In this document: piece by piece, positions 1 to 64,000 of the stretch
Layout: every line of letters starts with the position of its first letter
How positions within the stretch are numbered: the first letter of the stretch is position 1
Source of the DNA: Thermoanaerobaculia bacterium
GTDB taxonomy: Bacteria > Acidobacteriota > Thermoanaerobaculia > UBA5066 > DATFVB01
Direction: 5' to 3'
Assembly (NCBI GenBank): GCA_035717485.1
Contig: DASTIQ010000071.1
Span: 4,651 to 68,650 of the forward strand
DNA length: 64,000 nucleotides
Translations under genes and position numbers: made by a program
The notes under the pieces: model-generated
Seen by the model: only the letters and a program-made list of their open reading frames with translations
Told to the model about the DNA's origin: nothing
The model's database searches: none

Positions 1-1
1 G

Positions 2-1474
2 CGAGGCAGGCTCTTCGTCCAGCTCCTGGCCGAAAGCGTCGTCGTCACCCTCCTCTCGGCCGGCGCCGGCGTCGCGGGGGCATGGGCGCTCCTGCGCCTC
101 GGCACCCGCCGTCTGCCGGAGGACTTCCCCGGGGTCTCCGCCGTCGCGATCGACTTCCGGGGCCTCCTCTTCGTCCTCGCCGTCGCGGCGGTAACCTCGG
201 TCGTCTTCGGCCTCGTCCCGCTCGCCGGCGCCGGAAGGGCCGACCTGCGGAGGAAGATCGACGAAGGCCGGGGCGCCGGTTCGCGGAGCGAGGGCCGTCT
301 CCGGCGCGGCCTCGTCGCCGCGCAGCTCGGCCTCGCCGGCCTCCTCCTCGTCGGGGCGACGCTCCTCGCGATCAGCCTCGCCCGCGTCCTGCGCGTCGAT
401 CCCGGCTTCGAGGCCCGGCACGTGATCACGGGCGACCTCTCCCTTCCCCGTTCCCGGTATCCGGACGCGTCCCGCCGCGAGATCTTCCGGAACGCCGCGA
501 TCGCCCGCCTCGAGGCGACCCCGGGCGTCCGGCGGGCCGGAGCGGTCTCGATCCTCCCGCTCGGGAGGAACGAGAACAGCGGCACGTTCGACATCGAAGG
601 GAGGCCGGATCTGTCCGGGAACCGGCAGGCCCACGCGGAGAGCTGGGCCGCGACGCCGGGATACTTCGACGCCATGCGGATCGCGCTCCTGAGGGGACGC
701 CTCTTCAACGCCGGCGACACCGCGTCATCCCTGCCGGTCGCGCTCGTCGACGATGCCCTGGCTCGGACCTATTTCGGCGCAGAAGACCCGGTCGGCCGCC
801 GGATCGACTTCGAAGGAGGCGACCGGGAGAGGAAGTGGCGCGTCGTGGTCGGCGTGGTGCGCACGGTCCGCGCCCGATCGCTCGACGACGAGCCCCGCCC
901 GTCGTTCTATGTCCCTTTCTCGCAGTCCCACGAACCGATCCTGACGCTCGTGGCGCGGGTCGAGGGGAATCCCGCGTCCTTCGCCGGGACCCTCCGCGCC
1001 GCGGTCGCCGCCGCCGACCCCGACCAGCCGCTCGGGACCGTCGCGCCGCTCGAGGAGCTCGTGTCGGAGTCGGTCTCGCAGCGCCGGCTCGCGGCGGCAC
1101 TCCTCGCCGCGTTCGCGCTCGCCGCGCTGCTGCTCGCCGCCGTCGGCCTCTACGGGGTGCTCGCATTCTCGGTCGCGCGCCGGAAACGCGAGATCGGAGT
1201 GCGAATGGCGCTCGGAGCCCTTCCTTCCGCGATCGCCGGACTGGTCCTGCGGGAGAGCGCGAGAATGATCGTCGCCGGTCTCGCCGGAGGTCTCGTCGCC
1301 GCCTTCGTCCTGACCCGGTTCCTTTCCAGCCTGCTCTTCGGGGTCGCCGCGATCGATCCGGCCGCCTTCGGCGGCGTCGCCGCGGCCCTCGGCGCCGCCG
1401 GTCTCCTCGCGAGCTTTCTCCCCGCCCGCCGCGCCGCCCGCATCCCTCCGATGGAGGCGCTCCGGGATGAGTAG
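2..1474 (+). CDS. FtsX-like ABC transporter permease, ADOP (duplicated permease) type; 5' end lies outside the window
   Basis: Frame 2 is open from position 2. The translation shows TM helices, a MacB-like periplasmic segment and C-terminal FtsX helices ending RIPPMEALRDE, nearly the same ending as the next gene (RIDPMEALRTE). It overlaps the next start by 8 nt. Confidence 0.8.
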   Translation, partial: RGRLFVQLLAESVVVTLLSAGAGVAGAWALLRLGTRRLPEDFPGVSAVAIDFRGLLFVLAVAAVTSVVFGLVPLAGAGRADLRRKIDEGRGAGSRSEGRLRRGLVAAQLGLAGLLLVGATLLAISLARVLRVDPGFEARHVITGDLSLPRSRYPDASRREIFRNAAIARLEATPGVRRAGAVSILPLGRNENSGTFDIEGRPDLSGNRQAHAESWAATPGYFDAMRIALLRGRLFNAGDTASSLPVALVDDALARTYFGAEDPVGRRIDFEGGDRERKWRVVVGVVRTVRARSLDDEPRPSFYVPFSQSHEPILTLVARVEGNPASFAGTLRAAVAAADPDQPLGTVAPLEELVSESVSQRRLAAALLAAFALAALLLAAVGLYGVLAFSVARRKREIGVRMALGALPSAIAGLVLRESARMIVAGLAGGLVAAFVLTRFLSSLLFGVAAIDPAAFGGVAAALGAAGLLASFLPARRAARIPPMEALRDE

Positions 1475-3869
1475 GATCGCCCTCGCCGCCGACCTTCGCG
1501 ACGCCGCCCGCCGACTGCGATCCTCGCCGGGTTTCACGGCGACGATTCTCCTGATCTTCGCTGTCGGCCTCGGCACGACGACGGCCGTCTTCGCCATCGT
1601 GCATGCGCAACTCCTCCGGCCGCTGCCGTTCGCCCATCCCGACCGGCTCGTCTCTCTGTCGGAGACCTCACCGAGCGAACACAACGACCGATACGAGGTG
1701 TCGCTTCCCAATCTCGAGGACTGGCGGGCGGCCGACCGCGATTTCGAAGCGATGGCCTATTACGTCGAAGACGAAGTCACCGTACCTTCCGGGGATCGCG
1801 CACTCCGTCTGCCGAGCGCCGAAGTCTCGGCGGAATTCTTCCGGACACTGGGAGTCGCGCCGGAAATCGGTTCCGCGTTCCGGGGGGGAGCCGGCGCCTC
1901 GGGAACGGTCGTCGTGAGCCATCGATTCTGGCGGGATCGCCTCGCCGGGCGCACCGACGTCGTCGGAAGAGACCTCCATGCCGGCGGCGAATCGCGGACG
2001 ATCGTCGGCGTGATGCCGGCTTCCTTCGACTTCCCCTCCGAGAACACCGACCTCTGGACCCCGCTCGTCGTCGAACCATGGATGCGCAACCGCTCGGTTC
2101 ACGTTTTCCGCGCGATCGCGCGGCTGAAAGAGGGCGTCGCGGCCACGCGGGCGAACGCCCACCTTTCGCGCGTAGCCGCGCAGGTTCGGCAACGCGACCG
2201 TGGCGCGGACCCGGATCACGGCGCGGCAGTCCGGTCTCTTCGCGAGGCCATCGTCGGGCCGGTCCGCTCGGGGCTCTGGGCCCTGGCCGGAGCGGTTCTC
2301 CTCGTCTGGCTGATCGCCTGTGCCGATCTCGCTTCGATGCTCCTCACGCGCGCCGCGCGCCGGAAGCGGGAAATCGCCATCCGGCGCGCGTTGGGAGCGA
2401 GTCGCTGGCGGCTCGCGGCCGCAATGGCGACGGAAGGAACGTTGATCGGGGGGCTCGGCGGCACCGCCGCGTACTTTGCGTTCGTCTGGAGCGCTCGCGC
2501 CGTTTCCTCGCTGCTTCCGCCCGGACTTCCTCACGGCCCGGTCGTGAGCGGCGGACCCGCGGCGCTCTCGTTCTCGCTCGCCGTCGGACTCGCGTCGGGA
2601 GTCGTCCTCGCCATCGCTCCCGCGATCCTCCTGCTGCGCCACGGCCGTCTTCTTCCTGGCCGGGATGCCGACACCGCCCGCCCGGAGCGATCCCTGGTCG
2701 ACGTGCTGGTGATCACGCAGACCGCTCTCTGCATGGTCCTGATGACGGGCGCGGCGCTGCTCGGGCGCAGCTTTCTCCGTCTCGCCTCCGTCGACCCCGG
2801 CTTTCGAGAAGAACGCCTGCTGACCATGAAGCTTGATCTCGGCGACGCCGGCTGGCGCACGCGCTCGGAGCTGCGCGCCTTCGCTTCCGAGCTCGAGCGG
2901 AGGACCGGCACCGTCCCGGGAATCGTCTCCGCGAGCGCGACCAGCCGCCTCCCGGTCAGCGGAGGAGACTCCCAAGGAGATCTGACCGTCGAGGGGAGGA
3001 GTGTCTCGGGTGCACCGCCTCCCGCGAGCTTCCGGCGGATCCTTCCCGGCTACTTCCGAACCATGGGGATTCCGATCGTCCGCGGGCGCGACTTCGACGG
3101 ACGGGACGCCGGAACGCCGATGGTCGCGATCGTCAACGCCTCCCTCGCCGCCCGCTGCTGGCCGGGCATGGACCCTCTCGGGCGTCGCATCAAGGTCGGG
3201 CCGGCGGAGCGCGAACCGTGGCTGACGGTCGTCGGCGTCGTCGGAGACGTTCTCAACGGCGGGCTCGCCGACGGCGTCCGGCTTGCGACCTACGAGCCCT
3301 TCACGCAGCGGCCGACGGAGACGTTGTCGCTCGTCGCCCGGGTCGATCGCGGGTCCGAGGCGTCGGTCGCGGCGGTCGTCCGCGCGGTACGCGCCGTCGA
3401 TCCGCGAATCGCGGTCTACGACGTCGCCTGGATGAAGGAGAGGATCCGGCAGGTCCTCGCGCCGCGCCGCACGTATACCGTCGCGACCGGTTTCTTCGCC
3501 GGCGCGACTCTCCTCCTCGCGGCGCTCGGTCTCTTCGGGCTTCTCTCCTCCGCCGTCAACGCCCGCACGCGCGAGATCGGCGTGCGCGTCGCCGTCGGAG
3601 CCCGGGCGGCCGATATCCGGGGGCTCGTCCTTCGCTGGGGCGGCCGGCGTCTCGCGGCGGGGATCGCCGTCGGCGCGCCCGCTTCCGCCGCGGCTGCCGA
3701 AGTCCTGGCTCGCCGCGTGCCCGGGTCGCTCTTCGGCATCTCCCCGAGCGACGGCGCGACGTTCGCGTCGGTCACGGGACTCCTCGCGCTCGTCGGTCTT
3801 GCCGCGGCCCTCGTCCCCGCCCGCCGGGCGGCGCGAATCGATCCGATGGAAGCGCTTCGGACGGAATAG
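1467..3869 (+). CDS. ADOP family duplicated FtsX/MacB-like permease (800 aa)
   Basis: N-terminus (DLRDAARRLRSSPGFTATILLIFAVGLGTTTAVFAIV) and two FtsX-type 4-TM modules separated by periplasmic domains. It ends ARRAARIDPMEALRTE. Confidence 0.85.
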   Translation: MSRIALAADLRDAARRLRSSPGFTATILLIFAVGLGTTTAVFAIVHAQLLRPLPFAHPDRLVSLSETSPSEHNDRYEVSLPNLEDWRAADRDFEAMAYYVEDEVTVPSGDRALRLPSAEVSAEFFRTLGVAPEIGSAFRGGAGASGTVVVSHRFWRDRLAGRTDVVGRDLHAGGESRTIVGVMPASFDFPSENTDLWTPLVVEPWMRNRSVHVFRAIARLKEGVAATRANAHLSRVAAQVRQRDRGADPDHGAAVRSLREAIVGPVRSGLWALAGAVLLVWLIACADLASMLLTRAARRKREIAIRRALGASRWRLAAAMATEGTLIGGLGGTAAYFAFVWSARAVSSLLPPGLPHGPVVSGGPAALSFSLAVGLASGVVLAIAPAILLLRHGRLLPGRDADTARPERSLVDVLVITQTALCMVLMTGAALLGRSFLRLASVDPGFREERLLTMKLDLGDAGWRTRSELRAFASELERRTGTVPGIVSASATSRLPVSGGDSQGDLTVEGRSVSGAPPPASFRRILPGYFRTMGIPIVRGRDFDGRDAGTPMVAIVNASLAARCWPGMDPLGRRIKVGPAEREPWLTVVGVVGDVLNGGLADGVRLATYEPFTQRPTETLSLVARVDRGSEASVAAVVRAVRAVDPRIAVYDVAWMKERIRQVLAPRRTYTVATGFFAGATLLLAALGLFGLLSSAVNARTREIGVRVAVGARAADIRGLVLRWGGRRLAAGIAVGAPASAAAAEVLARRVPGSLFGISPSDGATFASVTGLLALVGLAAALVPARRAARIDPMEALRTE

Positions 3870-3898
3870 ACTCCGTCGATCGCCACGAAAGGAACACG

Positions 3899-4561
<663 letters not shown>

Positions 4562-4694
4562 GGCCGGTGCGGACCGGACGCGCCGCCGTGCGGACGCGAA
4601 AGCCCGGCCTTCGTCATCGGTCGAAGGATCCGCTTCGCGGGCTCTCCGCGCGAGCGTCCCGGGTCACCGCTCCCCGCTGCTAAGCTAGCGCCCC

Positions 4695-6056
4695 ATGCGG
4701 CCATCGCCTCCCGCGCGAATCCTCGTCGCCGACGACCAGCCGGACGTGCTGGAGGCCCTGCGTCTCCTCCTGAAGACGGAGCGCTACGCGACGGAGACGG
4801 CTCCCTCTCCGGCCGCCGTCCTCGACGCGGTCCGGCGGCGCGAGTACGACGCGCTCCTGATGGACCTGAACTACGCGCGGGACACGACCTCCGGGCAGGA
4901 AGGTCTGGACCTCCTCAGCCGGCTGCGCGAGATCGACGACCATCTCCCGGTGATCGTCATGACGGCGTGGGGGTCGATCGACCTCGCCGTCGAGGCGATG
5001 CGCCGCGGCGCCCGGGATTTCATCCAGAAGCCGTGGGACAACGCGCGCCTCCTCGCGACGGTCCGAACCCAGGTGGAGCTCGGCGCCGCGCTCCGCCGCG
5101 GACGGCGCCTGGAGGCGGAGAACCGCGTTCTCCGCGAGATCGCCCCGTCGTTCATCGCCGACTCCCCCGCGATGCAGCCGGTCCTTCAGATGATCGCCCG
5201 GGTCGGTCCGACCGACGCGAACGTCCTCGTCACGGGCGAGAGCGGCACCGGGAAGGGCCTGGTCGCGCAGGCGCTCCATGCCGCGTCGCCGCGCGCCGCG
5301 GGTCCGTTCGTCGCGATCAACATGGGGGGCCTGCCGGAGGGCGTCTTCGAGAGCGAGCTCTTCGGCCACGTACGCGGCGCCTTCACCGACGCGAAAGCCG
5401 ATCGCATCGGCCGGTTCGAGCTCGCGGCCGGGGGGACTCTGTTCCAGGACGAGATCGCGAACCTGACGCTCGCGCAGCAGGCGCGGCTCCTCCGGGTGAT
5501 CGAAACCGGCGAATTCGAGGCGGTCGGTTCCTCGCGCACCCGGAAGGTCGACGTCCGGATCATCTCGGCGACCAACGCCGACCTGCGGACGGAAGTCGCG
5601 GCCGGACGGTTCCGGCAGGACCTCCTCTTCCGGCTGAACACCGTCGAGATTCCCCTTCCCCCGCTCCGGGAAAGACGAGACGACCTTCCGGCGCTGGCGG
5701 AGCAGTTCCTGCGGCAGCACGCCGGCAAGCACCGGAAGCCGGCCGTCGGTTTCGGCCCGGCCGCGCTCGAGACGATGCGCGCCTACGCCTGGCCCGGCAA
5801 CGTCCGCGAGCTCGAGCACGTCGTGGAACGCGCCGTGCTCATGGCGGAGGGACGGGAGATCCGCGCCGCGGATCTCGGGCTCTCTCCGGCGAGCGCGCCC
5901 GCGACGGCCGTCGAGGAAATGAGCCTCGAAGAGGTGGAGACGCTCCTCATCCGGAAGGCGCTCGCGCGCTTCGACGGGAACGTGAGCCGGGCGGCGGAAT
6001 TCCTCGGCCTTTCCCGCAGCGCGTTGTACCGCCGCCTCCAGCGGTACGGTCTGTGA
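4695..6056 (+). CDS. sigma54-dependent response regulator (NtrC family: receiver, AAA+, Fis-type HTH)
   Basis: Receiver domain (ILVADDQ...LLMDLNY). AAA+ motifs GESGTGKG, GAFTDA, ELFGH, FQDEI. C-terminal HTH LGLSRSALYRRLQRYGL. Confidence 0.92.
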   Translation: MRPSPPARILVADDQPDVLEALRLLLKTERYATETAPSPAAVLDAVRRREYDALLMDLNYARDTTSGQEGLDLLSRLREIDDHLPVIVMTAWGSIDLAVEAMRRGARDFIQKPWDNARLLATVRTQVELGAALRRGRRLEAENRVLREIAPSFIADSPAMQPVLQMIARVGPTDANVLVTGESGTGKGLVAQALHAASPRAAGPFVAINMGGLPEGVFESELFGHVRGAFTDAKADRIGRFELAAGGTLFQDEIANLTLAQQARLLRVIETGEFEAVGSSRTRKVDVRIISATNADLRTEVAAGRFRQDLLFRLNTVEIPLPPLRERRDDLPALAEQFLRQHAGKHRKPAVGFGPAALETMRAYAWPGNVRELEHVVERAVLMAEGREIRAADLGLSPASAPATAVEEMSLEEVETLLIRKALARFDGNVSRAAEFLGLSRSALYRRLQRYGL

Positions 6057-6075
6057 CCGGAGGCGCCGCCGCGCC

Positions 6076-7413
6076 GTGAGCCGCCGGAAACTCAGCCACG
6101 AATCGCAGGTCCTCCGGCTGGCGCTCGCGGCGGGGCTCCCCGCGCTCCTCGCGTGCGTCGTGCTCCTCTGGCTCGACCGGACGGACCCGCGGCTCTCGAT
6201 TCCGCTGATCGCGATCCTGACGGCGCTCTGGCTCGGGTTCGCGTTCGCGGTCCGCGAGCGGGTCGTCCGGTCGCTCCAGACCGTCGCGAACCTGATCGGC
6301 GGCCTCCGGGAGAGCGACTATTCCCTCCGCGGGAGGGAGCTCGGCGGGGACGACGCGATGGGAGACGTCGTCTGGGAGATCAACCAGCTGACGGAGATCC
6401 TGCAGCAGCAGAGATTCGGCGCGATCGAGTCCGCGGCGCTGCTGAAGGCGGTCATGACGAAGATCGAGATCGCGATCTTCGCGTTCGACGACGAGGAACG
6501 CGTGCGCATCGCCAACCGCGCCGGCGAGCGGCTCCTCGGCGCGCCGATGGACCGCCTGCTCGGGCGGACGGCGGCCGATCTCGGCGTCGCCGACTGGCTC
6601 ACCGGGGCGCCCGCGAAGACCATCCAGGGGCCGATCGCCGGCCGGTCGGGGCGCTGGGCCGTCCGGCGCTCGGTGTTCCGGGAACGAGGACGCCCCCAGC
6701 AGCTCGTCGTCGTGGCCGATCTCCAGCAGGCGCTCCGGGAGGAGGAGCGCCAGGCCTGGCAGCGGATCATCCGCGTCCTCGGGCACGAGCTCAACAACTC
6801 GCTCGCGCCGATCCAGTCGATCGCGGAGAGCCTCCAGGGAATCGTCGCGCACGGCGACCGGCCCGAGGACTGGGAATCGGACCTTCGCCGCGGCCTCCAG
6901 GTGATCGGCGCGCGCGCCGCCGCGCTCTCCCGGTTCATGGACGGCTACCGGCAGCTCGCCCGTCTTCCCGCGCCGCAGCCGCGTCCGGTCGTCCTGGAGG
7001 AGCTCGCGCGCCGGGTTGCCGGCCTCGAAACGCGCGTGCGGGTGGAAATCCGCAGCGGGCCGCCCGTCGTCCTCGACGCCGACGCCGATCAGATCGAGCA
7101 GCTCCTCATCAACGTGATCCGGAACGCGGCGGACGCCGCCCTCGAAACCGGGGGGGGCGTCGTGCTCTCGTGGCGCGACCACCCCGACGAGGTCGAGATC
7201 ACGGTGACCGACGGCGGACCCGGTCTCGCGAACACCGCCAACCTCTTCGTCCCTTTCTTCACCACGAAGCCGGGGGGCTCCGGGATCGGCCTCTCGCTCT
7301 CGCGCCAGATCGCCGAGGCGCACGGCGGATCGCTGTCTCTCGAGAACCGGCGCGACGCGAAAGGATGCGTGGCGAGGCTGGTCCTGCCGCTGAGGGGCGC
7401 CGCGGGCGACTGA
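6076..7413 (+). CDS. sensor histidine kinase (2 TM, HAMP/PAS-like, HisKA, HATPase)
   Basis: GTG start at 6076. H-box HELNNSLAPIQS, N-box LLINVIRNAADA, G-boxes DGGPGL and GGSGIGLSLSRQIAEAHGG. It lies 20 nt after the response regulator. Confidence 0.88.
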   Translation: MSRRKLSHESQVLRLALAAGLPALLACVVLLWLDRTDPRLSIPLIAILTALWLGFAFAVRERVVRSLQTVANLIGGLRESDYSLRGRELGGDDAMGDVVWEINQLTEILQQQRFGAIESAALLKAVMTKIEIAIFAFDDEERVRIANRAGERLLGAPMDRLLGRTAADLGVADWLTGAPAKTIQGPIAGRSGRWAVRRSVFRERGRPQQLVVVADLQQALREEERQAWQRIIRVLGHELNNSLAPIQSIAESLQGIVAHGDRPEDWESDLRRGLQVIGARAAALSRFMDGYRQLARLPAPQPRPVVLEELARRVAGLETRVRVEIRSGPPVVLDADADQIEQLLINVIRNAADAALETGGGVVLSWRDHPDEVEITVTDGGPGLANTANLFVPFFTTKPGGSGIGLSLSRQIAEAHGGSLSLENRRDAKGCVARLVLPLRGAAGD

Positions 7414-7651
7414 CGCGGCCTTCGTGCTCCTGGATTCGTGTATTGTCCGAGGGAGAACCCTCGCGCTCGGGCGACTGGGCCGTCAGCGGCCCCCGGCTTC
7501 GAGGTACGGCGAGGCGTGAGCCCGATCGCGTCGTTCGGCTACGAACCGCCTTCGACGTCGATCCGCCGCAGCCCCGGCGAAGGCGGTGAGATGCGGGTCG
7601 CCCGAGGCCTACCCGCGCGTGTGTCGCCGGCTCTCGCGGGCCGCACCCGCC

Positions 7652-8932
7652 TTAGTAGTAAGGTTCCCAGATCCAGAAAATCATCTCGCTGATCCGGGCC
7701 GCCAGTCCCCGGTGCTCCCACTTCTGGCGCGTCACCTGCCGGCAGCGCTTCCAGTCGTCCTCGAACATCGCCGTGACTTCGGCGGCGAAGCCCCGGTCGT
7801 AGAAGGCGAGGCTCTCCTCGGCGTTCTTCCCCATCGAGCGCTGGTCGAAATTGATCGAGCCGATCGTCGAGAAGACGCCGTCGACCACGAAGGTCTTGTT
7901 GTGCATCATGGTCGGCTGGTATTCGTAGATCTGGATTCCCGCATCCAGCAGGGGCCCGTAATGCAGCCGCGAGGCGAGACGCACCATCGGAAGGTCGATG
8001 TTCGTTCCCGGAACCATCACGCGGACGTCGACGCCCCGCTTTTTGGCGCGGATCAGGGCGTTGCGGGTCTGCTTGTCCGGCAGGAAATAGGCGTTCTGAA
8101 TGAGGATGGACCGCCGCGCCGCCTGGATCGCCATGTAATAGAGCTCTTTCGGGACCGAGGACGCGTCGCCGCGAGACGCCTTGATCGCCTCGACCTCGAT
8201 GTTCCCGCGAGGCGCGACCTTCGGGTAGAACTTGTCCCCCGCGAGGATCTCCCCGGTCGTGTACGTCCAGTCCTCGGCGAAGATCGCCTGCATCTGCGGG
8301 ACCACCGGCCCCTCCACGCGAACCTGGGTGTCGCGCCATTCCTTCGTGTTCCGCGCGTCGCCGAGCCAGCGCTCGTCGATCCCGAGGCCGCCGGTGTAGC
8401 CGACGTCGCCGTCGACGATGAGGAGCTTGCGATGAGTGCGTTTTCCGATCTTGTAGATCGAAAAGAGCCGGATCGGCCTGTAGACGCGGACCTTGACGCC
8501 CGCCTGCTTGAGCGGCTCCTCGAGATCGCCGAGCTTGCTCCCGTAATCGTCGATCAGGAACCGGACCTCGACCCCGCGTTTCGCGGCGTCGATCATCGCG
8601 GCGGCGAACTGCCGTCCCGCATCGTCCGGCTGGAAAATGTAGGTCTCGAGATCGACGCTCACTTTCGCGTTCCGGATGTCGCCGGTCATCGCGGGAAAGA
8701 TCTGGTCGCCGTTCTTCAGGATCCGGGCCGCATTCCCGCCGACCATGTTGCTGCTCAGCGTGTCGAGCGATCGACGGAACTGCGGGTCCGAGACGCCGAA
8801 GTCGGGAACGAAATGGTAGATTTCCCGCTTTTCGGAAGCGAGCACGCTGTGCGTCACCGTGCAGCGAAGCTGGAGCGCCGCCGCGAGGACGACGGTCGCG
8901 GCCAGAACCCGGCGGCGGGCGGAAAGCGTCAC
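7652..8932 (-). CDS. cls: cardiolipin synthase / phospholipase D family protein
   Basis: Two HKD motifs (HRKLLIVDGDVGYTGGLGI and HNKTFVVDGVFSTIGSINFD) and one N-terminal TM helix. I prefer the GTG start at 8932, which forms a GTGA overlap with the upstream small ORF. The track ORF extends to 9187, but that extra part is Arg-rich and unconvincing. Confidence 0.85.
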   Translation of the reverse strand: MTLSARRRVLAATVVLAAALQLRCTVTHSVLASEKREIYHFVPDFGVSDPQFRRSLDTLSSNMVGGNAARILKNGDQIFPAMTGDIRNAKVSVDLETYIFQPDDAGRQFAAAMIDAAKRGVEVRFLIDDYGSKLGDLEEPLKQAGVKVRVYRPIRLFSIYKIGKRTHRKLLIVDGDVGYTGGLGIDERWLGDARNTKEWRDTQVRVEGPVVPQMQAIFAEDWTYTTGEILAGDKFYPKVAPRGNIEVEAIKASRGDASSVPKELYYMAIQAARRSILIQNAYFLPDKQTRNALIRAKKRGVDVRVMVPGTNIDLPMVRLASRLHYGPLLDAGIQIYEYQPTMMHNKTFVVDGVFSTIGSINFDQRSMGKNAEESLAFYDRGFAAEVTAMFEDDWKRCRQVTRQKWEHRGLAARISEMIFWIWEPYY

Positions 8933-9144
8933 GGCCGGCGGGACACCGCTTCGGCCGTCGCGCGGGCGCCGCGAGAGGCTCCGTCCGCTTCCCAGAGGAG
9001 CGGGCGCGGGCCGGCGTCGCGGGCGACGCGAGTTTCGGAGCGGGCCAGTCCGGCGCGTCGTGAGCTCTTCGGCGCGCCGCTGACGAGCACGGCGATGCCA
9101 CCGACGAGGAAAAAAGCTCCGATGAGCGCGCAGAGGGTCTTCAC
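8929..9144 (-). CDS. small membrane protein (71 aa), translationally coupled to cls
   Basis: GTG start at 9144 preceded by AGGAGA 5 nt upstream. One clear TM helix (KTLCALIGAFFLVGGIAVLVSGA). Its TGA stop overlaps the cls GTG (GTGA at 8929-8932). Confidence 0.55.
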   Translation of the reverse strand: MKTLCALIGAFFLVGGIAVLVSGAPKSSRRAGLARSETRVARDAGPRPLLWEADGASRGARATAEAVSRRP

Positions 9145-9211
9145 GGTTGTCTCCTGACACCGCTACGGAATGCAGGAACGGTGCCACGGATCGAGGAGAC
9201 GAGATCGGCGG

Positions 9212-9679
9212 TCAGGATGGGCGGCGCGGCGGGAAGGGACCGCGAAAGGCGTCGCGGTAGAGCGTCGCCGACGGGACGTCGTCTTCGTTCCCGACGATCG
9301 CGACGACGTCGAAGCGGCAAGCGCGTCCGTGCAGGCGGCGGCGAGCGAGGTACCACTCCGCCGCCCGGGCGATCCGTCTCTGTTTCTCGGGAGTGACGGC
9401 CGCCGCCGGATGTCCCGCGACCGGCCCGCGCCGCCATTTCACCTCGACGAAGCAGAGCAGGTCCGCCTCCTCCGCGATCACGTCGAGCTCGCCGGCCGGA
9501 GTGCGGAAGTTCCGTTCGCGGATTCGAAAACCGTTCCGCCGGAGGAACGAGACGGCGAGGGACTCGCCCCGCTCTCCCGACGCGCGGGTCGCGACGGGCT
9601 TCCGTTCGGCCGCCGGCCCCGGCGCGAGCGCCCGGCGCAGCCGGGCGGCGAGCGAAGCCCACGTTCCACGGAGCGTCAC
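9212..9679 (-). CDS. yraN: YraN family (UPF0102) endonuclease-like protein
   Basis: Core GERGESLAVSFLRRNGFRIRERNFRTPAGELDVIAEE...LCFVEVKWRRG is typical of YraN. GTG at 9679 is the nearest start upstream of the conserved core. The track ORF runs to 9853. Confidence 0.75.
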   Translation of the reverse strand: MTLRGTWASLAARLRRALAPGPAAERKPVATRASGERGESLAVSFLRRNGFRIRERNFRTPAGELDVIAEEADLLCFVEVKWRRGPVAGHPAAAVTPEKQRRIARAAEWYLARRRLHGRACRFDVVAIVGNEDDVPSATLYRDAFRGPFPPRRPS

Positions 9680-9734
9680 GGCCCGATTATCCCCCGCCCA
9701 TTCTCCCGGAGCTTCCGGGATAAACTGCGCGCGC

Positions 9735-11780
9735 TTGACACCGTTCTCCCTCTTCGGCGCCTCGCGGCGCGCGCTCGCGGAGGCCGTTTCCCGGGCCGTT
9801 GCGGAGGCCTTCGGAACACCCCCGGCCGCGGTCGAGCTCGAACGGCCGGCCAATGCCGCCCACGGCGATTACTCGACGACCGTCGCCTTCGATCTGGCGA
9901 AGGCGCTGCGCCGGCCGCCGCGCGAGATCGCGGCCCGGCTCGCGGAAACGATCGTGCTCCCGCCCGGAGTCGCGCAGGCGCGGGTGGAGGGCGCGGGCTA
10001 CGTGAACTTCCGCCTCGACCGTCCGAGCTTCATCGCGCGCTTCCTCGCCGAAGCTCCGGAGGACGCCGCCGGAACGGGAGCCGGCGACAAGGTGATCGTC
10101 GAGCACACGAACATCAATCCGAACAAGGCGGCCCACATCGGCCACCTGCGCAACGCGATCCTCGGCGACACGCTCGTCCGATGCCTCCGCGCCTCCGGGA
10201 CTCCCGTCGAAGTCCAGAACTACATCGACGACACCGGCGTCCAGGTCGCCGACGTGGTCGTCGGCTTCTGGGACCTCCGCCAGTGGAGCCTCGACCGGAT
10301 CCGCGCGGCGATCGCGGACCCGGCGAGCGCGGGGGCGCACTATCGCGCGTTCGGCGACGTCTGCTGGGACGTCTACGCGGAGGTCGGCCGCTGGTACGAG
10401 TCGGACGTCTCGACGAAGGGCCTTCGGAACGAAACCCTCCACGCGATGGAGGAGGGCGGCAACGCGCGCTCCGCCGCCGCCGCGATGATCTCGGAGGCGG
10501 TCGTGCGGGAGCACGTCGCGACCATGGGGCGCCTCGGCGTCGCCTACGATCTCCTCCCCCGCGAGTCCGACATCCTCGCGAAGCACTTCTGGACCCGGGC
10601 ATTCGATCTCCTCAAAGGACGCGCCGCCATCGCGCTCGAAACCGAGGGGAAGCACGCGGGGTGCTGGGTGATGCGGCTCACGCACTCGGAGGAATTCGCG
10701 GGCCTCGAGGAACCGGACAAGATCCTGGTCCGGAGCAACGGGACCGTCACCTACACCGGGAAGGACATCGCCTACCAGCTCTGGAAATTCGGGAAGCTCG
10801 GCCTCGATTTCGACTACGCGCCGTTCGCTCCCGACTGGAACGCGGGGCGCGGCGCGGGGGAATCGATCCCGGCCGACGTGCGTTCCCACCCCGTCTGGCG
10901 GACGGAAACCGGCGCGTCGGGCGAGCATCCCTCATTCGGCGGCGCGACGCGGGTGGTCAATGTGATCGACCAGCGGCAGTCGTATCCCCAGAAGGTCGTC
11001 CGCGAAGGGCTCCTCGCGCTCGGCTTCGAGGCCGAGGCGAACCGGTCGATCCATTTCGCCTACGAGATGGTCGCGATGACGCCGAAGTCGGTCGCGCGGC
11101 TCGCGGAGGAGTTCGGGGACGAGTACCGTCTCACGGACGACGATCGCGGAAAGGCGTTCGTCGAGATGTCGGGCCGAAAGGGCCTCGGCGTCAAGGCGAA
11201 CGACCTGCTCGAGCTGCTGGTCCGCGAAGCGCGGAAACGCGCCGTCGGGAACGAACTCGAAGCGCCTCCATCAGACGGCGCCTGGTTGTCCATTCCCGAG
11301 GCGATCGCGGTGGGCGCGCTTCGTTACTTCATGCTCAAGTTCGGCCGCAACAAGGTGATCGCCTTCGACTTCGACGAGGCGCTCAATTTTGAGGGGGACA
11401 GCGGCCCCTATCTCCAGTACTCGTCCGTCCGCGTCGAGAACATCCTGCGGAAGCTCCGCGACCGCAGACTTCCCGCGGACGTCGACGCCGCGGCGCTCGG
11501 CGAGGAGGCGTGGGAGGACGATCTCTGGGAGATTTTCGTCGAGACCGCGCGGATCGACGAGGTCGTCGCGCGCGCGGTCGAAACCCTCGAGATCGCGGCC
11601 GTCGCGCGCCACGCCTACGCGCTCGCCCAGGCGTTCTCGCGCTTCTACCACCGGCATCCGATCGCGTCGGAAGAGGACGCCCGGGTGCGGAACCGCCGGC
11701 TCGCCGCGGCCCTCGCGTTCCGGGCCGGGCTCGCGCGCCTGTTATCCCTTCTCGGAATTCCGTCGCCGGAAAAGATGTGA
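9735..11780 (+). CDS. argS: arginine--tRNA ligase
   Basis: Class I HIGH motif (NPNKAAHIGHLRNAILGD), KMSK-like EMSGRKG, and a C-terminal anticodon-binding DALR-like domain. Proposed TTG start at 9735 (LTPFSLFGASRRALAEAV). The part of ORF 9393.. upstream of this is antisense to yraN. Confidence 0.85.
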   Translation: MTPFSLFGASRRALAEAVSRAVAEAFGTPPAAVELERPANAAHGDYSTTVAFDLAKALRRPPREIAARLAETIVLPPGVAQARVEGAGYVNFRLDRPSFIARFLAEAPEDAAGTGAGDKVIVEHTNINPNKAAHIGHLRNAILGDTLVRCLRASGTPVEVQNYIDDTGVQVADVVVGFWDLRQWSLDRIRAAIADPASAGAHYRAFGDVCWDVYAEVGRWYESDVSTKGLRNETLHAMEEGGNARSAAAAMISEAVVREHVATMGRLGVAYDLLPRESDILAKHFWTRAFDLLKGRAAIALETEGKHAGCWVMRLTHSEEFAGLEEPDKILVRSNGTVTYTGKDIAYQLWKFGKLGLDFDYAPFAPDWNAGRGAGESIPADVRSHPVWRTETGASGEHPSFGGATRVVNVIDQRQSYPQKVVREGLLALGFEAEANRSIHFAYEMVAMTPKSVARLAEEFGDEYRLTDDDRGKAFVEMSGRKGLGVKANDLLELLVREARKRAVGNELEAPPSDGAWLSIPEAIAVGALRYFMLKFGRNKVIAFDFDEALNFEGDSGPYLQYSSVRVENILRKLRDRRLPADVDAAALGEEAWEDDLWEIFVETARIDEVVARAVETLEIAAVARHAYALAQAFSRFYHRHPIASEEDARVRNRRLAAALAFRAGLARLLSLLGIPSPEKM

Positions 11781-12068
11781 CAGCACGCCCGGCGCCCGCG
11801 GGGATGCGAAGCGGGCGAGCATCGGGGCCGTCGCGAGCAGCACTTTTCCGATCTTCCAGCCGCTCCGGACCTTCGTCCAGCGCATCAGGACCGCGGCGCC
11901 GAGCAGGAAGAGCCCTCCCCACTTGAGGGAGGCGCCCGCCGTTTCGACCCCCGCGACGGTTTCCGAGGAGATCCGGGCGGTCGCGCTCTCGAGCTCCCGC
12001 CACGAAGCGCCGAGGCGGACGCGTTCGCGATCGCCGGCCGCGACGAGATCTTCGAGATCGGCCTTCAC
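11742..12068 (-). CDS. hypothetical membrane protein (108 aa), third gene of the YtxH/holin-X cluster
   Basis: GTG at 12068 overlaps the TGA of the upstream gene (GTGA). Helical N-terminus followed by hydrophobic segments (GGLFLLGAAVLMRW, IGKVLLATAPMLARF). The last 39 nt overlap the 3' end of convergent argS. Confidence 0.45.
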   Translation of the reverse strand: MKADLEDLVAAGDRERVRLGASWRELESATARISSETVAGVETAGASLKWGGLFLLGAAVLMRWTKVRSGWKIGKVLLATAPMLARFASPRAPGVLSHLFRRRNSEKG

Positions 12069-12475
12069 GATTCCGGCCCCGTGAAAGCGTCGAAATCCCG
12101 GCGGAGCTCCTCCGCGGTGCGAGGGAACGAAGGACCCGCCATTCCCCGCCACGCCACGACGGCCAGACCGGCGGCCGCCAGCACGCACACGCCGAACACG
12201 GCGAAGATGGCCCCGACGAGCGTTCCCCACCAGGCATAGAGCGCGGCCACGAGTCCCGCGACGAGCAGGGCGGACGCGAGCACCGTCAGCGTCAGCGCGA
12301 CGACGAGCATCACGACGCGGAGGGCGGTTCCCTTCGCCCACGCCCCCGCCTCGCGGCGGAACATCTGCCATCGGAGGGAGGCGAGCGATCGGGCCGAGCG
12401 GGCGAATGCCGCAGCGGCGCGTTTCCAGTGACCCCAGCTTCCGGACGCCGGTTCCGGCGTCTCCGGTTCTTCCAC
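12065..12475 (-). CDS. phage holin family / Holin-X (holin superfamily III)-like membrane protein
   Basis: Two long TM helices (ALRVVMLVVALTLTVLASALLVAGLVAALYAWW, VGAIFAVFGVCVLAAAGLAVVAW) with the topology typical of the Holin-X family. The start is uncertain: GTG at 12475, or CTG at 12490 overlapping the upstream TGA. Confidence 0.55.
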   Translation of the reverse strand: MEEPETPEPASGSWGHWKRAAAAFARSARSLASLRWQMFRREAGAWAKGTALRVVMLVVALTLTVLASALLVAGLVAALYAWWGTLVGAIFAVFGVCVLAAAGLAVVAWRGMAGPSFPRTAEELRRDFDAFTGPES

Positions 12476-12486
12476 GGCGGCGTCGA

Positions 12487-12795
12487 TCAGTCGCGCGACG
12501 CGATCCCGGCCGCGATCACCGCGATCGCGGCCGCGCCGATCACCCATTTCCACGCCGACCGCCGGCGGTGCGGCCTGCCGGCGACCAGCGGAACGCCGTA
12601 CTCCTTTGCGAGGTGCACGCCGCGCTCCGCGGCGAGCGCCAGGAGGGCGGCCGCGTGCCGTTTCGCGTCGTCCAGGAGCTGTTCTCCGCGCGACACCGCC
12701 TCCTCCCGGAGAACTCCCCAGGACTCGGCGAAGTCCTCGTTTCCATCCTTCAGCGATTTCGACGCTTCGCTCAGGACCGCCTGCCAGGTGTTCAT
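12487..12795 (-). CDS. YtxH-like stress-associated protein with C-terminal membrane anchor
   Basis: 102 aa. Amphipathic helical N-terminal part (SEASKSLKDGNEDFAESWGVLREEAVSRGEQLLDDAKRH) and a C-terminal TM helix (WKWVIGAAAIAVIAAGIA). Confidence 0.5.
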   Translation of the reverse strand: MNTWQAVLSEASKSLKDGNEDFAESWGVLREEAVSRGEQLLDDAKRHAAALLALAAERGVHLAKEYGVPLVAGRPHRRRSAWKWVIGAAAIAVIAAGIASRD

Positions 12796-12925
12796 CGTGG
12801 CCTCCCCGGTCGCAACCGGCTTCTATCCTACTCCGGCCGGGCAGGGAGCAAAAAGAGCGCCACGGGAGCGGGCGCGTCGGCTGCTCCCCCGCCCCCGGGG
12901 CGCCCCTCGCCCGATTCGATCGGGA

Positions 12926-13246
12926 TCAAGACCGGGCCGGGGGTTCTCCGGCGCCGAGGACGGCGTCCAGGACGGAGATCGGGATCGCGCGCTCGGCCGC
13001 GGCCGCATCGGCGAGATCGACGGAATCGACCGCGAGCGCGACGAAATCCGTTCCCCTCCGGATCGCGACGGCGGCCTGCCGCGTCGACGGGTCTCGTCGG
13101 CCGGGGTCGACCAGCGCGAGGCGGCCCCGGGGCATCACGAGCTCACCCTCCCGAACCTCGCGGACGGGGGCGACGAAGCCGACTCGCTCCGCCGGAATGA
13201 AGTATTCGGTCCCGTCGACGCGAACGACGAGGCCGGCGGCGCTCAC
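12926..13246 (-). CDS. short CheW-like coupling protein
   Basis: 106 aa. CheW-like start [17 protein letters not shown] and a later FVALAVDSV block. Its GTG start overlaps the MCP stop (GTGA 13243-13246). The sequence is divergent and short. Confidence 0.5.
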
Positions 13247-15417
13247 GCGTCGGCCAGGCGGAACCGCGAGATCTCCCGCTCGAGCGCGTCGATCTCGGTC
13301 TGGAGCTCCTCGACCGCCGCGCTCACCGCGGACGCGGTCTGCGTGTTCTCTCCGCTCTGGCGGCGGACGCCCGAGATCAGCTCCACGAGACGGGCCGATT
13401 CGGCCTTCTGGCGCTCCGTCGAGGAAAGGACCTCGCGGATCCGCGCGAGCGTGCTCTCCGCCGCCTGCGCGATCGAGTCGCCGGCATTCTTCTGCTCGCG
13501 AAGAGCTCCCTTGATCGACGCGGAGCGTTCCCGCATCGACGCCACCGCGTTCTCGACGTGCCGCCCTCCCGCCTTCTGCTGGGAGATCGCGGACGCGATC
13601 TGCCCGATCTGCTCGCGGACCCGGTCGATCGCGGTCGCGACGCGGTGCGAGCCGTCGCTCTGTTCCGCCGTCGCGCGCGCGATCTCGGCGGCGGCCTCGC
13701 TCGCCTGCCGCGACCGCTCGAGAATCTTCCCGAGGCGCTCGCCGGCGCTCTGGGAGCGCGCGGATCCGTCCTCCACGCGGCGGACCAGCTCCTTGGTCGA
13801 ATCGGAGAGAACCGAGACCTCGTTCTGCATTCCGGAGAGCAGCTCGCCGATCTCCGACGCCCCGGCGGAGGCGCGCTCCGAGAGCGCGCGGATCTCGGCG
13901 GCGACGACCGCGAAACCCTTGCCCTCCTCGCCCGCCTGCGCCGCGAGGATCGCGGCGTTCAAGGCCAGGAGATGGGTCTCCCCCGCCACTTCCTCGATCA
14001 TCCGGACGATCTTCCCCACTTCGCGGGACCGTTCGCCGAGGGTCGTCATCCGCGCGGAGTCGGCCCGGACCGCCTCGCGGACGGCCGACATCGCGGAGAC
14101 CGTCTGCATCACCGCCTCCTGTCCCCCCTGCGCGTCGTGGGCCGCGCCCTCGGAGAGCTGGGCGCTCTTGCGGGCGCTCTCGCGAACCTGCCGGATCGAG
14201 GCGTCGATCAGCGTCATCGACGCCGCCGTCTCCCCGGCGAAGGCGCTCAGGCTCTCGACCGACTGATCGATCGACGCGATCGACTGGGCCATCTCCACCG
14301 CCGCCGTCGAGGTTTCTTCGATCGACGCGTGCAGGGCGTCCATGTGCTGGGAGACCTCCTCCAGGGACGCGGCCATCTCGAGGATCGACGAACCGGTCTC
14401 CTCCGCGGAGGCGGAGAGGTCCTCCATCCGCTCCCCGATCACGCGCGTGTCGCCGTCCGACTTCTCGATCGAGGCCGAGGCCTGGTCGACGATCTCGTTC
14501 TGCGCCTCGGCGCGGACCGCGACCGCCTGCGAATCGCGGCGGATCCCGCCGGCCACCTCGCGCACACGGCGCTGGCCCGAGAGGATCTTCCGGGCGATTC
14601 CGGCGAGCCCCTCCGCCATCGTGTTGAAGGATGCGGCGAGCACTCCGATCTCGTTTCGGTGCGGCGTCTCGATCCGACGGCTGAGATCCCCCGAAGCCAG
14701 ATGCTCGGCCGACCGGGCGATCAGCGTGAGGGGCCGGATCATCACGCGGGTCGCGACGACGATCGCCGCGACGCCGACGGCGAGCACGAGGAGCGTGAGG
14801 AGGATCCCTCCTCCCCAGAGCGTCCGTTTCACCTCGTTCCAGTCGTGGGAGTTCAGGACGACCCGCAGCGTGCCCACGATCGCCGTCCGCCGGAAGTTGT
14901 CCGCTTCGCCGCGATCCACCCCGGCCGCGACCAGAGCGTCGGTGCCGATGCGCCCGAGCTCGCCCCGGCTCGTCACGCCGAGGCGATCGAGCACCCGCGC
15001 GGCGGTCGGCGTGTCCGCGACCGGCGCCGAGAACAGGAACTCTCCTTCGGGGAGTCTTCCCGGCCGGACGAGCGCGGCCGGCCGCCGGGCGGGATCGCTC
15101 TGGCCGAGGAGCTTCCCGTCGGCGTCGAGGAACTCCGCGTAGTCGACCGCCGGGTTCAGGAGGAGCGACTGGGCGATGTCGCGCAGATTCGCTTCGAGCC
15201 GGAAGTCGAGGTAGTAGCCGCTGCCGGCGGCGGCGGTCTTCACGAGCGAGGTCCCCTCGCGCCGAAGCCGCCCGAGAAAGGCGCGCCGCGCGATGAGGTT
15301 GAAGAAGACCAGGTAGGCGATCGCGGAGAGGAAGAGGAGGAGCGTCACTCCCGCGACGAGCTCCGTCGTCATCGACGCGCTCCGGCCGCGGCGGGCGAAC
15401 GGGTCGACCGGGCTCAC
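13243..15417 (-). CDS. methyl-accepting chemotaxis protein (2 TM, periplasmic domain, HAMP, long signalling domain)
   Basis: HAMP ([22 protein letters not shown]...[15 protein letters not shown]). Highly conserved MCP hairpin tip ([39 protein letters not shown]). The start may instead be the ATG at 15372 (MTTELVAG). Confidence 0.9.
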
Positions 15418-15522
15418 GCGGAGCGCTTCCGGGCGGCCCGGTTCGGGCGGTCGCGGCGAAGCCGCCGGATCGGCGAGAGTCGGTTCACGGTCATTTCGCC
15501 CGGGCTCTTGGGGCCGAGGATA

Positions 15523-16515
15523 TCAGAGTTCGACGCGCGCCCCCTGGAGGTCGGGGGACGCCGCGAAGAGCGCGCCGCCCGGAATTTCGCCGAGCGCCCG
15601 GGCGATCCGCTCGCGCGCCGTTTCGGGCCCGAGGACGATCATCACGCCGCCGCCCCCCGCGCCGCACGCCTTGGCTCCCCAGGCCCCCGCGGCCGCCGCG
15701 CGGCGTTCCGCCTCCTCGAGGAGCGGGGTCGAAACGCGCGGAGAGAGGCGCTTCCGGAACGACCATTCCCTTCCGAGCGCCCGCCCCATCGCCTCCGGGT
15801 CTCCGGCGTCGAGCGCGGCGGCCATCTCGTCGGCGGCGTCGCGGATGCCGGCGAGAAGACCCGTCACCTCGGGATCACCGTCGATCCGGGCCTTGTAGAT
15901 TTCCCAGTTGTTGAGGCCGGAGGAGTGCGGTCGTCCCGAGTCGAAGAGGACGAGGGACCGCGCGAAGCGGCCGACGTCGGCGGGAACGCTCCGCATCGAT
16001 CGCGAGCCCGGGCCGTACCGGATCGCGTGGAAACCGCCGCGGAGCGCGGGGACGTAGTCCTGGGTCCCCGCCGGCCGGCCCAGCACCCGGGTCTCCACGT
16101 CGCGGCAAAGATCGATCGCCCGCTCCGCCTCGAGCTCGGCGCCGGCGAGCGCGCCGAGCGCGGAGACGGCGGCGACGAGGAGCGCCGACGAGCCGCCCAG
16201 CCCCGATCCGAACGGGACGGACGATTCCGTCTCGATCCGGATTCCGTCCGACATTCCGAGGGCGAGCGCCGCCTCGGCCGAGAGCGCCGCCGCGGAACCG
16301 CGCGCGTCCGCGGCGGAGGCGAACCGTTCCTCGGTGCCCAGGTCGCGCGACACGACCTCGAAACCCGAGGCGACCCGCGAGACGCGGACGCGCGCCCGTC
16401 GGTCGATCGCGAGATTGACGGTGATCGCGGGAGAGTGGAAGAGATAGAGCGGCCAGAGATCGAGAGTGCCGCCGGCGAGATCGATGCGCGCCGGCGCGGA
16501 AACGCAAACGCTCAG
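15523..16515 (-). CDS. GHMP-family sugar/metabolite kinase
   Basis: N-terminal motif SAPARIDLAGGTLDLWP, GHMP motif II (PFGSGLGGSSALLVAAVSAL), motif III (KACGAGGGGVMIV). No ATG/GTG/TTG lies near the conserved N-terminus. Candidates are CTG at 16515 (CTGA overlap with the anti-sigma stop) or GTG at 16602 (91-nt overlap). Confidence 0.75.
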   Translation of the reverse strand: MSVCVSAPARIDLAGGTLDLWPLYLFHSPAITVNLAIDRRARVRVSRVASGFEVVSRDLGTEERFASAADARGSAAALSAEAALALGMSDGIRIETESSVPFGSGLGGSSALLVAAVSALGALAGAELEAERAIDLCRDVETRVLGRPAGTQDYVPALRGGFHAIRYGPGSRSMRSVPADVGRFARSLVLFDSGRPHSSGLNNWEIYKARIDGDPEVTGLLAGIRDAADEMAAALDAGDPEAMGRALGREWSFRKRLSPRVSTPLLEEAERRAAAAGAWGAKACGAGGGGVMIVLGPETARERIARALGEIPGGALFAASPDLQGARVEL

Positions 16516-17096
16516 CGGATGCTCTCGGCGGCGACGAGGTGGCTCGCGGGGAAGAACTCGCCGGTCATCGCGACGTCCCCCTCCGGGAAAGAATCGGGGC
16601 ACGCTTCGCGATTGAGGAGGATCCAGACCTGGCCGTCCTCGGCGCGGAACGCCGCGAGGTGCGGTGAACCCTTCGTCTCGGGAATCGCGAGCTTCGGCTG
16701 GAGCGCGCAGCGAAGGCAGAAAATTTTGCCCCGGACGACCCGTTCCACCGGCTGCTCGGCGAGCACCGGCGCTCCCGGAGCGGGCTTCGTCAGCGAATCG
16801 GCGACGACGGGAATGACCAGGAGACAAAGGGCGGTCGCGCCGACGACCGGACGCCAGACACGCCGCCATGCCCGCGCCGGTCCCCTGCGCTGGGCGATCC
16901 TCTTCCGAAGCTCGACGGGGGCGCAGTCGCGGGGACTGCGATCCTTGAGGAGCGACCGGATCCGCCGGAAGCTCTCCAGGCGGAGCGCGCAGCGCTCGCA
17001 GCGCGCGAGATGCCCGGCGACCTCGAAGCGGTCACACTCCGAGAGCTCGCCGTCCAGGTAGGCATTCAGGAAAAATCGGGTTCTCGCGCAGTCCAT
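16512..17096 (-). CDS. anti-sigma factor (zf-HC2 type, single-pass membrane)
   Basis: N-terminal zinc-finger anti-sigma motif (CARTRFFLNAYLDGELSECDRFEVAGHLARCERC) and a TM helix (WRPVVGATALCLLVIPVVA). It lies downstream of the ECF sigma gene. Confidence 0.8.
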   Translation of the reverse strand: MDCARTRFFLNAYLDGELSECDRFEVAGHLARCERCALRLESFRRIRSLLKDRSPRDCAPVELRKRIAQRRGPARAWRRVWRPVVGATALCLLVIPVVADSLTKPAPGAPVLAEQPVERVVRGKIFCLRCALQPKLAIPETKGSPHLAAFRAEDGQVWILLNREACPDSFPEGDVAMTGEFFPASHLVAAESIR

Positions 17097-17214
17097 ATTC
17101 GATGAGAATCTCGCGGCGCCCGCGTCGCGACATTCTCCCTCAACAACCCGGAAAAATGGAGGGGTATTCCGCCGGGAGGGCGGGAATCCGCTGCCGGCAG
17201 GCTGCTTCCGGGCG

Positions 17215-17862
17215 CTACTTCCGGCTTTTGAGCCTCGTCCGGGCAGGGGTGGCGCCGCGCATGTAACCGTGCGTCCGGGCGAACCGCAATAGAGCTTTTT
17301 CCAGGAGCTTCCGTCCCCGGTAGAGCCGCGACATGACGGTTCCGACGGGGCATTCCAGGATCTCGGCGATCTCCTTGTACGAGAAGTCCTCGAGGTCCGC
17401 GAGGATCACCACCATCCGGTAGTCGGCGGGCAGCCCCTCGAGCGCCTTTTTGACGCCCTCGTCCATGACGCTCGCCAGGTACCGGGACTCCGGGTCCCGC
17501 GGCTGTTCGTCGGGATCGTGGCGAACGATCTTCTCGAACGAGTCCTCGATGTCGGAGAACTCGACGCTTCTCGGCTCCAGCTTCTTCTTCCGGTAATTAT
17601 TGATGAAAGTGTTCTTCAAGATCTTGAAAAGCCAAGCCTTGAGGTTCGTGCCTTCCTCGAACTTGTCGTAGTACTTGTACGCCTTGAAGAACGTCTCCTG
17701 GACGAGATCTTCGGCATCCTGGGAGTTGCCGGTCATCCGGTACGCCGTGTTGTAGAGCGAATCGACATAGGGCATCGTCTGGGAATCGAAATCCCAGGCG
17801 GTCGTCTCGAGCTTCGGAACGTCCCCTCTTGGCGAGTCAGAAGTTTTCACGAGATTCAACAT
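17215..17862 (-). CDS. ECF-type RNA polymerase sigma-70 family factor
   Basis: ATG at 17862 with GGAGG 7 nt upstream. Region 2 (DAEDLVQETFFKAYKYYDKF...KAWLFKILKNTFIN) and region 4 (LPADYRMVVILADLEDFSYKEIAEILECPVGTVMSRLYRGRKLL). Confidence 0.9.
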   Translation of the reverse strand: MLNLVKTSDSPRGDVPKLETTAWDFDSQTMPYVDSLYNTAYRMTGNSQDAEDLVQETFFKAYKYYDKFEEGTNLKAWLFKILKNTFINNYRKKKLEPRSVEFSDIEDSFEKIVRHDPDEQPRDPESRYLASVMDEGVKKALEGLPADYRMVVILADLEDFSYKEIAEILECPVGTVMSRLYRGRKLLEKALLRFARTHGYMRGATPARTRLKSRK

Positions 17863-18071
17863 GTTTTCCTCCAAACCCTGACCGGATCCTGGTGCAAGCG
17901 CCCTGCCCGGGAGCATCTCCCGAGGCCACCGCGGCCCCTCTCTTTTTAATCAATCAGTTAGGCGTTCTTCCGGGCCTCACCTGTATTACGAAAAACAGGG
18001 AAAAAACGTTTCACCGAAACTTTCGGCGACAAAAAGTCATCCGGAAGGGACAAGAAGGCGCTCTCTCCGGC

Positions 18072-18140
18072 GGGCAAAGAAAAGCCCCCGCCGCGGCGGG
18101 GGCGAGCTCCCGGGCGCCCCCTCTCCGCGTGGAGAGGGGG
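18072..18140 (-). terminator. tandem-hairpin intrinsic terminator after atpE
   Basis: On the minus strand, a 10-bp stem CCCCCTCTCC-ACGC-GGAGAGGGGG (18117-18140) is followed by an 8-bp GC stem GCCCCCGC-CGCG-GCGGGGGC (18084-18103) and then TTTTCTTTG. Confidence 0.7.
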
Positions 18141-18148
18141 GTGGGGGT

Positions 18149-18460
18149 CTACCGGCCCTGGATGGTGAAAGCGATCACGAGCGCGTAGATGACGAGCGAC
18201 TCGATGAGCGCCAGGCCGAGGATCGCCATCGTCCGGATCGCACCCGCGGCGCCCGGATTTCGAGCCATGCCCTCGCACGCGGCCGCCGTGGCCTTGCCCT
18301 GGGCGAACGCGCCGGCCGCCGCCGCGACGGCGATGGCGAACGCGGCACCGACGACACCCCACTTGACTCCACCGGTCTCCGGCGCGGTCCCCTGCGCGAA
18401 CGCGGGCGCCGCGGTGAGCGCCATCGTCGTCAGGATTCCGTAGAAAGCCTTTTTCGACAT
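18149..18460 (-). CDS. atpE: F0F1 ATP synthase subunit c with N-terminal signal-like extension
   Basis: C-terminal two-helix hairpin with loop GMARNPG and ion-binding Glu (LALIESLVIYALVIAF). AAGGAGA RBS. About 25 extra N-terminal residues ending AAPAFAQG. Confidence 0.9.
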   Translation of the reverse strand: MSKKAFYGILTTMALTAAPAFAQGTAPETGGVKWGVVGAAFAIAVAAAAGAFAQGKATAAACEGMARNPGAAGAIRTMAILGLALIESLVIYALVIAFTIQGR

Positions 18461-18506
18461 CGAACGAATCTCCTTTCTCTCCCTGTTTTCCCCGCGCGGG
18501 GCGTTT

Positions 18507-19265
18507 TCAATGTTCCTCGTGGGCGACCGCGCCCGCGATGTAGATCGTCGAGAGGATCACGAAGATGAAGGTCTGGAGGAGCGCGCCGATCAGCCCGAGC
18601 AGCATCATGGGCCAGGGAACGATGATCGGAACCATCCCGAAGAAGATTCCCGTCGCGAGGTGCTCGCCGCCGATGTTGCCGACCAGACGCAGCGAGAGCG
18701 AACCGATCCGGACGAACACGCTGACCATTTCGATGATGAACAGCACGGGACCGAGGGCGAGAATCGGCCCCATGAAGTGCCGGAGATACCCGCCCAGGCC
18801 GTGCTCGCGGATGCCCTGCGTGTTGAAATAGACGAACGACGTGATCGCGAGCGCGAGCGTCGTCTGGAAGGAGCCGGTGGGAGGCGTGAGGAAGAAAAAG
18901 AACCCCATCAGGTTCGAGATCAGGATGAAATAGGTGAACGCTCCGAGAAGGGGCAGATACCTCTTCGCCGCTCCGTGCCCCACGATGTCGTCGATGAGGT
19001 CGCGGAGCGCGAGGATGATCATCTCGTTCAGATTCTGGAACCATCCCGGACTCTTCTTGCGAAACCTGCGGCTGGCCAGCGGCAGGACCAGCGCGAGCGC
19101 GGCGAAGAGGAGGAACGCCATGATCACGTTGTCCTGGAGCCAGATCCTGCCGCCGTCCGGAAAGAGGAAAGTGCGCCAGCCCGGCGAAAGCCGGTCGACC
19201 GGCGGCGCGCCGAGCAGGGAAACGAGGAGCCGGTTCACCGGCCCGTACAGAAACGAGTGCTCCAT
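18507..19265 (-). CDS. atpB: F0F1 ATP synthase subunit a
   Basis: Conserved stator Arg region (SLSLRLVGNIGGEHL) and a multi-TM profile. It lies directly upstream of atpE. Confidence 0.9.
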   Translation of the reverse strand: MEHSFLYGPVNRLLVSLLGAPPVDRLSPGWRTFLFPDGGRIWLQDNVIMAFLLFAALALVLPLASRRFRKKSPGWFQNLNEMIILALRDLIDDIVGHGAAKRYLPLLGAFTYFILISNLMGFFFFLTPPTGSFQTTLALAITSFVYFNTQGIREHGLGGYLRHFMGPILALGPVLFIIEMVSVFVRIGSLSLRLVGNIGGEHLATGIFFGMVPIIVPWPMMLLGLIGALLQTFIFVILSTIYIAGAVAHEEH

Positions 19266-19304
19266 CAGACGTCGCCTTTGAAGTTCACGCTCTTCGCGCC
19301 TCGG

Positions 19305-19694
19305 TCACTTCGGAATCTCCCCTTTCGATTCGCGAGGCCGCAGCCCCCGGATTCCCTCCCAGCCGATCGCCAGGACGATCACCGAAAGCCCCGCGAGGCC
19401 CGCGAGGATATCGAATTCCTTCCACCTCAGGACCAGGGTCAGCAGCAGGAGGATTCCGAGAAACCCCATCGCCGGAACGGCCACGTCCGAGAATCGCATT
19501 CCGGTTCTGGGGGCGAGGAACCCTCCCATCACCTTTTCCAGAACGAAAAAGTTGAATATAACGATGGCCGCTCCGATCGTCAAGGAGACGCCGGCGCGCG
19601 GCCCGAACGCGGCGAACGCGCCGGCCGCGCCGATTCCGGAGAGCAGCAACGCCGTCCGTTTGACCCGCCGGAGCACCGAATCCGCGGCCGTCAC
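19305..19694 (-). CDS. atpI: ATP synthase protein I-like membrane protein
   Basis: 129 aa with 3-4 TM helices, positioned between atpZ and atpB. GTG at 19694 overlaps the atpZ stop (GTGA). Confidence 0.6.
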   Translation of the reverse strand: MTAADSVLRRVKRTALLLSGIGAAGAFAAFGPRAGVSLTIGAAIVIFNFFVLEKVMGGFLAPRTGMRFSDVAVPAMGFLGILLLLTLVLRWKEFDILAGLAGLSVIVLAIGWEGIRGLRPRESKGEIPK

Positions 19695-19921
19695 GAAGGC
19701 CCCCGGCGGTCTTCCTCGTCGGCCTCGCGCGAGATCTTGAACAGGTTCCAGAATCCGGCCGCGATCCCGAGGGCACCGCCCGCATACGAGCCCCAGGGAG
19801 CCCATCCGAACAGACGGTCCGCGCCCTTTCCGAGAAAGTATCCGGCGACGATGCACGCGGGGAAAGCGATCCCGAGCGTGATCGCGTCGGCGGCGGCGCG
19901 GAAACGGGGCGTCGGGCTCAT
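19691..19921 (-). CDS. atpZ: AtpZ/AtpI family protein (putative F0F1-ATPase accessory subunit)
   Basis: 76 aa with two TM helices (ITLGIAFPACIVAGYFLGKGADRLFG ... GGALGIAAGFWNLF), the typical AtpZ pattern. First gene of the atp block. Confidence 0.65.
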   Translation of the reverse strand: MSPTPRFRAAADAITLGIAFPACIVAGYFLGKGADRLFGWAPWGSYAGGALGIAAGFWNLFKISREADEEDRRGPS

Positions 19922-20147
19922 GTGCGGATTCTTTCACTGTCCGCATGGTCGCTGCGGCGATTCATCCGGCTGACCGGCCCACGGCCCTAATACACGGCGA
20001 TATTCGCGGCGCCGCGCGTCAGGCGCGAGCGAGACGGGAGGCGGGTCGCCCGGCCCGCGGCCGAGCCGTACCGGCGGCGGCGTACGGCGAGCGCCGCGGG
20101 CGGGCGCACGCGCCCGCATTCGCTCGATGCATGGCGCGCCGCCGATC

Positions 20148-21584
20148 CTAGAGGCCGCAGCGCTGAATGATCGCGATGAACGGCTGGGGGGCGAGGCCGA
20201 TCACCATCGTCATCACGGCGCACACGCCCGCGGACAGGGTCACCCCGGGCGAGCTCCGGAGCGGCGCCGGCTCCCCTTCCGCGAGGTACATCGCCATCAC
20301 GATGCGGAAGTAATAGAAGAGCGACACGGCGGACGCGAGCACCGCGAGGACGGCGAGACCCGGGTATCCGGCGTTGACCGCCACGGCGAAGAGGTAGTAC
20401 TTCCCGATGAACCCGCCGGTCGTCGGAATTCCCGCCAGCGACAGGAGGAAGATCAGCATCACGCCCGCGAGGAGCGGATTTCGGCGCGCGAGGCCCTTCC
20501 AGTCGTCGATCGATTCCCCTGCATAGCCCCGCGACTCGAGGAAGATGACGAGCGCGAACGCGCCGAAGTTCATGAAGGTGTACACGAGGAGGTAGATCTG
20601 GATCGCCGCGACGCCGCCGTGCTCGAAGCCGAGCACGCCGAGGAGCGCATAGCCGGCGTTGGCGATCGAGGAGTAGGCGAGGAGCCGCTTGACGTTCGTC
20701 TGGAGCAGCGCCGCGACGTTCCCCACGACCAGCGTCGCCGCGGCCGAAATCGCGACGACGAGCTTCCAGTCCGTGGCGAAGTGCGGCAGCGCCACGTAGA
20801 AGATCCGCGCGAGGATCGCGTACGCGCCCGCCTTGGGTCCGACCGACAGGAACGCCGTGATCGGCGTCGGCGCGCCCTCGTACACGTCCGGCGCCCAGAC
20901 GTGGAAGGGCACCGCGGCGATCTTGAACAGGATCCCGAAGAGGAGCAGGAGCACGCCGATCGTGAGGATCCGGTTCGCCGGCGCCGCCGAAAACGCGGTC
21001 GCGAGGTCCAGGAGCCCCATCTTTCCCGAGAACCCGTACAGGAGCGAGATCCCGTAAAGGAGGACGCCGGAAGAGAAGGCGCCGAGGATGAAGTACTTCG
21101 TCGCCGCCTCCGTCGATTTCACCTGGTCCTTGAAGTAGCCGGCGAGCACGTACGAGGAGAGCGCCATCAGCTCGAGGCTGACGTAGATCGACGCCAGGCT
21201 GTCCCCCGACGCCATGAACATCGTTCCGACGGTCGCGAAGAGCACGAGGCCGTAGTACTCCCCCGCCGGATACGTCGCCTCTCCGACGAACCGCACGGAC
21301 GAGAGGATCGTGAGCGCGGCGGAAAGCAGCACGAGGAGCTTGAAGAAGATCGAGAAGTTGTCGGCGACGAACATCCCGCCGAGGATGGGCGCGGAGCGGG
21401 ACGGATCCTTCCAGAGCACCGCGAGCAGGCCCGCGGTCCCGACGACTCCGGCGAGCGCCACCGCGGCGAGCATCTTCTCCCGCGCCTTCGACGTGAAGAC
21501 CGCCAGGCAGAGGATGAGCGAAGCGACCGCCGAGAGCAGCAGCTCCGGCGACAGCAGCAGCCAGTCGTGGGGACGGATCGTCAT
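20148..21584 (-). CDS. nuoN: NADH-quinone oxidoreductase subunit N
   Basis: ATG at 21584 overlaps the nuoM stop (ATGA). Antiporter-like profile (FKIAAVPFHVWAPDVYEGAPTPITAFLSVGPKAG, LLAYSSIANAGY). Confidence 0.92.
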   Translation of the reverse strand: MTIRPHDWLLLSPELLLSAVASLILCLAVFTSKAREKMLAAVALAGVVGTAGLLAVLWKDPSRSAPILGGMFVADNFSIFFKLLVLLSAALTILSSVRFVGEATYPAGEYYGLVLFATVGTMFMASGDSLASIYVSLELMALSSYVLAGYFKDQVKSTEAATKYFILGAFSSGVLLYGISLLYGFSGKMGLLDLATAFSAAPANRILTIGVLLLLFGILFKIAAVPFHVWAPDVYEGAPTPITAFLSVGPKAGAYAILARIFYVALPHFATDWKLVVAISAAATLVVGNVAALLQTNVKRLLAYSSIANAGYALLGVLGFEHGGVAAIQIYLLVYTFMNFGAFALVIFLESRGYAGESIDDWKGLARRNPLLAGVMLIFLLSLAGIPTTGGFIGKYYLFAVAVNAGYPGLAVLAVLASAVSLFYYFRIVMAMYLAEGEPAPLRSSPGVTLSAGVCAVMTMVIGLAPQPFIAIIQRCGL

Positions 21585-23251
21585 CGGACGGCCGCCGCCG
21601 CTTTCCGAGTTGCCGGCGAGGCGACGAGGACCGTTGCCGGCGAGGCGGCGAGGGCCGCCGCCGGCGAGGCGGCGGCAGATGCTGCCGGCGAGGCCAGCGA
21701 CGCCGTCTGCGCGGCGGGCTTCGAGGCGCCGTCGATCGCGGCGACGATCCGGTCGACGGGCCGGGCGATCACGTCGAAGAACGGCTGCGGGTAGAGGCCG
21801 ATCCAGAGCGCGCAGGCCACGAGCGGGATCAGCGTCCACTGTTCGCGGGCGTTCATGTCCGGGAGCTTCTGGTTGGCGGGGTTCGAGAGCTCGCCGAAGA
21901 AGACCCGCTGGTACAGCCACAGCAGGTACGCCGCCCCGAGGACGACGCCCCAGAGCGCCCAGAACGCGAACCAGGGGTTGCGGAGGTAGGCGCCGTTCAG
22001 GATCGTGAACTCTCCGACGAAACCGTTCAGCAGCGGGAGCCCCATCGACGACATCGCCATGACGAGGAAGAAGACCGCGTAGATCGGCATCTGCTTCGCG
22101 AGGCCGCCGTACTCCGCGATCATGCGCGTGTGCCGGCGCTCGTAGACGATGCCGACGAGGAGGAAGAGCGCGCCGGTCGAGATGCCGTGATTGATCATCT
22201 GGAGGATCCCGCCCCGCAGGCCCGCGGGATTGAGCGCGAAGACGCCGAGCATCACGAAACCGAGGTGCGACACCGACGAGTACGCGACGAGCTTTTTCAT
22301 GTCCTTCTGGACCAGGGAAACCATCGCGCCGTAGATGATCCCGATGATCGAGATCGCGATCATCAGGATCGCCACCCAGTGAGTCGTGATCGCGCCGGGG
22401 AACATGGGGAGCGAGAAGCGGACGAACCCGTACGTCCCCATCTTCAGCAGGACGCCCGCGAGGATCACGGAGCCGGCCGTCGGCGCCTCCACGTGGGCGT
22501 CGGGGAGCCACGTGTGGAAGGGGAACATCGGCACCTTGATCGCGAATCCGAAGAAGAACGCGAAGAAGAGGAGGATCTGGAAGTAGACGGGCATCGACGG
22601 CGTGAGCGCCGTCAGCGTCGGAATGTCGAACGTCGGAGCGTTCCCGAGCCCTTTCATTCCGAGGACGCCGGTCGTGTTGTAGAAGTAGACGGCGATGATC
22701 CCGAGGAGCATCAGCACGGAGCCCGCGAGCGTGTACAGGAAGAACTTGATCGCGGCATAGAGCTTCCGGGGCCCGCCCCAGATGCCGATCAGGAAATACA
22801 TCGGGACGAGCATCACTTCCCAGAAGACGTAGAAGAGGAAGAAGTCGAGCGTCATGAACGTCCCGAGCATCCCCGTCTGCAGCAGGAGGAGGAAGACGTA
22901 GTACTCCTTCTGCCGCTCGTGGATGGCCGTGAACGACGAGTAGACGGAGATGAACCCGAGGAGCGTCGTCAGCAGGATCAGCAGAAGGGAGATCCCGTCG
23001 ATTCCGAAGTGGTATTTCACCCCCAGCGAAGGGATCCAGCTCGCGATCTCCTGGAACTGGAATCCGTCCTTCCCGCGGTCGAACCAGAACCAGAGCGGGA
23101 GGGAGATCACGAAGTCGAGGCCGGCGACGACGGTCGCCCAGAGCCGGATCGCCGAGGTCTTCTCCTTCGGGACGGCGAAGATCAGGAGGAGCGCCCCCGC
23201 GAGCGGGACGTAGGCGACGATCGACAGGATGTGCTGCTGAAAGAATGCCAT
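21581..23251 (-). CDS. nuoM: NADH-quinone oxidoreductase subunit M with Ala/Ser/Pro repeat tail
   Basis: Motifs FAIKVPMFPFHTWLPDAHVEAPTAGSVILAGVLLKMGTYG and LVAYSSVSHLGFV. The C-terminal ~50 residues are low-complexity. Confidence 0.92.
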   Translation of the reverse strand: MAFFQQHILSIVAYVPLAGALLLIFAVPKEKTSAIRLWATVVAGLDFVISLPLWFWFDRGKDGFQFQEIASWIPSLGVKYHFGIDGISLLLILLTTLLGFISVYSSFTAIHERQKEYYVFLLLLQTGMLGTFMTLDFFLFYVFWEVMLVPMYFLIGIWGGPRKLYAAIKFFLYTLAGSVLMLLGIIAVYFYNTTGVLGMKGLGNAPTFDIPTLTALTPSMPVYFQILLFFAFFFGFAIKVPMFPFHTWLPDAHVEAPTAGSVILAGVLLKMGTYGFVRFSLPMFPGAITTHWVAILMIAISIIGIIYGAMVSLVQKDMKKLVAYSSVSHLGFVMLGVFALNPAGLRGGILQMINHGISTGALFLLVGIVYERRHTRMIAEYGGLAKQMPIYAVFFLVMAMSSMGLPLLNGFVGEFTILNGAYLRNPWFAFWALWGVVLGAAYLLWLYQRVFFGELSNPANQKLPDMNAREQWTLIPLVACALWIGLYPQPFFDVIARPVDRIVAAIDGASKPAAQTASLASPAASAAASPAAALAASPATVLVASPATRKAAAAVR

Positions 23252-23265
23252 GCGTCAGTTCCTTC

Positions 23266-25458
23266 TCAACGCCAGATCAGGTACGCCGCGACGAGGAGGA
23301 GGAAACCTCCCCCCATCACGAACGCGTAGTTCTGCACGCGCCCCGTCTGCGCGCGCCGGAGCCCGCGGTAACCGGCCTGGAGCGTGCCGGCGACGCCGTT
23401 GACCATCCCGTCCACGACGTACTGGTCGAAGATCGAGGAGATCCAGGAGAGCGCCATCACGACGTTGCGGACGCCGTGGACGAAGAAGCCGTCGACGACC
23501 CGCGCGTCGAAGTCCCACAGGAACCGCCCGCCGCCCTTCCCGAGCCCCTCGACGAAGAGCGCGTCGTACGCCTCGTCGACGTAGTACTTGTTGAACACGA
23601 TCCGGTACGCCGCGGGGAACCGCTCCGCGAGCCGCCGCGGCCGCTCGAAGGCGCTCTCCCCCGTGTAGAAGCGCCACGCGATTCCGATCCCGATCACGGC
23701 GACGGTGACCGAGAAGACCATGAGCGCGGCTTCGGTGCCGTGCGACAGGTGCGCCTCGACCGCCTCGCCCGGAATCTCGAGGAAGATCGGCGACAGCCAG
23801 CGCGCGAGCGCGTGGGGAACGCCCACGATCCCGGAGAGCACCTCGGGGAGCCCGACGAAGCCGGCGAGGACCGCGCCGACGGCGAGGATCCGGAGGGGCC
23901 ACGTCATCGTGCCCGGGGATTCGTGCAGATGGTGCCTCTGCTCCTCCGTTCCCCGGAACGTCCCGGTGAACGTCATGAAGTAGCTGCGGAACATGTAGAA
24001 GGCGGTCATCACCGCCGCGACGATCGCGATCCCCCACAGGAAGACGCGGTGGTGGCCGAACGTCTCGCCGAGGATCTCGTCCTTCGAGAAGAATCCGGCG
24101 AAGGGGAAGATGCCCGCGATCGCCAGCGTCGAGACGAGGTACGTCCAGCGCGTGGTCGGCAACGCCTCCTTCAGCCCGCCCATCTTCCGCATGTCCTGCT
24201 CCCCCGCCATCGCGTGGATCACGGAGCCCGATCCGAGGAAGAGACACGCCTTGAAGAACGCGTGGGTGAAGACGTGGAAGATGCCGCCGACGAACGCGCC
24301 GACGCCGCATCCGAGGAACATGTAGCCGAGCTGGGAGATCGTCGAGTAGGCCAGCACTTTCTTGATGTCGTTCTGGACGAGCGCCATCGACGCGGCGAGG
24401 ATCGCCGTGACGCAGCCGACGATCGCGACGACGTTCATCGCCGCGGGCGCAATCCGGAAGAGCACGTTGCACCGGACGACCATGTAGATGCCGGCCGTGA
24501 CCATCGTCGCCGCGTGGATCAGGGCGGACACGGGCGTCGGCCCCGCCATCGCGTCCGGCAGCCAGACGTAGAGGGGCACCTGCGCGGACTTCCCCATCGC
24601 CCCGACGAAGAGGCAGAGGCAGATCACGGTCGCCCAGGGCGCGAACCGCTCGGGATGCGCCGCGGCCGCCGGGAAGACGCTCCCGAAATCGAGCGAGCCG
24701 AAGATCGCGAAGATCCCGAAGATCCCGAGCGCGAAACCGAGATCGCCGATGCGGTTCACGACGAAGGCCTTCTTCCCCGCGTCGGCGGCGAAGTCTTTCT
24801 CGTAGTAGTAGCCGATGAGCAGGTAGGAACAGAGTCCCACGCCCTCCCACCCGGTGAACATCACGACGAAGTTCGCGCCGAGCACGAGGAGGAGCATCGA
24901 GAACATGAACAGGTTCAGGTACGCGAAGAAGCGGCCGAAGCCCTCCTCGTGCCCCATGTACCCGACCGAATAGACGTGGATGAGGAAGCCGACGAAGGTG
25001 ACGAAGGAGATCATCAGCGCCGAGAGCGGATCGAGCCGGAAGGCCCAGTCGACCGAGAACGCGGCCGTTCCCCCTCCCCGCAGCGCGTTGACCCCCTGCG
25101 GGATCCACGTCGCGATCCTCACGACGTGCGCGTGGGCGAGACCTTCCGTCTTCACCCAGTCCAGGATCGCCGCGAACGCGAGGAGGCACGAGAGGCCCGT
25201 CGTCGCGAGCGAGACGAACACGTGCGCGCCCTTGAACGGAACGTGCGGGTGCTGGTCGACGTGCGCCGACGGCGCGGACGCGTGCGGCGGGGCGTCGTCG
25301 CCCGTTGCCGGAGACGGCGCCGCTTTCGCTTCCGTCGAGTGCGCCTCGTGGCCGTGCTGCGGCTCGCCGTGCGTGCGATGCGAAACGAGATAGAGGATCC
25401 CGTTGACGAGGACCCCGGCGAGCGGGAGGACCGGGATCAGCCAGAGCAGGTCGCGCAC
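23266..25458 (-). CDS. nuoL: NADH-quinone oxidoreductase subunit L
   Basis: Motifs GAMGKSAQVPLYVWLPDAMAGPTPVSALIHAATMVTAG and LAYSTISQLGYMF, plus a C-terminal lateral-helix region. A His-rich insertion follows TM1. Confidence 0.92.
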   Translation of the reverse strand: MRDLLWLIPVLPLAGVLVNGILYLVSHRTHGEPQHGHEAHSTEAKAAPSPATGDDAPPHASAPSAHVDQHPHVPFKGAHVFVSLATTGLSCLLAFAAILDWVKTEGLAHAHVVRIATWIPQGVNALRGGGTAAFSVDWAFRLDPLSALMISFVTFVGFLIHVYSVGYMGHEEGFGRFFAYLNLFMFSMLLLVLGANFVVMFTGWEGVGLCSYLLIGYYYEKDFAADAGKKAFVVNRIGDLGFALGIFGIFAIFGSLDFGSVFPAAAAHPERFAPWATVICLCLFVGAMGKSAQVPLYVWLPDAMAGPTPVSALIHAATMVTAGIYMVVRCNVLFRIAPAAMNVVAIVGCVTAILAASMALVQNDIKKVLAYSTISQLGYMFLGCGVGAFVGGIFHVFTHAFFKACLFLGSGSVIHAMAGEQDMRKMGGLKEALPTTRWTYLVSTLAIAGIFPFAGFFSKDEILGETFGHHRVFLWGIAIVAAVMTAFYMFRSYFMTFTGTFRGTEEQRHHLHESPGTMTWPLRILAVGAVLAGFVGLPEVLSGIVGVPHALARWLSPIFLEIPGEAVEAHLSHGTEAALMVFSVTVAVIGIGIAWRFYTGESAFERPRRLAERFPAAYRIVFNKYYVDEAYDALFVEGLGKGGGRFLWDFDARVVDGFFVHGVRNVVMALSWISSIFDQYVVDGMVNGVAGTLQAGYRGLRRAQTGRVQNYAFVMGGGFLLLVAAYLIWR

Positions 25459-25462
25459 CGCG

Positions 25463-25768
25463 TCAGCCCTCCATCGTGTCGGCTTCGTCGACGTTCAACG
25501 TCTTCCGCTGCCGGTAGAGGGAGATGATGATCGCGAGGCCGATCGCCGCCTCGCCCGCCGCGATCGTGATCACGAAGACGGAGAAGATCTGCCCGGTCAG
25601 GTCGCTGAGCCGTCTCGAGAACGCGATCAGGTTCAGGTTCACCGCGTTCAGCATCAGCTCGATCGACATCAGGACCGTCAGGAAATTCCGCCGCACGAGC
25701 ACTCCCACGAACCCGATCGTGAAGATCAGGAACGACAGAGCGAGGTAGTCGTTGATCGTGACGTTCAT
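25463..25768 (-). CDS. nuoK: NADH-quinone oxidoreductase subunit K
   Basis: 101 aa with 3 TM helices. Conserved LMSIELMLNAVNLN and VITIAAGEAAIGLAI. Confidence 0.92.
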   Translation of the reverse strand: MNVTINDYLALSFLIFTIGFVGVLVRRNFLTVLMSIELMLNAVNLNLIAFSRRLSDLTGQIFSVFVITIAAGEAAIGLAIIISLYRQRKTLNVDEADTMEG

Positions 25769-25790
25769 CGGCGAATCCTCCCGGCCCCCA

Positions 25791-26345
25791 TCAGTCCATC
25801 TTCTCGACGGACCGGCGCCCGAGCACGACCGCGCCGACGATCGCGACCAGGAGGAACACGGAGGCGATCTCGAACGGCAGGAGGTACTCGCGGTAGAGGC
25901 CCCAGGCGACCGCCTGGCTGTTGCCGAGGACCCGTCCCGCGACCGTGCGGAACGCGTCGGGGGAGAACGGCGCCGCTCCGCCGATCGGGTCGAGCACGAG
26001 CTGCGCGTCGAAGAGGACGTTCAGGACGAATCCGAGGACGACCGCGGCGACGATCTGCTTCTGGTAGGGCTCCGTCTGCGGCAGCCGCTGGACGTTGACG
26101 AGCATGATCACGAAGAGGAAGAGCACCATGATCCCGCCCGCGTAGACGAGGATCTGGACGGCGCCCACGAACTCGGCGCTCTCGAGGAAGAAGATCCCGG
26201 CGACCATCAGGAAGGTCGCCAGGAGGAAGAGCGCCGAATGGATCGGGTTCCGGGCGAGCACCACCGAGATCGCGCAAACGACCGCGACGAGGGCGAAGAT
26301 CGCGAAGATCCCGCCGGAGAGCCCGGTGAGGAGCGCGTCGGTCAC
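25791..26345 (-). CDS. nuoJ: NADH-quinone oxidoreductase subunit J
   Basis: Motifs NPIHSALFLLATFLMVAGIFFLESAEFVGAVQILVYAGGIMVLFLFVIML. Confidence 0.9.
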   Translation of the reverse strand: MTDALLTGLSGGIFAIFALVAVVCAISVVLARNPIHSALFLLATFLMVAGIFFLESAEFVGAVQILVYAGGIMVLFLFVIMLVNVQRLPQTEPYQKQIVAAVVLGFVLNVLFDAQLVLDPIGGAAPFSPDAFRTVAGRVLGNSQAVAWGLYREYLLPFEIASVFLLVAIVGAVVLGRRSVEKMD

Positions 26346-26349
26346 TTCT

Positions 26350-26829
26350 TCACTTCCCCTGCTCGGTGATCGTGAACGGCTTCACGTTCTCGTCCCACTC
26401 GGTGAGCTTGTCGATTCCCAGGTAGAGCGCCTCGTTCCGCTCGTACGTCGCGAGCTCGTACGTCTTCGTCGTGAGCCAGATCGACTTGGGAACGGTGGGG
26501 CAGGCTTCCTCGCAGAGCTGGCAGAACATGCAGCGCTTGAGATCCACGTCGAACCGGTCGAGCACCTTGACCGATTTCCCCGCCTCGTTCTTCTCGTTGT
26601 GCCAGTCGATGTAGATGATGTTGATCGGGCATTCGATCGCGCACAGCGTGCACTTGATGCACCGCTCCTCGTCGAGGCGGAACATGCCGCGGAATCGGTC
26701 GGAGGGCTCCTTCTTCTCCTCGGGGTACTGGATCGTCGTCTTCTTCGTGACGAGATGCCGCCCCGTGACGCCGAGCCCGTCGAAGAGGTCGAGGAGAGTG
26801 AGCCGGTCGAGCCATTTCTTGAGCTTCAC
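26350..26829 (-). CDS. nuoI: NADH-quinone oxidoreductase subunit I (2x[4Fe-4S])
   Basis: GTG at 26829 overlaps the nuoH stop (GTGA). Motifs CIKCTLCAIECP and CMFCQLCEEACP. Confidence 0.9.
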   Translation of the reverse strand: MKLKKWLDRLTLLDLFDGLGVTGRHLVTKKTTIQYPEEKKEPSDRFRGMFRLDEERCIKCTLCAIECPINIIYIDWHNEKNEAGKSVKVLDRFDVDLKRCMFCQLCEEACPTVPKSIWLTTKTYELATYERNEALYLGIDKLTEWDENVKPFTITEQGK

Positions 26830-27965
26830 GGGCGGGCCTCCGCCACGGCGAGCTTTCGCCGGAGCTTCGCGAGCAGGAAGAGGACGACGAAGAACGCGGT
26901 GAACACCCCGCCCAGAACCCGCAGTCCGCGGCCGTGGACGGTGTCGGCGAGCACGCAGCCGGCGACGACCATGATGTTGACCAGCGCCATCGGGATCAGC
27001 CATTTCCATCCGAGGTTCATCAGCTGGTCGAAGCGGTAGCGCGGGAAGGTCGAGCGGAACCAGATGTAGCAGAAGATGAAGAAGCCGACCTTCAGGAGGA
27101 ACCAGACGATCCCCGGCACCGCTCGCAGACCCGGGAGGAGATGCGGGAACGGCGGGAGCCATCCCCCGAAGAACAGCGTGACGGCGACCGAGGACACCAC
27201 GATCATGGCCGTGTACTCGCCGAGGAAATAGAACGCGAACTTGATCCCGGAATACTCCGTGTTGAAGCCGGAGACGAGCTCGGACTCCGCCTCCGGCAGG
27301 TCGAACGGATTGCGGTTCGTCTCCGCGACGCCCGAGACGAAGTAGAGGAAGAAGGAGAGGAGTCCCGGAAAGACGAACCAGAGGTGCAGCCGGTCCTGCA
27401 CGCGAACGATCTCGACGAGGGAGAGCGACCGCGACATGAGGAGCACGGCGACGATCGCGAGGCCCATCGGAACCTCGTAGGAAACGAGCTGCGCGGCGGA
27501 GCGGAGTCCGCCGAGGAGCGAGAACTTGTTGTTGGACGCCCAGCCTCCGAGGATGATCCCGTACACCCCGATCGAGGTGATCCCGAGGAGGAAGAGGAGC
27601 CCGACGTTCACGTCGGCGACCCAGAGCGGCGTCTCGACCCCGGCGATCCGGATGCTCTCGCCGAACGGGATGAGGGCGAGCGCGGTCAGGGCCGGGATGA
27701 CCGAGAGCACCGGCCCGAGGAAATGGCTCACTTTCTCGGCGCGGGTCGGCGTCAGGTCTTCCTTCGTCACGAGCTTCAGCAGGTCGGCGAGCCCCTGGAG
27801 GAGACCCTGCGGGCCGACGCGGTTGGGCCCGAGCCGCCCCTGCATGAATCCCATGATCCGGCGCTCCGCGTACACGATCACGAATCCGACGATCGCCGGC
27901 ACGACGAGGACGATCAGGAGGATCTTCACCGCCGTGAGAACGGTCTGGAGAGTGGCCGGGCTCAC
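26826..27965 (-). CDS. nuoH: NADH-quinone oxidoreductase subunit H
   Basis: GTG at 27965 overlaps the nuoD stop (GTGA). Motifs [65 protein letters not shown]. Confidence 0.92.
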
Positions 27966-29167
27966 CGGTCCACCTCTCCGAGCACGATGTCCACCGTTCC
28001 GATCAGCGCGACGAGGTCGGAGACGAGATGGCCGCGCGCGAGGCGCGGAAGCGCCTGCAGGTTGATGAGCGACGGAGGCCGCACGTGCAGCCGGTAGGGC
28101 TTGTTCGTCCCGTTCGAGACGAGGTAGAAGCCGATCTCTCCCTTCGGGGATTCGATGGAGGCGTACACCTCTTCGGCGACCGGCTTGATGACGCGCGGGA
28201 CCTTTCCCTTGATCTCGCCCGGCTCGAGACGGTCGAGGCACTGCCGGATGATCTTCGCCGACTGCCGCATCTCGGCGATGCGCACGAGGTAGCGGTCGTA
28301 CGTGTCCCCGTTCTTCCCGGTGGGCACGACGAAGTCGAGCTCGTCGTAGCACTCGTAGGGCTGCGCCCGCCGGAGGTCCCATTCCACGCCCGAGCCGCGG
28401 ATCACCGGGCCGGTGAGGCCCCACTCGATGCATTCCTCGGCCGAGATCACGCCGATCCCGACGGTCCGCTTCTTCCAGATCCGGTTGTCCGTGAGCAGGG
28501 TCTCGTAATCGTCGATCTTGCCCGGGAAGTCGTCGATGAACGCTCCGACGGCCTCGACCCAGCCGGGCGTGAGATCGAACGGCAGGCCGCCGATGCGCAT
28601 TCAGTTGAGCGTCAGGCGCGCGCCGCAGTACTCCTCGAAGAAGTCGAGGATCTGCTCCCGCTCGCGGAAGCAGTACCAGAACGGCGTCACCGCGCCGAGG
28701 TCGATTCCCGAAGTGCCCAGCCAAACGAGATGCGAGGAGAGCCGCTGCAGCTCGTCCAGGATCACGCGGATCAGCTGGGCTCGCCGGGGCACCTCGACGC
28801 CGAGGAGCTTTTCGACCGTCAGGCAGTACGCGTGGTTGCTCGTCGCCGCCGCGACGTAGTCCATGCGGTCGGTGTGCGGGATGGCCATCGGGTAGGTCTC
28901 GGTCTCGAAGAGCTTCTCGGTCCCGCGGTGGAGATAGCCGATGTCCGGGATCGCGTCGACGATCTTCTCGCCGTCGACTTTCAGCACGATCCGGAGCACG
29001 CCGTGCGTCGACGGGTGCTGCGGCCCGAAGTTGAGCTCCATCTCGGTGACGTCGAAGAGCGTCTTCGGCGCCGCCACCGTGCGCGCGGGAGGATGGTGCA
29101 GCCCGGCGGCCGCCTTCGCGCGGGCGGCGAAGTAATCGGCTTCGTCCTGCTCGGGGGTCCGGCTCAT
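27962..29167 (-). pseudogene. nuoD: NADH-quinone oxidoreductase subunit D interrupted by one in-frame TGA (28601-28603) followed directly by ATG
   Basis: ORFs 28601..29167 and 27962..28600 are in the same frame and together make a full NuoD (GPQHPSTHGVLRI, IGYLHRGTEK, ...GARLTLN-TGA-MRIGGL..., C-terminal DIVLGEVDR). The stop replaces the aromatic residue of the conserved GARxxxxY/W-xR-xGG block. Confidence 0.7.
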
Positions 29168-29243
29168 CCGTTCATTTCGCGCGTCTTTTCGACGCGACGG
29201 CTCCGTTCGCGCGCTTCCACGAGCCTCCCATCGGGTCCGTCGC

Positions 29244-29816
29244 TCACGAAAGCACTTTCCGATTCGGGTCGTCGGGCGCGGGACCGGCGCCGGCCGGCCA
29301 TTCCTCCGGGTAGATCGCGGCCCCCGTGTCGATCCCCTCGACCGGGAAGTCCTTGCGCAGCGGATGTCCTTCGAAGCCGTCCCAGGTGACGAGCCGGCGC
29401 AGGTCCGGGTGCCCCGAGAACCGGATGCCGAAGAGATCCCACACCTCGCGCTCCGACCAGTTCGCGGCGAGGAAGGTCGTCGCGATCGACGGGACCTCCT
29501 CCCCCTCGGCGCACCCGAGCTTCACCCGGATGCGGTCGTTCTTCGAGAAGGAATAGAAGTGGTACACGACGTCGAACCGCGGCTGGCGGTCGCGCCAGTC
29601 GACGGCCGTCACGTCGACGCAGTATTTGAAGTCCTGGACGTCCTTGAGATGCCGCGCGACGTCGACGATCTTCTCCCGCGGGACCGTGACCGTCACCTGT
29701 CGCGCGAATTCCTTCGCGGCGACCACCGCGCCCGGAACCGCCTGCGCGAGCGCGGCGACCCAGGGGTGCCCCGAAGCGTCGGTCGCGGCCGGTTTCGGCG
29801 CGGGCTTCTCGGCCAT
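29244..29816 (-). CDS. nuoC: NADH-quinone oxidoreductase subunit C
   Basis: Motifs [25 protein letters not shown] and GHPLRKDFP. Confidence 0.9.
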
Positions 29817-29817
29817 G

Positions 29818-30303
29818 TCAGGACGCCTTGCGGATGACCTTCATCCGGTCGATCTTCTTCTGGAGCTGGATGATTCCGTAAAGCAGCGCCTCCGGCCGGG
29901 GAGGGCAGCCGGGGACGTAAACGTCGACCGGAACGATCCGGTCCACGCCCTGGGTGACCGCGTACGTCCGGTACGGTCCGCCGCACGTCGCGCAGGAGCC
30001 CATGGCGATCACCCACTTCGGGTCGGGCATCTGGTCGTAGAGGCGTTTGACGACCGGCGCCATCTTCTCGACGACCGTTCCGGCGACGATCATGAGATCC
30101 GACTGCCGCGGCGTTCCGCGGAACACTTCCGCGCCGAAGCGCGCGAGATCGTGCCGCGCGTCCATGACCGCCATCATCTCGATCGCGCAGCAGGCGAGCC
30201 CGAACTGCATCGGCCAGATCGCGCTCCGCCGCGCCCAGTTGATGACCGAATCGACGGTGGTGGTGAGAACGTTTTCTTCGAACCGGTTGGCGAGGAGGCT
30301 CAT
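29818..30303 (-). CDS. nuoB: NADH-quinone oxidoreductase subunit B
   Basis: N2-cluster ligand motifs [29 protein letters not shown]. Confidence 0.92.
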
Positions 30304-30316
30304 GCGGCGGCGTCCC

Positions 30317-30673
30317 TCATGCCCACTGGAGCGCGCCGCGCTTCCAGGCGTAGAAGTAGCCGACGACGAGGATCGCCAGGAACACGAGCATCTCGACGAA
30401 CCCGAAGATCGCGAGCTTGTCGAGGAGGATCGCCCACGGGAAGAGGAAGATCGTCTCGACGTCGAAGACGACGAAGAGGACGGCGATCAGGAAATACCTC
30501 GCGGAAAATCGGTAATCGAAGGCGGTCGTCGGGGCTTCGATGCCGCATTCGTACGGCTCTCCCTTGGCGGGATTCGGGACGCCGTGCTGGAGGAGCCTCG
30601 CGACGACGATCGTCCCGATCGGCAGCGCTGCCGCGAGGATCGCGAACACCAGGATGAAGAAATACGATTCCAT
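30317..30673 (-). CDS. nuoA: NADH-quinone oxidoreductase subunit A
   Basis: Internal ATG at 30673 of ORF 30317..31360. 118 aa with 3 TM helices. Conserved YECGI and [12 protein letters not shown]. Confidence 0.9.
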
Positions 30674-30696
30674 GCGAGCCCCGGGATTCTCTCGAT

Positions 30697-31782
30697 TCAG
30701 GTGCGGGATGTCAATGTGAAGGAGTTCACAAGCGGGCCGATCCCCTTTGACTGCAGAAGAACGGAAAGATCGTCGCCGATTCCTTCCGGATCGAAGAGGC
30801 GGAGCGCTTCGAGGCGCCGGCCGCCGGCGTCTTCGAAGAGGCCCGCGCGCATGAGGAACTCGGATTGGCGCATCCGCGCCTCGGTCGCGAATCCTTCCGC
30901 CTCCCCCGCCCGGACGAGATCGTCCCAGTTCACGTGGGCGGTCAGGTCGACCTCGCCGGGACGTTCGAGCGGATCGCCGCCGCGGCGTCCCCGCGAATGC
31001 ACAGCGAGCGTCCCCCCCGGCCGCGCCGCGGAATGGTAGAGAACCGGCGCGCGATGCCCGTAATCGAACGCGACGAGCCGGCCGCGGGAAACGAGGCGGG
31101 CGAGCGAGCGATGCAGCGGCGCCGCCGCGAGATTGATCTCGGCCACCTGCCCTTCGGCGAGCTCGATCGCGAACCGCGCGAGATATTCGCCGAGCTCGAC
31201 CGGCGCCGGGCCCCCCGTCCACGCGAACGCGAAGCCGCCCGGGGACGTCGTGACGCCCAGCTCGACGAGCCTCCCTTCCGAGCGCCGTACCCGGTGGACG
31301 GGGAGCGCGTCGTAGAGCTCGTTCGAGAAGACCCATCCCTCGAACGGCTCGCTTTCCCACTCGCGGGGATCCGCCGCCACGCGCTCGGCGGCCCCCGCGG
31401 CCGCGATCGCCTCGCGCCCCGCCGCGGCACGCTCGATCGCGCGCAGCCGCGTCCGGCGCGACACCGCGGGAGCGACCTCGTCGAGCGCCGACCGAAAATC
31501 CCGCAGGAACGTCCCCGCGCCCGCCGCCGCCTCGCAGAAGACGATCTCGCCCGGCAACGCGAGCGCGTCCCGCGCGAAGACGCGGGCGACGGCCCGCGCG
31601 AAGAGGGGCGAGATCGTCGGCGACGTGACGAAATCGCCCCCGTCGCCGATCGCCGCCCGGCGCGCGTAGTACCCCTCGTCCGGGTCGTAGAGCGCGGCCT
31701 CCATGAAGTCGCGGAAAGAGATCGATCCCTCTCGCCCGATGCGGTCGATCAATCGGCGGGCGAGCGGAGAAACGCCGCTCAA
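30697..31782 (-). CDS. MidA/NDUFAF7-family (DUF185) SAM-dependent methyltransferase
   Basis: Family hallmarks ISFRDFMEAALYDPDEGYYA, GDFVTSPTISPLFA, FSNELYDALPVH, DLTAHVNWDDL. TTG start. It ends 23 nt upstream of nuoA on the same strand. Confidence 0.8.
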   Translation of the reverse strand: MSGVSPLARRLIDRIGREGSISFRDFMEAALYDPDEGYYARRAAIGDGGDFVTSPTISPLFARAVARVFARDALALPGEIVFCEAAAGAGTFLRDFRSALDEVAPAVSRRTRLRAIERAAAGREAIAAAGAAERVAADPREWESEPFEGWVFSNELYDALPVHRVRRSEGRLVELGVTTSPGGFAFAWTGGPAPVELGEYLARFAIELAEGQVAEINLAAAPLHRSLARLVSRGRLVAFDYGHRAPVLYHSAARPGGTLAVHSRGRRGGDPLERPGEVDLTAHVNWDDLVRAGEAEGFATEARMRQSEFLMRAGLFEDAGGRRLEALRLFDPEGIGDDLSVLLQSKGIGPLVNSFTLTSRT

Positions 31783-31786
31783 CCGG

Positions 31787-32884
31787 TCAGGGCGCCGGGG
31801 CGCGCGGCGCGGGCACGCGTTCCACGCGATAGACGAGGCCCAGCCCCGGGGTTCCCTTCGCCGCGAGCGCGTCGCGCGCGGCCTGCGCTTCTTCGCGGGA
31901 ACCGTAGTCGCCGAGCATCACCCGATACCAGAGACCCGGCGCGCCGAGATTGATCCCGATCACGCGCAGCGGGCGGGCGAGGACCTTCGAGAGGCGCCCC
32001 GCATCGCGTTCCGCGTTCTCCCGGCGCTGGTAGGAAGAGAAGTGGATCATCCAGACGGGAGCTCCCGTCCAGTCCGGCGAGACCATCGTCGAGCCGCGGG
32101 ATTCGGGAATCGCGGGAACCGGGGCGGCGGGGGGAGCCGCCGGAGAGGACCGGAGGGCTTCCGGCGTCGTCCGCGCGCCGGATCCGGACGAGCCCCCGTC
32201 CGAAGCCGGGACCACGGCCCCGCCCGATACCGGGACCGGGACGCCGGGCGCGGCCGGCCGGCCGTCCTCCGACGTCGCGCCGGCGGGCGGGACCGGCGGA
32301 ACCCGCCGGGTCTTCGCGAAGAACCAGACGCCACCGGCGATCGCGACCACGAGGAGGAACGCGACGAGCTTCCCGCCGCGCGGCGCTGCCGCCGGCCGAT
32401 CCACGGTTTCGAACGCGATCTCCTCGTCGCCCTCTTCCTCCGCCGCCTCCGGCTCCTCCGGGGGGGGAACCGAGCCCGCCGAAGGATGGAGGACGACGCG
32501 GCCCTCCCGTTCGGCCGGAAAAACCTCGAGGCCCGGCGCCGCGTCCGGTTCGCTTCCGAAAGGATCGTCCGGCCCGGCGGAAAAGGCGGTCTCGACGAGC
32601 GCCTCCTCCGGGAAGGGCGCATCCTCGTTCCACCCGCGCGACGCAATCCGTTCGCCGCCCATGTCCGCCGGAAGGAGGCGCACCGCGCGCTCCGCGAGCT
32701 CGGAGAGGGGGGCGGGTGCGAAACCGGTCCGCGTCAGCCGCAGCTCTTCGGCGCAGACCTGCTGGGCCGCCCGGAAGACCTCGCCGCGCCGCTCCGGCGC
32801 GATCCCGAGGCCCCGGACGATCGACTCGACGACTTCGGTGACCGTCGGAACTTTCCGGCGGTCCCGCGGACCGGGCTCCGGCAA
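31787..32884 (-). CDS. bitopic SPOR-domain protein (acidic cytoplasmic N-domain, TM, Pro-rich linker, C-terminal SPOR)
   Basis: TM helix LVAFLLVVAIAGGVWFFA. C-terminal SPOR-like domain (VWMIHFSSYQRRENAERDAGRL...GLWYRVMLGDYGSREEAQAARDAL). Proposed TTG start at 32884 after GGAGAGGAG; start uncertain. Confidence 0.65.
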   Translation of the reverse strand: MPEPGPRDRRKVPTVTEVVESIVRGLGIAPERRGEVFRAAQQVCAEELRLTRTGFAPAPLSELAERAVRLLPADMGGERIASRGWNEDAPFPEEALVETAFSAGPDDPFGSEPDAAPGLEVFPAEREGRVVLHPSAGSVPPPEEPEAAEEEGDEEIAFETVDRPAAAPRGGKLVAFLLVVAIAGGVWFFAKTRRVPPVPPAGATSEDGRPAAPGVPVPVSGGAVVPASDGGSSGSGARTTPEALRSSPAAPPAAPVPAIPESRGSTMVSPDWTGAPVWMIHFSSYQRRENAERDAGRLSKVLARPLRVIGINLGAPGLWYRVMLGDYGSREEAQAARDALAAKGTPGLGLVYRVERVPAPRAPAP

Positions 32885-32898
32885 GGGCTCCTCTCCGC

Positions 32899-33921
32899 TC
32901 AATCCGCGAGGCTCTCCCAGTCGGTCTCGGGCGCGTCGAGCGCGATCGCGAGGCCGCCGTTGGACCCGGCGAAGACCGGGTCTTCGACGGCGCGGACGCG
33001 GCCGCCCCCCATTTCGTCGAGCGTCTTCTCGAGGGCGGCCGCGAGGCCGGGAATCTGCGACCCGCCGCCGGCGAGAATGACGTTGTTCCGGACGTCTTCC
33101 TGGTATTCCGGCTCGACGCGCGAGATCAGGTCGAGCATCGTCTCCGAGATCGGGCCGAGCAGGCTCTCGCACGCGCGCCTCATCTCGGCGGTGATGTCGA
33201 GGTCCGTGGGCTTTCCGTGGACGGGCACCTTCACGACGACCGGCTGCTTCGGCTCTCCGACGAAGCTCCCCTTTTCCTTCCAGTCGCGCACCATGTAGAC
33301 CGAGAAGCGGCCGTCGGGCATCTTGTTGCGGACGAGGGTCGCGAGGTGCTCGTCGACGGCGTCGCCCGCGTTCGTGAGCGTCCGCTGGTCCTCCTCGGTC
33401 GGGTAGCGCCCGTTCATCACGCAGAAATCGGTCGTTCCGGCGCCGATGTCGATGATCATCGTGTGGAGGAGCGAATCCATCCCGTAGGCGACCGCGAATG
33501 GCTCCGAGACGATCATCAGGGAGTCGGCCATGCCGGTGACCGCGTTCCTCAGGTGCTGCTTGGACACGCGGAGCGCCTCGGCCGGAACGCCGACGACGGC
33601 GAAGACCTTCTGCCCTTCCCGGGCGCCGGCGAGCGAGATGAGGTGCCCGAGCAGCTCGCGGACGGCCTGCTCGTCCTTCTGCGAGCCTTCCTTGATGAGG
33701 CCCCGCTCGAGCGGGCGGTGGAGGTCGAGCATGGGGCGGTTGTCGAGCGCTTCCTTCCCGAAGAGCACCGCCTTCTTGACGACCTTCCGGGCGACCATGT
33801 CGACGGGCCACCCCACGTAGCTGTCGACGACGTGGCGCGCCCCGTTCGAGGCGGAAATGGAGCTTCGGGAGGTGCCGAGATCGATTCCGACCTGCAGCAC
33901 CTCGGTTTTCGGTTTGGTCAT
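32899..33921 (-). CDS. MamK-like actin-family (ASKHA) filament protein
   Basis: 340 aa. Phosphate-1 VGIDLGTSRSS. Blocks SYVGWPVDMV, DLHRPLERGLI, IIDIGAGTTDFCVMNGRYPTEEDQRTLTNAGDAVDEHL and NVILAGGGSQIPGLAAALEKTL line up block by block with my recollection of MamK rather than MreB. The ATG overlaps the amidase stop (ATGA). Confidence 0.75.
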   Translation of the reverse strand: MTKPKTEVLQVGIDLGTSRSSISASNGARHVVDSYVGWPVDMVARKVVKKAVLFGKEALDNRPMLDLHRPLERGLIKEGSQKDEQAVRELLGHLISLAGAREGQKVFAVVGVPAEALRVSKQHLRNAVTGMADSLMIVSEPFAVAYGMDSLLHTMIIDIGAGTTDFCVMNGRYPTEEDQRTLTNAGDAVDEHLATLVRNKMPDGRFSVYMVRDWKEKGSFVGEPKQPVVVKVPVHGKPTDLDITAEMRRACESLLGPISETMLDLISRVEPEYQEDVRNNVILAGGGSQIPGLAAALEKTLDEMGGGRVRAVEDPVFAGSNGGLAIALDAPETDWESLAD

Positions 33922-34937
33922 GAAACCCCTTTCCCCGCGGGAGCCGCGTCCCGCGCGAGCCGTTCGGCGGACGTTTCCGGATCGACGATGCGACGGATGC
34001 CGGCGTGGAGCGCGCGGGCGAGCTCGGAACGGTATTCCGGCGTGGCGAGCCGCCGCGCCTCGTCGGCGTTCGAAATGCACGAGATCTCCGCGAGCACCGC
34101 GGGCATGCGGGTCCCGACGAGGACGACGAGCGGCGCGGTCTTCACGCCGCGATTCTGAACGCGGTCGTTGACGTCCCGGAGAGCGTGGAAATACGCGGAC
34201 TGGAGCGTCTCGGCGATCCGGCGCGACTCCTCCTGACGGACGCCCACGTAGACTCCTTCGAGCAGCGTCCTGAAGTCCGCCAGCGAGTAGCCGGAGCCGG
34301 CGTTCTCCCCGCGCGCGAACTTCGCCGTTTCGGGATCGTTCGTGCCGCCGAGGTAGAACGTCTCGATCCCGACGCGATCCGGGACCGGCATCGAATTGAT
34401 GTGGATGGAGAGGAAGAGATCGGCGTTCTCGGCGTTCGCGATCTCGACGCGCCGCTCGAGCGAGAGCGCGCGATCGTCGGCGCGCGTCAGGACGACCGTG
34501 ACCGGAGCGTCCTTCAGCAGCGCGCGGAGCCGCTCGGCGACGTCGAGCGTGATCGTCTTCTCCTCGAGACCCTGCCGCGTCATCGCGCCGGGGTCGCCTC
34601 CCCCGTGGCCGGGGTCGATCACGATCTTCCGGACGGCGAGCCGGAAGAGAGACGGGTCGATCGCCTGCGGCGCCGGAAGCGCGGCGGTCCGGGGGACCGG
34701 CGACGCCGCCGCTCCGGCATCGGCCGTTCGCCGCCGGGAAACGGATGCCCGGACGCCGGGGGTCGCGATGGCGCCGGAGAAGGCGACCAGGAGCGTCGCC
34801 GCGAGCCCGCCGAGGAGCCATCCGTTGACCCCCCGGCGCCGCCGCCGGAGGCCGGCCGGAATCTCGCCGCGCACCGTGGCCAGGTTCTCCCGGACCAGAG
34901 CGCGGATCATCTGCTGCTTGAGGCGGTCTTTTCCCAT
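33918..34937 (-). CDS. membrane-anchored N-acetylmuramoyl-L-alanine amidase (Amidase_3, AmiC/CwlD-like)
   Basis: N-terminal TM helix. Catalytic domain IVIDPGHGGGDPGA, DLFLSIHINS, VLAEISCISN. Confidence 0.88.
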   Translation of the reverse strand: MGKDRLKQQMIRALVRENLATVRGEIPAGLRRRRRGVNGWLLGGLAATLLVAFSGAIATPGVRASVSRRRTADAGAAASPVPRTAALPAPQAIDPSLFRLAVRKIVIDPGHGGGDPGAMTRQGLEEKTITLDVAERLRALLKDAPVTVVLTRADDRALSLERRVEIANAENADLFLSIHINSMPVPDRVGIETFYLGGTNDPETAKFARGENAGSGYSLADFRTLLEGVYVGVRQEESRRIAETLQSAYFHALRDVNDRVQNRGVKTAPLVVLVGTRMPAVLAEISCISNADEARRLATPEYRSELARALHAGIRRIVDPETSAERLARDAAPAGKGVS

Positions 34938-35029
34938 GGGTCGCTGACCGTCAAGTGTAACAGGATGGGATCGATGGGGAGCCGTTCTTGCATGCGCAGC
35001 GGGAGGCGACCGAAAGAGCGCAACCTATA

Positions 35030-36643
35030 ATGGCCGGGCCGCGACGGAACCGCGGCGCGCCGGCGGCGAACGGCGGGACGGGGGAAGACGTGAGACCTCA
35101 GACTCTCGGGGAACTGAAGGAAAGCGGATATCGCGCGCGGAGCGTCAAGGACGAGCTCCGCGAGAACCTGATCGCCCGGCTCCGGCGGGGAGAGGATCCG
35201 TTTCCGGGGATCTTCGGCTATCGCCACACCGTCCTGCCGATGCTCCACAACGCGATCCTCGCGCGCCACGACATCATCCTCCTCGGTCTGCGCGGCCAGG
35301 CGAAGACCCGGCTCCTGCGCTCGCTCGTCAATCTCCTCGACGAGTGGCTCCCGGCGGTCGCGGGAAGCGAGGTCAACGAGAGTCCGTTCGAGCCGATCAC
35401 CGCGTTCGGGCGGCGGATCGTCGGGGAACGGGGCGACGAGACGCCGATCGTCTGGATTCCCCGCAGCGAGCGCTACCGGGAGAAGCTCGCGACTCCCGAC
35501 GTCACGATCGCGGACCTGATCGGCGACATCGATCCGATCAAGGCCGCGACCCAGAAGCGGACCTACTCCGACGAGGAGATCATCCATTACGGGATCGTGC
35601 CCCGCACGAACCGCGGGATCTTCGCGATCAACGAGCTCCCGGACCTGCAGCCGCGCATCCAGGTCGGGTTGCTCAACATCCTCGAAGAGCGCGATCTGCA
35701 GATCCGGGGTTTTCCCGTGCGGATCCCGCTCGACATCCTGCTCGTCTTCTCCGCCAACCCGGAGGACTACACGAATCGCGGGAACATCATCACCCCCCTG
35801 AAGGACCGGATCTCGTCGCAGATCCTCACCCACTATCCCGACGAGGTGAAGACGGCGCGCGCGATCACCGACCAGGAAGCGTGGACCGAGCGCCGCGGCG
35901 AAGTCGAGCTCGAGGTGCCCGAATACTTCAAAGAGCTCGTCGAGAAGATCGCCTTCGCGGCGAGGCAGTCCGAGTTCGTCGACCAGTCCTCCGGCGTCTC
36001 CGCCCGCATGCCGATCTCGGCTCTCGAAATCCTCTATTCGAACCTCGAGCGTCGCGGCATCCTGCGCGGCGAGAAGCGGGTGTTCCCGCGCCTTTGCGAT
36101 CTCCTCGCCTGCCTGCCGGCGATCACCGGGAAAGTCGAGGTCGTCTACGAGGGAGAGCAGCAGGGAACGGAAGTCATCGCGAAGAAGCTCATTTCCGGCC
36201 CGATCGCCGATCTCTTCAAGGAAAAGTTCCCCTCCGTCGATTCGGGGCGGCGCACCGAGCGCGCCCGGACGCCACCGCCCGAAGAGTCCGACGAGCCGCA
36301 GCCCCGGGCCCGTTCGCGCTTCCCCGCCGAGGAACCGGACAAGCTGAATCCCGTGTACCGGGAAATCGTCGACTGGTTCGCCGCCGGCAACCGCATCGAC
36401 ATCTCCGACGAGTCCTCGTTCGCGGACCACGTGAAAGCGCTCGAGTCCGTCCCCGGGCTCCGCCGCGTCGCCGAGGAGCACTTCAAGACGGCCTCCCGCG
36501 AGGAGGCGGCGCTCGCGATGGAGCTCGTCCTCGAGGGACTCACGCAGAACCTGAAGATCGCCCGCGAGGACCTGGACTCGAAGATCAGCTACAAAGAAAT
36601 GTTGAAGTTCAACCTGGTCCGGCAGCGCACACCCGTCAGCTAG
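35030..36643 (+). CDS. AAA+ ATPase of the Mg-chelatase (ChlI/BchI)-like clade
   Basis: Variant Walker A LLGLRGQAKTRLLRSL. Walker B / sensor region GIFAINELPDLQPRIQVGLLNILEE, then LLVFSANPEDYTNRGNIITPLKDR. The ATG at 35030 is chosen over the track start at 34988. TAG stop. Confidence 0.75.
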   Translation: MAGPRRNRGAPAANGGTGEDVRPQTLGELKESGYRARSVKDELRENLIARLRRGEDPFPGIFGYRHTVLPMLHNAILARHDIILLGLRGQAKTRLLRSLVNLLDEWLPAVAGSEVNESPFEPITAFGRRIVGERGDETPIVWIPRSERYREKLATPDVTIADLIGDIDPIKAATQKRTYSDEEIIHYGIVPRTNRGIFAINELPDLQPRIQVGLLNILEERDLQIRGFPVRIPLDILLVFSANPEDYTNRGNIITPLKDRISSQILTHYPDEVKTARAITDQEAWTERRGEVELEVPEYFKELVEKIAFAARQSEFVDQSSGVSARMPISALEILYSNLERRGILRGEKRVFPRLCDLLACLPAITGKVEVVYEGEQQGTEVIAKKLISGPIADLFKEKFPSVDSGRRTERARTPPPEESDEPQPRARSRFPAEEPDKLNPVYREIVDWFAAGNRIDISDESSFADHVKALESVPGLRRVAEEHFKTASREEAALAMELVLEGLTQNLKIAREDLDSKISYKEMLKFNLVRQRTPVS

Positions 36644-36645
36644 CA

Positions 36646-36771
36646 GGCACGGACCATACGCGCCGTTATACGGGCCCGTCGGAACCGCCGGCGGGCTTAG
36701 CGTACGCCCCGGTACGCCGCGCCCGCCGGCCGATCCCGCCGGACCCGTCTTCCAGCACGTCTGGCCGCGCC
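36646..36771 (+). repeat. copy A of a ~125-nt structured repeat (MITE-like or ncRNA / 3'-UTR element)
   Basis: Aligns along its full length with the reverse complement of 60181-60305 (e.g. CGGACCATACGCRCCGTTAT, CGTACGC-N-CCGGTACGCCGCG, GCACGTCTGGCCGC). The termini GGCACGG...CCGCGCC are mutually complementary. It starts 2 nt after the TAG stop of the AAA+ gene. Confidence 0.7.
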
Positions 36772-36902
36772 TTACTGCCATTGCCCCAGGAGATGCGTCG
36801 TCATTGCCAGCGCAGCGAAGCAATCTCCAGTCTTGCGGCTTGCCGTCCGAAAGAGGTTGTTTGGCTCGTGGAGCGCAGCCTCCGCCATAGAATCGGCTGC
36901 TC

Positions 36903-37661
36903 ATGACCGACACGAAGACCAACCTCCGCGTTCGCATCCGATCGGGCGGAAAGCTCCTCGGGTGCTTCCTGACCTGGCCGGTCGGCGGAGCGGTCGAGCT
37001 CCTCGGGCTCGCCGATTTCGATTTTGTCGTCGTCGACGTCGAGCACGGATTCCACGACATCGAATCGGTCGAGAACCTCGTGAGGGCGGCCGACGTCGCC
37101 GGGATCGGCGCGATCGTCCGGCCGCCGCGCTTCGACTCGGACGTCGTGTGCCGCGCCCTCGATGCCGGCGCGGCGGGCATCCTCGCGCCCCGGGTCGGAA
37201 GCGCGACGGACGCGAAGACCACCGTCGAGAACATCAAGTTCGCCCCCGAAGGGCGCCGCGGTCTCGGCGGCGTCCGCGCCAACCGGTACGGCACGCAGCC
37301 CCTCGCCGAGTTCGTCCGCGAATCGAACGACCGGACGGTCGTCGCCGTCCAGATCGAGACGCCGGGAGCGCTGGACGAAGTCGGGGCGATCGCCGCGCTC
37401 CCGGGAGTGGACGTCCTTTTCGTCGGCCCGAACGACCTGACGCAGGCGCTCGGCATTCCCGGGCGGGTCGACGACCGGCGCTACCTCGACGCCCTGAGCC
37501 GGGTCGCGCAGGCCGCCGCGGACCACGGCAAGGCGGCGGGAATCATGCTCGGCCGCCGCGAGCAGATCCCCGCGCTCGCCGAGACCGGCTACCGCTTCTT
37601 CACGACGAGCGACCGGACACTCATGCTGGAGTCGGCGCGCGCGTGGCGCAGCGCGCTATAG
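36903..37661 (+). CDS. HpcH/HpaI family aldolase
   Basis: Motifs DFDFVVVDVEHG, VRPP, VAVQIETPGAL, VDVLFVGPNDL. Confidence 0.82.
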   Translation: MTDTKTNLRVRIRSGGKLLGCFLTWPVGGAVELLGLADFDFVVVDVEHGFHDIESVENLVRAADVAGIGAIVRPPRFDSDVVCRALDAGAAGILAPRVGSATDAKTTVENIKFAPEGRRGLGGVRANRYGTQPLAEFVRESNDRTVVAVQIETPGALDEVGAIAALPGVDVLFVGPNDLTQALGIPGRVDDRRYLDALSRVAQAAADHGKAAGIMLGRREQIPALAETGYRFFTTSDRTLMLESARAWRSAL

Positions 37662-37874
37662 GCGCGCCGATTCTCCTTCTCCCAGAGTCGGAGGCCGGAG
37701 TCTCTCCGCCGTCTCCGTTCTGCTTCTCGCCGCAAGAGCCCCGGGGATAGCTTCAGGGCTCCGGATGGCACCCAAAGCGGTGGCGCGGATGCAATCGCTG
37801 AGAGATAAGGCGCGTCGAGGCGCGAGGCCGCCCGTCTGGCTCGATGCATCGGCGCGCCGCTACAATAGAGCGGG

Positions 37875-38960
37875 ATGCGGTACCGCTACCAGGACTACCC
37901 GGTCGACCTCCTCCGTCAGCTCCTCACCCAGGACGAGCTCACGAAGCTCTTCTGGCAGCTCGTGCTCCAGACGGGCGGAGACGTCGAGGAGGCGCTTCGG
38001 TGGATGGAATACCTGCAGGAGCGCGGTCTCATCGATCCCTCGATCGACCTCGGGAAGTTCCGCGAGGAGCTGGAGAAGCGCGAGCTGATCGAGAACCGGG
38101 GCGGCGCGGCGGTGCTGACCGGCGCCGCGGAACGCCAGATCCGCCGGCAGGCGCTCGAGGAAGTCTTCTCGTCGCTCAAGAAATCGGGGGCCGGCTATCA
38201 CGCGACCCCGAAGACGGGGACGGGAGGCGACCTCGTCCCCGAGACCCGGCCCTACGAATTCGGCGACAACCCGACCGCGATCGACGGCGTCCGGACGATC
38301 GGCAACGCCGTCCGGCGCGACGCCACGGAGATCGACCTGCGCGAGGAGGATTTCGAGGTTTATTCGACCGAGCATCAGACGTCGTGCGCGACCGTGATCG
38401 CGATCGACATCTCGCATTCGATGGTCCTCTACGGGGAAGACCGGTTCACGCCGGCGAAGAAGGTCGCGCTCGCGATGGTCGAGCTCATCCAGGCGAAGTA
38501 CCCGAAGGACACGATCGACGTCGTTCTCTTCGGCGACGATGCGAAGCGGATCCCGATCTCCGAGATCTCGAAGACGCAGGTCGGCCCCTTCCACACGAAC
38601 ACGAAGGCGGGACTCGCGCTCTCGCGGAAGATCCTGCAGCACAAGAAGAACCCGAACAAGCAGATCTTCATGATCACGGACGGCAAACCGTCCGCCATCT
38701 TCGATCGCGGCAAGCTCTACAAGAACCCGTTCGGGCTGGATCTCAAGATCGTCAACCGCACGCTCGAGGAAGCGGACGCCTGCCGCCGCGACGGCATCAC
38801 GATCACGACGTTCATGATCGCGACCGACCAGTATCTCGTCGAGTTCGTCGAGAAGCTCACGAAGATCAACCGCGGGCGGGCCTACTACGCGTCGCCCTAC
38901 AACCTCGCGGAATTCCTCTTCTCGGACTACATCCGGAACCGGAAGAAATTCCTCCACTGA
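37875..38960 (+). CDS. VWA domain protein (CoxE/BchD-like partner of the AAA+ ATPase)
   Basis: MIDAS motif VIAIDISHSM, then ITDGKPSA and TITTFMIA. The N-terminal helical domain is typical of CoxE-like VWA proteins. Confidence 0.8.
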   Translation: MRYRYQDYPVDLLRQLLTQDELTKLFWQLVLQTGGDVEEALRWMEYLQERGLIDPSIDLGKFREELEKRELIENRGGAAVLTGAAERQIRRQALEEVFSSLKKSGAGYHATPKTGTGGDLVPETRPYEFGDNPTAIDGVRTIGNAVRRDATEIDLREEDFEVYSTEHQTSCATVIAIDISHSMVLYGEDRFTPAKKVALAMVELIQAKYPKDTIDVVLFGDDAKRIPISEISKTQVGPFHTNTKAGLALSRKILQHKKNPNKQIFMITDGKPSAIFDRGKLYKNPFGLDLKIVNRTLEEADACRRDGITITTFMIATDQYLVEFVEKLTKINRGRAYYASPYNLAEFLFSDYIRNRKKFLH

Positions 38961-39033
38961 TCGCCTCGGCGCGATCAGTGGAGACTCGAGTCGCGAGTCG
39001 GCGGGTCCAGAGTCGGGCGCCCCCCGGTTCCCG

Positions 39034-39062
39034 GACTCGCGACTCGCGACTCGCGACTTCGC
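39034..39062. repeat. heptamer tandem repeat (GACTCGC x3 plus one imperfect unit), right arm of an inverted repeat
   Basis: GACTCGC repeats at 39034, 39041 and 39048, with GACTTCGC at 39055. CGACTCGCGACTC (39040-39052) is the exact reverse complement of GAGTCGCGAGTCG (38988-39000). Confidence 0.8.
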
Positions 39063-39074
39063 TAGGATTAGCGG

Positions 39075-39620
39075 ATGAGCAGAATCACGAAGATCGGCCG
39101 ATCCAAAACGGCGGGCCCCGTTCGCGCGGCGCTCGACCGGATGGCGGAGCAGCGCGGGAACGTCCCGAACATGTTCCGGATCGTGGCGCACCGGCCGGAG
39201 CTGATGACGACGATGCTCGCCCACTTCGCCGAGGTGATGAAGGACACGACCGTGCCGGTCCGCCTGAAGGAGCTGCTGGCGGTCCAGACCTCGCTCGCGA
39301 ACTCCTGCGCCTATTGACTGCGCTCCCACACCGCTCTGGCAGAGCGGTTCGGAGCGACGAAAGAGCAGATCGAATCGGTCCTCGATTTCGAGAACGGGCC
39401 GTACGACGAACGGGAGAAGGCGGCACTCCGGTTCGGACTCCGGATGACGAAGGACGCCCCGAACATGACCGACGGGGACGTCGCGGCCCTCCGCGCGCAC
39501 TGGTCGGAGGGGGAAGCCGTCGAGATCGCCGCCGTCGTCGGGACCTTCAACTACTTCAACCGCTTCAACGACGCGTTCGGCGTGGAGCCCACCGGGCCCG
39601 GAGAAGGAATCGACAGCTGA
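39075..39620 (+). CDS. AhpD/carboxymuconolactone decarboxylase-family peroxidase-related protein, probable selenoprotein (TGA at 39315-39317 read as Sec)
   Basis: The track ORF stops at ...SLANSCAY-TGA. The same frame continues LRSHTALAERFG... to TGA at 39618-39620. The family motif CxxCxxxH is present as C-A-Y-TGA-L-R-S-H, and a SECIS-like hairpin follows. Confidence 0.7.
39330..39348 (+). promoter_or_regulatory. candidate bacterial SECIS hairpin
   Basis: ACCGCTCT-GGC-AGAGCGGT: a perfect 8-bp stem with a G-first apical loop. The stem begins 12 nt after the in-frame TGA. Confidence 0.55.
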
Positions 39621-39677
39621 GCGCCGGGCGCGCGCCGGAACGGAAACCCTCCGGGACGGCCCGCCGCCGCTCGGCCC

Positions 39678-40973
39678 CTAACCGGTCGCGGGCAGGAAGC
39701 TCAATTGCGCCGGGTCGAAGCGGGTCATCCGGATGATCCCGTCGCGGATGCCGTCGTGATTGATGTCGGGGCCGGCGTATTTCCAGACGATGTCGCCGGT
39801 CGGCGAGATCTCGAAGACGTGCCCCGTCATCGACTCGGTCACGAGCGTGTTCCCGTTGGCGAGGCGCTGGGCGGCACCCGACGCCTTCGAAAAGAATCCC
39901 TTCGACGGCGCGTACCGCCACACCACGCGATCGGTCAGCGGGTCGACCTCGATGAGCTGCGAACGCTCCGTGCCGTTGTCGAAGACGAGGATGTGCCCGT
40001 CCGGGAGGAGGCGCGGGTCGTGCTGGTACGTGAGGTTCCCCGGCCCCCACAGCCAGACGATCTTCTCCGCGTCCGGCACGCGGGGATCGACGATCGCGAT
40101 GGCGTTCAGGTTCCGGATGGAGACGAGGAGATTGCCGCGCGCGTAGATCGGTGAGCGCGCGGCGAGGCGCCCGTCGAACGACTCGACGTGATTGGTGTGG
40201 AAGACGTCGAGCGCATGGATCGACGCCGGGATCGGCGCCTGCTCGAGACGCGGGAGGAGAAAGCGGTATCCGGAGCGCTCGAGGAGCGGGAGGATCGGGA
40301 TCTTGCGCAGGATCGACCCGTTCGGGTCGAGGAACGTGATCGCGTCCGCTTCGATCGGCAGCGTCGGGTGGATCGCCGGGACGATCTCGGGAGTCCGGCT
40401 CAGGACGAGGAGGTCGCCGTTCCCCGCGGGCCAGACGTCGTGATGCGCGCGAAGCGAAATCCTCCAGACGATCTTCGAGTCGCGATCGACCTTGACGACG
40501 GCCAGGTCCTTCAACGTGAAGACGACGGATCCGTCCGGCAGCAGCTCGGCGTGCTCGAGCCACGGGTTTTCCTTCCGGAACACCGCCGCGTCGATCTGCC
40601 ATCTCCAGAGGACCTTTCCGTCCATGTCCATCAGGTAAGCCCGCGGAGCGCCCCGGCACCAGGGAGCGATGAAGTTCACGCCGGGCGACGTGCGCGCCCG
40701 GTCCCACTTGATGATCCCGGTCGCCGGATTCGGATCGTACGACTGCAGGATGTACGGGAGGTTCTGCAGAGCCGCGAAGTTCTGGGCGGACTGGCCGCGG
40801 ACTTCCTGTTCGGTGCCGGGCGGGGGCGGCGGCCGGCGGGCCGGGGCGGGAGCCCCGGTCGTCAGAGCCGCCGGCCGGGCGGCGAGACGCGCCCGCCAGC
40901 CGAAGAACGCGAGCGGAACCGTCCAGAGTCCGACGGCCAGATAGACTCCTCCCCTCGACCTTGTCCGGAACAT
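39678..40973 (-). CDS. arylsulfotransferase (ASST)-like beta-propeller protein, N-terminally membrane-anchored or secreted
   Basis: Real gene at the 3' end of the artefactual 1987-aa ORF, starting at the ATG at 40973 (MFRTRSRGGVYLAVGLWTVPLAFF). Repeated propeller-like blades (LLPDGSVVF, LLPDGHILVFDNG, LANGNTLV) and HTNH / HHD motifs. Confidence 0.6.
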   Translation of the reverse strand: MFRTRSRGGVYLAVGLWTVPLAFFGWRARLAARPAALTTGAPAPARRPPPPPGTEQEVRGQSAQNFAALQNLPYILQSYDPNPATGIIKWDRARTSPGVNFIAPWCRGAPRAYLMDMDGKVLWRWQIDAAVFRKENPWLEHAELLPDGSVVFTLKDLAVVKVDRDSKIVWRISLRAHHDVWPAGNGDLLVLSRTPEIVPAIHPTLPIEADAITFLDPNGSILRKIPILPLLERSGYRFLLPRLEQAPIPASIHALDVFHTNHVESFDGRLAARSPIYARGNLLVSIRNLNAIAIVDPRVPDAEKIVWLWGPGNLTYQHDPRLLPDGHILVFDNGTERSQLIEVDPLTDRVVWRYAPSKGFFSKASGAAQRLANGNTLVTESMTGHVFEISPTGDIVWKYAGPDINHDGIRDGIIRMTRFDPAQLSFLPATG

Positions 40974-41027
40974 CTCTTCATTCTGGACAAAGACCCCGAG
41001 GGCGTCAAGAAATAGAATCGTCGGCCC

Positions 41028-44000
41028 ATGGGTTCCGGCGCCGACGTCCCCTTCCACGCCCCCGTCGCGGACTGGTTTCGATCGTCGTTCGAGGCGCCGA
41101 CGCCGGCGCAGCGGCTCGGCTGGCCCTCCATCGTCGTGGGCCGGTCGGCGCTCGTCCTCGCGCCGACCGGCTCCGGCAAGACGCTCGCCGCCTTCCTCGC
41201 CGGCCTCGACCGGCTGATGTTCTCTCCCGAGCCGCCGCGCGAGCGCCGGTGCCGGATCCTCTACGTGTCTCCGCTCAAGGCGCTCGCCGTCGACGTCGAG
41301 CGGAACCTGCGCGCGCCGATCGCGGGGATTTCCGCGGCGGCGGAGCGCTCCGGAACCGCGTACCGCGTTCCCTCGATCTTCGTCCGGAGCGGCGACACGC
41401 CGGCCGCCGACCGCGCCGCGATGCGCCGGCACCCGCCGGACATCCTCATCACGACCCCGGAATCGCTCTATCTGATCCTGACGTCGCAGGCGCGGGAAGT
41501 GCTCGCCTTCGTCGAGACGGTGATCGTCGACGAGATCCACTCGCTCGTTCCGGGCAAGCGAGGCGCACACCTGGCCGTCTCGCTCGAGCGTCTGGAAGCT
41601 CTCCGCGGCGACGCTCCCCCTCTCCAGCGCGTCGGCCTGTCGGCGACCGTGCGTCCCGAATCGGAAGCCGCGCGCCTGCTCGCCGGAGGAACGATCGATC
41701 GCGCCGGCCGATGGCGGATGCGCCCGGTCGAGGTGATCGACGCGCGCAGCCGGAAGCCGTTCGAGCTCTCGGTCGAAGTGCCGGTCGAGGACATGACGCG
41801 GCTCGGCGACGAGGAGCCGATCCCGAGCGGACCCGCCGCGGCCCGGCCGAAGAGGTCGATCTGGCCCTCGATCCACCCTCGTCTCCTCGAGCTCGTTCGC
41901 GCGCACCGGTCCACGATGATCTTCGTCAACAGCCGGCGGCTCGCCGAACGGCTGGCCGGGGCGCTGAACGACCTGGCCGGCGAGGAAGTGGCGCTCGCGC
42001 ACCACGGATCGGTCTCCCGCGAGCGCCGCCTGGTGATCGAGGACCGGCTGAAGCGCGGCGACCTGCCGGCGATCGTCGCGACGTCGTCGCTCGAGCTCGG
42101 GATCGACATGGGCGCGGTCGATCTCGTCGTCCAGATCGAGGCTCCTCCCTCGGTCGCGAGTGGAATGCAGAGAATCGGCCGCGCCGGCCACCGCGTCGGC
42201 GCGCCGTCGAAGGGAATCATCCTGCCGAAGTATCGCGGCGACCTCCTCGCCTCGGCCGCCGTCGCGCGGCGAATGGAAGAGGGGCTCGTCGAAGAGTCGT
42301 TCGCGCCGAGGAATCCCCTCGACGTCCTCGCCCAGCAGGTCGTCGCGATCGCGAGCGACGGAACGCACGACGTCGACGAGCTCTTCGCGATGGTCCGGCG
42401 GGCGGCCGCCTTCTCCGATCTTCCCCGCTCCGCGTTCGAAGGCGTGCTCGACATGCTCTCCGGCCGGTATCCGTCCGACGAGTTCGCCGAGCTCCGGCCG
42501 CGACTCGTCTGGAACCGCGCGAAGGGAACGGTGCGCGGCCGGGAAGGCGTCCGCAGCGTCGCCGTCGCCAACGCCGGGACGATTCCCGACCGCGGGCTCT
42601 ACGGGGTCTTCCTCGCCGGGCAGGAGAAGGGGAAGAGCGCGCGGGTCGGCGAGCTCGACGAAGAGATGGTGTTCGAGAGCCGCGAGGGGGACGTCTTCCT
42701 GCTCGGGGCATCCTCGTGGCGAATCGAGGAGATCACGCACGACCGCGTCGTCGTCTCCCCCGCTCCCGGCGAGCCGGGGAAGATGCCCTTCTGGCACGGG
42801 GACCGCGCGGGGCGTCCCGTCGAGCTCGGCCGCGCGATCGGCGCGCTCGCGCGCGAGCTCGCCGGCACCGCGCCCGCGGAAGCGGCGCGACGCCTGCGGG
42901 CGGAAGGGCTCGACGCGAAAGCCGCGAAGAACCTCCTCGCCTATCTCGCCGATCAGAAGGAAGCGACCGGCGAGGTTCCGAGCGACCGCACGATCGTCGT
43001 CGAACGCAATCGCGACGAGGTCGGCGACTGGCGCGTCTGCGTCCATTCGCCGTTCGGCGGAAAGGTCCACGCCCCCTGGTCGATGGCCGTCGAGGCCAAG
43101 ATCCGGAGGGAGACGGGACTCGAGGTGGAGACGCTCTGGAGCGACGACGGGATGGTCTTCCGGTTCCCCGAATCCGACGCGCCCCCGGAAACGGGACTCT
43201 TCTTCCCCGACCCCGCCGAGGCGGAGTCGCTCGTGACCGAAAGGCTTCCCGAGACCTCGCTCTTCGCCGCGCATTTCCGGGAGGCCGCCGGCCGCGCGCT
43301 CCTCCTGCCGCGCCGGCGGCCGGGAATGCGCCAGCCCCTCTGGCGGCAGCGGAAGCGCTCCGCCGACCTGCTCTCGGTCGCCTCGCGCTTCCCTTCGTTC
43401 CCGATCATCCTCGAGACGTACCGCGAATGCCTGAAGGACGTCTTCGACCTGCCCGGGCTCGCCGGGATCCTCGGCGACGCGCGGGCCCGGAAGATCCGGA
43501 TCGCGGCCGTCGACACCGACGCGCCCTCTCCCTTCGCCGCCTCGCTCCTCTTCTCGTACGTCGCGAACTTCATCTACGACGGCGACGCTCCGCTCGCCGA
43601 GCGCCGGGCGCAGGTGCTGTCGGTCGATCTCGCTCAACTCAAGGAGCTCCTCGGCGAGGCCGACCTGCGCGACCTCCTCGACGGCGGCGCGATCGAGGAG
43701 GTCGAGCGCCGGGCGCAGGGGCTCGGCGAAGGGCGCCGAGTGTCGTCGGCCGACTCGCTGCACGGCCTCCTGCTCCGGGTGGGAGACCTCGCCTCTCCGG
43801 AGATCGCGCGGCGGGCCGACCCGGCGGCGCCGGTGGAGGAATGGCTCCGGCAGCTCGAGGACGAACGCCGCATCGCGCGGGTCGCCGTCGCCGGGGAGGA
43901 GCGCTGGATCGCGGCGGAGGACCTCGGCCGATACCGCGACGCGGCCGGAGTCGTGCCGCCCCGCGGCTATCCGGAGGCGCTCCTCGCGCCGGTCGCCGAC

Positions 44001-45458
44001 GCGGCGGGCGATCTCGTCGGCCGCTTTGCGCGCACGCACGGGCCGTTCCTCCCGGGAGACGCCGCGCGGCGGCTCGGGATGGCGGAATCGGCCGTGCGAG
44101 CCGCGCTCGATCGTCTCGCCGAGCGGGGACGGGTCGCGCCCGGGAGCTTCCGCGCCGCCGCCCCCGAGCGGGAATGGTGCGACGTCGAGGCGCTCCGCGC
44201 GATCAAGCAGAAGTCGATGGCGAGGCTCCGCCGCCAGGCCGAGCCGCAGCCCCGCAGCGCTCTCGCGCGGCTCGCCGTCGCCTGGAACGCCATCGGAGAG
44301 CGCCGGCGCGGGCCTGAAGCGCTCTGGAGCGCGATCGAGCAGCTGCAGGGGTGCGCGCTGCCGGCCTCGGTTCTCGAAACGGAGATTCTTCCGGCGCGCG
44401 TCGAGGGCTATCGGCCCGCCGACCTCGATCTGTTGTGCGCAACCGGGGAAGTCGTGTGGTGCGGCATCGAGCCGATCGGCGACCGCGACGGACGCGTGGC
44501 GCTCTTCCTCGCGGACCGAGCCTCGACGCTGGCCCCGCTCCCCCGGTCGGCCGGCGACGAGCTGCCGCGGCGCGTGCTCGAGGTCCTCGGTCGGCGGGGC
44601 GCCTCGTTCTTCGCCGACGTGCAGCGGGAACTCGGCGCGTTCACCGGGGATCTGGCCGAGGCGCTCTGGGATCTCGTGTGGGCGGGCCGCATCACGAACG
44701 ACACTCTCGCTCCCCTTCGGAGCCGGATCGGAAAATCGACGCGGCAGGCCCGGAAAGAAGGTACCGGAAACCTCCGCCGGCCGCGGCTCTCCCCGCCCGG
44801 CACCGAGGGAAGATGGTCGCTCGTTCCCGCGCCGGCGCGCCGCGACGCCGAGTCCGCCCTCGCGCTCGCGCGGCAGCTGCTCGAGCGGTATGGCGTCCTG
44901 ACGCGAGAGGCGGTGCGCGCGGAGGGGGTTCCCGGCGGATTTTCGTCGCTCTACCGGGTCCTCCGGCAGATGGAGGAAGCGGGGCGGATCCGGCGGGGGT
45001 ATTTCGTCGAAGGGATGGGCGCGGCGCAGTTCGCCGTTCCCGGCGCGGAAGAACGCCTTCGGGTTCCCGACCGGGAGCCGAAGACGGTCGTCCTCGCCGC
45101 GACCGACCCGGCGAACCTCTACGGGGCATCCCTCCCCTGGCCCGACGCCGCCGGTCCTCGCCCTCAGCGGACGCCGGGGGCTCTCGTCGTCGTCCGCGAC
45201 GGAGAGCTCCTCGCCTTTCTTCCCCGCGGGGAAAGGGAAGTGACGCTGTTCGGCGAGGCGCCGGCCGCGGCGGTCGCCGAAGCGCTGGCGGCCCGCGCCT
45301 CGATGCCGGGCCGGCGCGGGCTCCTGATCACCCGGATCGGCGGCGAGGAAGCGGCCTCGTCCCCCGCCGCCGAGGCGTTCCGGAAACACGGCTTCTCGGC
45401 CAGCCGATCGGGCCTTCTCCGCCGGCCGTCGAAGTCGTCGGAGGGCGAAGATGCCTGA
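41028..45458 (+). CDS. lhr: ATP-dependent helicase Lhr (large helicase-related, SF2)
   Basis: 1476 aa. Motif I APTGSGKT, motif II VDEIH, then SAT, HHGSVSRERR, RIGRAGH. The long Lhr-type C-terminal extension is present. Confidence 0.9.
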   Translation: MGSGADVPFHAPVADWFRSSFEAPTPAQRLGWPSIVVGRSALVLAPTGSGKTLAAFLAGLDRLMFSPEPPRERRCRILYVSPLKALAVDVERNLRAPIAGISAAAERSGTAYRVPSIFVRSGDTPAADRAAMRRHPPDILITTPESLYLILTSQAREVLAFVETVIVDEIHSLVPGKRGAHLAVSLERLEALRGDAPPLQRVGLSATVRPESEAARLLAGGTIDRAGRWRMRPVEVIDARSRKPFELSVEVPVEDMTRLGDEEPIPSGPAAARPKRSIWPSIHPRLLELVRAHRSTMIFVNSRRLAERLAGALNDLAGEEVALAHHGSVSRERRLVIEDRLKRGDLPAIVATSSLELGIDMGAVDLVVQIEAPPSVASGMQRIGRAGHRVGAPSKGIILPKYRGDLLASAAVARRMEEGLVEESFAPRNPLDVLAQQVVAIASDGTHDVDELFAMVRRAAAFSDLPRSAFEGVLDMLSGRYPSDEFAELRPRLVWNRAKGTVRGREGVRSVAVANAGTIPDRGLYGVFLAGQEKGKSARVGELDEEMVFESREGDVFLLGASSWRIEEITHDRVVVSPAPGEPGKMPFWHGDRAGRPVELGRAIGALARELAGTAPAEAARRLRAEGLDAKAAKNLLAYLADQKEATGEVPSDRTIVVERNRDEVGDWRVCVHSPFGGKVHAPWSMAVEAKIRRETGLEVETLWSDDGMVFRFPESDAPPETGLFFPDPAEAESLVTERLPETSLFAAHFREAAGRALLLPRRRPGMRQPLWRQRKRSADLLSVASRFPSFPIILETYRECLKDVFDLPGLAGILGDARARKIRIAAVDTDAPSPFAASLLFSYVANFIYDGDAPLAERRAQVLSVDLAQLKELLGEADLRDLLDGGAIEEVERRAQGLGEGRRVSSADSLHGLLLRVGDLASPEIARRADPAAPVEEWLRQLEDERRIARVAVAGEERWIAAEDLGRYRDAAGVVPPRGYPEALLAPVADAAGDLVGRFARTHGPFLPGDAARRLGMAESAVRAALDRLAERGRVAPGSFRAAAPEREWCDVEALRAIKQKSMARLRRQAEPQPRSALARLAVAWNAIGERRRGPEALWSAIEQLQGCALPASVLETEILPARVEGYRPADLDLLCATGEVVWCGIEPIGDRDGRVALFLADRASTLAPLPRSAGDELPRRVLEVLGRRGASFFADVQRELGAFTGDLAEALWDLVWAGRITNDTLAPLRSRIGKSTRQARKEGTGNLRRPRLSPPGTEGRWSLVPAPARRDAESALALARQLLERYGVLTREAVRAEGVPGGFSSLYRVLRQMEEAGRIRRGYFVEGMGAAQFAVPGAEERLRVPDREPKTVVLAATDPANLYGASLPWPDAAGPRPQRTPGALVVVRDGELLAFLPRGEREVTLFGEAPAAAVAEALAARASMPGRRGLLITRIGGEEAASSPAAEAFRKHGFSASRSGLLRRPSKSSEGEDA

Positions 45459-46224
45459 GGGCGACACGATCTCCCGCGCCGCCTTCACCCTCCGCCGCGC
45501 GCTCGCCGGACAGACCGTCCGGAGCTTCCGTTCGGTCGCCGGGAACGGAGCGCTGGCCGGCCGCCGCATCGAAGCCGTCGAGTCGGCGGGCAAGAATCTC
45601 CTCGTGCGATTCGACGACGGCCGGATGCTTCGAACGCACATGCGGATGCACGGTTCGTGGCATCTCTATCGCCCGGGCGAGGCGTGGCGGAAACCCGCCG
45701 GCTTTGCGCGCGTCGTTCTCGAGACGGACGACTGGACGGCCGTCTGTTTCTCGGCTCCCGTCGTCGAGATCCTGCGCGCCGGAGAGGAACGTTCCCATCC
45801 CGCTCTCTCGCGTCTGGGACCCGACATCGTCGGCGGCGCCTTCGACGCGGACGAGGCGATCGCGCGGCTGCGGCGCCATCCCGAGCTCGAGATCGGCGAC
45901 GTGCTCCTGCGGCAGGACGCGATCTCGGGAATCGGAAACATCTGGAAGTCGGAGACGCTCTTTCGCTGTCGGGTCGATCCCTTCGCCCGGGTCGCCTCGC
46001 TCCCCGACCGCGCCCTTTCGGAGATCGTGTCGACGGCGCGACGGCTGATGGCGGCGCGCGCGGGCGCGGCGAGCGATCCCCGGCGGACGACGCTCGCGGG
46101 GTGGGCCGTGTATCGACGGAGCGGCCGGCCGTGCCGCCGGTGCGGGACGGCGGTCGCGATGCGCCGCCAGGGGCGGGACCGGAGAAGCACGTACTACTGC
46201 CCGGGCTGCCAGGGGACGCCGTGA
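45451..46224 (+). CDS. nei: Fpg/Nei family DNA glycosylase (endonuclease VIII-like)
   Basis: N-terminal MPEGDT catalytic start, H2TH region (GIGNIWKSETLFRCRVDP) and C-terminal zinc finger CRRCG...YYCPGCQ. It overlaps lhr by 8 nt. Confidence 0.88.
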   Translation: MPEGDTISRAAFTLRRALAGQTVRSFRSVAGNGALAGRRIEAVESAGKNLLVRFDDGRMLRTHMRMHGSWHLYRPGEAWRKPAGFARVVLETDDWTAVCFSAPVVEILRAGEERSHPALSRLGPDIVGGAFDADEAIARLRRHPELEIGDVLLRQDAISGIGNIWKSETLFRCRVDPFARVASLPDRALSEIVSTARRLMAARAGAASDPRRTTLAGWAVYRRSGRPCRRCGTAVAMRRQGRDRRSTYYCPGCQGTP

Positions 46225-46937
46225 CGCGGCGAATCTCCGGCACCCGCCGCTATGCCCTCCTCCTCGCGAAGGTCGCGAAGCGCTTCGGTCGGATCGCCGC
46301 CCGGAACCGCGGACAGGTCTCGTGCCGCGCCGGGTGCTTCGGATGCTGCGTCGGTGTCTTCGAGATCTCTTCGCTCGACGCGGCGCTCGCGGCACGCGGT
46401 CTCGCGAAGCTGCCGAAAGCGCGCCGCGAGGCGATCGCGCGGCGCGGCGAGGCGATCGCCCGCCGGATCGCCGGGACCTTTCCCGGCGATCCCGCCACCC
46501 TGGTCCTCGACGTCCGCCGCGAGGAGACGTGGGACGCGTTCTTCGAGACGACGACCGGAATCGCCTGTCCCTTCCTCGAGCCGGTCGATGGTCGCGCCCG
46601 CACCACCGCCGCGTCGGCGGCGCGAGCGCGTCGCTGGCCTCAGGGATTCGCCTGCGCGATCTACGCCGACCGTCCGCATGCCTGCCGCACGTTCGGCCTG
46701 CCGCTCGCGGACCGCGGAGAGATCGTTTCGGACCCGTGCCGGCTGAACTTTCGCGGCTCTTCTCCGGCCGCGATCGCGGCGGCCGCGCTTCCCCTCTACG
46801 AGCCGGAGGAAGAGGAGATCGCCCGCACCGCGCAGGCCGAAGAAGCGCTGCCCGTAGACGCCGCCACGATTCTCCCCGCCGTCGCGGCGGGAAGGTTCCC
46901 GTTCGCGCCTATTTCGAGTAAGAGATCCGGTAGATAG
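46221..46937 (+). CDS. YkgJ family cysteine-cluster protein (UPF0153)
   Basis: The GTG at 46221 overlaps the nei stop (GTGA). Motif CRAGCFGCCVG with later CPFL and ACAIYADRPHACR. Confidence 0.7.
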   Translation: MTRRISGTRRYALLLAKVAKRFGRIAARNRGQVSCRAGCFGCCVGVFEISSLDAALAARGLAKLPKARREAIARRGEAIARRIAGTFPGDPATLVLDVRREETWDAFFETTTGIACPFLEPVDGRARTTAASAARARRWPQGFACAIYADRPHACRTFGLPLADRGEIVSDPCRLNFRGSSPAAIAAAALPLYEPEEEEIARTAQAEEALPVDAATILPAVAAGRFPFAPISSKRSGR

Positions 46938-48021
46938 CGCCCGCCTGGTCGTCCGAAACGAGAAGGGATCCGTCCGGCATCACGAGCACGTCGACGGGCC
47001 GTCCCCAGGCGTGCTCTCCCTCGAGCCATCCTTCGGCGAACGGCGCGTACGCCGCCGCGCGGCCGTTCTTCACGGTCACCGTCGTGACGCGGTAGCCCGC
47101 CTTCCGGCTGCGGTTCCACGAACCGTGCTCGGCGATGAAGATCCGGCCGCGGTATTCGGGCGGGAACATCGCGCCGGCGTAGAAGCGCATCCCGAGAGAC
47201 GCCACGTGCGCGCCGAGCTTCTGCTCCGGCGGCGTGAACTGCGAACAGGGATGCTTCCCGCCCAGATCGGGATCGGGAATCGAGCCCCCGTGGCAGTAGG
47301 GAAAGCCGAAGTTCATTCCGGCCCGCGGGGCGCGGTTCAGCTCGTCGGGCGGCGCGTCGTCTCCGAGCCAGTCCCGCCCGTTGTCGGTGAACCAGAGCTC
47401 TTTCGACGCCGGATCCCAGTCGAATCCCACGCTGTTCCGGATGCCCCGCGCGAACACCTCGAGCCCGGAACCGTCGGGATGCATCCGCATGATGGTTCCA
47501 TACGGGTCGGGCTTCTCGCAGACGTTGCAGGGGACTCCGATCCCGAAATAGAGCTGTCCGTCGGGGCCGAAGCGGATCACCTTCAGGCCGTGCCCCTCTT
47601 CGGGCGGAAGCGCCTTCGTCACGAGAGAAGGGCGGCGCGGCGCCTCGAGCGTCTTCTCGATGTCGTCGAAGCGCCAGATCCGGCTGATCTCGGCGACGTA
47701 CAGCGCACCGTCCCGGACGGCGACGCCGTTCGGGGCATGGAGGTCCCGCGCCACGGTCACGATCTGCTCCGCCTTCGGGGCGCCCGTGCGGTTCCTCAAC
47801 GCGTAGACGTTGCCGTCGCTCGTTCCGACGAACACCGTTCCCGACGGCGCGAGCGCCATCGACCGGGCCCGAGGCACCGGATCGGCGTACACGTCGATGT
47901 GGAAACCGGGAGGAAGCCGGATCCGATCGAGCGGGAGACGTCGGGCCGCGGACGCGGAGGCCGCCGCGCCGAGAAAGGCCGCGGCGGCCAGCGCAACGAT
48001 TCTCCGGACCCTTCGCTCCAC
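46909..48021 (-). CDS. PQQ-dependent sugar (sorbosone/glucose) dehydrogenase, secreted
   Basis: Signal peptide. Beta-propeller motifs APNGVAV, GPDGQLYFGIG, RNSVGFDWDP, LWFTDNGRD, NFGFPYCHG, HVASLGMRFY. Confidence 0.82.
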   Translation of the reverse strand: MERRVRRIVALAAAAFLGAAASASAARRLPLDRIRLPPGFHIDVYADPVPRARSMALAPSGTVFVGTSDGNVYALRNRTGAPKAEQIVTVARDLHAPNGVAVRDGALYVAEISRIWRFDDIEKTLEAPRRPSLVTKALPPEEGHGLKVIRFGPDGQLYFGIGVPCNVCEKPDPYGTIMRMHPDGSGLEVFARGIRNSVGFDWDPASKELWFTDNGRDWLGDDAPPDELNRAPRAGMNFGFPYCHGGSIPDPDLGGKHPCSQFTPPEQKLGAHVASLGMRFYAGAMFPPEYRGRIFIAEHGSWNRSRKAGYRVTTVTVKNGRAAAYAPFAEGWLEGEHAWGRPVDVLVMPDGSLLVSDDQAGAIYRISYSK

Positions 48022-48088
48022 CGCGGCGAGGATAGCCGATCCGGCCGTACCGAAGCGCGCCGTCTATGATTCCGGAAGGAGGAGAACC

Positions 48089-48565
48089 ATGAAGATCGGC
48101 CGATGGATGTGGACCTTTTCCCTTGCCGCGCTGCTGGGCGCTCCGGCGCTCTTCGCCGCCGCCCCCTCGGGCGCGTCGGTGGTCGAGGGGGAATGGCTCC
48201 GGGCGATGAAGGCGAACGACCTCGAAGCAATCGTCGCGTGCTACGCGCCCGACGCGATCCTCTGGGCGCCCGGGCGCGCGGAAGCCCGGGGCACGAACGC
48301 GATCCGGGAAGCGTACCGGGGATATCTCACCGAGAGCGTCGTGAAGGACGTATCCCTCGCCCACGTCGATCATCGCGATGCGGCCGGTTTCTCGGCGGGA
48401 TGGGGAGAATTCACGCTGACGCTCGCCCCGAAGGCCGGCGGGGACCCGATCGTGATGCGCGGACGGTTCACGGAAGTCGTCGAGAAACTTGGCGGGAAGT
48501 GGCTCTACGTCGCCGACCACGCGTCGGCGGATCCCGCTCCGGCGCCGGCGCCCGCCTCGAAGTGA
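48089..48565 (+). CDS. SnoaL-like / DUF4440 (NTF2-fold) secreted protein
   Basis: ATG at 48089 after GGAAGGAGGAG. Signal peptide, then EWLRAMKANDLEAIVACYAPDAILWAPG...GRFTEVVEKLGGKWLYVADH. Confidence 0.65.
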   Translation: MKIGRWMWTFSLAALLGAPALFAAAPSGASVVEGEWLRAMKANDLEAIVACYAPDAILWAPGRAEARGTNAIREAYRGYLTESVVKDVSLAHVDHRDAAGFSAGWGEFTLTLAPKAGGDPIVMRGRFTEVVEKLGGKWLYVADHASADPAPAPAPASK

Positions 48566-48623
48566 CCCGCTCTGCCGGCGCGCGCGGCGCGACGCCGCGC
48601 GCCGGCCCGGGCGGCCTTCCGCG

Positions 48624-48995
48624 TCAGCGCCGTCGACGCGGGCCCGCCGGCGAACCGAGCAGTCGCGCCTGCGACGATGCCCGGGCCTGCAATCCCCGGC
48701 AGACCGCGTCGCACAGCGCGAAGACGGCGGGGTCGGACACCGACCAGTAAGCGCTCGTCCCTTCCGTCCGACGCTGGACGAACCCCGCCTCGCGAAGGGC
48801 CTTCAGCTGCTTGCTCACGTTCGGCTGGCTCGCGCGGAGCGACGCGGTGAGATCCCCGACGTTCCTCTCCTCGTGCTCGAGCGCCTGCAGGATCCGGAGG
48901 CGGAGCGGGTCCGCGAGCGTCCGGAATCGGGCCGCGACGAGCGCGAGCGCGTCCGGCGACAGCGCCCCGATGCCGTTTCTTCCCATCGTCGCCAT
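48624..48995 (-). CDS. ArsR/SmtB family transcriptional regulator
   Basis: Winged-HTH core LADPLRLRILQALEHEERNVGDLTASLRASQPNVSKQLKALREAGFV. There is no ELCVCDL-type metal site, but a C-terminal Cys pair is present (LCDAVC). Confidence 0.85.
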   Translation of the reverse strand: MATMGRNGIGALSPDALALVAARFRTLADPLRLRILQALEHEERNVGDLTASLRASQPNVSKQLKALREAGFVQRRTEGTSAYWSVSDPAVFALCDAVCRGLQARASSQARLLGSPAGPRRRR

Positions 48996-49017
48996 CCTAG
49001 CACATATTTACTTTATT

Positions 49018-49035
49018 CTTATATTTGAATATAAG
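49018..49035. promoter_or_regulatory. candidate ArsR-type operator palindrome in the divergent promoter
   Basis: CTTATAT-TTGA-ATATAAG: perfect 7-bp arms inside the only strongly AT-rich stretch of the window (48996-49043), between the arsR-like gene and the efflux operon. Confidence 0.5.
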
Positions 49036-49106
49036 AGCCACCCATGCGAGACGCTGATTCATTCGCATTAAGACGGGAGCGGCCTTTCGCGGGAAGATCC
49101 GGGGCG

Positions 49107-50444
49107 ATGACGAGGTTCCGACAGCTCGGCCTTCTCGCCGCTCTCGCGAGCGCCGGACTCGCGATGCCGGCCGCCGGCGAGCCCCCGGCGGGATCGCCCC
49201 TTTCCCTGTCCGACGCGATCGCGATCGCCCGGCAGGCTTCCCCGGCGGCCGCGGCGGCGCACGCGCGGGCCCGTTCGTCCGAGGATCAGTCCCGCGCCGC
49301 CTCCCTCTTCTGGGCGCCGGACCTCGCGATCGACTCCGTCTGGGACCGCACGGAAGTGCCCGCCCGCGCTTTCGCGCAGAAGCTCAACCGCGGCGAGTTC
49401 ACCGCGGACGACTTCGCCCTCGACCATCTGAACTCTCCCGGCTTCGACGCGAACCTCGAGACGACGTTCGGCCTGCGGCTCCCGCTGGATCTCTTCGGCG
49501 CCGGGCGCTCGGGAAAGGCCGCCGCGCAGGCCGCCGCCCGGGCCGACGCCTCGCGGGCCGACGCGGTCGACGCGGACGTCGATCTCGAGACCATCCGGGC
49601 CTACTTCGGGGTCCGGGAGGCGGACCGGACGGCCACCGCGGCGGCGGCCTCTCTGGACGCCGCCCGGGAGCTCGAGCGGTCGGTGACCGCCCGGAAGGAA
49701 TCCGGCTCCGCCCTCGAAGCCGACGTGCTCCGGGTCCGGACGCGGCGGCGCCAGAGGGAAGTCGAGACCGCGCGCGCCCGGACGCAGGTGGAGCTCGCGC
49801 GGTCGCGCCTTCGCGTCCACCTCGGCTGGGGCGGGGACGCTCCGGTCGTGCTCTCGTCGGAACCCGACGCCGAGCCGCCGCACGTTCCGCTCGAGGAGTG
49901 GCTCGCGCGCGCCGCCGCCGGAAACCCGGATCTGGCCGCGGCCACGGCCGCGGCCGCGGTTCCCGCCGCGATGGAACGCCGCGAACGCGCGGCGGGTCGC
50001 CCGGCGCTCCAGCTCTTCGGCGGCTGGCAGGACGACCGCAATTCGCTCTCCCACGGGCAGGGCAGCGCCACGGTCGAGCTTCGATTCCATTGGGCGGTCT
50101 GGGATCCGGCCCGGAGCGCGCGAAACGCCGCGGCCGCGGACGCGGCGCGCGCCGCCCGCGAGAGCCGCCGCGGGGCGGCCGACGCCGTCCGCCTCGACGT
50201 CGAAGCGCGCTGGCGCGATCTCGACGTCGCTCGCCTGGAGGCGCAGGCCGCCGCCGACGGCCGCCGCGAGGCCGCCGAGGTCTACCGCGTGTCGCGCGAG
50301 AGATGGGAAGCGGGCCGCGCCGCCCTCGTCGACCTGCTCGATGCCGAAAGCGCCGCCGCGGCCGCGGAAGCGGACGAGGCGCGCGCCTCGATTCGCGTCG
50401 CGCTCGCCCAGGCCGTCCTCGAGCGGGCGGCCGGAAAGAAGTGA
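49107..50444 (+). CDS. TolC-family outer membrane efflux protein
   Basis: Signal peptide from the ATG at 49107 (MTRFRQLGLLAALASAGLA). Two Ala/Arg-rich coiled-coil repeats with the beta-barrel segments typical of OEP family proteins. The track ORF starts at 49044. Confidence 0.75.
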   Translation: MTRFRQLGLLAALASAGLAMPAAGEPPAGSPLSLSDAIAIARQASPAAAAAHARARSSEDQSRAASLFWAPDLAIDSVWDRTEVPARAFAQKLNRGEFTADDFALDHLNSPGFDANLETTFGLRLPLDLFGAGRSGKAAAQAAARADASRADAVDADVDLETIRAYFGVREADRTATAAAASLDAARELERSVTARKESGSALEADVLRVRTRRRQREVETARARTQVELARSRLRVHLGWGGDAPVVLSSEPDAEPPHVPLEEWLARAAAGNPDLAAATAAAAVPAAMERRERAAGRPALQLFGGWQDDRNSLSHGQGSATVELRFHWAVWDPARSARNAAAADAARAARESRRGAADAVRLDVEARWRDLDVARLEAQAAADGRREAAEVYRVSRERWEAGRAALVDLLDAESAAAAAEADEARASIRVALAQAVLERAAGKK

Positions 50445-50449
50445 AGAAC

Positions 50450-51472
50450 ATGCCGCGTCTGGCCGGAGTCCTCTTTCTCCTGGGGATCGGGGCCGCGATC
50501 CCCGCGTGCCGCAGGGCCACCTCTCCCCCCGAAGCCGCCCGGGCCGCCGTCCCGGTTCCCGTCGCGGCGGTGCGCGAGACCCGGGGAGGCGCGCGCTCGG
50601 TGCCCGGCGTCGTCGCCGCGAAGGAACGCGCGGAGATCGCCTCCCGCTCGTCGGCCGAAGTCCTCCGCGTCCTCGTCACCGAGGGCTCGCGCGTGCGCCG
50701 GGGCGAGCGGCTCGCCGAGCTCGACGCGCGCGAGCTGTCCGCCCGGATCGACGCCGCGCGGGCGGCGCTCACCGCCGCCGCCGCCGAGAAATCGCGCACC
50801 GACCGCCTCGCCGCGACCGGCGCGGCGACCGCCCGGGAAAAGGAGATCGCCGATTCCGGCGAGGCCGCGGCGAGAGCTTCGCTCGCCGAGGCCGAAGCGG
50901 CCGGGCCTTACCTGCACGTGGAGGCGCCGTTCTCCGGGACCGTCGCGGCCGTGCCGATCCACGCGGGAGACCGGGTCTCCCCCGGCCAGCCGCTCCTCGT
51001 CGTCGAGTCGGACGCCGGTTTCGAGGCTCAGGCTTCCGTGGAGGCCGACGCGGCCGGGAGGCTGCGGCCCGGGACGCCGGTGGCCGTCCGCGTCGACGGG
51101 ATCCTCGCCACGCTCCCCGGGACGGTCCGCGCGGTGTCTCCCTCCGGGGACCCCCAGACCCATCGCTTTCTCGTCCGCGCGGATCTCCCCCGGGACGAAC
51201 GGCTGAAATCCGGCCTGTTCGCCGCGCTCGAGATCCCCGATCCGGCCGCTCCGGCTCGCCGGCTCGTTCCGGCGTCCGCGATCGTGGAGCGAGGCGGGTT
51301 GACGGGCGTCTTCGTCGTCGCCGCGGGGCGGGCCACGCTCCGCTGGATCGACGCCGGGCCGCGCGAAGGGGGCGACGTCGCGGTTCGCGCGGGGCTGGCC
51401 CCCGGCGAAACCGTCGCGCTCGCGCCCGAGGGGCTGACCGACGGGGCGCCCGTGGAGGCCGTTCCGCGATGA
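50450..51472 (+). CDS. efflux RND transporter periplasmic adaptor (MFP/HlyD family) lipoprotein
   Basis: Lipobox LLGIGAAIPAC. Lipoyl/beta-barrel motifs (RVRRGERLAELD, VEAPFSGTVAAVPIHAGDRVSPGQPLLVV). Confidence 0.85.
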   Translation: MPRLAGVLFLLGIGAAIPACRRATSPPEAARAAVPVPVAAVRETRGGARSVPGVVAAKERAEIASRSSAEVLRVLVTEGSRVRRGERLAELDARELSARIDAARAALTAAAAEKSRTDRLAATGAATAREKEIADSGEAAARASLAEAEAAGPYLHVEAPFSGTVAAVPIHAGDRVSPGQPLLVVESDAGFEAQASVEADAAGRLRPGTPVAVRVDGILATLPGTVRAVSPSGDPQTHRFLVRADLPRDERLKSGLFAALEIPDPAAPARRLVPASAIVERGGLTGVFVVAAGRATLRWIDAGPREGGDVAVRAGLAPGETVALAPEGLTDGAPVEAVPR

Positions 51473-54400
51473 GCGACCGGCGCGGCATCGCCGGGGCGCT
51501 GGCGCGGACGTTCCTGCACAGCAAGGTCACGCCGCTCCTGATCGCGGGCGCCATCGGGCTCGGTTTCCTGTCGCTCGCCGTCACGCCGCGCGAGGAGGAG
51601 CCCCAGATCCGCGTGCCGATGGTCGACGTCTTCGCCGCGGACCCCGGCGCTCCTCCGGAGGAGGTTTCGCGGCGGGTGGTCGAGCCGATCGAGAAAGCGA
51701 TGTGGGGAATCGCCGGCGTCGACCACGTCTATTCGACCGCGCGGGAGGACGGAGCGCTCGTCACCGTGCGATTCCGCGTCAACGAATCGAACGAGACGTC
51801 CCTCGTGAAGGTCTTCGAACGGCTCGGCCGCCTTCGCGCGGAGCTTCCCCCGGGCGTCCCCGCGCCGGTCGTCGAGCTGAGGTCGATCGACGACGTGCCC
51901 TTCCTGACGCTCACCGTCTCCGGCGAGCGCGAGACGCCCGCGACGCTGCGCCCCCTGGCGGACGAGCTCGCGCACGAGATCGCGGAAGTCGAGAGCACGA
52001 CCCGCGTGGCGGTCACCGGAGGGGCGCCGCGCGTCGTCCGCGTCGAGCCCGACCCCGGGCGCCTGGCGGCCGCGGGCCTCACGTGGGAGGACGTGCGCGC
52101 GGCGCTCGCCGGGGCGCAGGCGAGGCTCCCCGCGGGCTCCGCCACGGAGGACGGACGCGTCGTCCGGATCGAAAGCGGCGCGCTCTTCGCCGACGGCCGC
52201 GACGTCGCGCGGGCGGTCGTGGGGGTCCGGGGGCGGGCTCCCATCACGCTCGCCGAGGTGGCGCGGATCGTCGACGGCCCGGCCGAGACGGCCGACTACG
52301 TCCTCGCGGGGGACCGGAAGACGCCGCTCGCCCCCGCCGTCACGATTTCGGTCGCGAAGCGGCCGGGCACGAACGCCACCCTCCTCTCGCGCCGGGTCCT
52401 CGCGAAGGTCGACGCGCTCCGGTCGCGCCTCCTCCCCGCCGGCGTCCGCGTTTCGATCACCCGCGACTACGGAAAGACCGCGGACGAGAAGGCGAACGAG
52501 CTCGTCCAGCACCTGCTCCTCGCGACGCTCTCGGTCACGATCCTGATCGCGCTCGCGATGGGGTGGCGAAGCGCCGTGGTCGTCGCGATCGCCGTCCCCG
52601 TCACGCTGGCGCTGACCCTTTTCGTGTATTACCTCTTCGGCTACACGCTGAACCGCGTCACCCTCTTCGCCCTGATCTTCTCGATCGGCATCCTGGTCGA
52701 CGACGCGATCGTCGTGGTCGAGAACATCGAGCGCCACCACCGCGAACGGCCCGCCGAACCGCTCTCGGTCCTCGCGGTGCACGCGGTCGCCGAGGTCGGC
52801 GCCCCGACGATCCTCGCCACCTTCACGGTCATCGCGGCGATCCTCCCGATGGCCTTCGTCCGGGGCCTCATGGGCCCGTACATGAAGCCGATCCCGACGG
52901 GGGCCTCCTTCGCGATGATCTTCTCTCTCGCCGTCGCCTTCGTCGTGTCGCCGTGGGCGGCCGTCCGGATCTTCCGGAACGCGCACGAGGTGCCGGAAGG
53001 CTCGAAGGGCGCGGAAGGGAAAGCGACGAAGCTCTACCGACGGATGATGGGCTCGCTCATCGGGAACGCGCGCCGGCGACGGTTCTTCTTCGCCGGCATC
53101 GCCGTGCTCCTCCTCGCGTCGGTGGCGACGGTCGCGTTCGGATGGGTGCGGGTGAAGATGCTCCCCTTCGACAACAAGAGCGAGTTCCAGGTGCTCGTCG
53201 ACGAGGACGAAGGCACGCCGCTCGAGGACACCCTCGAGACCGCCGTCCGCGTCGGCCGGGTGCTGGGGACGGTCCCCGAGGTCGCGAACTACCAGATCTA
53301 CGCGGGCGCTCCGGCTCCGTTCAACTTCAACGGCCTCGTCCGTCATTACTTCCTGCGGCGGGAGCCGAACCGGGCCGACCTCCAGGTCAACCTCCTCCCG
53401 AAGGGGAAGCGGTCGGCCCAGAGCCACGACATCGCCAAGCGCGTCCGTACGCTCCTCGCGCCGATCGGGCGCGAACGCGGCGCGCGGATCAAGGTGGTCG
53501 AGATCCCGCCGGGTCCTCCGGTGCTCGACACCCTGCTGGCCGAGGTCTACGGTCCGGACGACGGCGCGCGGCGCGATCTCGCGGGGAGGATCCGAGGATT
53601 CTTCGAGACGACGCCCGGCGTCGTCGACGTGGACTGGAGCCTCGAGGCTCCGCACGCGAAGGAGGTCCTCCGGATCGACGCCGAAAAGGCGGCGGTGCAC
53701 GGGATCGCCGCCGCCCAGGCGGCCGCCATGCTCTCCGTCTCCGGCGAAGGCGAGGCCGTGGGAACGCTCGATCTCCCCCGCCGGCGCGAGCCGGTGCCCG
53801 TCCTCCTCCGGCTCTCCGCCGCCGACCGCGACGACCCGGCTCGCCGCCTCGCCCTCCGAATCGCGTCGAGGACCGGCGGCGCAGTCGCGCTCTCCGACCT
53901 CGCGACGGCCGCCTCGATTCCTTCGCCGCAGCCGGTCGTTCACAAGGACCTGAAGCCCGTCGTCTACGTCTTCGGCGATCTGGCCGGTGAGAAGGAGAGC
54001 CCGGTCTACGCGCTCGCCGCCCTGAACCGCAAGATCGACGCGATTCGCCTTCCGCTCGGCGGGCGCGTTCGGCGCTACTCGGTCCAGGCGCCCGAGACGA
54101 GCGACTTTCCGGCCGTCAAGTGGGACGGCGAATGGCAGATCACCTACGAGGTGTTCCGCGACCTCGGCCTGGCGTTCGCGATCGTGCTCGTGCTGATCAC
54201 GCTCCTCGTCGTGGCCTGGTTCCAGAGCTTCCGGACTCCGATCGCGATCCTCCTTCCGATCCCTCTTTCGCTGATCGGCATCCTTCCCGGCCACCTGCTC
54301 TTCGGGGCGTTCTTCACGGCCACGTCGATGATCGGGTTCATCGCCGGCGCCGGGATCATCGTGCGCAACTCGATCATCCTCGTCGACTTCATCGAGCTGA

Positions 54401-54660
54401 AGGTGCGCGCCGGCATGCCGCTCGAGGAGGCGGTCGTGGAGGCCGGTGCGGTCCGGTTCCGGCCGATGCTCCTCACGGCCGCGGCCGTGGTCGCCGGCTC
54501 CGTGGTCATCCTCTTCGACCCGATCTTCCAGGGCCTGGCGATCTCGCTCATGATGGGAGAAGTCGCCGCGACGCTGCTCTCCCGGATGACGGTTCCCGTC
54601 CTCTATTACGTCCTCACGCGCCGACGGCCCGTCCCCGGCCCGGCGGCCATCGCCGCCTGA
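51469..54660 (+). CDS. efflux RND transporter permease (AcrB/HAE-like)
   Basis: The ATG overlaps the MFP stop (ATGA). 1063 aa with 12 TM helices. TM4 motif ALIFSIGILVDDAIVVVENIERH is HAE-type rather than CzcA-type. Confidence 0.9.
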   Translation: MSDRRGIAGALARTFLHSKVTPLLIAGAIGLGFLSLAVTPREEEPQIRVPMVDVFAADPGAPPEEVSRRVVEPIEKAMWGIAGVDHVYSTAREDGALVTVRFRVNESNETSLVKVFERLGRLRAELPPGVPAPVVELRSIDDVPFLTLTVSGERETPATLRPLADELAHEIAEVESTTRVAVTGGAPRVVRVEPDPGRLAAAGLTWEDVRAALAGAQARLPAGSATEDGRVVRIESGALFADGRDVARAVVGVRGRAPITLAEVARIVDGPAETADYVLAGDRKTPLAPAVTISVAKRPGTNATLLSRRVLAKVDALRSRLLPAGVRVSITRDYGKTADEKANELVQHLLLATLSVTILIALAMGWRSAVVVAIAVPVTLALTLFVYYLFGYTLNRVTLFALIFSIGILVDDAIVVVENIERHHRERPAEPLSVLAVHAVAEVGAPTILATFTVIAAILPMAFVRGLMGPYMKPIPTGASFAMIFSLAVAFVVSPWAAVRIFRNAHEVPEGSKGAEGKATKLYRRMMGSLIGNARRRRFFFAGIAVLLLASVATVAFGWVRVKMLPFDNKSEFQVLVDEDEGTPLEDTLETAVRVGRVLGTVPEVANYQIYAGAPAPFNFNGLVRHYFLRREPNRADLQVNLLPKGKRSAQSHDIAKRVRTLLAPIGRERGARIKVVEIPPGPPVLDTLLAEVYGPDDGARRDLAGRIRGFFETTPGVVDVDWSLEAPHAKEVLRIDAEKAAVHGIAAAQAAAMLSVSGEGEAVGTLDLPRRREPVPVLLRLSAADRDDPARRLALRIASRTGGAVALSDLATAASIPSPQPVVHKDLKPVVYVFGDLAGEKESPVYALAALNRKIDAIRLPLGGRVRRYSVQAPETSDFPAVKWDGEWQITYEVFRDLGLAFAIVLVLITLLVVAWFQSFRTPIAILLPIPLSLIGILPGHLLFGAFFTATSMIGFIAGAGIIVRNSIILVDFIELKVRAGMPLEEAVVEAGAVRFRPMLLTAAAVVAGSVVILFDPIFQGLAISLMMGEVAATLLSRMTVPVLYYVLTRRRPVPGPAAIAA

Positions 54661-54677
54661 ATTCAAAGGAGGTCATC

Positions 54678-55067
54678 ATGAAACGGAAACTCGCGCTTCT
54701 CTCGATCGCGACGCTGCTCGCGGCCGCCGCCTTCGCGCAGCCGCCGGCATCGCCCGGCTACGACGCCTCCAAGGAACGGCATCTCGCCGGAACCGTGGAA
54801 GCCGTCACGGAAGTTCCGGGCGGCAACCGCGGCGGCGGTCTCCACGTCACGCTCGCATCGGGAAAGGACCGATGGGAGGTGCGTCTCGGCCCGAAGGACT
54901 TCTCGCGCGGCATCGGGCTCGAGCCCGCGAAGGGCGATTCGTGGGAGGTCACGGGGTCGGCCGAAAAGACGAAGGTCCTCATCGCCCGCGAGATCCGCAA
55001 GGGAGACAAGACCTACCGGCTGCGCGACGCTCGGGGATTCCCCCTGTGGTCTCACGGACGGCGTTGA
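54678..55067 (+). CDS. small secreted protein of unknown function
   Basis: AGGAGG RBS and a signal peptide (MKRKLALLSIATLLAAAAFAQ). About 105-aa mature beta-rich domain. It lies 17 nt after the RND gene. Confidence 0.55.
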   Translation: MKRKLALLSIATLLAAAAFAQPPASPGYDASKERHLAGTVEAVTEVPGGNRGGGLHVTLASGKDRWEVRLGPKDFSRGIGLEPAKGDSWEVTGSAEKTKVLIAREIRKGDKTYRLRDARGFPLWSHGRR

Positions 55068-55086
55068 CGAAGATCGGAAAGAAAGG

Positions 55087-55320
55087 ATGGAAACGATGGA
55101 CCAGGAACGCGCTCTTCGGGGAATCGGCGGCGGCTTCGTGCTCGCGAGCGTCGCTCTCGGATGGTGGGTGCACCCCGCCTTCTTTCTCTTCACCGCCTTC
55201 GTCGGGCTGAATCTCTTCCAGTCGGCGTTCACCGACTGGTGCCCGATGATGTGGCTCCTGGGCAAGCTCGGCCTGCCGCGACACGGTTCCGCCCGAACCG
55301 GCGCCCGAAACGCCGCCTGA
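55087..55320 (+). CDS. DUF2892 (YgaP transmembrane domain-like) protein
   Basis: 77 aa with two TM helices and a conserved Cys (GLNLFQSAFTDWCPMMWLLGKLG). Confidence 0.7.
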   Translation: METMDQERALRGIGGGFVLASVALGWWVHPAFFLFTAFVGLNLFQSAFTDWCPMMWLLGKLGLPRHGSARTGARNAA

Positions 55321-55380
55321 GCGGCTCCGTCGGGCTCGCGCGCGAGCCCCCGGGACGCCGGAGGGGCGGGAAAGAGGCCC

Positions 55381-57033
55381 TCACCGCCGCGCCTCTCCGG
55401 CCCGCTCGTCGATCACCCGGAGCATCCGCTGCGCGTTCGCGTCGCCGGGCTCGAGCGCGAGGACGTTCCGGTAGCACTCCCGCGCGCGGACCAGATCTCC
55501 CGCGGCGAGATATCCCTCGCCGAGGCTGTCCTGCGCGTTCGGCGATTTCGGATGACGCTCGGCGTTCAGGCGGAAGAGCGTGAGAGCGAGCGCGGAATGC
55601 CCCTCGCGCAGCTCGTCGTATCCCAGGTCGTTCGTCTCGTTCTCGATCGGAGCGCCGGCGCTCGCCGGGTCGGCGGCGAACGCCCGCCAGCTCTTTTCGA
55701 GGGCCGCCGCGTCTCCCGCGTCGAGCGCCGGTCGAACCGCCTCCGCGATCGATCGGTACCGGATGATCGACTCCATCGCCGGATCGACTCCGCTCCGGTA
55801 GTCGGCGAAGGACAGCGGCGCCGGCAGGCGAGGAGCGGTCCAAAGGCGCGGGTCGGGCTTCGTCCGGTCGGGCCAGTACATGGTCGACGCCATCACCGTC
55901 AGTCCGCTGCGCGGTAGGACGATCGCCTCGTGATCTCCGTACTGGCTCGGACGCGATCCCGTCGGCTCCCCCACGAACGTCGGTCGAGCGAATCGGGAGA
56001 GATCGTTGACGAGGTTCTGGGCCGCGGAAAACGTCGACCGGCCGATCACGACGAACAGCTTCCCCCGCTCGTCGAGGTGCGCCCGGAGGATCCCGGCGAC
56101 CACCGGGGCGTTCAGGAAATTGTTGCCGCCCGAGTTCAGCCGGATGTCCAGGACGAAGCGATCGACGGGGTGCTCGCCGGCGAAGCGGAAGACGCGGGCG
56201 AAGAACGCCGCGATCGACTCGTCCGGCCTGTCCGCGACTCCGTTGTATTGCACGTACAGGACCCGAGGGCCGCCGAGATACTCCATCCAGTACAGGTCTC
56301 CCGGGTTCTTGAGCCAGAGCGGCGTCGCCTTGCCGGAAGCGCTCGACGCGTCGATCCACCCGGGCGGATCGACGAAGACGGAGCCTCCGCCGTGCCCGTG
56401 CGCGGGGGAAGAGGCACCGGGGAGCTCGGCGGAGAAGCGGCGACCGTCCTTTTCGAGCTCCCACTTCGCCGTTCGTCCGTCGCCGAGACCGAGCCCCGCG
56501 AGGATCTCCGGCACGCCGAAATACATCGGCACGACGAGCCGGAGCCCTTCCTCGTTGTCGTGCGACACGACCTCGGCGACCCGCCGGAACGCCTCGTCGA
56601 CCGGCACGCCGCCGACGCCGACGACTTTCGCGCCGACGATCTCCCGATGGTCGGGGGCCGCGGCGCGGACGTAGATCCCATCCGAGAACGCGTAGAGCCG
56701 CGCGCCGACCGTGTGAAATCCGGCCTTCGCATCCCCCGCGAAGAAGGGATTCATGCTCGTGTGCCCGTCGCCGATCCGGGCGACGAGCCTCATGAATCCG
56801 ACGGCGATCGCGTCCGGCGTCATCGTCGGAATCGAGCGATCGAGCTCCGCGATCTCGCGTTCCCATTCCTCCCGGGGCACCGCGTGGAAGGCGTCGGCAT
56901 GGATGCGGGGAAGGCGCTCCGCCAGCGTCTTCAGATCTTCCCGCCAGCCGTCGGCGGAGAGAGGCGGGGCCGCCGCCGCGCGCTGCGCGGCGACGAGGAC
57001 GAGAGCGGCGACGAAGAACCGGAGTTCGCGCAT
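55381..57033 (-). CDS. S41-family peptidase-like protein with C-terminal TPR region, secreted
   Basis: ATG at 57033 inside ORF 55381..57714. Signal peptide. S41-type serine block VVIGRSTFSAAQNLV. C-terminal TPR-like helices (EGYLAAGDLVRARECYRNVLALEPGDANA). Confidence 0.7.
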   Translation of the reverse strand: MRELRFFVAALVLVAAQRAAAAPPLSADGWREDLKTLAERLPRIHADAFHAVPREEWEREIAELDRSIPTMTPDAIAVGFMRLVARIGDGHTSMNPFFAGDAKAGFHTVGARLYAFSDGIYVRAAAPDHREIVGAKVVGVGGVPVDEAFRRVAEVVSHDNEEGLRLVVPMYFGVPEILAGLGLGDGRTAKWELEKDGRRFSAELPGASSPAHGHGGGSVFVDPPGWIDASSASGKATPLWLKNPGDLYWMEYLGGPRVLYVQYNGVADRPDESIAAFFARVFRFAGEHPVDRFVLDIRLNSGGNNFLNAPVVAGILRAHLDERGKLFVVIGRSTFSAAQNLVNDLSRFARPTFVGEPTGSRPSQYGDHEAIVLPRSGLTVMASTMYWPDRTKPDPRLWTAPRLPAPLSFADYRSGVDPAMESIIRYRSIAEAVRPALDAGDAAALEKSWRAFAADPASAGAPIENETNDLGYDELREGHSALALTLFRLNAERHPKSPNAQDSLGEGYLAAGDLVRARECYRNVLALEPGDANAQRMLRVIDERAGEARR

Positions 57034-57106
57034 GGAAGCCTCCTCTGTAAAACGACAGTTGTCGATATTCGAAACGAGCGCCGGCGACGCCGGAAGGATC
57101 GGGGTT

Positions 57107-58066
57107 TCATCGGCGGACGACCGCCGCCGCGCCCGCGGGCCGGGAGCCGGGCCGGACGCCCGGAAGGAAGAGCAACGCGGCGCCCGCGATCGCGAGCGCG
57201 GGCCCCGGTCGCCTGCGGACGGCGGAGACGCCCCCGACCAGGCGCCGCAACCGCCTCTCGAGATCGGTGCGCCGACCGGTCGCGGCGACGGCGGAATTCC
57301 GCCGGCCGTTCGCCAGCGCGGCCGCCGAAAGCAGCGCCCGTCCGTACGCGCGGACATCGCCGCCCCGGCGCCGCAGCACTTCCTCGTCGCAGCTCTCCTC
57401 CCGCCGCTCGCGGCGCTGCGCCGCGAGAACCCGGACGAGCGGGTTGAACCACCAGAGCGCCACCACCGCCGATTCGATCGCCGTGATCCCCGGATCCCTG
57501 CGGCGGAGGTGCGCGAGCTCGTGCGCGAGGATCCAGTCGCGCTCCGGCTCGGGCATGGAGCGAAAAACGGCATCGGGGAGGAGGATCGCCGGCCGGACGC
57601 CGCCGACCGCGCACGGCACGGGCATCTCCGCGGAGACGAGGAGCTCCGGCGGGTACGGGAGGCCGAAGCGGCGGGCGAGATCCGGCAAGGACGGCGACTC
57701 CGCGGGAACGGCATCCCGTCGGAGCCGCCGAACCCGGCCGCGTTCCCGGGCGAGGCGGACGAACGCGACGCCGGCGCCCGACGCGTGCAGGACGGCGACC
57801 GCGGCGAACACGGCGGCGGCGCCCGCTCCCAGGCGGCCGCCGGGCACGGCGGTGAACCGGCTGAAGACCCCGGTCGCGAAGGGGAGCATCGGAGGAACGA
57901 CGAATTTCAACAGCGCGACGCCGAGCAGCGCCGAGCGGAACTCCGGCGACCGGCGCCGCACGACGGCGGCGACCGCGAGAAGCACGGCCGCGGCCGCGCT
58001 CCCCTGGAGGGTCACGTGGATCAGATGCAGGGTCCACTCGGCGCCGAATGCGGCCGCCGCGCTCAC
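57107..58066 (-). CDS. BlaR1/MecR1-type M56 family peptidase (signal transducer)
   Basis: Multi-TM N-terminus with HELAHLRRRD zinc-protease motif. The ATG overlaps the blaI-like stop (ATGA). Confidence 0.82.
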   Translation of the reverse strand: MSAAAAFGAEWTLHLIHVTLQGSAAAAVLLAVAAVVRRRSPEFRSALLGVALLKFVVPPMLPFATGVFSRFTAVPGGRLGAGAAAVFAAVAVLHASGAGVAFVRLARERGRVRRLRRDAVPAESPSLPDLARRFGLPYPPELLVSAEMPVPCAVGGVRPAILLPDAVFRSMPEPERDWILAHELAHLRRRDPGITAIESAVVALWWFNPLVRVLAAQRRERREESCDEEVLRRRGGDVRAYGRALLSAAALANGRRNSAVAATGRRTDLERRLRRLVGGVSAVRRRPGPALAIAGAALLFLPGVRPGSRPAGAAAVVRR

Positions 58067-58494
58067 TTTCGCCTCCGGCGTCCACCGTGGAGATCGTCGA
58101 CGAGGCGGCGCAGGGCCTCGATTTCCTCCTCCGTCGCCGGAGCGGAGCGAAAAAGGGTCGAGACGACCGAAAGACGGTCGCCCCCGAACACGCGCGCGAC
58201 GAGCCGCCGCAGCACGCCGTCGATCGCTCCCGCCGAGGTCTCCGAGGCCCGGTAGAGGAAGGCTTTTCCGGCCGGAGCAGGTCTCCGCGCGACCAGCCGC
58301 TTCGCCTCGAGACGCCGCAGCAGCGTCACGACGGAGGAATGGGAGAGCGGCCTCGATTCCCGCAGGACCGTCCGGATCGTCCGGGCGTCCATCTCTCCGC
58401 GTTCCCGGAGAGCGGCGAGCACTTCGAGCTCGGCTTCCGGCGGCGTCTTCGCCGATCTCGTTTCATTCCCCGCGCGGGGGCCGAATCCTGACAT
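58063..58494 (-). CDS. BlaI/MecI/CopY family transcriptional repressor
   Basis: ATG at 58494. Winged-helix EAELEVLAALRERGEMDARTIRTVL...SSVVTLLRRLEAKRLVAR..GKAFLYRA. Confidence 0.82.
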   Translation of the reverse strand: MSGFGPRAGNETRSAKTPPEAELEVLAALRERGEMDARTIRTVLRESRPLSHSSVVTLLRRLEAKRLVARRPAPAGKAFLYRASETSAGAIDGVLRRLVARVFGGDRLSVVSTLFRSAPATEEEIEALRRLVDDLHGGRRRRK

Positions 58495-58544
58495 CTGTCG
58501 ATATAGACGACGACCCACCGAAAAGGTTTCGGTCCCGGCGGGGG

Positions 58545-59456
58545 TCAGCGAACGTCGAGGGCGGAGGAACCTCCGGTCCGGACCCGGATCGCGCCCGGCA
58601 GCACGGAAAAAGCGACGGGGAAATCGGGACGGCGGATCTCGCCGTCGGCATGGGCATAGAGGGAACGGTCCGCCGAGACGGTGAAGGCGACGCCTCGAAC
58701 GAACGTCGCCTTCGGATGGCGGCGATGGTCTCCGGTGAGGGCCTTCGGAAGGGTCGCGAGGGTCCTCAGCCGGCCGAGCGCTCCGAACAGGCACGCATCG
58801 AGGAGGCCGTCGTCCGCGCGGGCGTCCGGCGTCAGAAGAAATCCTCCCCCGCACGACGGACCGTTCCCGATCGCGCAGAGGAGCGCCGGCTCCTCCCGGC
58901 GGAATCCTTCCGCGGACAGGGTCAGGAGGGGCGGCTCGAAGGTGGCGATCGTCGCGACGGCCGAGAGCAGATAGGCGGGGAGGCCCCGCAGCCGCGTGAA
59001 CTCCTTCGACCGCGCGGCCGCCGCACCGTCGAGGCCGATCCCCACGCCATTGAAGAACAACTCACCGGCGAAGACGCCGAGATCGATTCGCTTCTCGGTA
59101 CCGCGGCAGGCGACGTCGACCGCGGCCGCGAGGAGCCGGGGCGACCCGATCGTCCGCGCGGCGTCGTTGCCGCCGCCCCCCGGGAGGAAGGCGAGCACGC
59201 CGCGCCCGCCGCTCGCGCCGAGCGCCTGAACGACTTCGTGCACGGTGCCGTCGCCGCCGAGAACGGCCACGACCCCGTCCGGTTCCTTCGCGGCGAAATC
59301 GCGCGCGAGCTCCGTCGCGTGGCCCGGAGCGAGCGTGCGGACGATCTCGAATTCGGCGCCGAGCTCCCGCAGGCGGCGGGACACGGCCGGCGCTTCCGAC
59401 CGCGCACGGCCGTTCCCCGCCGCGGGATTGAGCACGACCCGGATCGGCGCATTCAC
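58545..59456 (-). CDS. diacylglycerol kinase-family lipid kinase (YegS/BmrU-like)
   Basis: Motifs VVLNPAAGNG, VAVLGGDGTVHEV, LAFLPGGGGNDAAR. GTG start. Confidence 0.85.
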   Translation of the reverse strand: MNAPIRVVLNPAAGNGRARSEAPAVSRRLRELGAEFEIVRTLAPGHATELARDFAAKEPDGVVAVLGGDGTVHEVVQALGASGGRGVLAFLPGGGGNDAARTIGSPRLLAAAVDVACRGTEKRIDLGVFAGELFFNGVGIGLDGAAAARSKEFTRLRGLPAYLLSAVATIATFEPPLLTLSAEGFRREEPALLCAIGNGPSCGGGFLLTPDARADDGLLDACLFGALGRLRTLATLPKALTGDHRRHPKATFVRGVAFTVSADRSLYAHADGEIRRPDFPVAFSVLPGAIRVRTGGSSALDVR

Positions 59457-59476
59457 TGGGATATTCTTCGCTTCCC

Positions 59477-59992
59477 ATGATTCTGAAGGTTTCGAAGCTC
59501 GGGGTCAAAGTCCTGCGCGAAGTCGCGATCGACGTCGATCCGAAGGCGGTCGCCCGGGGAGCCTTCGAGCCGTTCGTCGACATGCTTCTGGACACGATGC
59601 GCGAATACGACGGGACCGGGATCGCGGCTCCCCAGGTCTTCACGGGTCTCCGGGTCTTCCTCTACGAAGTCGTCCCGGAGCGGCGCAACAAGAAGGAAAA
59701 GGCCGTCCCCCCGACCGTCTACTTCAACGCCCGGTACGAGCCGGTCGGCGACGAGATCGAGACCGATTCGGAAGGATGCCTGTCCGTTCCCTTTCTCTGG
59801 GGAGGCGAGGTTCCGCGCTACCGGAAGATTCGCGTCCGGGCGCTCGATCGAAAGGGAAAGCCCGTCGACTTCGAAGCGGAGGGTTTCCACGCGCGCGTCC
59901 TGCAGCACGAGATCGACCACCTGGACGGCATCGTGTACATCGACCGGATGAAGGATCTCCGGAGTCTGGGGTATACGGTGAAGTTCGGCTGA
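59477..59992 (+). CDS. def: peptide deformylase
   Basis: The three signature motifs are present: GIAAPQV, EGCLSVP, HEIDHLDG. Confidence 0.93.
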   Translation: MILKVSKLGVKVLREVAIDVDPKAVARGAFEPFVDMLLDTMREYDGTGIAAPQVFTGLRVFLYEVVPERRNKKEKAVPPTVYFNARYEPVGDEIETDSEGCLSVPFLWGGEVPRYRKIRVRALDRKGKPVDFEAEGFHARVLQHEIDHLDGIVYIDRMKDLRSLGYTVKFG

Positions 59993-60180
59993 TTGCGGGC
60001 GCAGGAGGTGCATCGAGCCGGACGGGCGCGTGCGCCGCGACCCGCGGCCTCAACATACACACCCGATATGCCTCGGCCGCGGGCTCGGGCGCCCGCATCC
60101 CGTCGGGCTCGCGCCTCCCCCGCGCCTCAACCGTGCCCGAGCGAACTGGATCGGCGCCGACACTCCGACGGGAATCACGA

Positions 60181-60305
60181 GGTGCGGCCAGACGTGCCGG
60201 AAGGTGGGCGCCGGAAGCCGGCCGGCGGCCGCGGCGTACCGGAGCGTACGTTAAGGCCGCCGGCCGGCTTTCGGCGTCCGCATAACGGTGCGTATGGTCC
60301 GCACC
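60181..60305 (-). repeat. copy B of the ~125-nt structured repeat (inverted relative to copy A)
   Basis: Its reverse complement aligns with 36646-36771. The termini GGTGCGG...CCGCACC are perfectly complementary. It starts 3 nt after the TAG stop of the minus-strand CoA-binding gene. Confidence 0.7.
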
Positions 60306-60308
60306 CGC

Positions 60309-60743
60309 CTAATGAAGGTGACGATGTTCCACCATGATGCACTTGTTCATCACGACGGCCAGTCCCGCCCGTCGCGCCTTCTCGGCCGATTCGTTGTGGG
60401 CGAGGCCGAGCTGCATCCAGACCGCCTTCGCGCCGGCCGCGATCGCGTCGTCGACGATCGCGGGGATCGCATCCACCCGGCGGAAGACGTCGACGATGTC
60501 GATCGGAACGGGGACGCTCGCGAGATCGGGATAGGCCTTTTCGCCGAGCACTTCGCGGACTGCCGGGTTGACCGGGATCACCCGGTACCCGTGCTCCTGG
60601 AGGTAGGCCGCGATGCGATGGCTGTCCCGCGCCGGATTCTCGGACAGCCCGACGACGGCGATCGTCCCGGCGTCCGCCAGCAGGCGGCGTATCTCCTCTC
60701 CCGACGCGTTCTTCTTCGGCAGCTCGCAGACGGGGTCGCTCAT
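60309..60743 (-). CDS. CoA-binding domain protein (YccU/YneT family)
   Basis: ATG at 60743. Motifs [48 protein letters not shown]. Confidence 0.82.
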
Positions 60744-60837
60744 CGAAACCTCCCCCGCCATTCTGCGGCGCGGCGCGAGGAAACGCCAGCCGGGGCGCTC
60801 ATTCCTCCGGAAGCGGGCGGCTGATATATTCGGAAGG

Positions 60838-61410
60838 ATGGCGCGGGGAAAGATCTCGACCGCCCCCGGTCCTCCGGCGCGGCCGCTCGACGCGATGCCT
60901 TCGGGCTCGGCGGACTTCTTCACGACCCGTCTCGACAACCTCGTCGCCTGGGCGCGCAAGAATTCCCTCTGGCCGCTCCCGTTCGGAACGGCGTGCTGCG
61001 CCATCGAGTACATGTCGATCGTCTCCTCGCACTACGACCTCGCGCGCTTCGGGGCGGAGGTCGTCCGATTCTCCCCCCGGCAGGCGGACCTCCTGATCGT
61101 CGCCGGCACGGTCGTCGACAAGCTCGCCCCCGTCCTCCGGAAGATCTACGACCAGATGCCGGAACCGAAGTGGGTGATCTCGATGGGCGTCTGCGCCTCC
61201 TCGGGCGGCTTCTACCGCGCCTACCACGTCGTCCAGGGCATCGACGAGATCGTCCCGGTCGACGTCTACGTTCCCGGGTGCCCCCCCACGCCGGAAGAGC
61301 TGATGTACGGGATCCTGAGCCTCCAGGAGAGCATCCAGTCCGGCCGCAAATCCCGGGACGACCGCTCGGCGCGTTACGCCGCGACGCTTCCCGCGCTCCC
61401 CTCGCCATGA
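60838..61410 (+). CDS. nuoB: NuoB paralogue (second cluster)
   Basis: Motifs [29 protein letters not shown]. The ATG at 60838 is chosen. Confidence 0.88.
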
Positions 61411-63134
61411 GCGACGTCGCGATCTCTCCCGTTTCCGCTCCCGCCGAGCGCGTCCGGGCCCGTCTTTCCGGCGCGATTCCCGATTCGCGCGTCTCGGTGG
61501 CGGATCTCGACCTGCCGACGATCGAAACGGATCCGCGGAGCTGGCCGGCGGTCGCGCGGTTCCTCCGCGACGACCCGGAGATGCGTTTCGATCTGCTGAT
61601 CGATCTCCTCGGCGTCGACAATCTCCGGCGGCGCGGAAGGCCCAGCCGGTTCGAGCTCGTCGTCCACCTCTTTTCGACCTCCCGCGACGAACACGTCCGC
61701 GTGAAGGTGATCCTCGACGGGGAGAACCCGGAGCTTCCGTCCGTCGTCGACGTCTGGCCGGCGGCGAACTGGTTCGAACGGGAGGCGTTCGACCTGTTCG
61801 GATTCCGCTTCTCGGGGCATCCGAACCTCCGCCGGATCCTGTGCCACCAGGCGTTCGTCGGCCACGCGCTGCGGAAGGATTACCCGCCGGGGCAGCGCTG
61901 GATGTGCACCGAGGAGGACCTCTACGTCCCCGGCCTCGTCGCGCGGGAGAACGTGGAGGAAGACCACTTCGAGACCGTCGTCGTCAACCTCGGACCGTCC
62001 CACCCCGCCACGCACGGGACGCTCCGCATCGTCGCGCGGCTCGACGGCGAGCAGATCGTCGAGGCGGAATCGGAGATCGGATACCTCCATCGCTGCTTCG
62101 AGAAGATGTCCGAGACCCACACCTGGAACCAGGTCATCCCGTACACGGACCGGCTGAACTACTGCTCGGCGTTCATCAACAACGTGGCCTACTGCAAGAC
62201 CGTCGAGCGGATGCTCGGAATCGAAGTGCCCGAGCGCGGCGCGCTCGTCCGGACGATCCTTTCGGAATTCTCGCGGATCATGGACCACTGCGTCTGCATC
62301 GGCGCGAACCTCGTCGACACGGGAGCGCTCACGAACTTCTGGTATCTGTTCCAGCCGCGCGAGGAGATCTACGGCCTGATCGAGGCCTGCTGCGGCGCGC
62401 GCCTGACGGTGTCGTACGGGCGCGTGGGAGGGCTCTCCCGCGAGGTCCCGGCCGATTTCGTCGCCCGCTGCCGCTCGCTCCTCCGCTCGATCCCGAAATT
62501 CCTCGACGACGTCGACAACCTCGTCAAGCGGAACCGCATCGTGTGGGACCGTTTCCGCGGCGTGGGCGTCGTGACCCGCGACCAGGCGATCGGCTGGGGA
62601 TTCGCGGGCCCGTGCCTCCGCGCGTCGGGCGTGGGGTACGACGTCCGCAAGGCGCGGCCGTACGATTTCTACGACCGGTTCGACTGGGACGTGCCCGTGC
62701 ATCGCGACGGCGACAATTTCGCGCGGTACCTCGTCCGGATGGAGGAGATGCGGCAGTCGCTGTCGATCATCCGCCAGGCGCTGGAGATCCTTCCGTCGTC
62801 CGGACCGGTGAGCTCGGGCGACTGGCACGTCGTCCTCCCGCCGAAGGATCGCGTCTACCACGACATGGAGTCGCTCATCTATCACTTCAAGTGGGTGATG
62901 GAAGGAATCCAGGTGCCGGAAGGAGAGCGCTACGAATGGTTCGAGGGGGCCAACGGCGAGCTCGGGTTCTACGTCGTCTCGACCGGCGGCGGATCGCCCT
63001 ACCGGATCAAGCCCCGGCCCGCCTGTTTCCCCATGATGGCGGCGTTCGAGAAGATCATCGTCGGGAGCCGCGTCTCCGACGCGATTGCGACGCTGGGAAC
63101 GTTGAACATCATCGCGGGAGAGCTGGACCGATGA
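61407..63134 (+). CDS. nuoCD: fused NuoC-NuoD protein (second cluster)
   Basis: The ATG overlaps the nuoB2 stop (ATGA). NuoC part [24 protein letters not shown] and GHALRKDYP. NuoD part [36 protein letters not shown]. The C-terminus [10 protein letters not shown] has no Ni-Fe Cys ligands. Confidence 0.88.
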
Positions 63135-63302
63135 GGGCAACCGGCGCGGACCACGCATCGAGCCATGCGGACGCGGCCGGCCCGGCCGGGCTCGCCTTGC
63201 TCGCGCCTCGCCGCGCTTTCGGGTCGTTTCGGGAGCCTCGGTTTCGCGCGGAAACTCGTCCGGACAACCGAACCTGTTCCACCGTGCTCGAGGGAGAGCT
63301 TC

Positions 63303-63959
63303 ATGTCCGTTAGAGTCGTCGACCTGACCGACTCGGAGCCGCGGCGGCCGACGATGGCCGTGCGGCTCTATCTGCCCCTGCTGAAGGGCATGGCCGTGAC
63401 CCTCGGCCATCTCCTGAAGAACATCGTCAACATCAAGAAGCTTCCGACCATCCTGTACCCGGAGCAGAAGCGGAACTACTCCGACCGCTTTCGCGGCAAG
63501 CACATCCTGAAGACGCGCGAGGACGGGACGCTCAAGTGCGTCGCCTGCTACATGTGCGCGCAGGCGTGCCCGGCCGACTGCATCGAGATCGTCGCGGGCG
63601 AGCACCCGAAGCTCGCCTACGAAAAGTACCCCGTCGTCTTCAACATCGACATGCTCCGCTGCGTGATGTGCGGGTTCTGCGTCGACGCGTGCCCGAAGGA
63701 CGCCATCTGGATGTCGAGAAACTACGAGCTCTCCTTCTTCACCCGGCACGAGTCCGTCTTCGACATCACGACGCTCGCCGAGAAACCGGGCGCCGGCGTC
63801 AAGGACGGGTACGGATACCGTCCCTACTATCCGGGCGACGGGACGATTCCGCCCACGGACGCGTCGACGGCTCCCGTCGTCCCCGGCGACGGCGGACGCC
63901 AGGAGCTGCGCGAGAAAGGGCTCCTTCACGAGCCCGCGGCTCTCGCCGGCCGAAACTGA
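63303..63959 (+). CDS. nuoI: NuoI paralogue (2x[4Fe-4S]) with C-terminal extension
   Basis: Motifs CVACYMCAQACP and CVMCGFCVDACP. The start could also be the ATG at 63354. Confidence 0.82.
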   Translation: MSVRVVDLTDSEPRRPTMAVRLYLPLLKGMAVTLGHLLKNIVNIKKLPTILYPEQKRNYSDRFRGKHILKTREDGTLKCVACYMCAQACPADCIEIVAGEHPKLAYEKYPVVFNIDMLRCVMCGFCVDACPKDAIWMSRNYELSFFTRHESVFDITTLAEKPGAGVKDGYGYRPYYPGDGTIPPTDASTAPVVPGDGGRQELREKGLLHEPAALAGRN

Positions 63960-64000
63960 ACCGACCCGAGCCCTCCACCGCCGGAACGGGCCACGCTCTC

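Follow-up and report, generated by a model that had tools for sequence, protein, structure and literature searches.

We propose that a conserved operon couples a cytoplasmic filament of a MamK-family actin to a periplasmic amidase of the AmiA/B/C type, with the filament positioning the place where the wall is cut, and we give this reading a probability of roughly 55%. MamK-family actins are otherwise known for aligning magnetic organelles; here one is paired with a wall-cutting amidase in non-magnetic soil bacteria, and the pairing points to a cytoskeleton-linked machine for splitting the cell wall in several phyla. In the literature that we searched there was no paper linking a MamK-like actin to an amidase and no earlier description of such a system, which points to a previously undescribed one. 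Cytoskeleton-guided peptidoglycan remodelling or division, the function put forward by a sequence-only reading of the locus, remains an inference for which there are no interaction, localisation or activity data.

The module is encoded on the minus strand of the window (the whole stretch of 64,000 nucleotides that was analysed) and runs from 34937 to 31787 in the order Amidase_3 gene, MamK-family actin gene, SPOR-domain gene; all coordinates below refer to this strand. The three co-oriented open reading frames that had been reported for this span were all found: an AmiA/B/C-like N-acetylmuramoyl-L-alanine amidase of 339 aa (33918..34937; Pfam Amidase_3), a MamK-family actin-like ATPase of 340 aa (32899..33921; NCBIfam and PDB MamK) and a bitopic SPOR-domain protein (31787..32902; Pfam SPOR and AF2 model). 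The reported overlap of the amidase stop with the actin start is also seen in the sequence (ATGA, 33918..33921). The third gene had been said to follow 14 nt after the actin stop; a TTG is indeed present there, at 32884, giving a protein of 365 aa, but the probable start is the TTG at 32902, giving 371 aa and overlapping the actin stop (TTGA, 32899..32902). We infer this from ortholog comparison, because the SPOR gene starts at an ATG overlapping the actin stop (ATGA) in 25 orthologous loci and the homologous position in the window reads TTGA, as it does in locus L001. The module is flanked in the window by a gene for a MidA-like methyltransferase and by nuo genes, and its neighbours vary between lineages.

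Judged by sequence comparison, the window actin is a member of the MamK family, in a clade of its own. Among NCBIfam profiles it scores 382.4 bits with MamK (cut-off 400), 226 with BeeR, and 65 and 53 with MreB, and in a PDB search MamK 5LJW reaches 252 bits, with residues 9-340 aligned gap-free, against 46 bits for MreB 1JCE. In the 5LJW alignment E140 and D158 fall on MamK E143 and D161; identity with AMB-1 MamK is 39%, and a neighbour-joining tree sets the amidase-linked actins apart from AMB-1 MamK as a separate clade. The motifs quoted by the sequence-only reading in support of MamK rather than MreB (GIDLGTSRSS, SYVGWPVDMV, DIGAGTTDFCV...EEDQRTLTNAGDAVDEHL, LAGGGSQIPGLAAALEKTL) are every one present in the translation, and both sets of scores uphold its choice. 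It had named a grouping with MreB together with an mreCD/rodA context as grounds for refutation; neither was encountered, mreCD and rodA being absent from the gene tables and Pfam scans of the surroundings.

One could nevertheless regard the actin as an MreB-like elongation cytoskeleton, or its replacement, guiding lateral wall growth, and the amidase as an elongation hydrolase instead of a division enzyme. Public annotations name these actins 'rod shape-determining protein MreB', Pfam MreB_Mbl matches the window actin with 71 bits (FtsA only with 19.9, its cut-off being 31.8), there is no second actin gene elsewhere in the window, and wall expansion needs hydrolases. We consider this role quite improbable, however: MamK beats MreB by about 190-320 bits in profile and structure-sequence searches, the MreB-type amphipathic N-terminus is missing from the actin, and mreC, mreD, rodA and pbp2 adjoin it in none of the loci examined. 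Furthermore, the amidase belongs to the AmiA/B/C type, which serves cell separation, and the SPOR domain of the third protein in this lineage is of a class known from FtsN, DamX and other septal proteins. Taking the family name at its word, with the actin organising magnetosomes or another membrane organelle next to an unrelated amidase and SPOR protein, has very little to commend it. Magnetosome MamK is the closest solved structure, the score falls barely below the NCBI cut-off, and one Nitrospira member of the clade bears the NCBI name 'MamK family actin-like protein'. Yet the identity with AMB-1 MamK is low and the clade separate, the amidase linkage is universal within this clade, and magnetosome genes are absent from all neighbourhoods examined and from the 64-kb window as far as it was annotated; the sequence-only reading had already placed the module outside any magnetosome context. 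The clade occurs in 313 of the species genomes scanned, and the 80 loci listed are all from MAGs labelled as non-magnetotactic lineages.

Gene 1 proved to be the Amidase_3 N-acetylmuramoyl-L-alanine amidase that had been announced (Pfam E=1e-48, residues 105-315), and it is AmiA/B/C-like with a regulatory insert. The NCBIfam AmiA, AmiC and AmiB profiles match it, each under its equivalog cut-off, PDB AmiA 8C2O aligns over the full length (103 bits), and Foldseek with the AF2 model returns autoinhibited E. coli AmiA as top match (TM 0.84). The catalytic domain (residues 104-318, 33984..34628; alignment, AF2 pLDDT >90) carries zinc ligands and a catalytic Glu (H111, E126, H179, E284) that are invariant in a 50-sequence alignment and match the corresponding residues of AmiA. 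Residues about 197-256 (34170..34349; alignment, AF2) form an insert that corresponds by homology to the AmiA/B/C regulatory domain (blocking/interaction helix), with AF2 helices at 202-213, 219-229 and 232-254 and, in the 50-sequence alignment, invariant E211, N212, S215, Y217, D221, E237 and S238. Through this insert the alignment with AmiA, AmiC and AmiB is unbroken; with the insert-free amidases 5EMI, CwlV and CwlD it is split in two or ends at residue about 200.

Residues 2-27 of the amidase (34857..34934; conservation, AF2) are a conserved N-terminal helix, placed in the cytoplasm, with the consensus D-R-L-K-R-x-h-L-R-D/E-A-V-R-E-N-h-x-x-I-x-G-x-P-P, modelled by AF2 at 2-22 (pLDDT about 80), which we regard as a candidate docking site for the actin in the absence of binding data. 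Across all phyla sampled (n=67), N18 is found in 67/67 amidases, E17 in 58, V15 in 57, and K7 and R12 in 54 each; between divergent pairs the helix retains 46% mean identity versus 25% for the linker, and it is still recognisable in Nitrospira. Residues 39-62 (34752..34823; Kyte-Doolittle 1.9), a hydrophobic segment after RRRRR, may be either a signal-anchor transmembrane helix or the h-region of a Tat-like signal ending in AIA-T. They are followed by a variable, Ala/Pro-rich and presumably disordered linker (residues 63-103, 34629..34751) with 25-29% identity across the family and AF2 pLDDT <50 at 53-77; between the hydrophobic segment and the DPGHG motif lie 8-80 aa, with a median of 45. A disordered linker of ~45 residues, as modelled, would fit a tethered enzyme that needs to reach the wall.

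The main rival to a membrane anchor is a cleavable signal, and the matter is unresolved. The N-terminus, conserved helix included, would then be a long Tat/Sec-type signal bound in the cytoplasm by the actin-fold ATPase, which would retain the precursor or direct it to one specific site much as dedicated chaperones bind Tat signal peptides, and the mature amidase would be free in the periplasm; cleavage of the N-terminus would leave the mature enzyme without a tail to tether it. The succession of RRRRR, a Gly/Ala-rich hydrophobic stretch of 23 residues and AIA-T resembles the signal of E. coli AmiA, which like AmiC is Tat-exported. In addition, 49/67 amidases have an RR no more than 13 residues before the hydrophobic segment, an N-A-x-S/T motif ends this segment in many members of the family, and AF2 confidence is low throughout residues 32-77. 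We nonetheless hold such export control to be unlikely, if still a serious contender, since the Arg patch departs from the S/T-R-R-x-F-L-K consensus, the hydrophobic segments have a length and a hydrophobicity that are high for a Tat signal (median Kyte-Doolittle value of the best 20-mer 1.81) and the ~45-residue disordered linker would have no obvious use on a free periplasmic enzyme.

Across the genomes compared, the part of the module that is universally conserved consists of amidase and actin, to which only an acidobacterial subclade has added the SPOR gene. An amidase gene stands directly upstream of the actin gene in 79 of the 80 listed loci (labelled Acidobacteriota, Rokubacteria/Methylomirabilota, Binatia, Eisenbacteria and Deltaproteobacteria), the last being cut by a contig end, with gaps in relatives mostly of -8 to +30 nt; this arrangement is far beyond chance. 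Nitrospira carries the same pair as an isolated bicistron (actin 53% identity), a reverse search from distant amidase homologs (43-48% identity) found an actin directly after in 2/2, and in the most divergent group amidase and actin are the only conserved genes. Pairwise identities of the two proteins correlate with r=0.86, from which we conclude that they are inherited as a unit. Sister and more distant MamK-like proteins (44-49% identity) come without an amidase, and the amidase linkage therefore defines one clade of the neighbour-joining tree. Between loci labelled as different phyla the actin keeps 78% identity and the amidase 44-47%; averaged over all 2211 pairs, identity is 74% in the actin and 59% in the catalytic domain of the amidase, and the actin appears from these values to be under very strong constraint.

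Such similarity of the actin across loci labelled as different phyla might also suggest a relic of a phage or plasmid, an endolysin with a ParM/Alp-type partition actin that has no role in the wall of the host cell. Plasmids and phages commonly carry actin-like partition proteins, endolysins often contain Amidase_3, and the amidase matches endolysin families of PHROG at E=1e-29. These matches, however, are interrupted at the regulatory insert and extend over no more than the first half of the catalytic domain; tblastn with the actin gave no match in 50,697 phage records and, in 72,556 plasmids, only five MreB-like matches of 27-29% identity. Housekeeping genes surround the pair, whose position is syntenic in relatives, and the low identity of the amidases, about 45-50% where the actins share 78%, argues that the pairs diverged long ago with the actin strongly constrained, and not for recent transfer. 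We can hardly credit a mobile origin on this evidence.

In 42 loci, all of them acidobacterial, the SPOR gene comes directly after the actin gene, which it mostly overlaps by ATGA; it is absent from Rokubacteria, Binatia, Nitrospira and others carrying the pair. The three-gene neighbourhood, the lack of which in related genomes would have told against the sequence-only reading, is thus conserved within an acidobacterial subclade, but elsewhere only the pair is found; being missing from most pair-carrying lineages, the SPOR protein is not needed for the core function. As that reading had it, the protein is bitopic, with one hydrophobic segment (residues 165-192 in the 365-aa numbering used here, 32309..32392; Kyte-Doolittle 2.25, AF2 helix 171-192) and a C-terminal SPOR domain (residues 266-356, 31817..32089; AF2 pLDDT >90; Pfam E=1.2e-9, 38.7 bits with a cut-off of 21, residues 278-344). 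The acidic cytoplasmic domain of ~190 aa stood only in part: the cytoplasmic portion measures about 165-170 aa and its first 75 residues make up a near-neutral folded domain (pI 8.0), the acidity residing in residues 76-172 (pI 4.06, 24 D+E). Residues 11-75 (32660..32854; AF2, HMM) are predicted as a conserved cytoplasmic N-domain, a bundle of three helices (15-26, 30-52 and 60-69, pLDDT >90), without a Pfam match at E<=1, and every match of an HMM built from it (42 loci) falls in the gene that follows the actin; it may be a second docking site for the actin, again without binding data. The acidic linker (residues 76-164, 32393..32659; pI, AF2 pLDDT <60) is highly variable in length, ortholog proteins ranging from 345 to 640 aa, and a Pro/Ala-rich periplasmic linker (residues 193-265, 32090..32308; composition, AF2 pLDDT <50) follows the membrane helix, residues 198-275 (78 residues) holding 15 Pro and 14 Ala. 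In the SPOR domain H281, S284 and R321 are invariant and W319 nearly so; Foldseek places it closest to the RlpA SPOR domain (6I09 and 6I05, probability 1.00), the former structure being a complex with denuded glycan. The denuded glycans produced by amidases are the ligand of SPOR domains.

We propose to read these elements together as a filament-guided amidase. The actin, with intact ATP-binding and hydrolysis motifs and no membrane-targeting extension at either its N- or C-terminus, would polymerise under the inner membrane; an uncleaved N-terminal signal-anchor would keep the amidase in the membrane, and its conserved cytoplasmic helix of ~25 residues would dock on the filament. On its flexible linker of ~45 residues, the catalytic domain would cut stem peptides off the glycan only where the filament lies or moves, so that cutting by the filament-bound enzyme would be confined to the filament's position. 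The likeliest place is, we infer, the division site, where septal or local cleavage of peptidoglycan would serve daughter-cell separation; the module neighbourhood, without any tie to division genes, speaks against this. In Thermoanaerobaculia and Holophagae, the lineage of the window, the third protein would join, its three-helix N-domain also docking on the filament and its periplasmic SPOR domain binding the denuded glycans left by the amidase. This binding might retain the filament-amidase assembly where cutting began, in a self-reinforcing loop like that of FtsA-FtsN-AmiA/B/C in E. coli.

In the E. coli divisome, as in the module, an actin-fold protein lies beneath the membrane, and the amidases contain a regulatory insert and leave denuded glycan for SPOR domains to bind. 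FtsN has the layout of the third protein: it is bitopic, begins in the cytoplasm and ends in a SPOR domain carried on a flexible, Pro-rich linker. The cytoplasmic tail of FtsN binds the actin homolog FtsA (PMC7613929). In contrast, the window genes form one operon, the actin is of the MamK family and lacks the C-terminal membrane helix of FtsA, the conserved cytoplasmic tail is not found on AmiA/B/C, and the SPOR protein has a folded N-domain of 65 residues that belongs to no known family, and is missing in most lineages with the pair. MamK of magnetotactic bacteria, with its adaptors MamJ, MamY and McaA/B, belongs to the same actin family; an actin of this family without an intrinsic membrane anchor must be attached through partner proteins, and like MamJ one window partner has an acidic, Pro/Ala-rich disordered region. 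The window actin nevertheless stands at 39% identity in a separate clade without magnetosome genes, and since it is partnered by a peptidoglycan amidase and a SPOR protein, what it carries would be a wall enzyme and not an organelle.

Other functions have been presumed for the non-magnetotactic BeeR of Verrucomicrobiota and the MamK-like proteins of Saltatorellota and Beggiatoaceae, and none of these reports mentions an amidase partner (PMC11929497; bioRxiv 10.1101/817700; bioRxiv 10.1101/2022.04.11.487978). The window actin differs from BeeR in scoring well below its cut-off of 530 bits and in lacking its disordered N-terminal domain. In MreB-RodZ, too, a bitopic protein, by its cytoplasmic domain, links a bacterial actin to the periplasm, but the actin family is another one, RodZ works through a helix-turn-helix domain, and the enzymes that it recruits are synthases and not an amidase. 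FtsEX-EnvC-AmiA/B and ActH-LytH also exert, through a cytoplasmic or membrane ATPase-linked control, a hold on when and where a blocked or inactive Amidase_3 enzyme cuts, and LytH has a membrane anchor at its own N-terminus; they rely on an ABC transporter with a LytM activator, or on a polytopic activator, instead of an actin filament. The module contains no LytM, FtsEX-type partner or ActH gene, and the FtsX/MacB genes at 422-3869 lie 30 kb away and are unrelated to it.

The three genes of the module are real, lie on the same (minus) strand and are tightly packed. The amidase gene (34937..33918, minus strand, 339 aa) and the gene of the MamK-family actin (33921..32899, minus strand, 340 aa) have the ATGA at 33918-33921 in common, as stop and start respectively, and every sequence block cited for the actin in the sequence-only reading of this stretch was found in it. 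One detail has to be revised. The SPOR gene, which ends at 31787 on the minus strand, had been taken to start at TTG 32884, 14 nt past the actin stop, but comparison with orthologs makes a start at 32902 more probable: 25 orthologous loci use an ATG that overlaps the actin stop (ATGA), TTGA stands at that same position in the window and its closest relative, and the N-terminus encoded from there (M-S-G-E-E...) aligns with the SPOR-gene orthologs. If so, both junctions of the module are 4-nt overlaps. Residues of the SPOR protein are nevertheless numbered here from TTG 32884.

Public annotation calls these actins "rod shape-determining protein MreB", a label that is misleading for them. That the actin is MamK-like and not MreB, as had been proposed, is borne out by profile search and by comparison with the PDB: it scored 382.4 bits against the MamK model NF040964 of NCBIfam and 252 bits against MamK in the PDB, versus 65.6 and 53.5 bits against the MreB models PRK13927 and TIGR00904 (cut-offs 293 and 365.75) and 46 bits against MreB in the PDB, scores so low that an MreB identity was rejected. 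The curated cut-off of NF040964 is 400, so the actin falls below it; members of its clade score 374-425, with P0123 from Nitrospira at the upper end (425) and thus above the cut-off. Judged from these profile scores, the relation to the NF040964 family is borderline and sister-level. Nor is it a BeeR, since the BeeR model gave 226 bits (cut-off 530, not met; 159 bits in the PDB comparison) and only 8 residues precede the first strand, leaving no BeeR-type disordered N-terminal domain. Residues 9-340 align gap-free to the Magnetospirillum MamK structures 5LJW and 5JYG, with 39% identity to AMB-1 MamK; the DLGTS, DIGAGTTD and GGGS motifs are present, and E140 and D158 align to MamK E143 (catalytic Glu) and D161 (phosphate-binding Asp). 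The actin has no N- or C-terminal extension able to bind the membrane. MamK forms two-stranded, non-staggered filaments in an ATP-dependent way; polymerisation of the present actin is inferred. In many MamK-like proteins of the representative library (P0133, P0134, P0136, P0141 and others) we observed N-terminal extensions of about 190-900 residues, for a total of 523-1232 aa, and no Pfam domain was found in the extensions of the four that were scanned.

Two roles known for actins of these kinds can be weighed at this point. An MreB-like function in elongation is disfavoured by the family assignment and by the gene context: mreC, mreD, rodA and pbp2 were absent from the gene tables of the loci examined and from the Pfam scans of the window. 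A true magnetosome role is excluded as far as the data go, since neither the related loci nor those parts of the window that were annotated contain magnetosome-type genes, and to that extent the module does stand outside a magnetosome context as first suggested.

Actin relatives were scanned in one genome per species (185,579 species), which gave 313 stretches, and the best 80 of these 313 were fetched. The amidase lies directly upstream of the actin in 79 of the 80, mostly with gaps of -8 to +30 nt, and the remaining locus begins within the actin gene. Record titles among the 80 loci name Thermoanaerobaculia, Holophagales, Terriglobia, Rokubacteria/Methylomirabilota, Binatia, Eisenbacteria and Deltaproteobacteria. 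In a Nitrospira representative with 53% actin identity the amidase overlaps the actin start, and on longer contigs the Nitrospira pair is an isolated bicistron flanked by unrelated genes of the opposite strand. A search from the amidase side found the actin directly downstream in both of two amidase homologs (43-48% identity), and amidase and actin are all that is conserved in the most divergent group of loci. The amidase neighbour is absent from the sister or more distant MamK-likes examined, in Gemmatimonadota, Verrucomicrobiota and two further lineages (44-49% identity), and neighbour joining places the amidase-linked actins together as one clade inside the MamK-like radiation. The gene of a MamK-family actin is locked to that of an AmiA/B/C-type amidase in genomes labelled, by their record titles, as Acidobacteriota, Methylomirabilota/Rokubacteria, Binatia, Eisenbacteria and Nitrospira. 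Pairwise identities of actin and amidase correlate (r=0.86), with means of 74% for the actin versus 59% for the amidase catalytic domain, and between Acidobacteriota and Rokubacteria they amount to 78% and 44-47%, respectively; in these alignments the actin is much more constrained than the amidase. Upstream of one sister MamK-like without an amidase (P0127, 49% identity; locus L096) we noticed a 287-aa coiled-coil-looking protein (32-895, plus strand), a pair that recalls the networks of coiled-coil and actin-like proteins described for magnetosome organisation.

The idea of a conserved three-gene neighbourhood survives only in part. Judged with HMMs of its N-terminal and SPOR domains, the SPOR gene comes next after the actin in 42 loci, every one of them labelled Acidobacteriota, and the same two HMMs did not find it in the remaining fetched loci. 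Because the amidase-actin pair extends beyond these labels, the triad is real but lineage-specific, and the core is an amidase-actin dyad. Six-frame ORF clustering in Rokubacteria and the divergent groups revealed no conserved third partner outside Acidobacteriota, only amidase and actin being universal, and both HMMs found nothing there. Genes following the actin were considered as partners and look unrelated: a NUDIX-like gene in Rokubacteria, a lipoprotein-like gene without Pfam match in locus L090, and a membrane protein without Pfam match in 10/24 loci of group C. In part of the SPOR-less loci, 10/24 of the divergent group (e.g., locus L073, 7093-7863, minus strand), a hydrophobic protein of about 257 aa without Pfam match is encoded immediately past the actin on the other strand.

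The amidase contains an Amidase_3 domain (Pfam E=1e-48), and neither AMIN, the targeting domain of AmiB and AmiC, nor any other Pfam domain was found in it. Its zinc ligands and catalytic Glu (H111, E126, H179, E284) are invariant and align to AmiA. The catalytic domain aligns over its full length with E. coli AmiA, AmiC and AmiB, through an insert of about 60 residues (197-256), and insert-less amidases align to it in split pieces. In an AlphaFold2 model based on 50 homologs the catalytic domain is predicted with confidence, with helices at 202-254, and the structure closest to it in fold is autoinhibited E. coli AmiA (8C2O, TM 0.84). This alignment and model show the features of an AmiA/B/C-type regulatory insert, with putative blocking and interaction helices. 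Orthology to AmiA, AmiB or AmiC is ruled out by scores far below the NCBIfam equivalog cut-offs (115 bits for AmiA, cut-off 400; 92 for AmiC, 700; 90 for AmiB, 532). One could also imagine that the amidase-actin pair came from a phage or plasmid, an origin that we rejected: endolysin profiles break at the regulatory insert, the actin has no match in the phage collection searched and only weak, MreB-like ones in the plasmid collection, and the surroundings are housekeeping and syntenic.

The part before the catalytic domain comprises a predicted helix at residues 2-22, a patch of Arg, a hydrophobic segment (residues 39-62; window 34752-34823, minus strand) and a disordered linker rich in Ala and Pro. 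For residues 4-27 the consensus is D-R-L-K-R-x-h-L-R-D/E-A-V-R-E-N-h-x-x-I-x-G-x-P-P, in which N18 is invariant among 67 amidase sequences and K7, R12, V15, E17, G24 and P27 nearly so; this motif is recognisable even in Nitrospira, and beside this conserved helix the linker reaches only 25-29% identity. Given that the helix is conserved on the cytoplasmic side and that its gene stands beside the gene of an anchor-less filament, this polar-faced tail is best explained as a contact with the actin, a contact that is inferred from sequence and for which no binding data exist. That the periplasmic linker varies in both length and composition speaks for a tethering or positioning role and against rigid allosteric control. 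The main rival, which remains unresolved, reads the N-terminus as a long, Tat-like signal that is cleaved off; under this reading the actin may act on export, by controlling or targeting it. Going by sequence features alone, this N-terminus combines traits of a signal-anchor and of a Tat-like signal. Residues 31-60 of the window amidase contain RRRRR, a Gly/Ala-rich hydrophobic stretch and AIA|T, similar to the Tat signal of E. coli AmiA, and in E. coli both AmiA and AmiC are Tat substrates. Three features speak against this rival: an Arg patch that departs from the Tat consensus, hydrophobic segments that are both long and strongly hydrophobic, and a disordered linker of about 45 residues, which would make little sense on a free enzyme.

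The C-terminal SPOR domain of the third protein is clear (Pfam 38.7 bits, cut-off 21), and the best Foldseek matches of the protein are the RlpA SPOR domain structures 6I09 and 6I05 (probability 1.00), the best of them being bound to denuded glycan. H281, S284, W319 and R321, within the IHFSSY and WYRV segments of the domain, are conserved, and we take them to be the equivalents of the FtsN glycan-binding positions Q251, S254, W283 and R285. A single hydrophobic helix (165-192) is followed by a Pro/Ala-rich disordered linker (193-265). This predicted layout is that of a bitopic protein with a cytoplasmic N-terminus, the topology being inferred from the need of the SPOR domain to reach the wall. 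On the N-terminal side are a three-helix domain (residues 11-75, pLDDT >90) and an acidic, disordered region (76-172, pI 4.1). The three-helix domain has no Pfam match even at E<=1, and a fold search with the full-length model returned matches to SPOR only and none for this domain; a likeness to the N-terminal domain of SelA has no Pfam support. SPOR-domain division proteins of the FtsN, DamX and DedD class localise to the septum, and FtsN has an essential periplasmic helix that activates FtsWI. No similarity to FtsN was seen outside the SPOR domain, and the JGI labels "FtsN" and "DedD" on such proteins are automatic.

Taken together, we favour a reading in which the filament would dock on the amidase tail and so set where an autoinhibitable amidase acts, polymerisation and contact both being inferred. 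The likeliest site, also inferred, would be the septum, for cell separation, because the enzyme is of AmiA/B/C type. Its activator may be a LytM factor encoded elsewhere in the genome, or the filament. In the lineage of the window, the SPOR protein may tie the same filament to denuded glycans through a further inferred contact and create a positive feedback, similar to that of FtsA, FtsN and amidase, where the tail of FtsN binds FtsA (PMC7613929). We give this mechanistic reading, whose contacts, polymerisation and site of action are all inferred, slightly better than even odds (about 0.55).

Known bacterial actins act in synthesising the wall (MreB), anchoring the divisome (FtsA), segregating DNA (ParM and relatives) and positioning organelles (MamK), and we know of none whose dedicated partner is a hydrolase of the wall. 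Outside magnetotactic bacteria, MamK-like actins have been reported in Verrucomicrobiota (BeeR; PMC11929497), Saltatorellota (bioRxiv 10.1101/817700) and Thiomargarita/Beggiatoaceae (bioRxiv 10.1101/2022.04.11.487978); an amidase partner is mentioned in none of the three papers, and full-text searches found no description linking a MamK-like actin to an amidase. We regard the actins of this clade as a MamK-family branch given over to a peptidoglycan amidase, which a SPOR adaptor can join; the function is inferred. If the contact between tail and filament is real, it would be a new means of siting wall cleavage, would lend the MamK family a role beyond magnetotaxis, and would provide a compact two-gene system testable in E. 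coli; several of the carrier lineages are abundant and poorly studied environmental groups. A bolder speculation, which we consider unlikely on present evidence, is that this MamK-like clade forms a third actin-based wall-remodelling machine beside the MreB elongasome and the FtsA divisome, with a dynamic, possibly treadmilling filament carrying or gating a peptidoglycan hydrolase via the enzyme's own cytoplasmic tail. Were it true, the machine might replace part of the FtsA/FtsN or AMIN/LytM targeting role in the cell separation of some little-studied phyla, and the actin identity of about 70-80% across labels of different phyla would reflect several simultaneous binding constraints.

In this window of 70% GC, gene calls rest on homology and on gene tables of related contigs. 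A MidA/NDUFAF7-like SAM methyltransferase gene (30697-31782, minus strand; Methyltransf_28, Pfam E=4e-37) starts 4 nt past the SPOR stop, and nuoA-B-C-D-H-I-J-K-L-M (about 21581-30657, minus strand) follow directly downstream. This order recurs only in the closest relatives (L082, L002, L056), so methyltransferase and nuo genes are not part of the module. The eukaryotic MidA/NDUFAF7 homolog is a complex I assembly factor, and by analogy a bacterial MidA-like copy heading a nuo operon is suggestive. A promoter scan gave a single sigma-70-like site, just before nuoA, and a terminator scan stayed at chance level; both were uninformative. An Rfam search had no matches in the window, and no second actin gene was found there. 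Upstream, on the plus strand, are divergent genes for a MoxR-like AAA_5 ATPase (34988-36643), an HpcH/HpaI aldolase (36903-37661) and a VWA-domain protein (37875-38960), an arrangement kept in the 95%-identical relative L082; MoxR-like AAA ATPases and VWA proteins are a common pair. The remaining annotated window consists of housekeeping genes. A tRNA-Arg (CCG) at 57175-57249 (minus strand) falls inside the called ORF 55381-57714, which is therefore over-extended. Finally, some 30 kb separate the first nuo cluster from a second NADH-dehydrogenase set, with a fused NuoC-NuoD (60993-63134, plus strand) and a NuoI-like 4Fe-4S protein (63165-63959, plus strand).

Follow-up and report, generated by a model that had tools for sequence, protein, structure and literature searches.

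Position 39075 of the 64-kb stretch of DNA that we analysed (the window) opens a reading frame that meets an in-frame TGA after only 80 codons, and the question is whether this TGA ends the gene or is read as an amino acid. We consider it very probable that 39075-39620 is one 181-residue AhpD-core oxidoreductase gene, in which selenocysteine (Sec) is inserted at codon 81, a UGA, with the help of a hairpin. In the following, the gene and its family, the state of codon 81 among relatives, the hairpin and the rival ways of reading the UGA are taken in turn.

Gene structure and protein family

A first-pass annotation had described an 80-codon frame from the ATG at 39075 to ...SLANSCAY-TGA (39315-39317), with the same frame staying open for 100 more codons up to the TGA at 39618-39620, and both were found exactly there (Table 1). 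The motif around codon 81 reads C78-A-Y-[TGA]-L-R-S-H85, the predicted peptide across it is ELLAVQTSLANSCAY-X-LR, with X being residue 81, and the start is conserved among orthologues as MSRI, MARI or MPRI. Public gene callers do stop the gene at 80 aa, the truncation that the annotation had expected of automated calls, and other records give Trp for the TGA. In a six-frame GC3 scan of the 64-kb window, strong coding signal appeared on both sides of just two TGAs, codon 81 among them, which speaks against chance. The other of these TGAs lies in nuoD and was rejected as a Sec site: solved homologues do not have a Cys at this position, the TGA lacks a significant hairpin after it, and it is private, with other strains reading TGC.

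Table 1. Features of the AhpD-like locus, in window positions
Feature	Position	Strand	Remarks and basis
AhpD-like (TIGR01926) gene, predicted selenoprotein	39075..39620	+	181 codons plus TGA stop; codon 81 = UGA (predicted Sec)
Shine-Dalgarno-like AGGA	39064..39067	+	7 nt 5' of ATG 39075; read from sequence
Glu66 codon GAG, proposed proton-relay residue	39270..39272	+	12 residues before Cys78; alignments
Cys78 codon TGC, putative resolving Cys of CxxU motif	39306..39308	+	alignments
In-frame TGA, predicted selenocysteine codon 81	39315..39317	+	Cys/TGA pairing among orthologues, independent contigs, Alkaliphilus U
Extended outer 6-bp stem	39321-39326 with 39351-39356 (element 39321..39356)	+	folding
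His85 codon CAC, active-site His of CxxCxxxH signature	39327..39329	+	+4 from Sec; alignments
bSECIS-type hairpin	39330..39348	+	8-bp stem, conserved core 39331-39347, GGC triloop 39338-39340
True gene stop TGA	39618..39620	+	sequence; TGA is the usual stop in the window

With Cys replacing the TGA in the query, the joined product matches PF02627 (CMD) at an E value of 1e-17 and TIGR01926, 'peroxidase-related enzyme', with a score of 85.3 bits, above the curated cutoff of 81.8, and many 181-aa homologues align with it over their full length. Column 81 is Cys in at least 90% of the aligned homologues, whereas the first Cys, in column 78, is far less conserved: it is found in 22/22 TGA forms, and many Cys forms have Thr, Ser, Ala or Gly there. 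His85 is His in all 22 TGA forms and at all 59 Cys-form loci, and Glu66 is invariant in three homologue alignments. M. tuberculosis AhpD likewise combines a CxxC...H active site with a Glu upstream of it, spaced as in the window protein, and by analogy with that enzyme a role as proton relay is proposed for Glu66.

In the PDB, the sequence matches 2PRR, 2PFX and 6K40 carry a Cys where the window gene has its TGA, and a His aligned to His85. The AF2 model that we used is that of a Cys orthologue, P0002, with 65% identity to the window protein; it has a pLDDT of 95.6, reaches TM scores of 0.86-0.88 to structures of the 2PRR/2PFX/6K40 type and puts residue 81 at the N-terminus of a helix (79-91, first turn). 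The structures sharing this all-alpha fold within that TM range comprise 2PRR from Ralstonia, 2PFX from Silicibacter, 2OYO, 3C1L and 6K40, the Deinococcus radiodurans AhpD. They have the same length and a C-x-x-C-x-x-x-H aligned to C78/U81/H85, but differ in their Cys nucleophile and share 22-27% identity, and most of them are structural-genomics depositions for which no substrate is defined. PF02627, TIGR01926, the PDB matches and the P0002 model agree on an AhpD/CMD-fold gene, and alignment with the Cys homologues confirms that the TGA takes the place of the second Cys of CxxCxxxH, the catalytic one, so that the first-pass annotation was right on both points.

Within this superfamily, the curated '(seleno)protein' AhpD relatives of NCBIfam scored below cutoff (NF053654, YciW-related, 60.8 versus 310 bits; NF041238, CFYUT, 38.2 versus 175 bits; NF041047, GSU3128, 24.6 versus 110 bits), and the equivalog models of canonical AhpD and of the gamma-carboxymuconolactone decarboxylase PcaC gave no NCBIfam match at E <= 0.01. 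A Foldseek comparison of the P0002 model to 1KNC, 1GU9 and 1LW1 returned TM scores of only 0.54-0.60, with E values of 0.2-0.4. The window protein shares fold and motif with canonical AhpD and PcaC, yet it lies outside those subfamilies.

Codon 81 among relatives

Codon 81 was read at 80 orthologous Acidobacteriota loci and proved to be TGA at 21, TGC at 51 and TGT at 8 (59 Cys codons altogether); beyond those 21, TGA also occurs at L084, and a JGI record mistranslates the TGA of an additional orthologue as Trp. The TGA orthologues extend to 50% protein identity, over 21 species-level genomes and three deep clades. The first-pass annotation had named, as a finding that would speak against recoding, orthologues terminating at the TGA and showing no conservation of the codons downstream. 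What we found is that all 21 stay open through to the usual C-terminus and that pN/pS, calculated against locus L001, is 0.16 downstream of the TGA and 0.12 upstream of it, values by which the half 3' of the TGA is judged to be under purifying selection and hence translated.

Four independent soil metagenome studies gave contigs in which the triplet at 39315-39317 is unchanged, and a metatranscriptome contig that spans it has it unchanged as well; the TGA is therefore not a sequencing error. TGA ends 28 of the 36 confident ORFs in the window, the AhpD-like gene included, and, with TGA as the main stop codon, there is no change of the genetic code. We also considered whether every W, G and S at position 81 of database homologues is a mistranslated TGA; only the W (P0003) was, the G (GGC) and S (TCC) being real substitutions. 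One Cys form, L059, is nested among Sec forms. The Sec form looks old within Acidobacteriota, with later Sec-to-Cys replacements leaving fossil hairpins.

"AhpD-like, TIGR01926, CxxU" is a listed selenoprotein family (PMC2398784, PMC13188914), and the claim that AhpD-like CxxU proteins are an established group is borne out by these listings. A member from Alkaliphilus metalliredigenes, with the motif …CGYULSSH… (Zhang & Gladyshev, PMC1794560 supplementary file 4), has 44% identity to the window protein over the full length (E 2e-54), with its U aligned to the TGA. Both have the C-x-Y-U-L-x-S-H motif, the Sec position (predicted in the window protein) and, following it, H-T-A-L-A-(K/E)-R-F-G, and in both the Alkaliphilus-type family and the relatives of the window gene Cys homologues vastly outnumber Sec forms. 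The published AhpD-like selenoproteins come from Firmicutes or marine metagenomes, whereas the window gene is from Acidobacteriota, where, unlike published members of the family, its Sec form is widespread and apparently old.

The hairpin downstream of codon 81

The hairpin, ACCGCTCT-GGC-AGAGCGGT, begins 12 nt past the TGA, with its loop starting 20 nt past it. The phylogenetically conserved core has 7 bp (39331-39347), the eighth pair (A-U) being present in only 7/22 sequences. The core folds at -11.5 kcal/mol and the extended form at -23.6 kcal/mol, but the lower stem of the latter is less certain since many orthologues form it in a different register; the fold z-score is -3.4 and 0/200 shuffles were as stable. 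The bSECISearch consensus (PMC13188914) describes a bSECIS as having an apical loop of 3-9 nt on a 4-16 bp upper stem, with G as one or both of the first two loop nucleotides, a distance of 16-37 nt from the UGA to this loop and an MFE of -7.5 kcal/mol or lower. A 3-nt loop, an 8-bp stem, a loop starting with GG, a spacing of 20 nt and -11.5 kcal/mol all fit this model, and the bSECIS geometry claimed for the hairpin holds. Like bacterial SECIS elements, that of E. coli fdhF among them, it sits just 3' of the UGA and inside the coding region; unlike fdhF/bSECIS it is minimal, with a perfect 7-8 bp stem, a 3-nt GGC loop and no bulged U. Searches of Rfam gave no relevant match, either for the whole window at the gathering threshold or for 39200-39450 at E <= 10.

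A stem of at least 7 bp carrying a GGC loop at the identical offset occurs in 22/22 TGA sequences against 0/59 Cys loci. Stem length is 7-8 bp across the 22, and all seven core pairs are paired in every one. Three pairs show double-sided compensatory changes, amounting to 17 cells compared with 5.0 ± 3.0 in shuffles, of which 0/500 reached 17, and controls slid along the alignment were 31-53% paired versus 91.5% at the true register. TGA and Cys forms did not differ in the overall MFE of the 60 nt past codon 81 (p = 0.25), and this undiscriminating measure gave way to tests of pairing by position, covariation and codon entropy. At the codon level, Ala89 is GCA and Arg91 is CGG in 22/22, a freezing seen only in TGA forms. 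The codon entropy at Ala89 is 0 in TGA forms versus 1.70 in Cys forms, and the flanking codons of Ser84, His85 and Gly93 are equally free in the two sets.

The contrast of 22/22 with 0/59 is partly phylogenetic, because 6-7 of the hairpin pairs persist in two close relatives of Cys form, in which the T-A-L-A-E-R peptide is the same. Each of these two copies has an uncompensated weakening change, as expected if they are decaying fossil SECIS elements, and the hairpin is lost in L059 and in the Gly and Ser variants. On the strength of the pairing and codon patterns the hairpin is probably kept by selection on structure, and SelB binding is predicted. Taken by themselves, GGC-triloop hairpins are common in the GC-rich DNA found here, at about 1e-3 per position, and 'TGA + GGC-triloop hairpin' was dropped as a stand-alone selenoprotein finder on account of this high background.

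Decoding, mechanism and context

If the TGA were a genuine stop, the locus would be a pseudogene, a recent nonsense mutant or the outcome of a sequencing error, yielding an 80-residue fragment or nothing functional. Such an origin needs a single-base change, TGC to TGA, the window has one private TGA of this kind in nuoD, and gene callers give the 80-aa ORF, but these points are outweighed by a TGA common to 21 species-level genomes, down to 50% identity and in three deep clades, by the intact frame in all 21 with a downstream half under purifying selection, by the agreement of four independent studies on the TGA, and by the fact that catalytic His85, like most of the fold, is encoded 3' of it. 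This leaves a genuine stop with next to no probability, and we regard it as effectively refuted already. Extremely improbable, too, is a hairpin other than a SECIS, which would be either a side effect of encoding the conserved peptide H-T-A/V-L-A-E/R-R or an mRNA element of another kind, any read-through being hairpin-independent. The retention of most of the hairpin by Cys-form relatives with the same peptide is compatible with such an origin, as are a motif that is not rare in GC-rich DNA and the absence of an Rfam match; a mere by-product of the peptide, however, is at odds with pairing kept by double-sided changes while the peptide itself varies (Glu90 to Arg, Leu CTG to TTG, Ala to Val) and with the rare codons GCA, TTG and AGA/AGG, fixed in TGA forms only, while Cys forms encode this Ala89 by GCG or GCC and the flanking codons vary freely. 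It also fits poorly with the two Cys-form copies, each weakened without compensation, and with the missing hairpin in the L059 Cys form and the Gly and Ser variants.

The UGA might, finally, be decoded and the full-length protein made with a residue other than Sec (Ser, Cys or another), through an allo-tRNA suppressor or a SelB-delivered tRNA(Sec)-like tRNA(Cys). Allo-tRNAs, possible nonsense suppressors, have been reported from Acidobacteria and selC* tRNA(Cys) opal suppressors from other phyla (Mukai et al., PMC5389517), and in the 64-kb window with about 1.25 Mb of orthologous flanks we found no selA, selB or selD by tblastn with E. coli queries and no tRNA-Sec (selC) by ARAGORN. We nevertheless consider this decidedly unlikely, given that the recoded site coincides exactly with the redox Cys for which a published homologue has Sec, that the hairpin has the bSECIS geometry of a SelB-type element and appears to be under structural selection, that a general suppressor needs no local hairpin and clashes with TGA as the main stop, and that selC* genes are not reported from Acidobacteria (PMC5389517). 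That UGA and hairpin together make up a locally programmed, hairpin-dependent sense codon without selenium, read by a non-canonical tRNA, is very unlikely indeed. Acidobacteriota as a phylum has Sec machinery, with SelA, SelB and FdhA(U) of Solibacter usitatus given in the supplements of PMC1794560, which for the window organism is support at the level of the phylum; among the TGA loci, L061 carries the label Candidatus Solibacter.

With UGA recoded to Sec as the favoured reading, a ribosome arriving at codon 81 would be presented with the GGC loop of the hairpin at 39330-39348, 20 nt downstream. The hairpin would recruit SelB-GTP-Sec-tRNA(Sec), and after insertion of Sec it would be unwound, with translation continuing to the stop at 39618-39620. 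In the protein, Sec81 may be the nucleophile that attacks a peroxide or the oxidised form of a thiol partner, for example a peroxiredoxin, Cys78 would resolve the intermediate to give a Cys78-Sec81 selenenylsulfide, His85 and Glu66 could serve as proton relay, and a dithiol donor would re-reduce the enzyme. In the sister clade a dihydrolipoyl dehydrogenase gene lies directly downstream (TIGR01350, 571-577 bits versus a cutoff of 409), and this adjacency points to a supply of electrons from NADH by way of Lpd(-lipoamide), as for M. tuberculosis AhpD. The neighbour echoes the Lpd-dependent recycling of the AhpC-AhpD-DlaT-Lpd relay, in which the AhpD (1KNC/1GU9) is structurally only distantly similar (TM about 0.55-0.60, E 0.2-0.4); adjoining the window's own AhpD-like gene there is no lpd or ahpC. 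The debrominase Bmp8 (6OHI/6OHJ), a thiol-dependent reductive dehalogenase with the CMD fold, is closer (TM 0.83, sequence match E 1e-12) and has Cys-based redox at the equivalent site, but its substrate chemistry is different and the window is without a bmp-type gene cluster. The chemistry of Bmp8 shows that the CMD fold by itself does not dictate peroxidase function.

Since the AhpD-like selenoprotein family was described some 20 years ago, the present result is a sound correction of an annotation and not a discovery, and it leaves our knowledge of selenoprotein biology itself unchanged. In at least 22 Acidobacteriota genomes it replaces an 80-residue fragment, or a mistranslation with Trp, by a full-length redox enzyme. 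It would add a soil-dominant phylum to the hosts of this selenoprotein family, and would imply that part of the oxidative-stress defence of these bacteria depends on selenium. The window organism is present in soil and rice-paddy metagenomes of many studies. As a uniform element, the 7-bp GGC-triloop hairpin offers a simple search handle for further acidobacterial selenoproteins. A genome with a TGA form of the AhpD-like gene (L044) also has an unrelated Prx-type gene that reads W-A-S-W-[TGA]-G-C. Behind this motif comes a GGC-triloop hairpin of 7 bp, at nearly the offset seen in the AhpD-like gene, which makes the Prx-type protein a candidate selenoprotein.

An AhpD-like frame continued through a TGA codon

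The features of the AhpD-like gene and of related loci are collected in the table below. The 80-codon open reading frame, its 100-codon continuation and the hairpin described in the first-pass annotation were all recovered, and the bridged product, of 181 residues, hits Pfam CMD/PF02627 (E 1e-17) and scores 85.3 bits against NCBIfam TIGR01926 'peroxidase-related enzyme' (curated cutoff 81.8), in agreement with its proposed assignment to the AhpD/CMD family. The cutoffs of other curated '(seleno)protein' AhpD relatives and of the canonical AhpD and PcaC models are not reached by the window protein. Over 1000 database homologues were found; the best 56 share 52–66% identity over their full length, and almost every one has a length of exactly 181 aa. 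Their alignment puts the TGA, as had been claimed, on the second redox cysteine: at least 90% of aligned homologues have Cys in this column, Ser84 after it is invariant and His85 nearly so, the first Cys of 'CxxC' is frequently replaced by Thr, Ser, Ala or Gly, and Glu66, 12 residues N-terminal of Cys78, is invariant. Scanned in all six frames, the 64-kb window contains only two TGAs with strong GC3 coding signal on either side, this one among them.

Coordinates of the AhpD-like gene, its hairpin and related genes (window positions unless an orthologous Acidobacteriota locus, L, is named)
Feature	Position	Strand	Remark
AGGA before start	39064-39067	+	read from sequence
ATG start	39075	+	opens ORF ending ...SLANSCAY-TGA
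In-frame TGA	39315-39317	+	
Lower stem extending hairpin	39321-39326 with 39351-39356	+	
Hairpin	39330-39348	+	ACCGCTCT-GGC-AGAGCGGT; read from sequence
Final stop TGA	39618-39620	+	100 further codons, frame unbroken after internal TGA
lpd neighbour genes	L002 2906-4309; L090 10712-12139; L085 1963-3369; L087 2918-4324		TIGR01350
Candidate selenoprotein, AhpC/TSA-Redoxin + TPR, secreted-looking	L044 19246-20442, TGA at 19896	-	W-A-S-W-[TGA]-G-C

AhpD-like CxxU selenoproteins are, as the first-pass annotation held, an established prokaryotic family, described from Sargasso Sea and GOS data ('AhpD-like 1', COG2128, with 299 Sec genes, and 'AhpD-like 2', PF02627; PMC2398784) and from genomes (PMC1794560), and 'AhpD-like protein, TIGR01926, CxxU' is listed explicitly in a 2026 review (PMC13188914). 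The Alkaliphilus metalliredigenes member, ...QRGNVPNMFRTLAHRP...NDCGYULSSHTALAKRFG...FNYFNRFNNAL... (PMC1794560), shares 44% identity with the window protein from end to end, and its U aligns with the TGA. The window gene is thus an unannotated addition to a known selenoprotein family; what is new here is modest and comprises the host phylum, a Sec form that appears to be old within it, the uniform minimal hairpin, the seemingly fossil hairpins in Cys forms and the dihydrolipoyl dehydrogenase (lpd) neighbour.

Conservation of the TGA and of the SECIS-type hairpin

A scan in which each GTDB species was represented by a single genome gave 80 orthologous loci, every one in an Acidobacteriota MAG; the codon aligned to the window TGA is TGA (21), TGC (51) or TGT (8). 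In a neighbour-joining tree the TGA forms occupy three deep clades, among which a single Cys form (L059) is nested, and the Acidobacteriaceae clades are all Cys. The nearest relative, L001, on a closed 3.84-Mb chromosome, also carries TGA; its protein is 91% identical and the locus is syntenic with window 29246–47841 at ~81% nucleotide identity. Orthologues stopping at the TGA with nothing conserved downstream had been named as evidence that would tell against a selenoprotein; the TGA is instead the sole in-frame stop ahead of the usual C-terminus at all 21 TGA loci, and pN/pS between window and L001 is 0.12 for codons 1–80 and 0.16 for codons 82–181, so that the same purifying selection acts on either side of it. 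At least 20 metagenome runs on soil, rice paddy and sediment, belonging to 13 studies, contain the 1-kb region; contigs of four different studies cover the site, their listed differences falling outside the TGA, and a 211-nt soil metatranscriptome contig spans TGA and hairpin with a single difference located elsewhere. TGA terminates 28 of the 36 confident window ORFs, the AhpD-like gene included, so there is no code reassignment here. Within the limits of sequence data, the shared TGA, open frames, purifying selection, independent contigs and normal TGA stops together exclude a pseudogene, a sequencing error or a change of code. In one JGI metagenome gene call (protein P0003, L084 355–900) the orthologous TGA is rendered as Trp, apparently through translation under an alternative genetic code, and the Sec codon so hidden retains the hairpin ACCGCTCT-GGC-AGAGCGG.

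The window hairpin agrees on every point with the bacterial SECIS consensus stated in the 2026 review (PMC13188914), upholding the first-pass description: apical loop of 3 nt (GGC; consensus 3–9 nt), upper stem of 8 bp (4–16 bp), GG in the first two loop positions (at least one G), UGA-to-loop distance of 20 nt (16–37 nt) and MFE of −11.5 kcal/mol (−7.5 kcal/mol or lower), the last for the core, with −23.6 kcal/mol for the extended form and a fold z-score of −3.4. The seven core pairs form in 22 of 22 TGA sequences, with loop GGC and offset constant throughout, versus at most three consecutive pairs in this register at all 59 Cys-codon loci. Two TGC-bearing members of the clade closest to the window (L089 501–1046 and L090 10001–10546), with the T-A-L-A-E-R peptide of the TGA forms, keep 6 and 7 hairpin pairs, each with one uncompensated weakening change in the 3' arm; by sequence comparison these look like fossil SECIS elements after a recent Sec-to-Cys switch, and the 22/22 versus 0/59 contrast is therefore partly phylogenetic. 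The main weight for selection on the hairpin rests on covariation and codon freezing. Double-sided compensatory changes at three pairs fill 17 cells (5.0 ± 3.0 after shuffling; 0 of 500 shuffles reach 17), and pairing is 91.5% in the true register versus 31–53% in shifted-register controls. Compensation crosses codon boundaries and residue changes, Glu90 GAG to Arg AGG/AGA being matched by Leu88 CTG to TTG and Ala87 GCT to GCC/GTC. Freezing of synonymous sites within the hairpin is confined to TGA forms: all 22 use GCA for Ala89 (entropy 0), where the Cys forms have GCG (22), GCC (21), GCA (5) or GCT (5), with entropy 1.70, Arg91 is CGG in 22/22 and Arg90 uses only the rare codons AGA/AGG, while the flanking Ser84, His85 and Gly93 codons have equal freedom in both sets.

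Selenocysteine decoding and competing readings

We conclude that the window gene is very probably a genuine Sec-encoding AhpD-like gene, as the first-pass annotation had it, given the TGA/Cys pairing, open downstream frame, SECIS-type hairpin and Alkaliphilus homologue. That the TGA is a true stop in a pseudogene is scarcely credible with TGA at 21 of 80 loci, frames open, purifying selection downstream and four studies in agreement, and an incidental hairpin is very improbable in view of the covariation (17 cells against 5.0 ± 3.0) and of codon freezing confined to TGA forms. Somewhat less improbable, though still unlikely, is that the UGA is decoded as a residue other than Sec, by an allo-tRNA suppressor, possible examples of which are reported from Acidobacteria (Mukai et al., PMC5389517), or by a tRNA(Sec)-like tRNA(Cys); the recoded site itself, a hairpin of SelB type and the use of TGA as a normal stop all speak against it.

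The phylum itself offers separate hints of Sec decoding: Zhang et al. 2006 (PMC1794560) counted four selenoproteins in Acidobacteria and give, in their supplements, SelA, SelB and two FdhA selenoproteins of the acidobacterium Solibacter usitatus; TGA locus L061 bears the label Candidatus Solibacter. Neither selA, selB and selD nor tRNA-Sec was found in the 64-kb window or in ~1.25 Mb of flanks of the loci, and the sel genes are not linked to the AhpD-like gene within that range. The TGA-AhpD genome L044 has, 9 kb off, a second candidate selenoprotein gene, which matches the published 'Prx-like (UGC-containing)' type (PMC2398784); its hairpin, CCTGCCA-GGC-TGGCAGG at +18 to +34, has a perfect 7-bp stem and GGC triloop, a design nearly the same as in the AhpD genes, one nucleotide farther from the TGA.

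Putative mechanism and gene neighbourhood

By sequence, the solved structures nearest to the window product are those of AhpD-core 'peroxidase-related' proteins (2PRR, 2PFX, 2OYO, 3C1L and Deinococcus AhpD 6K40) and of the debrominase Bmp8; each has C-x-x-C-x-x-x-H aligned to C78/U81/H85. The structure was modelled for the Cys orthologue P0002 (65% identical, equal length); the model (pLDDT 95.6) is all-alpha, with TM 0.86–0.88 to AhpD-core structures, and is predicted to place residue 81 in the first turn of helix 79–91, with Cys78 immediately ahead of it. AhpD family chemistry is established and is the basis of the roles assigned here: by analogy, Sec81 would act as nucleophile, Cys78 would resolve the intermediate to give a selenenylsulfide, and His85 and Glu66 would form a proton relay.

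In the clade nearest the window a dihydrolipoyl dehydrogenase gene lies ~30–370 nt 3' of the AhpD-like gene (571–577 bits against TIGR01350, cutoff 409), at loci with TGA (L002), Cys (L090), Gly (L085) or Ser (L087), and a divergent periplasmic-binding-protein gene also flanks the AhpD-like gene. Conserved pairing with lpd suggests that the two are functionally linked and points to electron supply by NADH–Lpd(–lipoamide), as in the M. tuberculosis AhpC–AhpD–DlaT–Lpd system. L085 and L087 (P0049 and P0045) have lost the nucleophile (Gly GGC and Ser TCC at 81) and kept lpd and the rest of the protein; P0045 has a Cys at position 84 (…Y-S-V-R-C-H…), three residues after 81 and just ahead of conserved His85. 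The window gene stands alone, with AAA_5 ATPase, HpcH/HpaI aldolase and VWA protein genes upstream and a convergent arylsulfotransferase-like gene and an Lhr helicase gene downstream, and such a donor is therefore only presumed for its organism.

The stretch between the VWA and AhpD-like genes (38977–39063) folds into a long and very stable hairpin of GAGTCGCGAGTC / GACTCGCGACTC repeats (−69 kcal/mol, z −4.0) that is without a T tract and not conserved in L001; one strain carries 21 extra nucleotides at 39047. A ~125-nt repeat (77–85% identity), possibly of REP or MITE type, occurs at window 20014–20140 and 59997–60130 and at L001 8496–8629 and 9832–9953, one L001 copy being just upstream of its AhpD-like gene. 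The window has two nuoD (complex I subunit D) paralogues, 61983–63131 (+) and 27965–29041 (−), 42% identical, implying two complex I-type operons. The latter has an in-frame TGA at 28603–28601 ('...GARLTLN*MRIGG...') with strong coding signal on either side and an ATG immediately following; it was rejected as a Sec site, the column being Tyr or Phe in solved homologues, and no significant hairpin follows it. All covering contigs of two other metagenomes read TGC (Cys), one 683-nt contig differing from the window at this base only, so this TGA is private to the window assembly, an error or recent nonsense mutation. The segment 36674–36746, between the AAA_5 and aldolase genes, is by contig comparison a strain-variable spot, swapped for varied short sequences in contigs of several metagenomes, with a joint that skips 71 nt and at least three alternative inserts.
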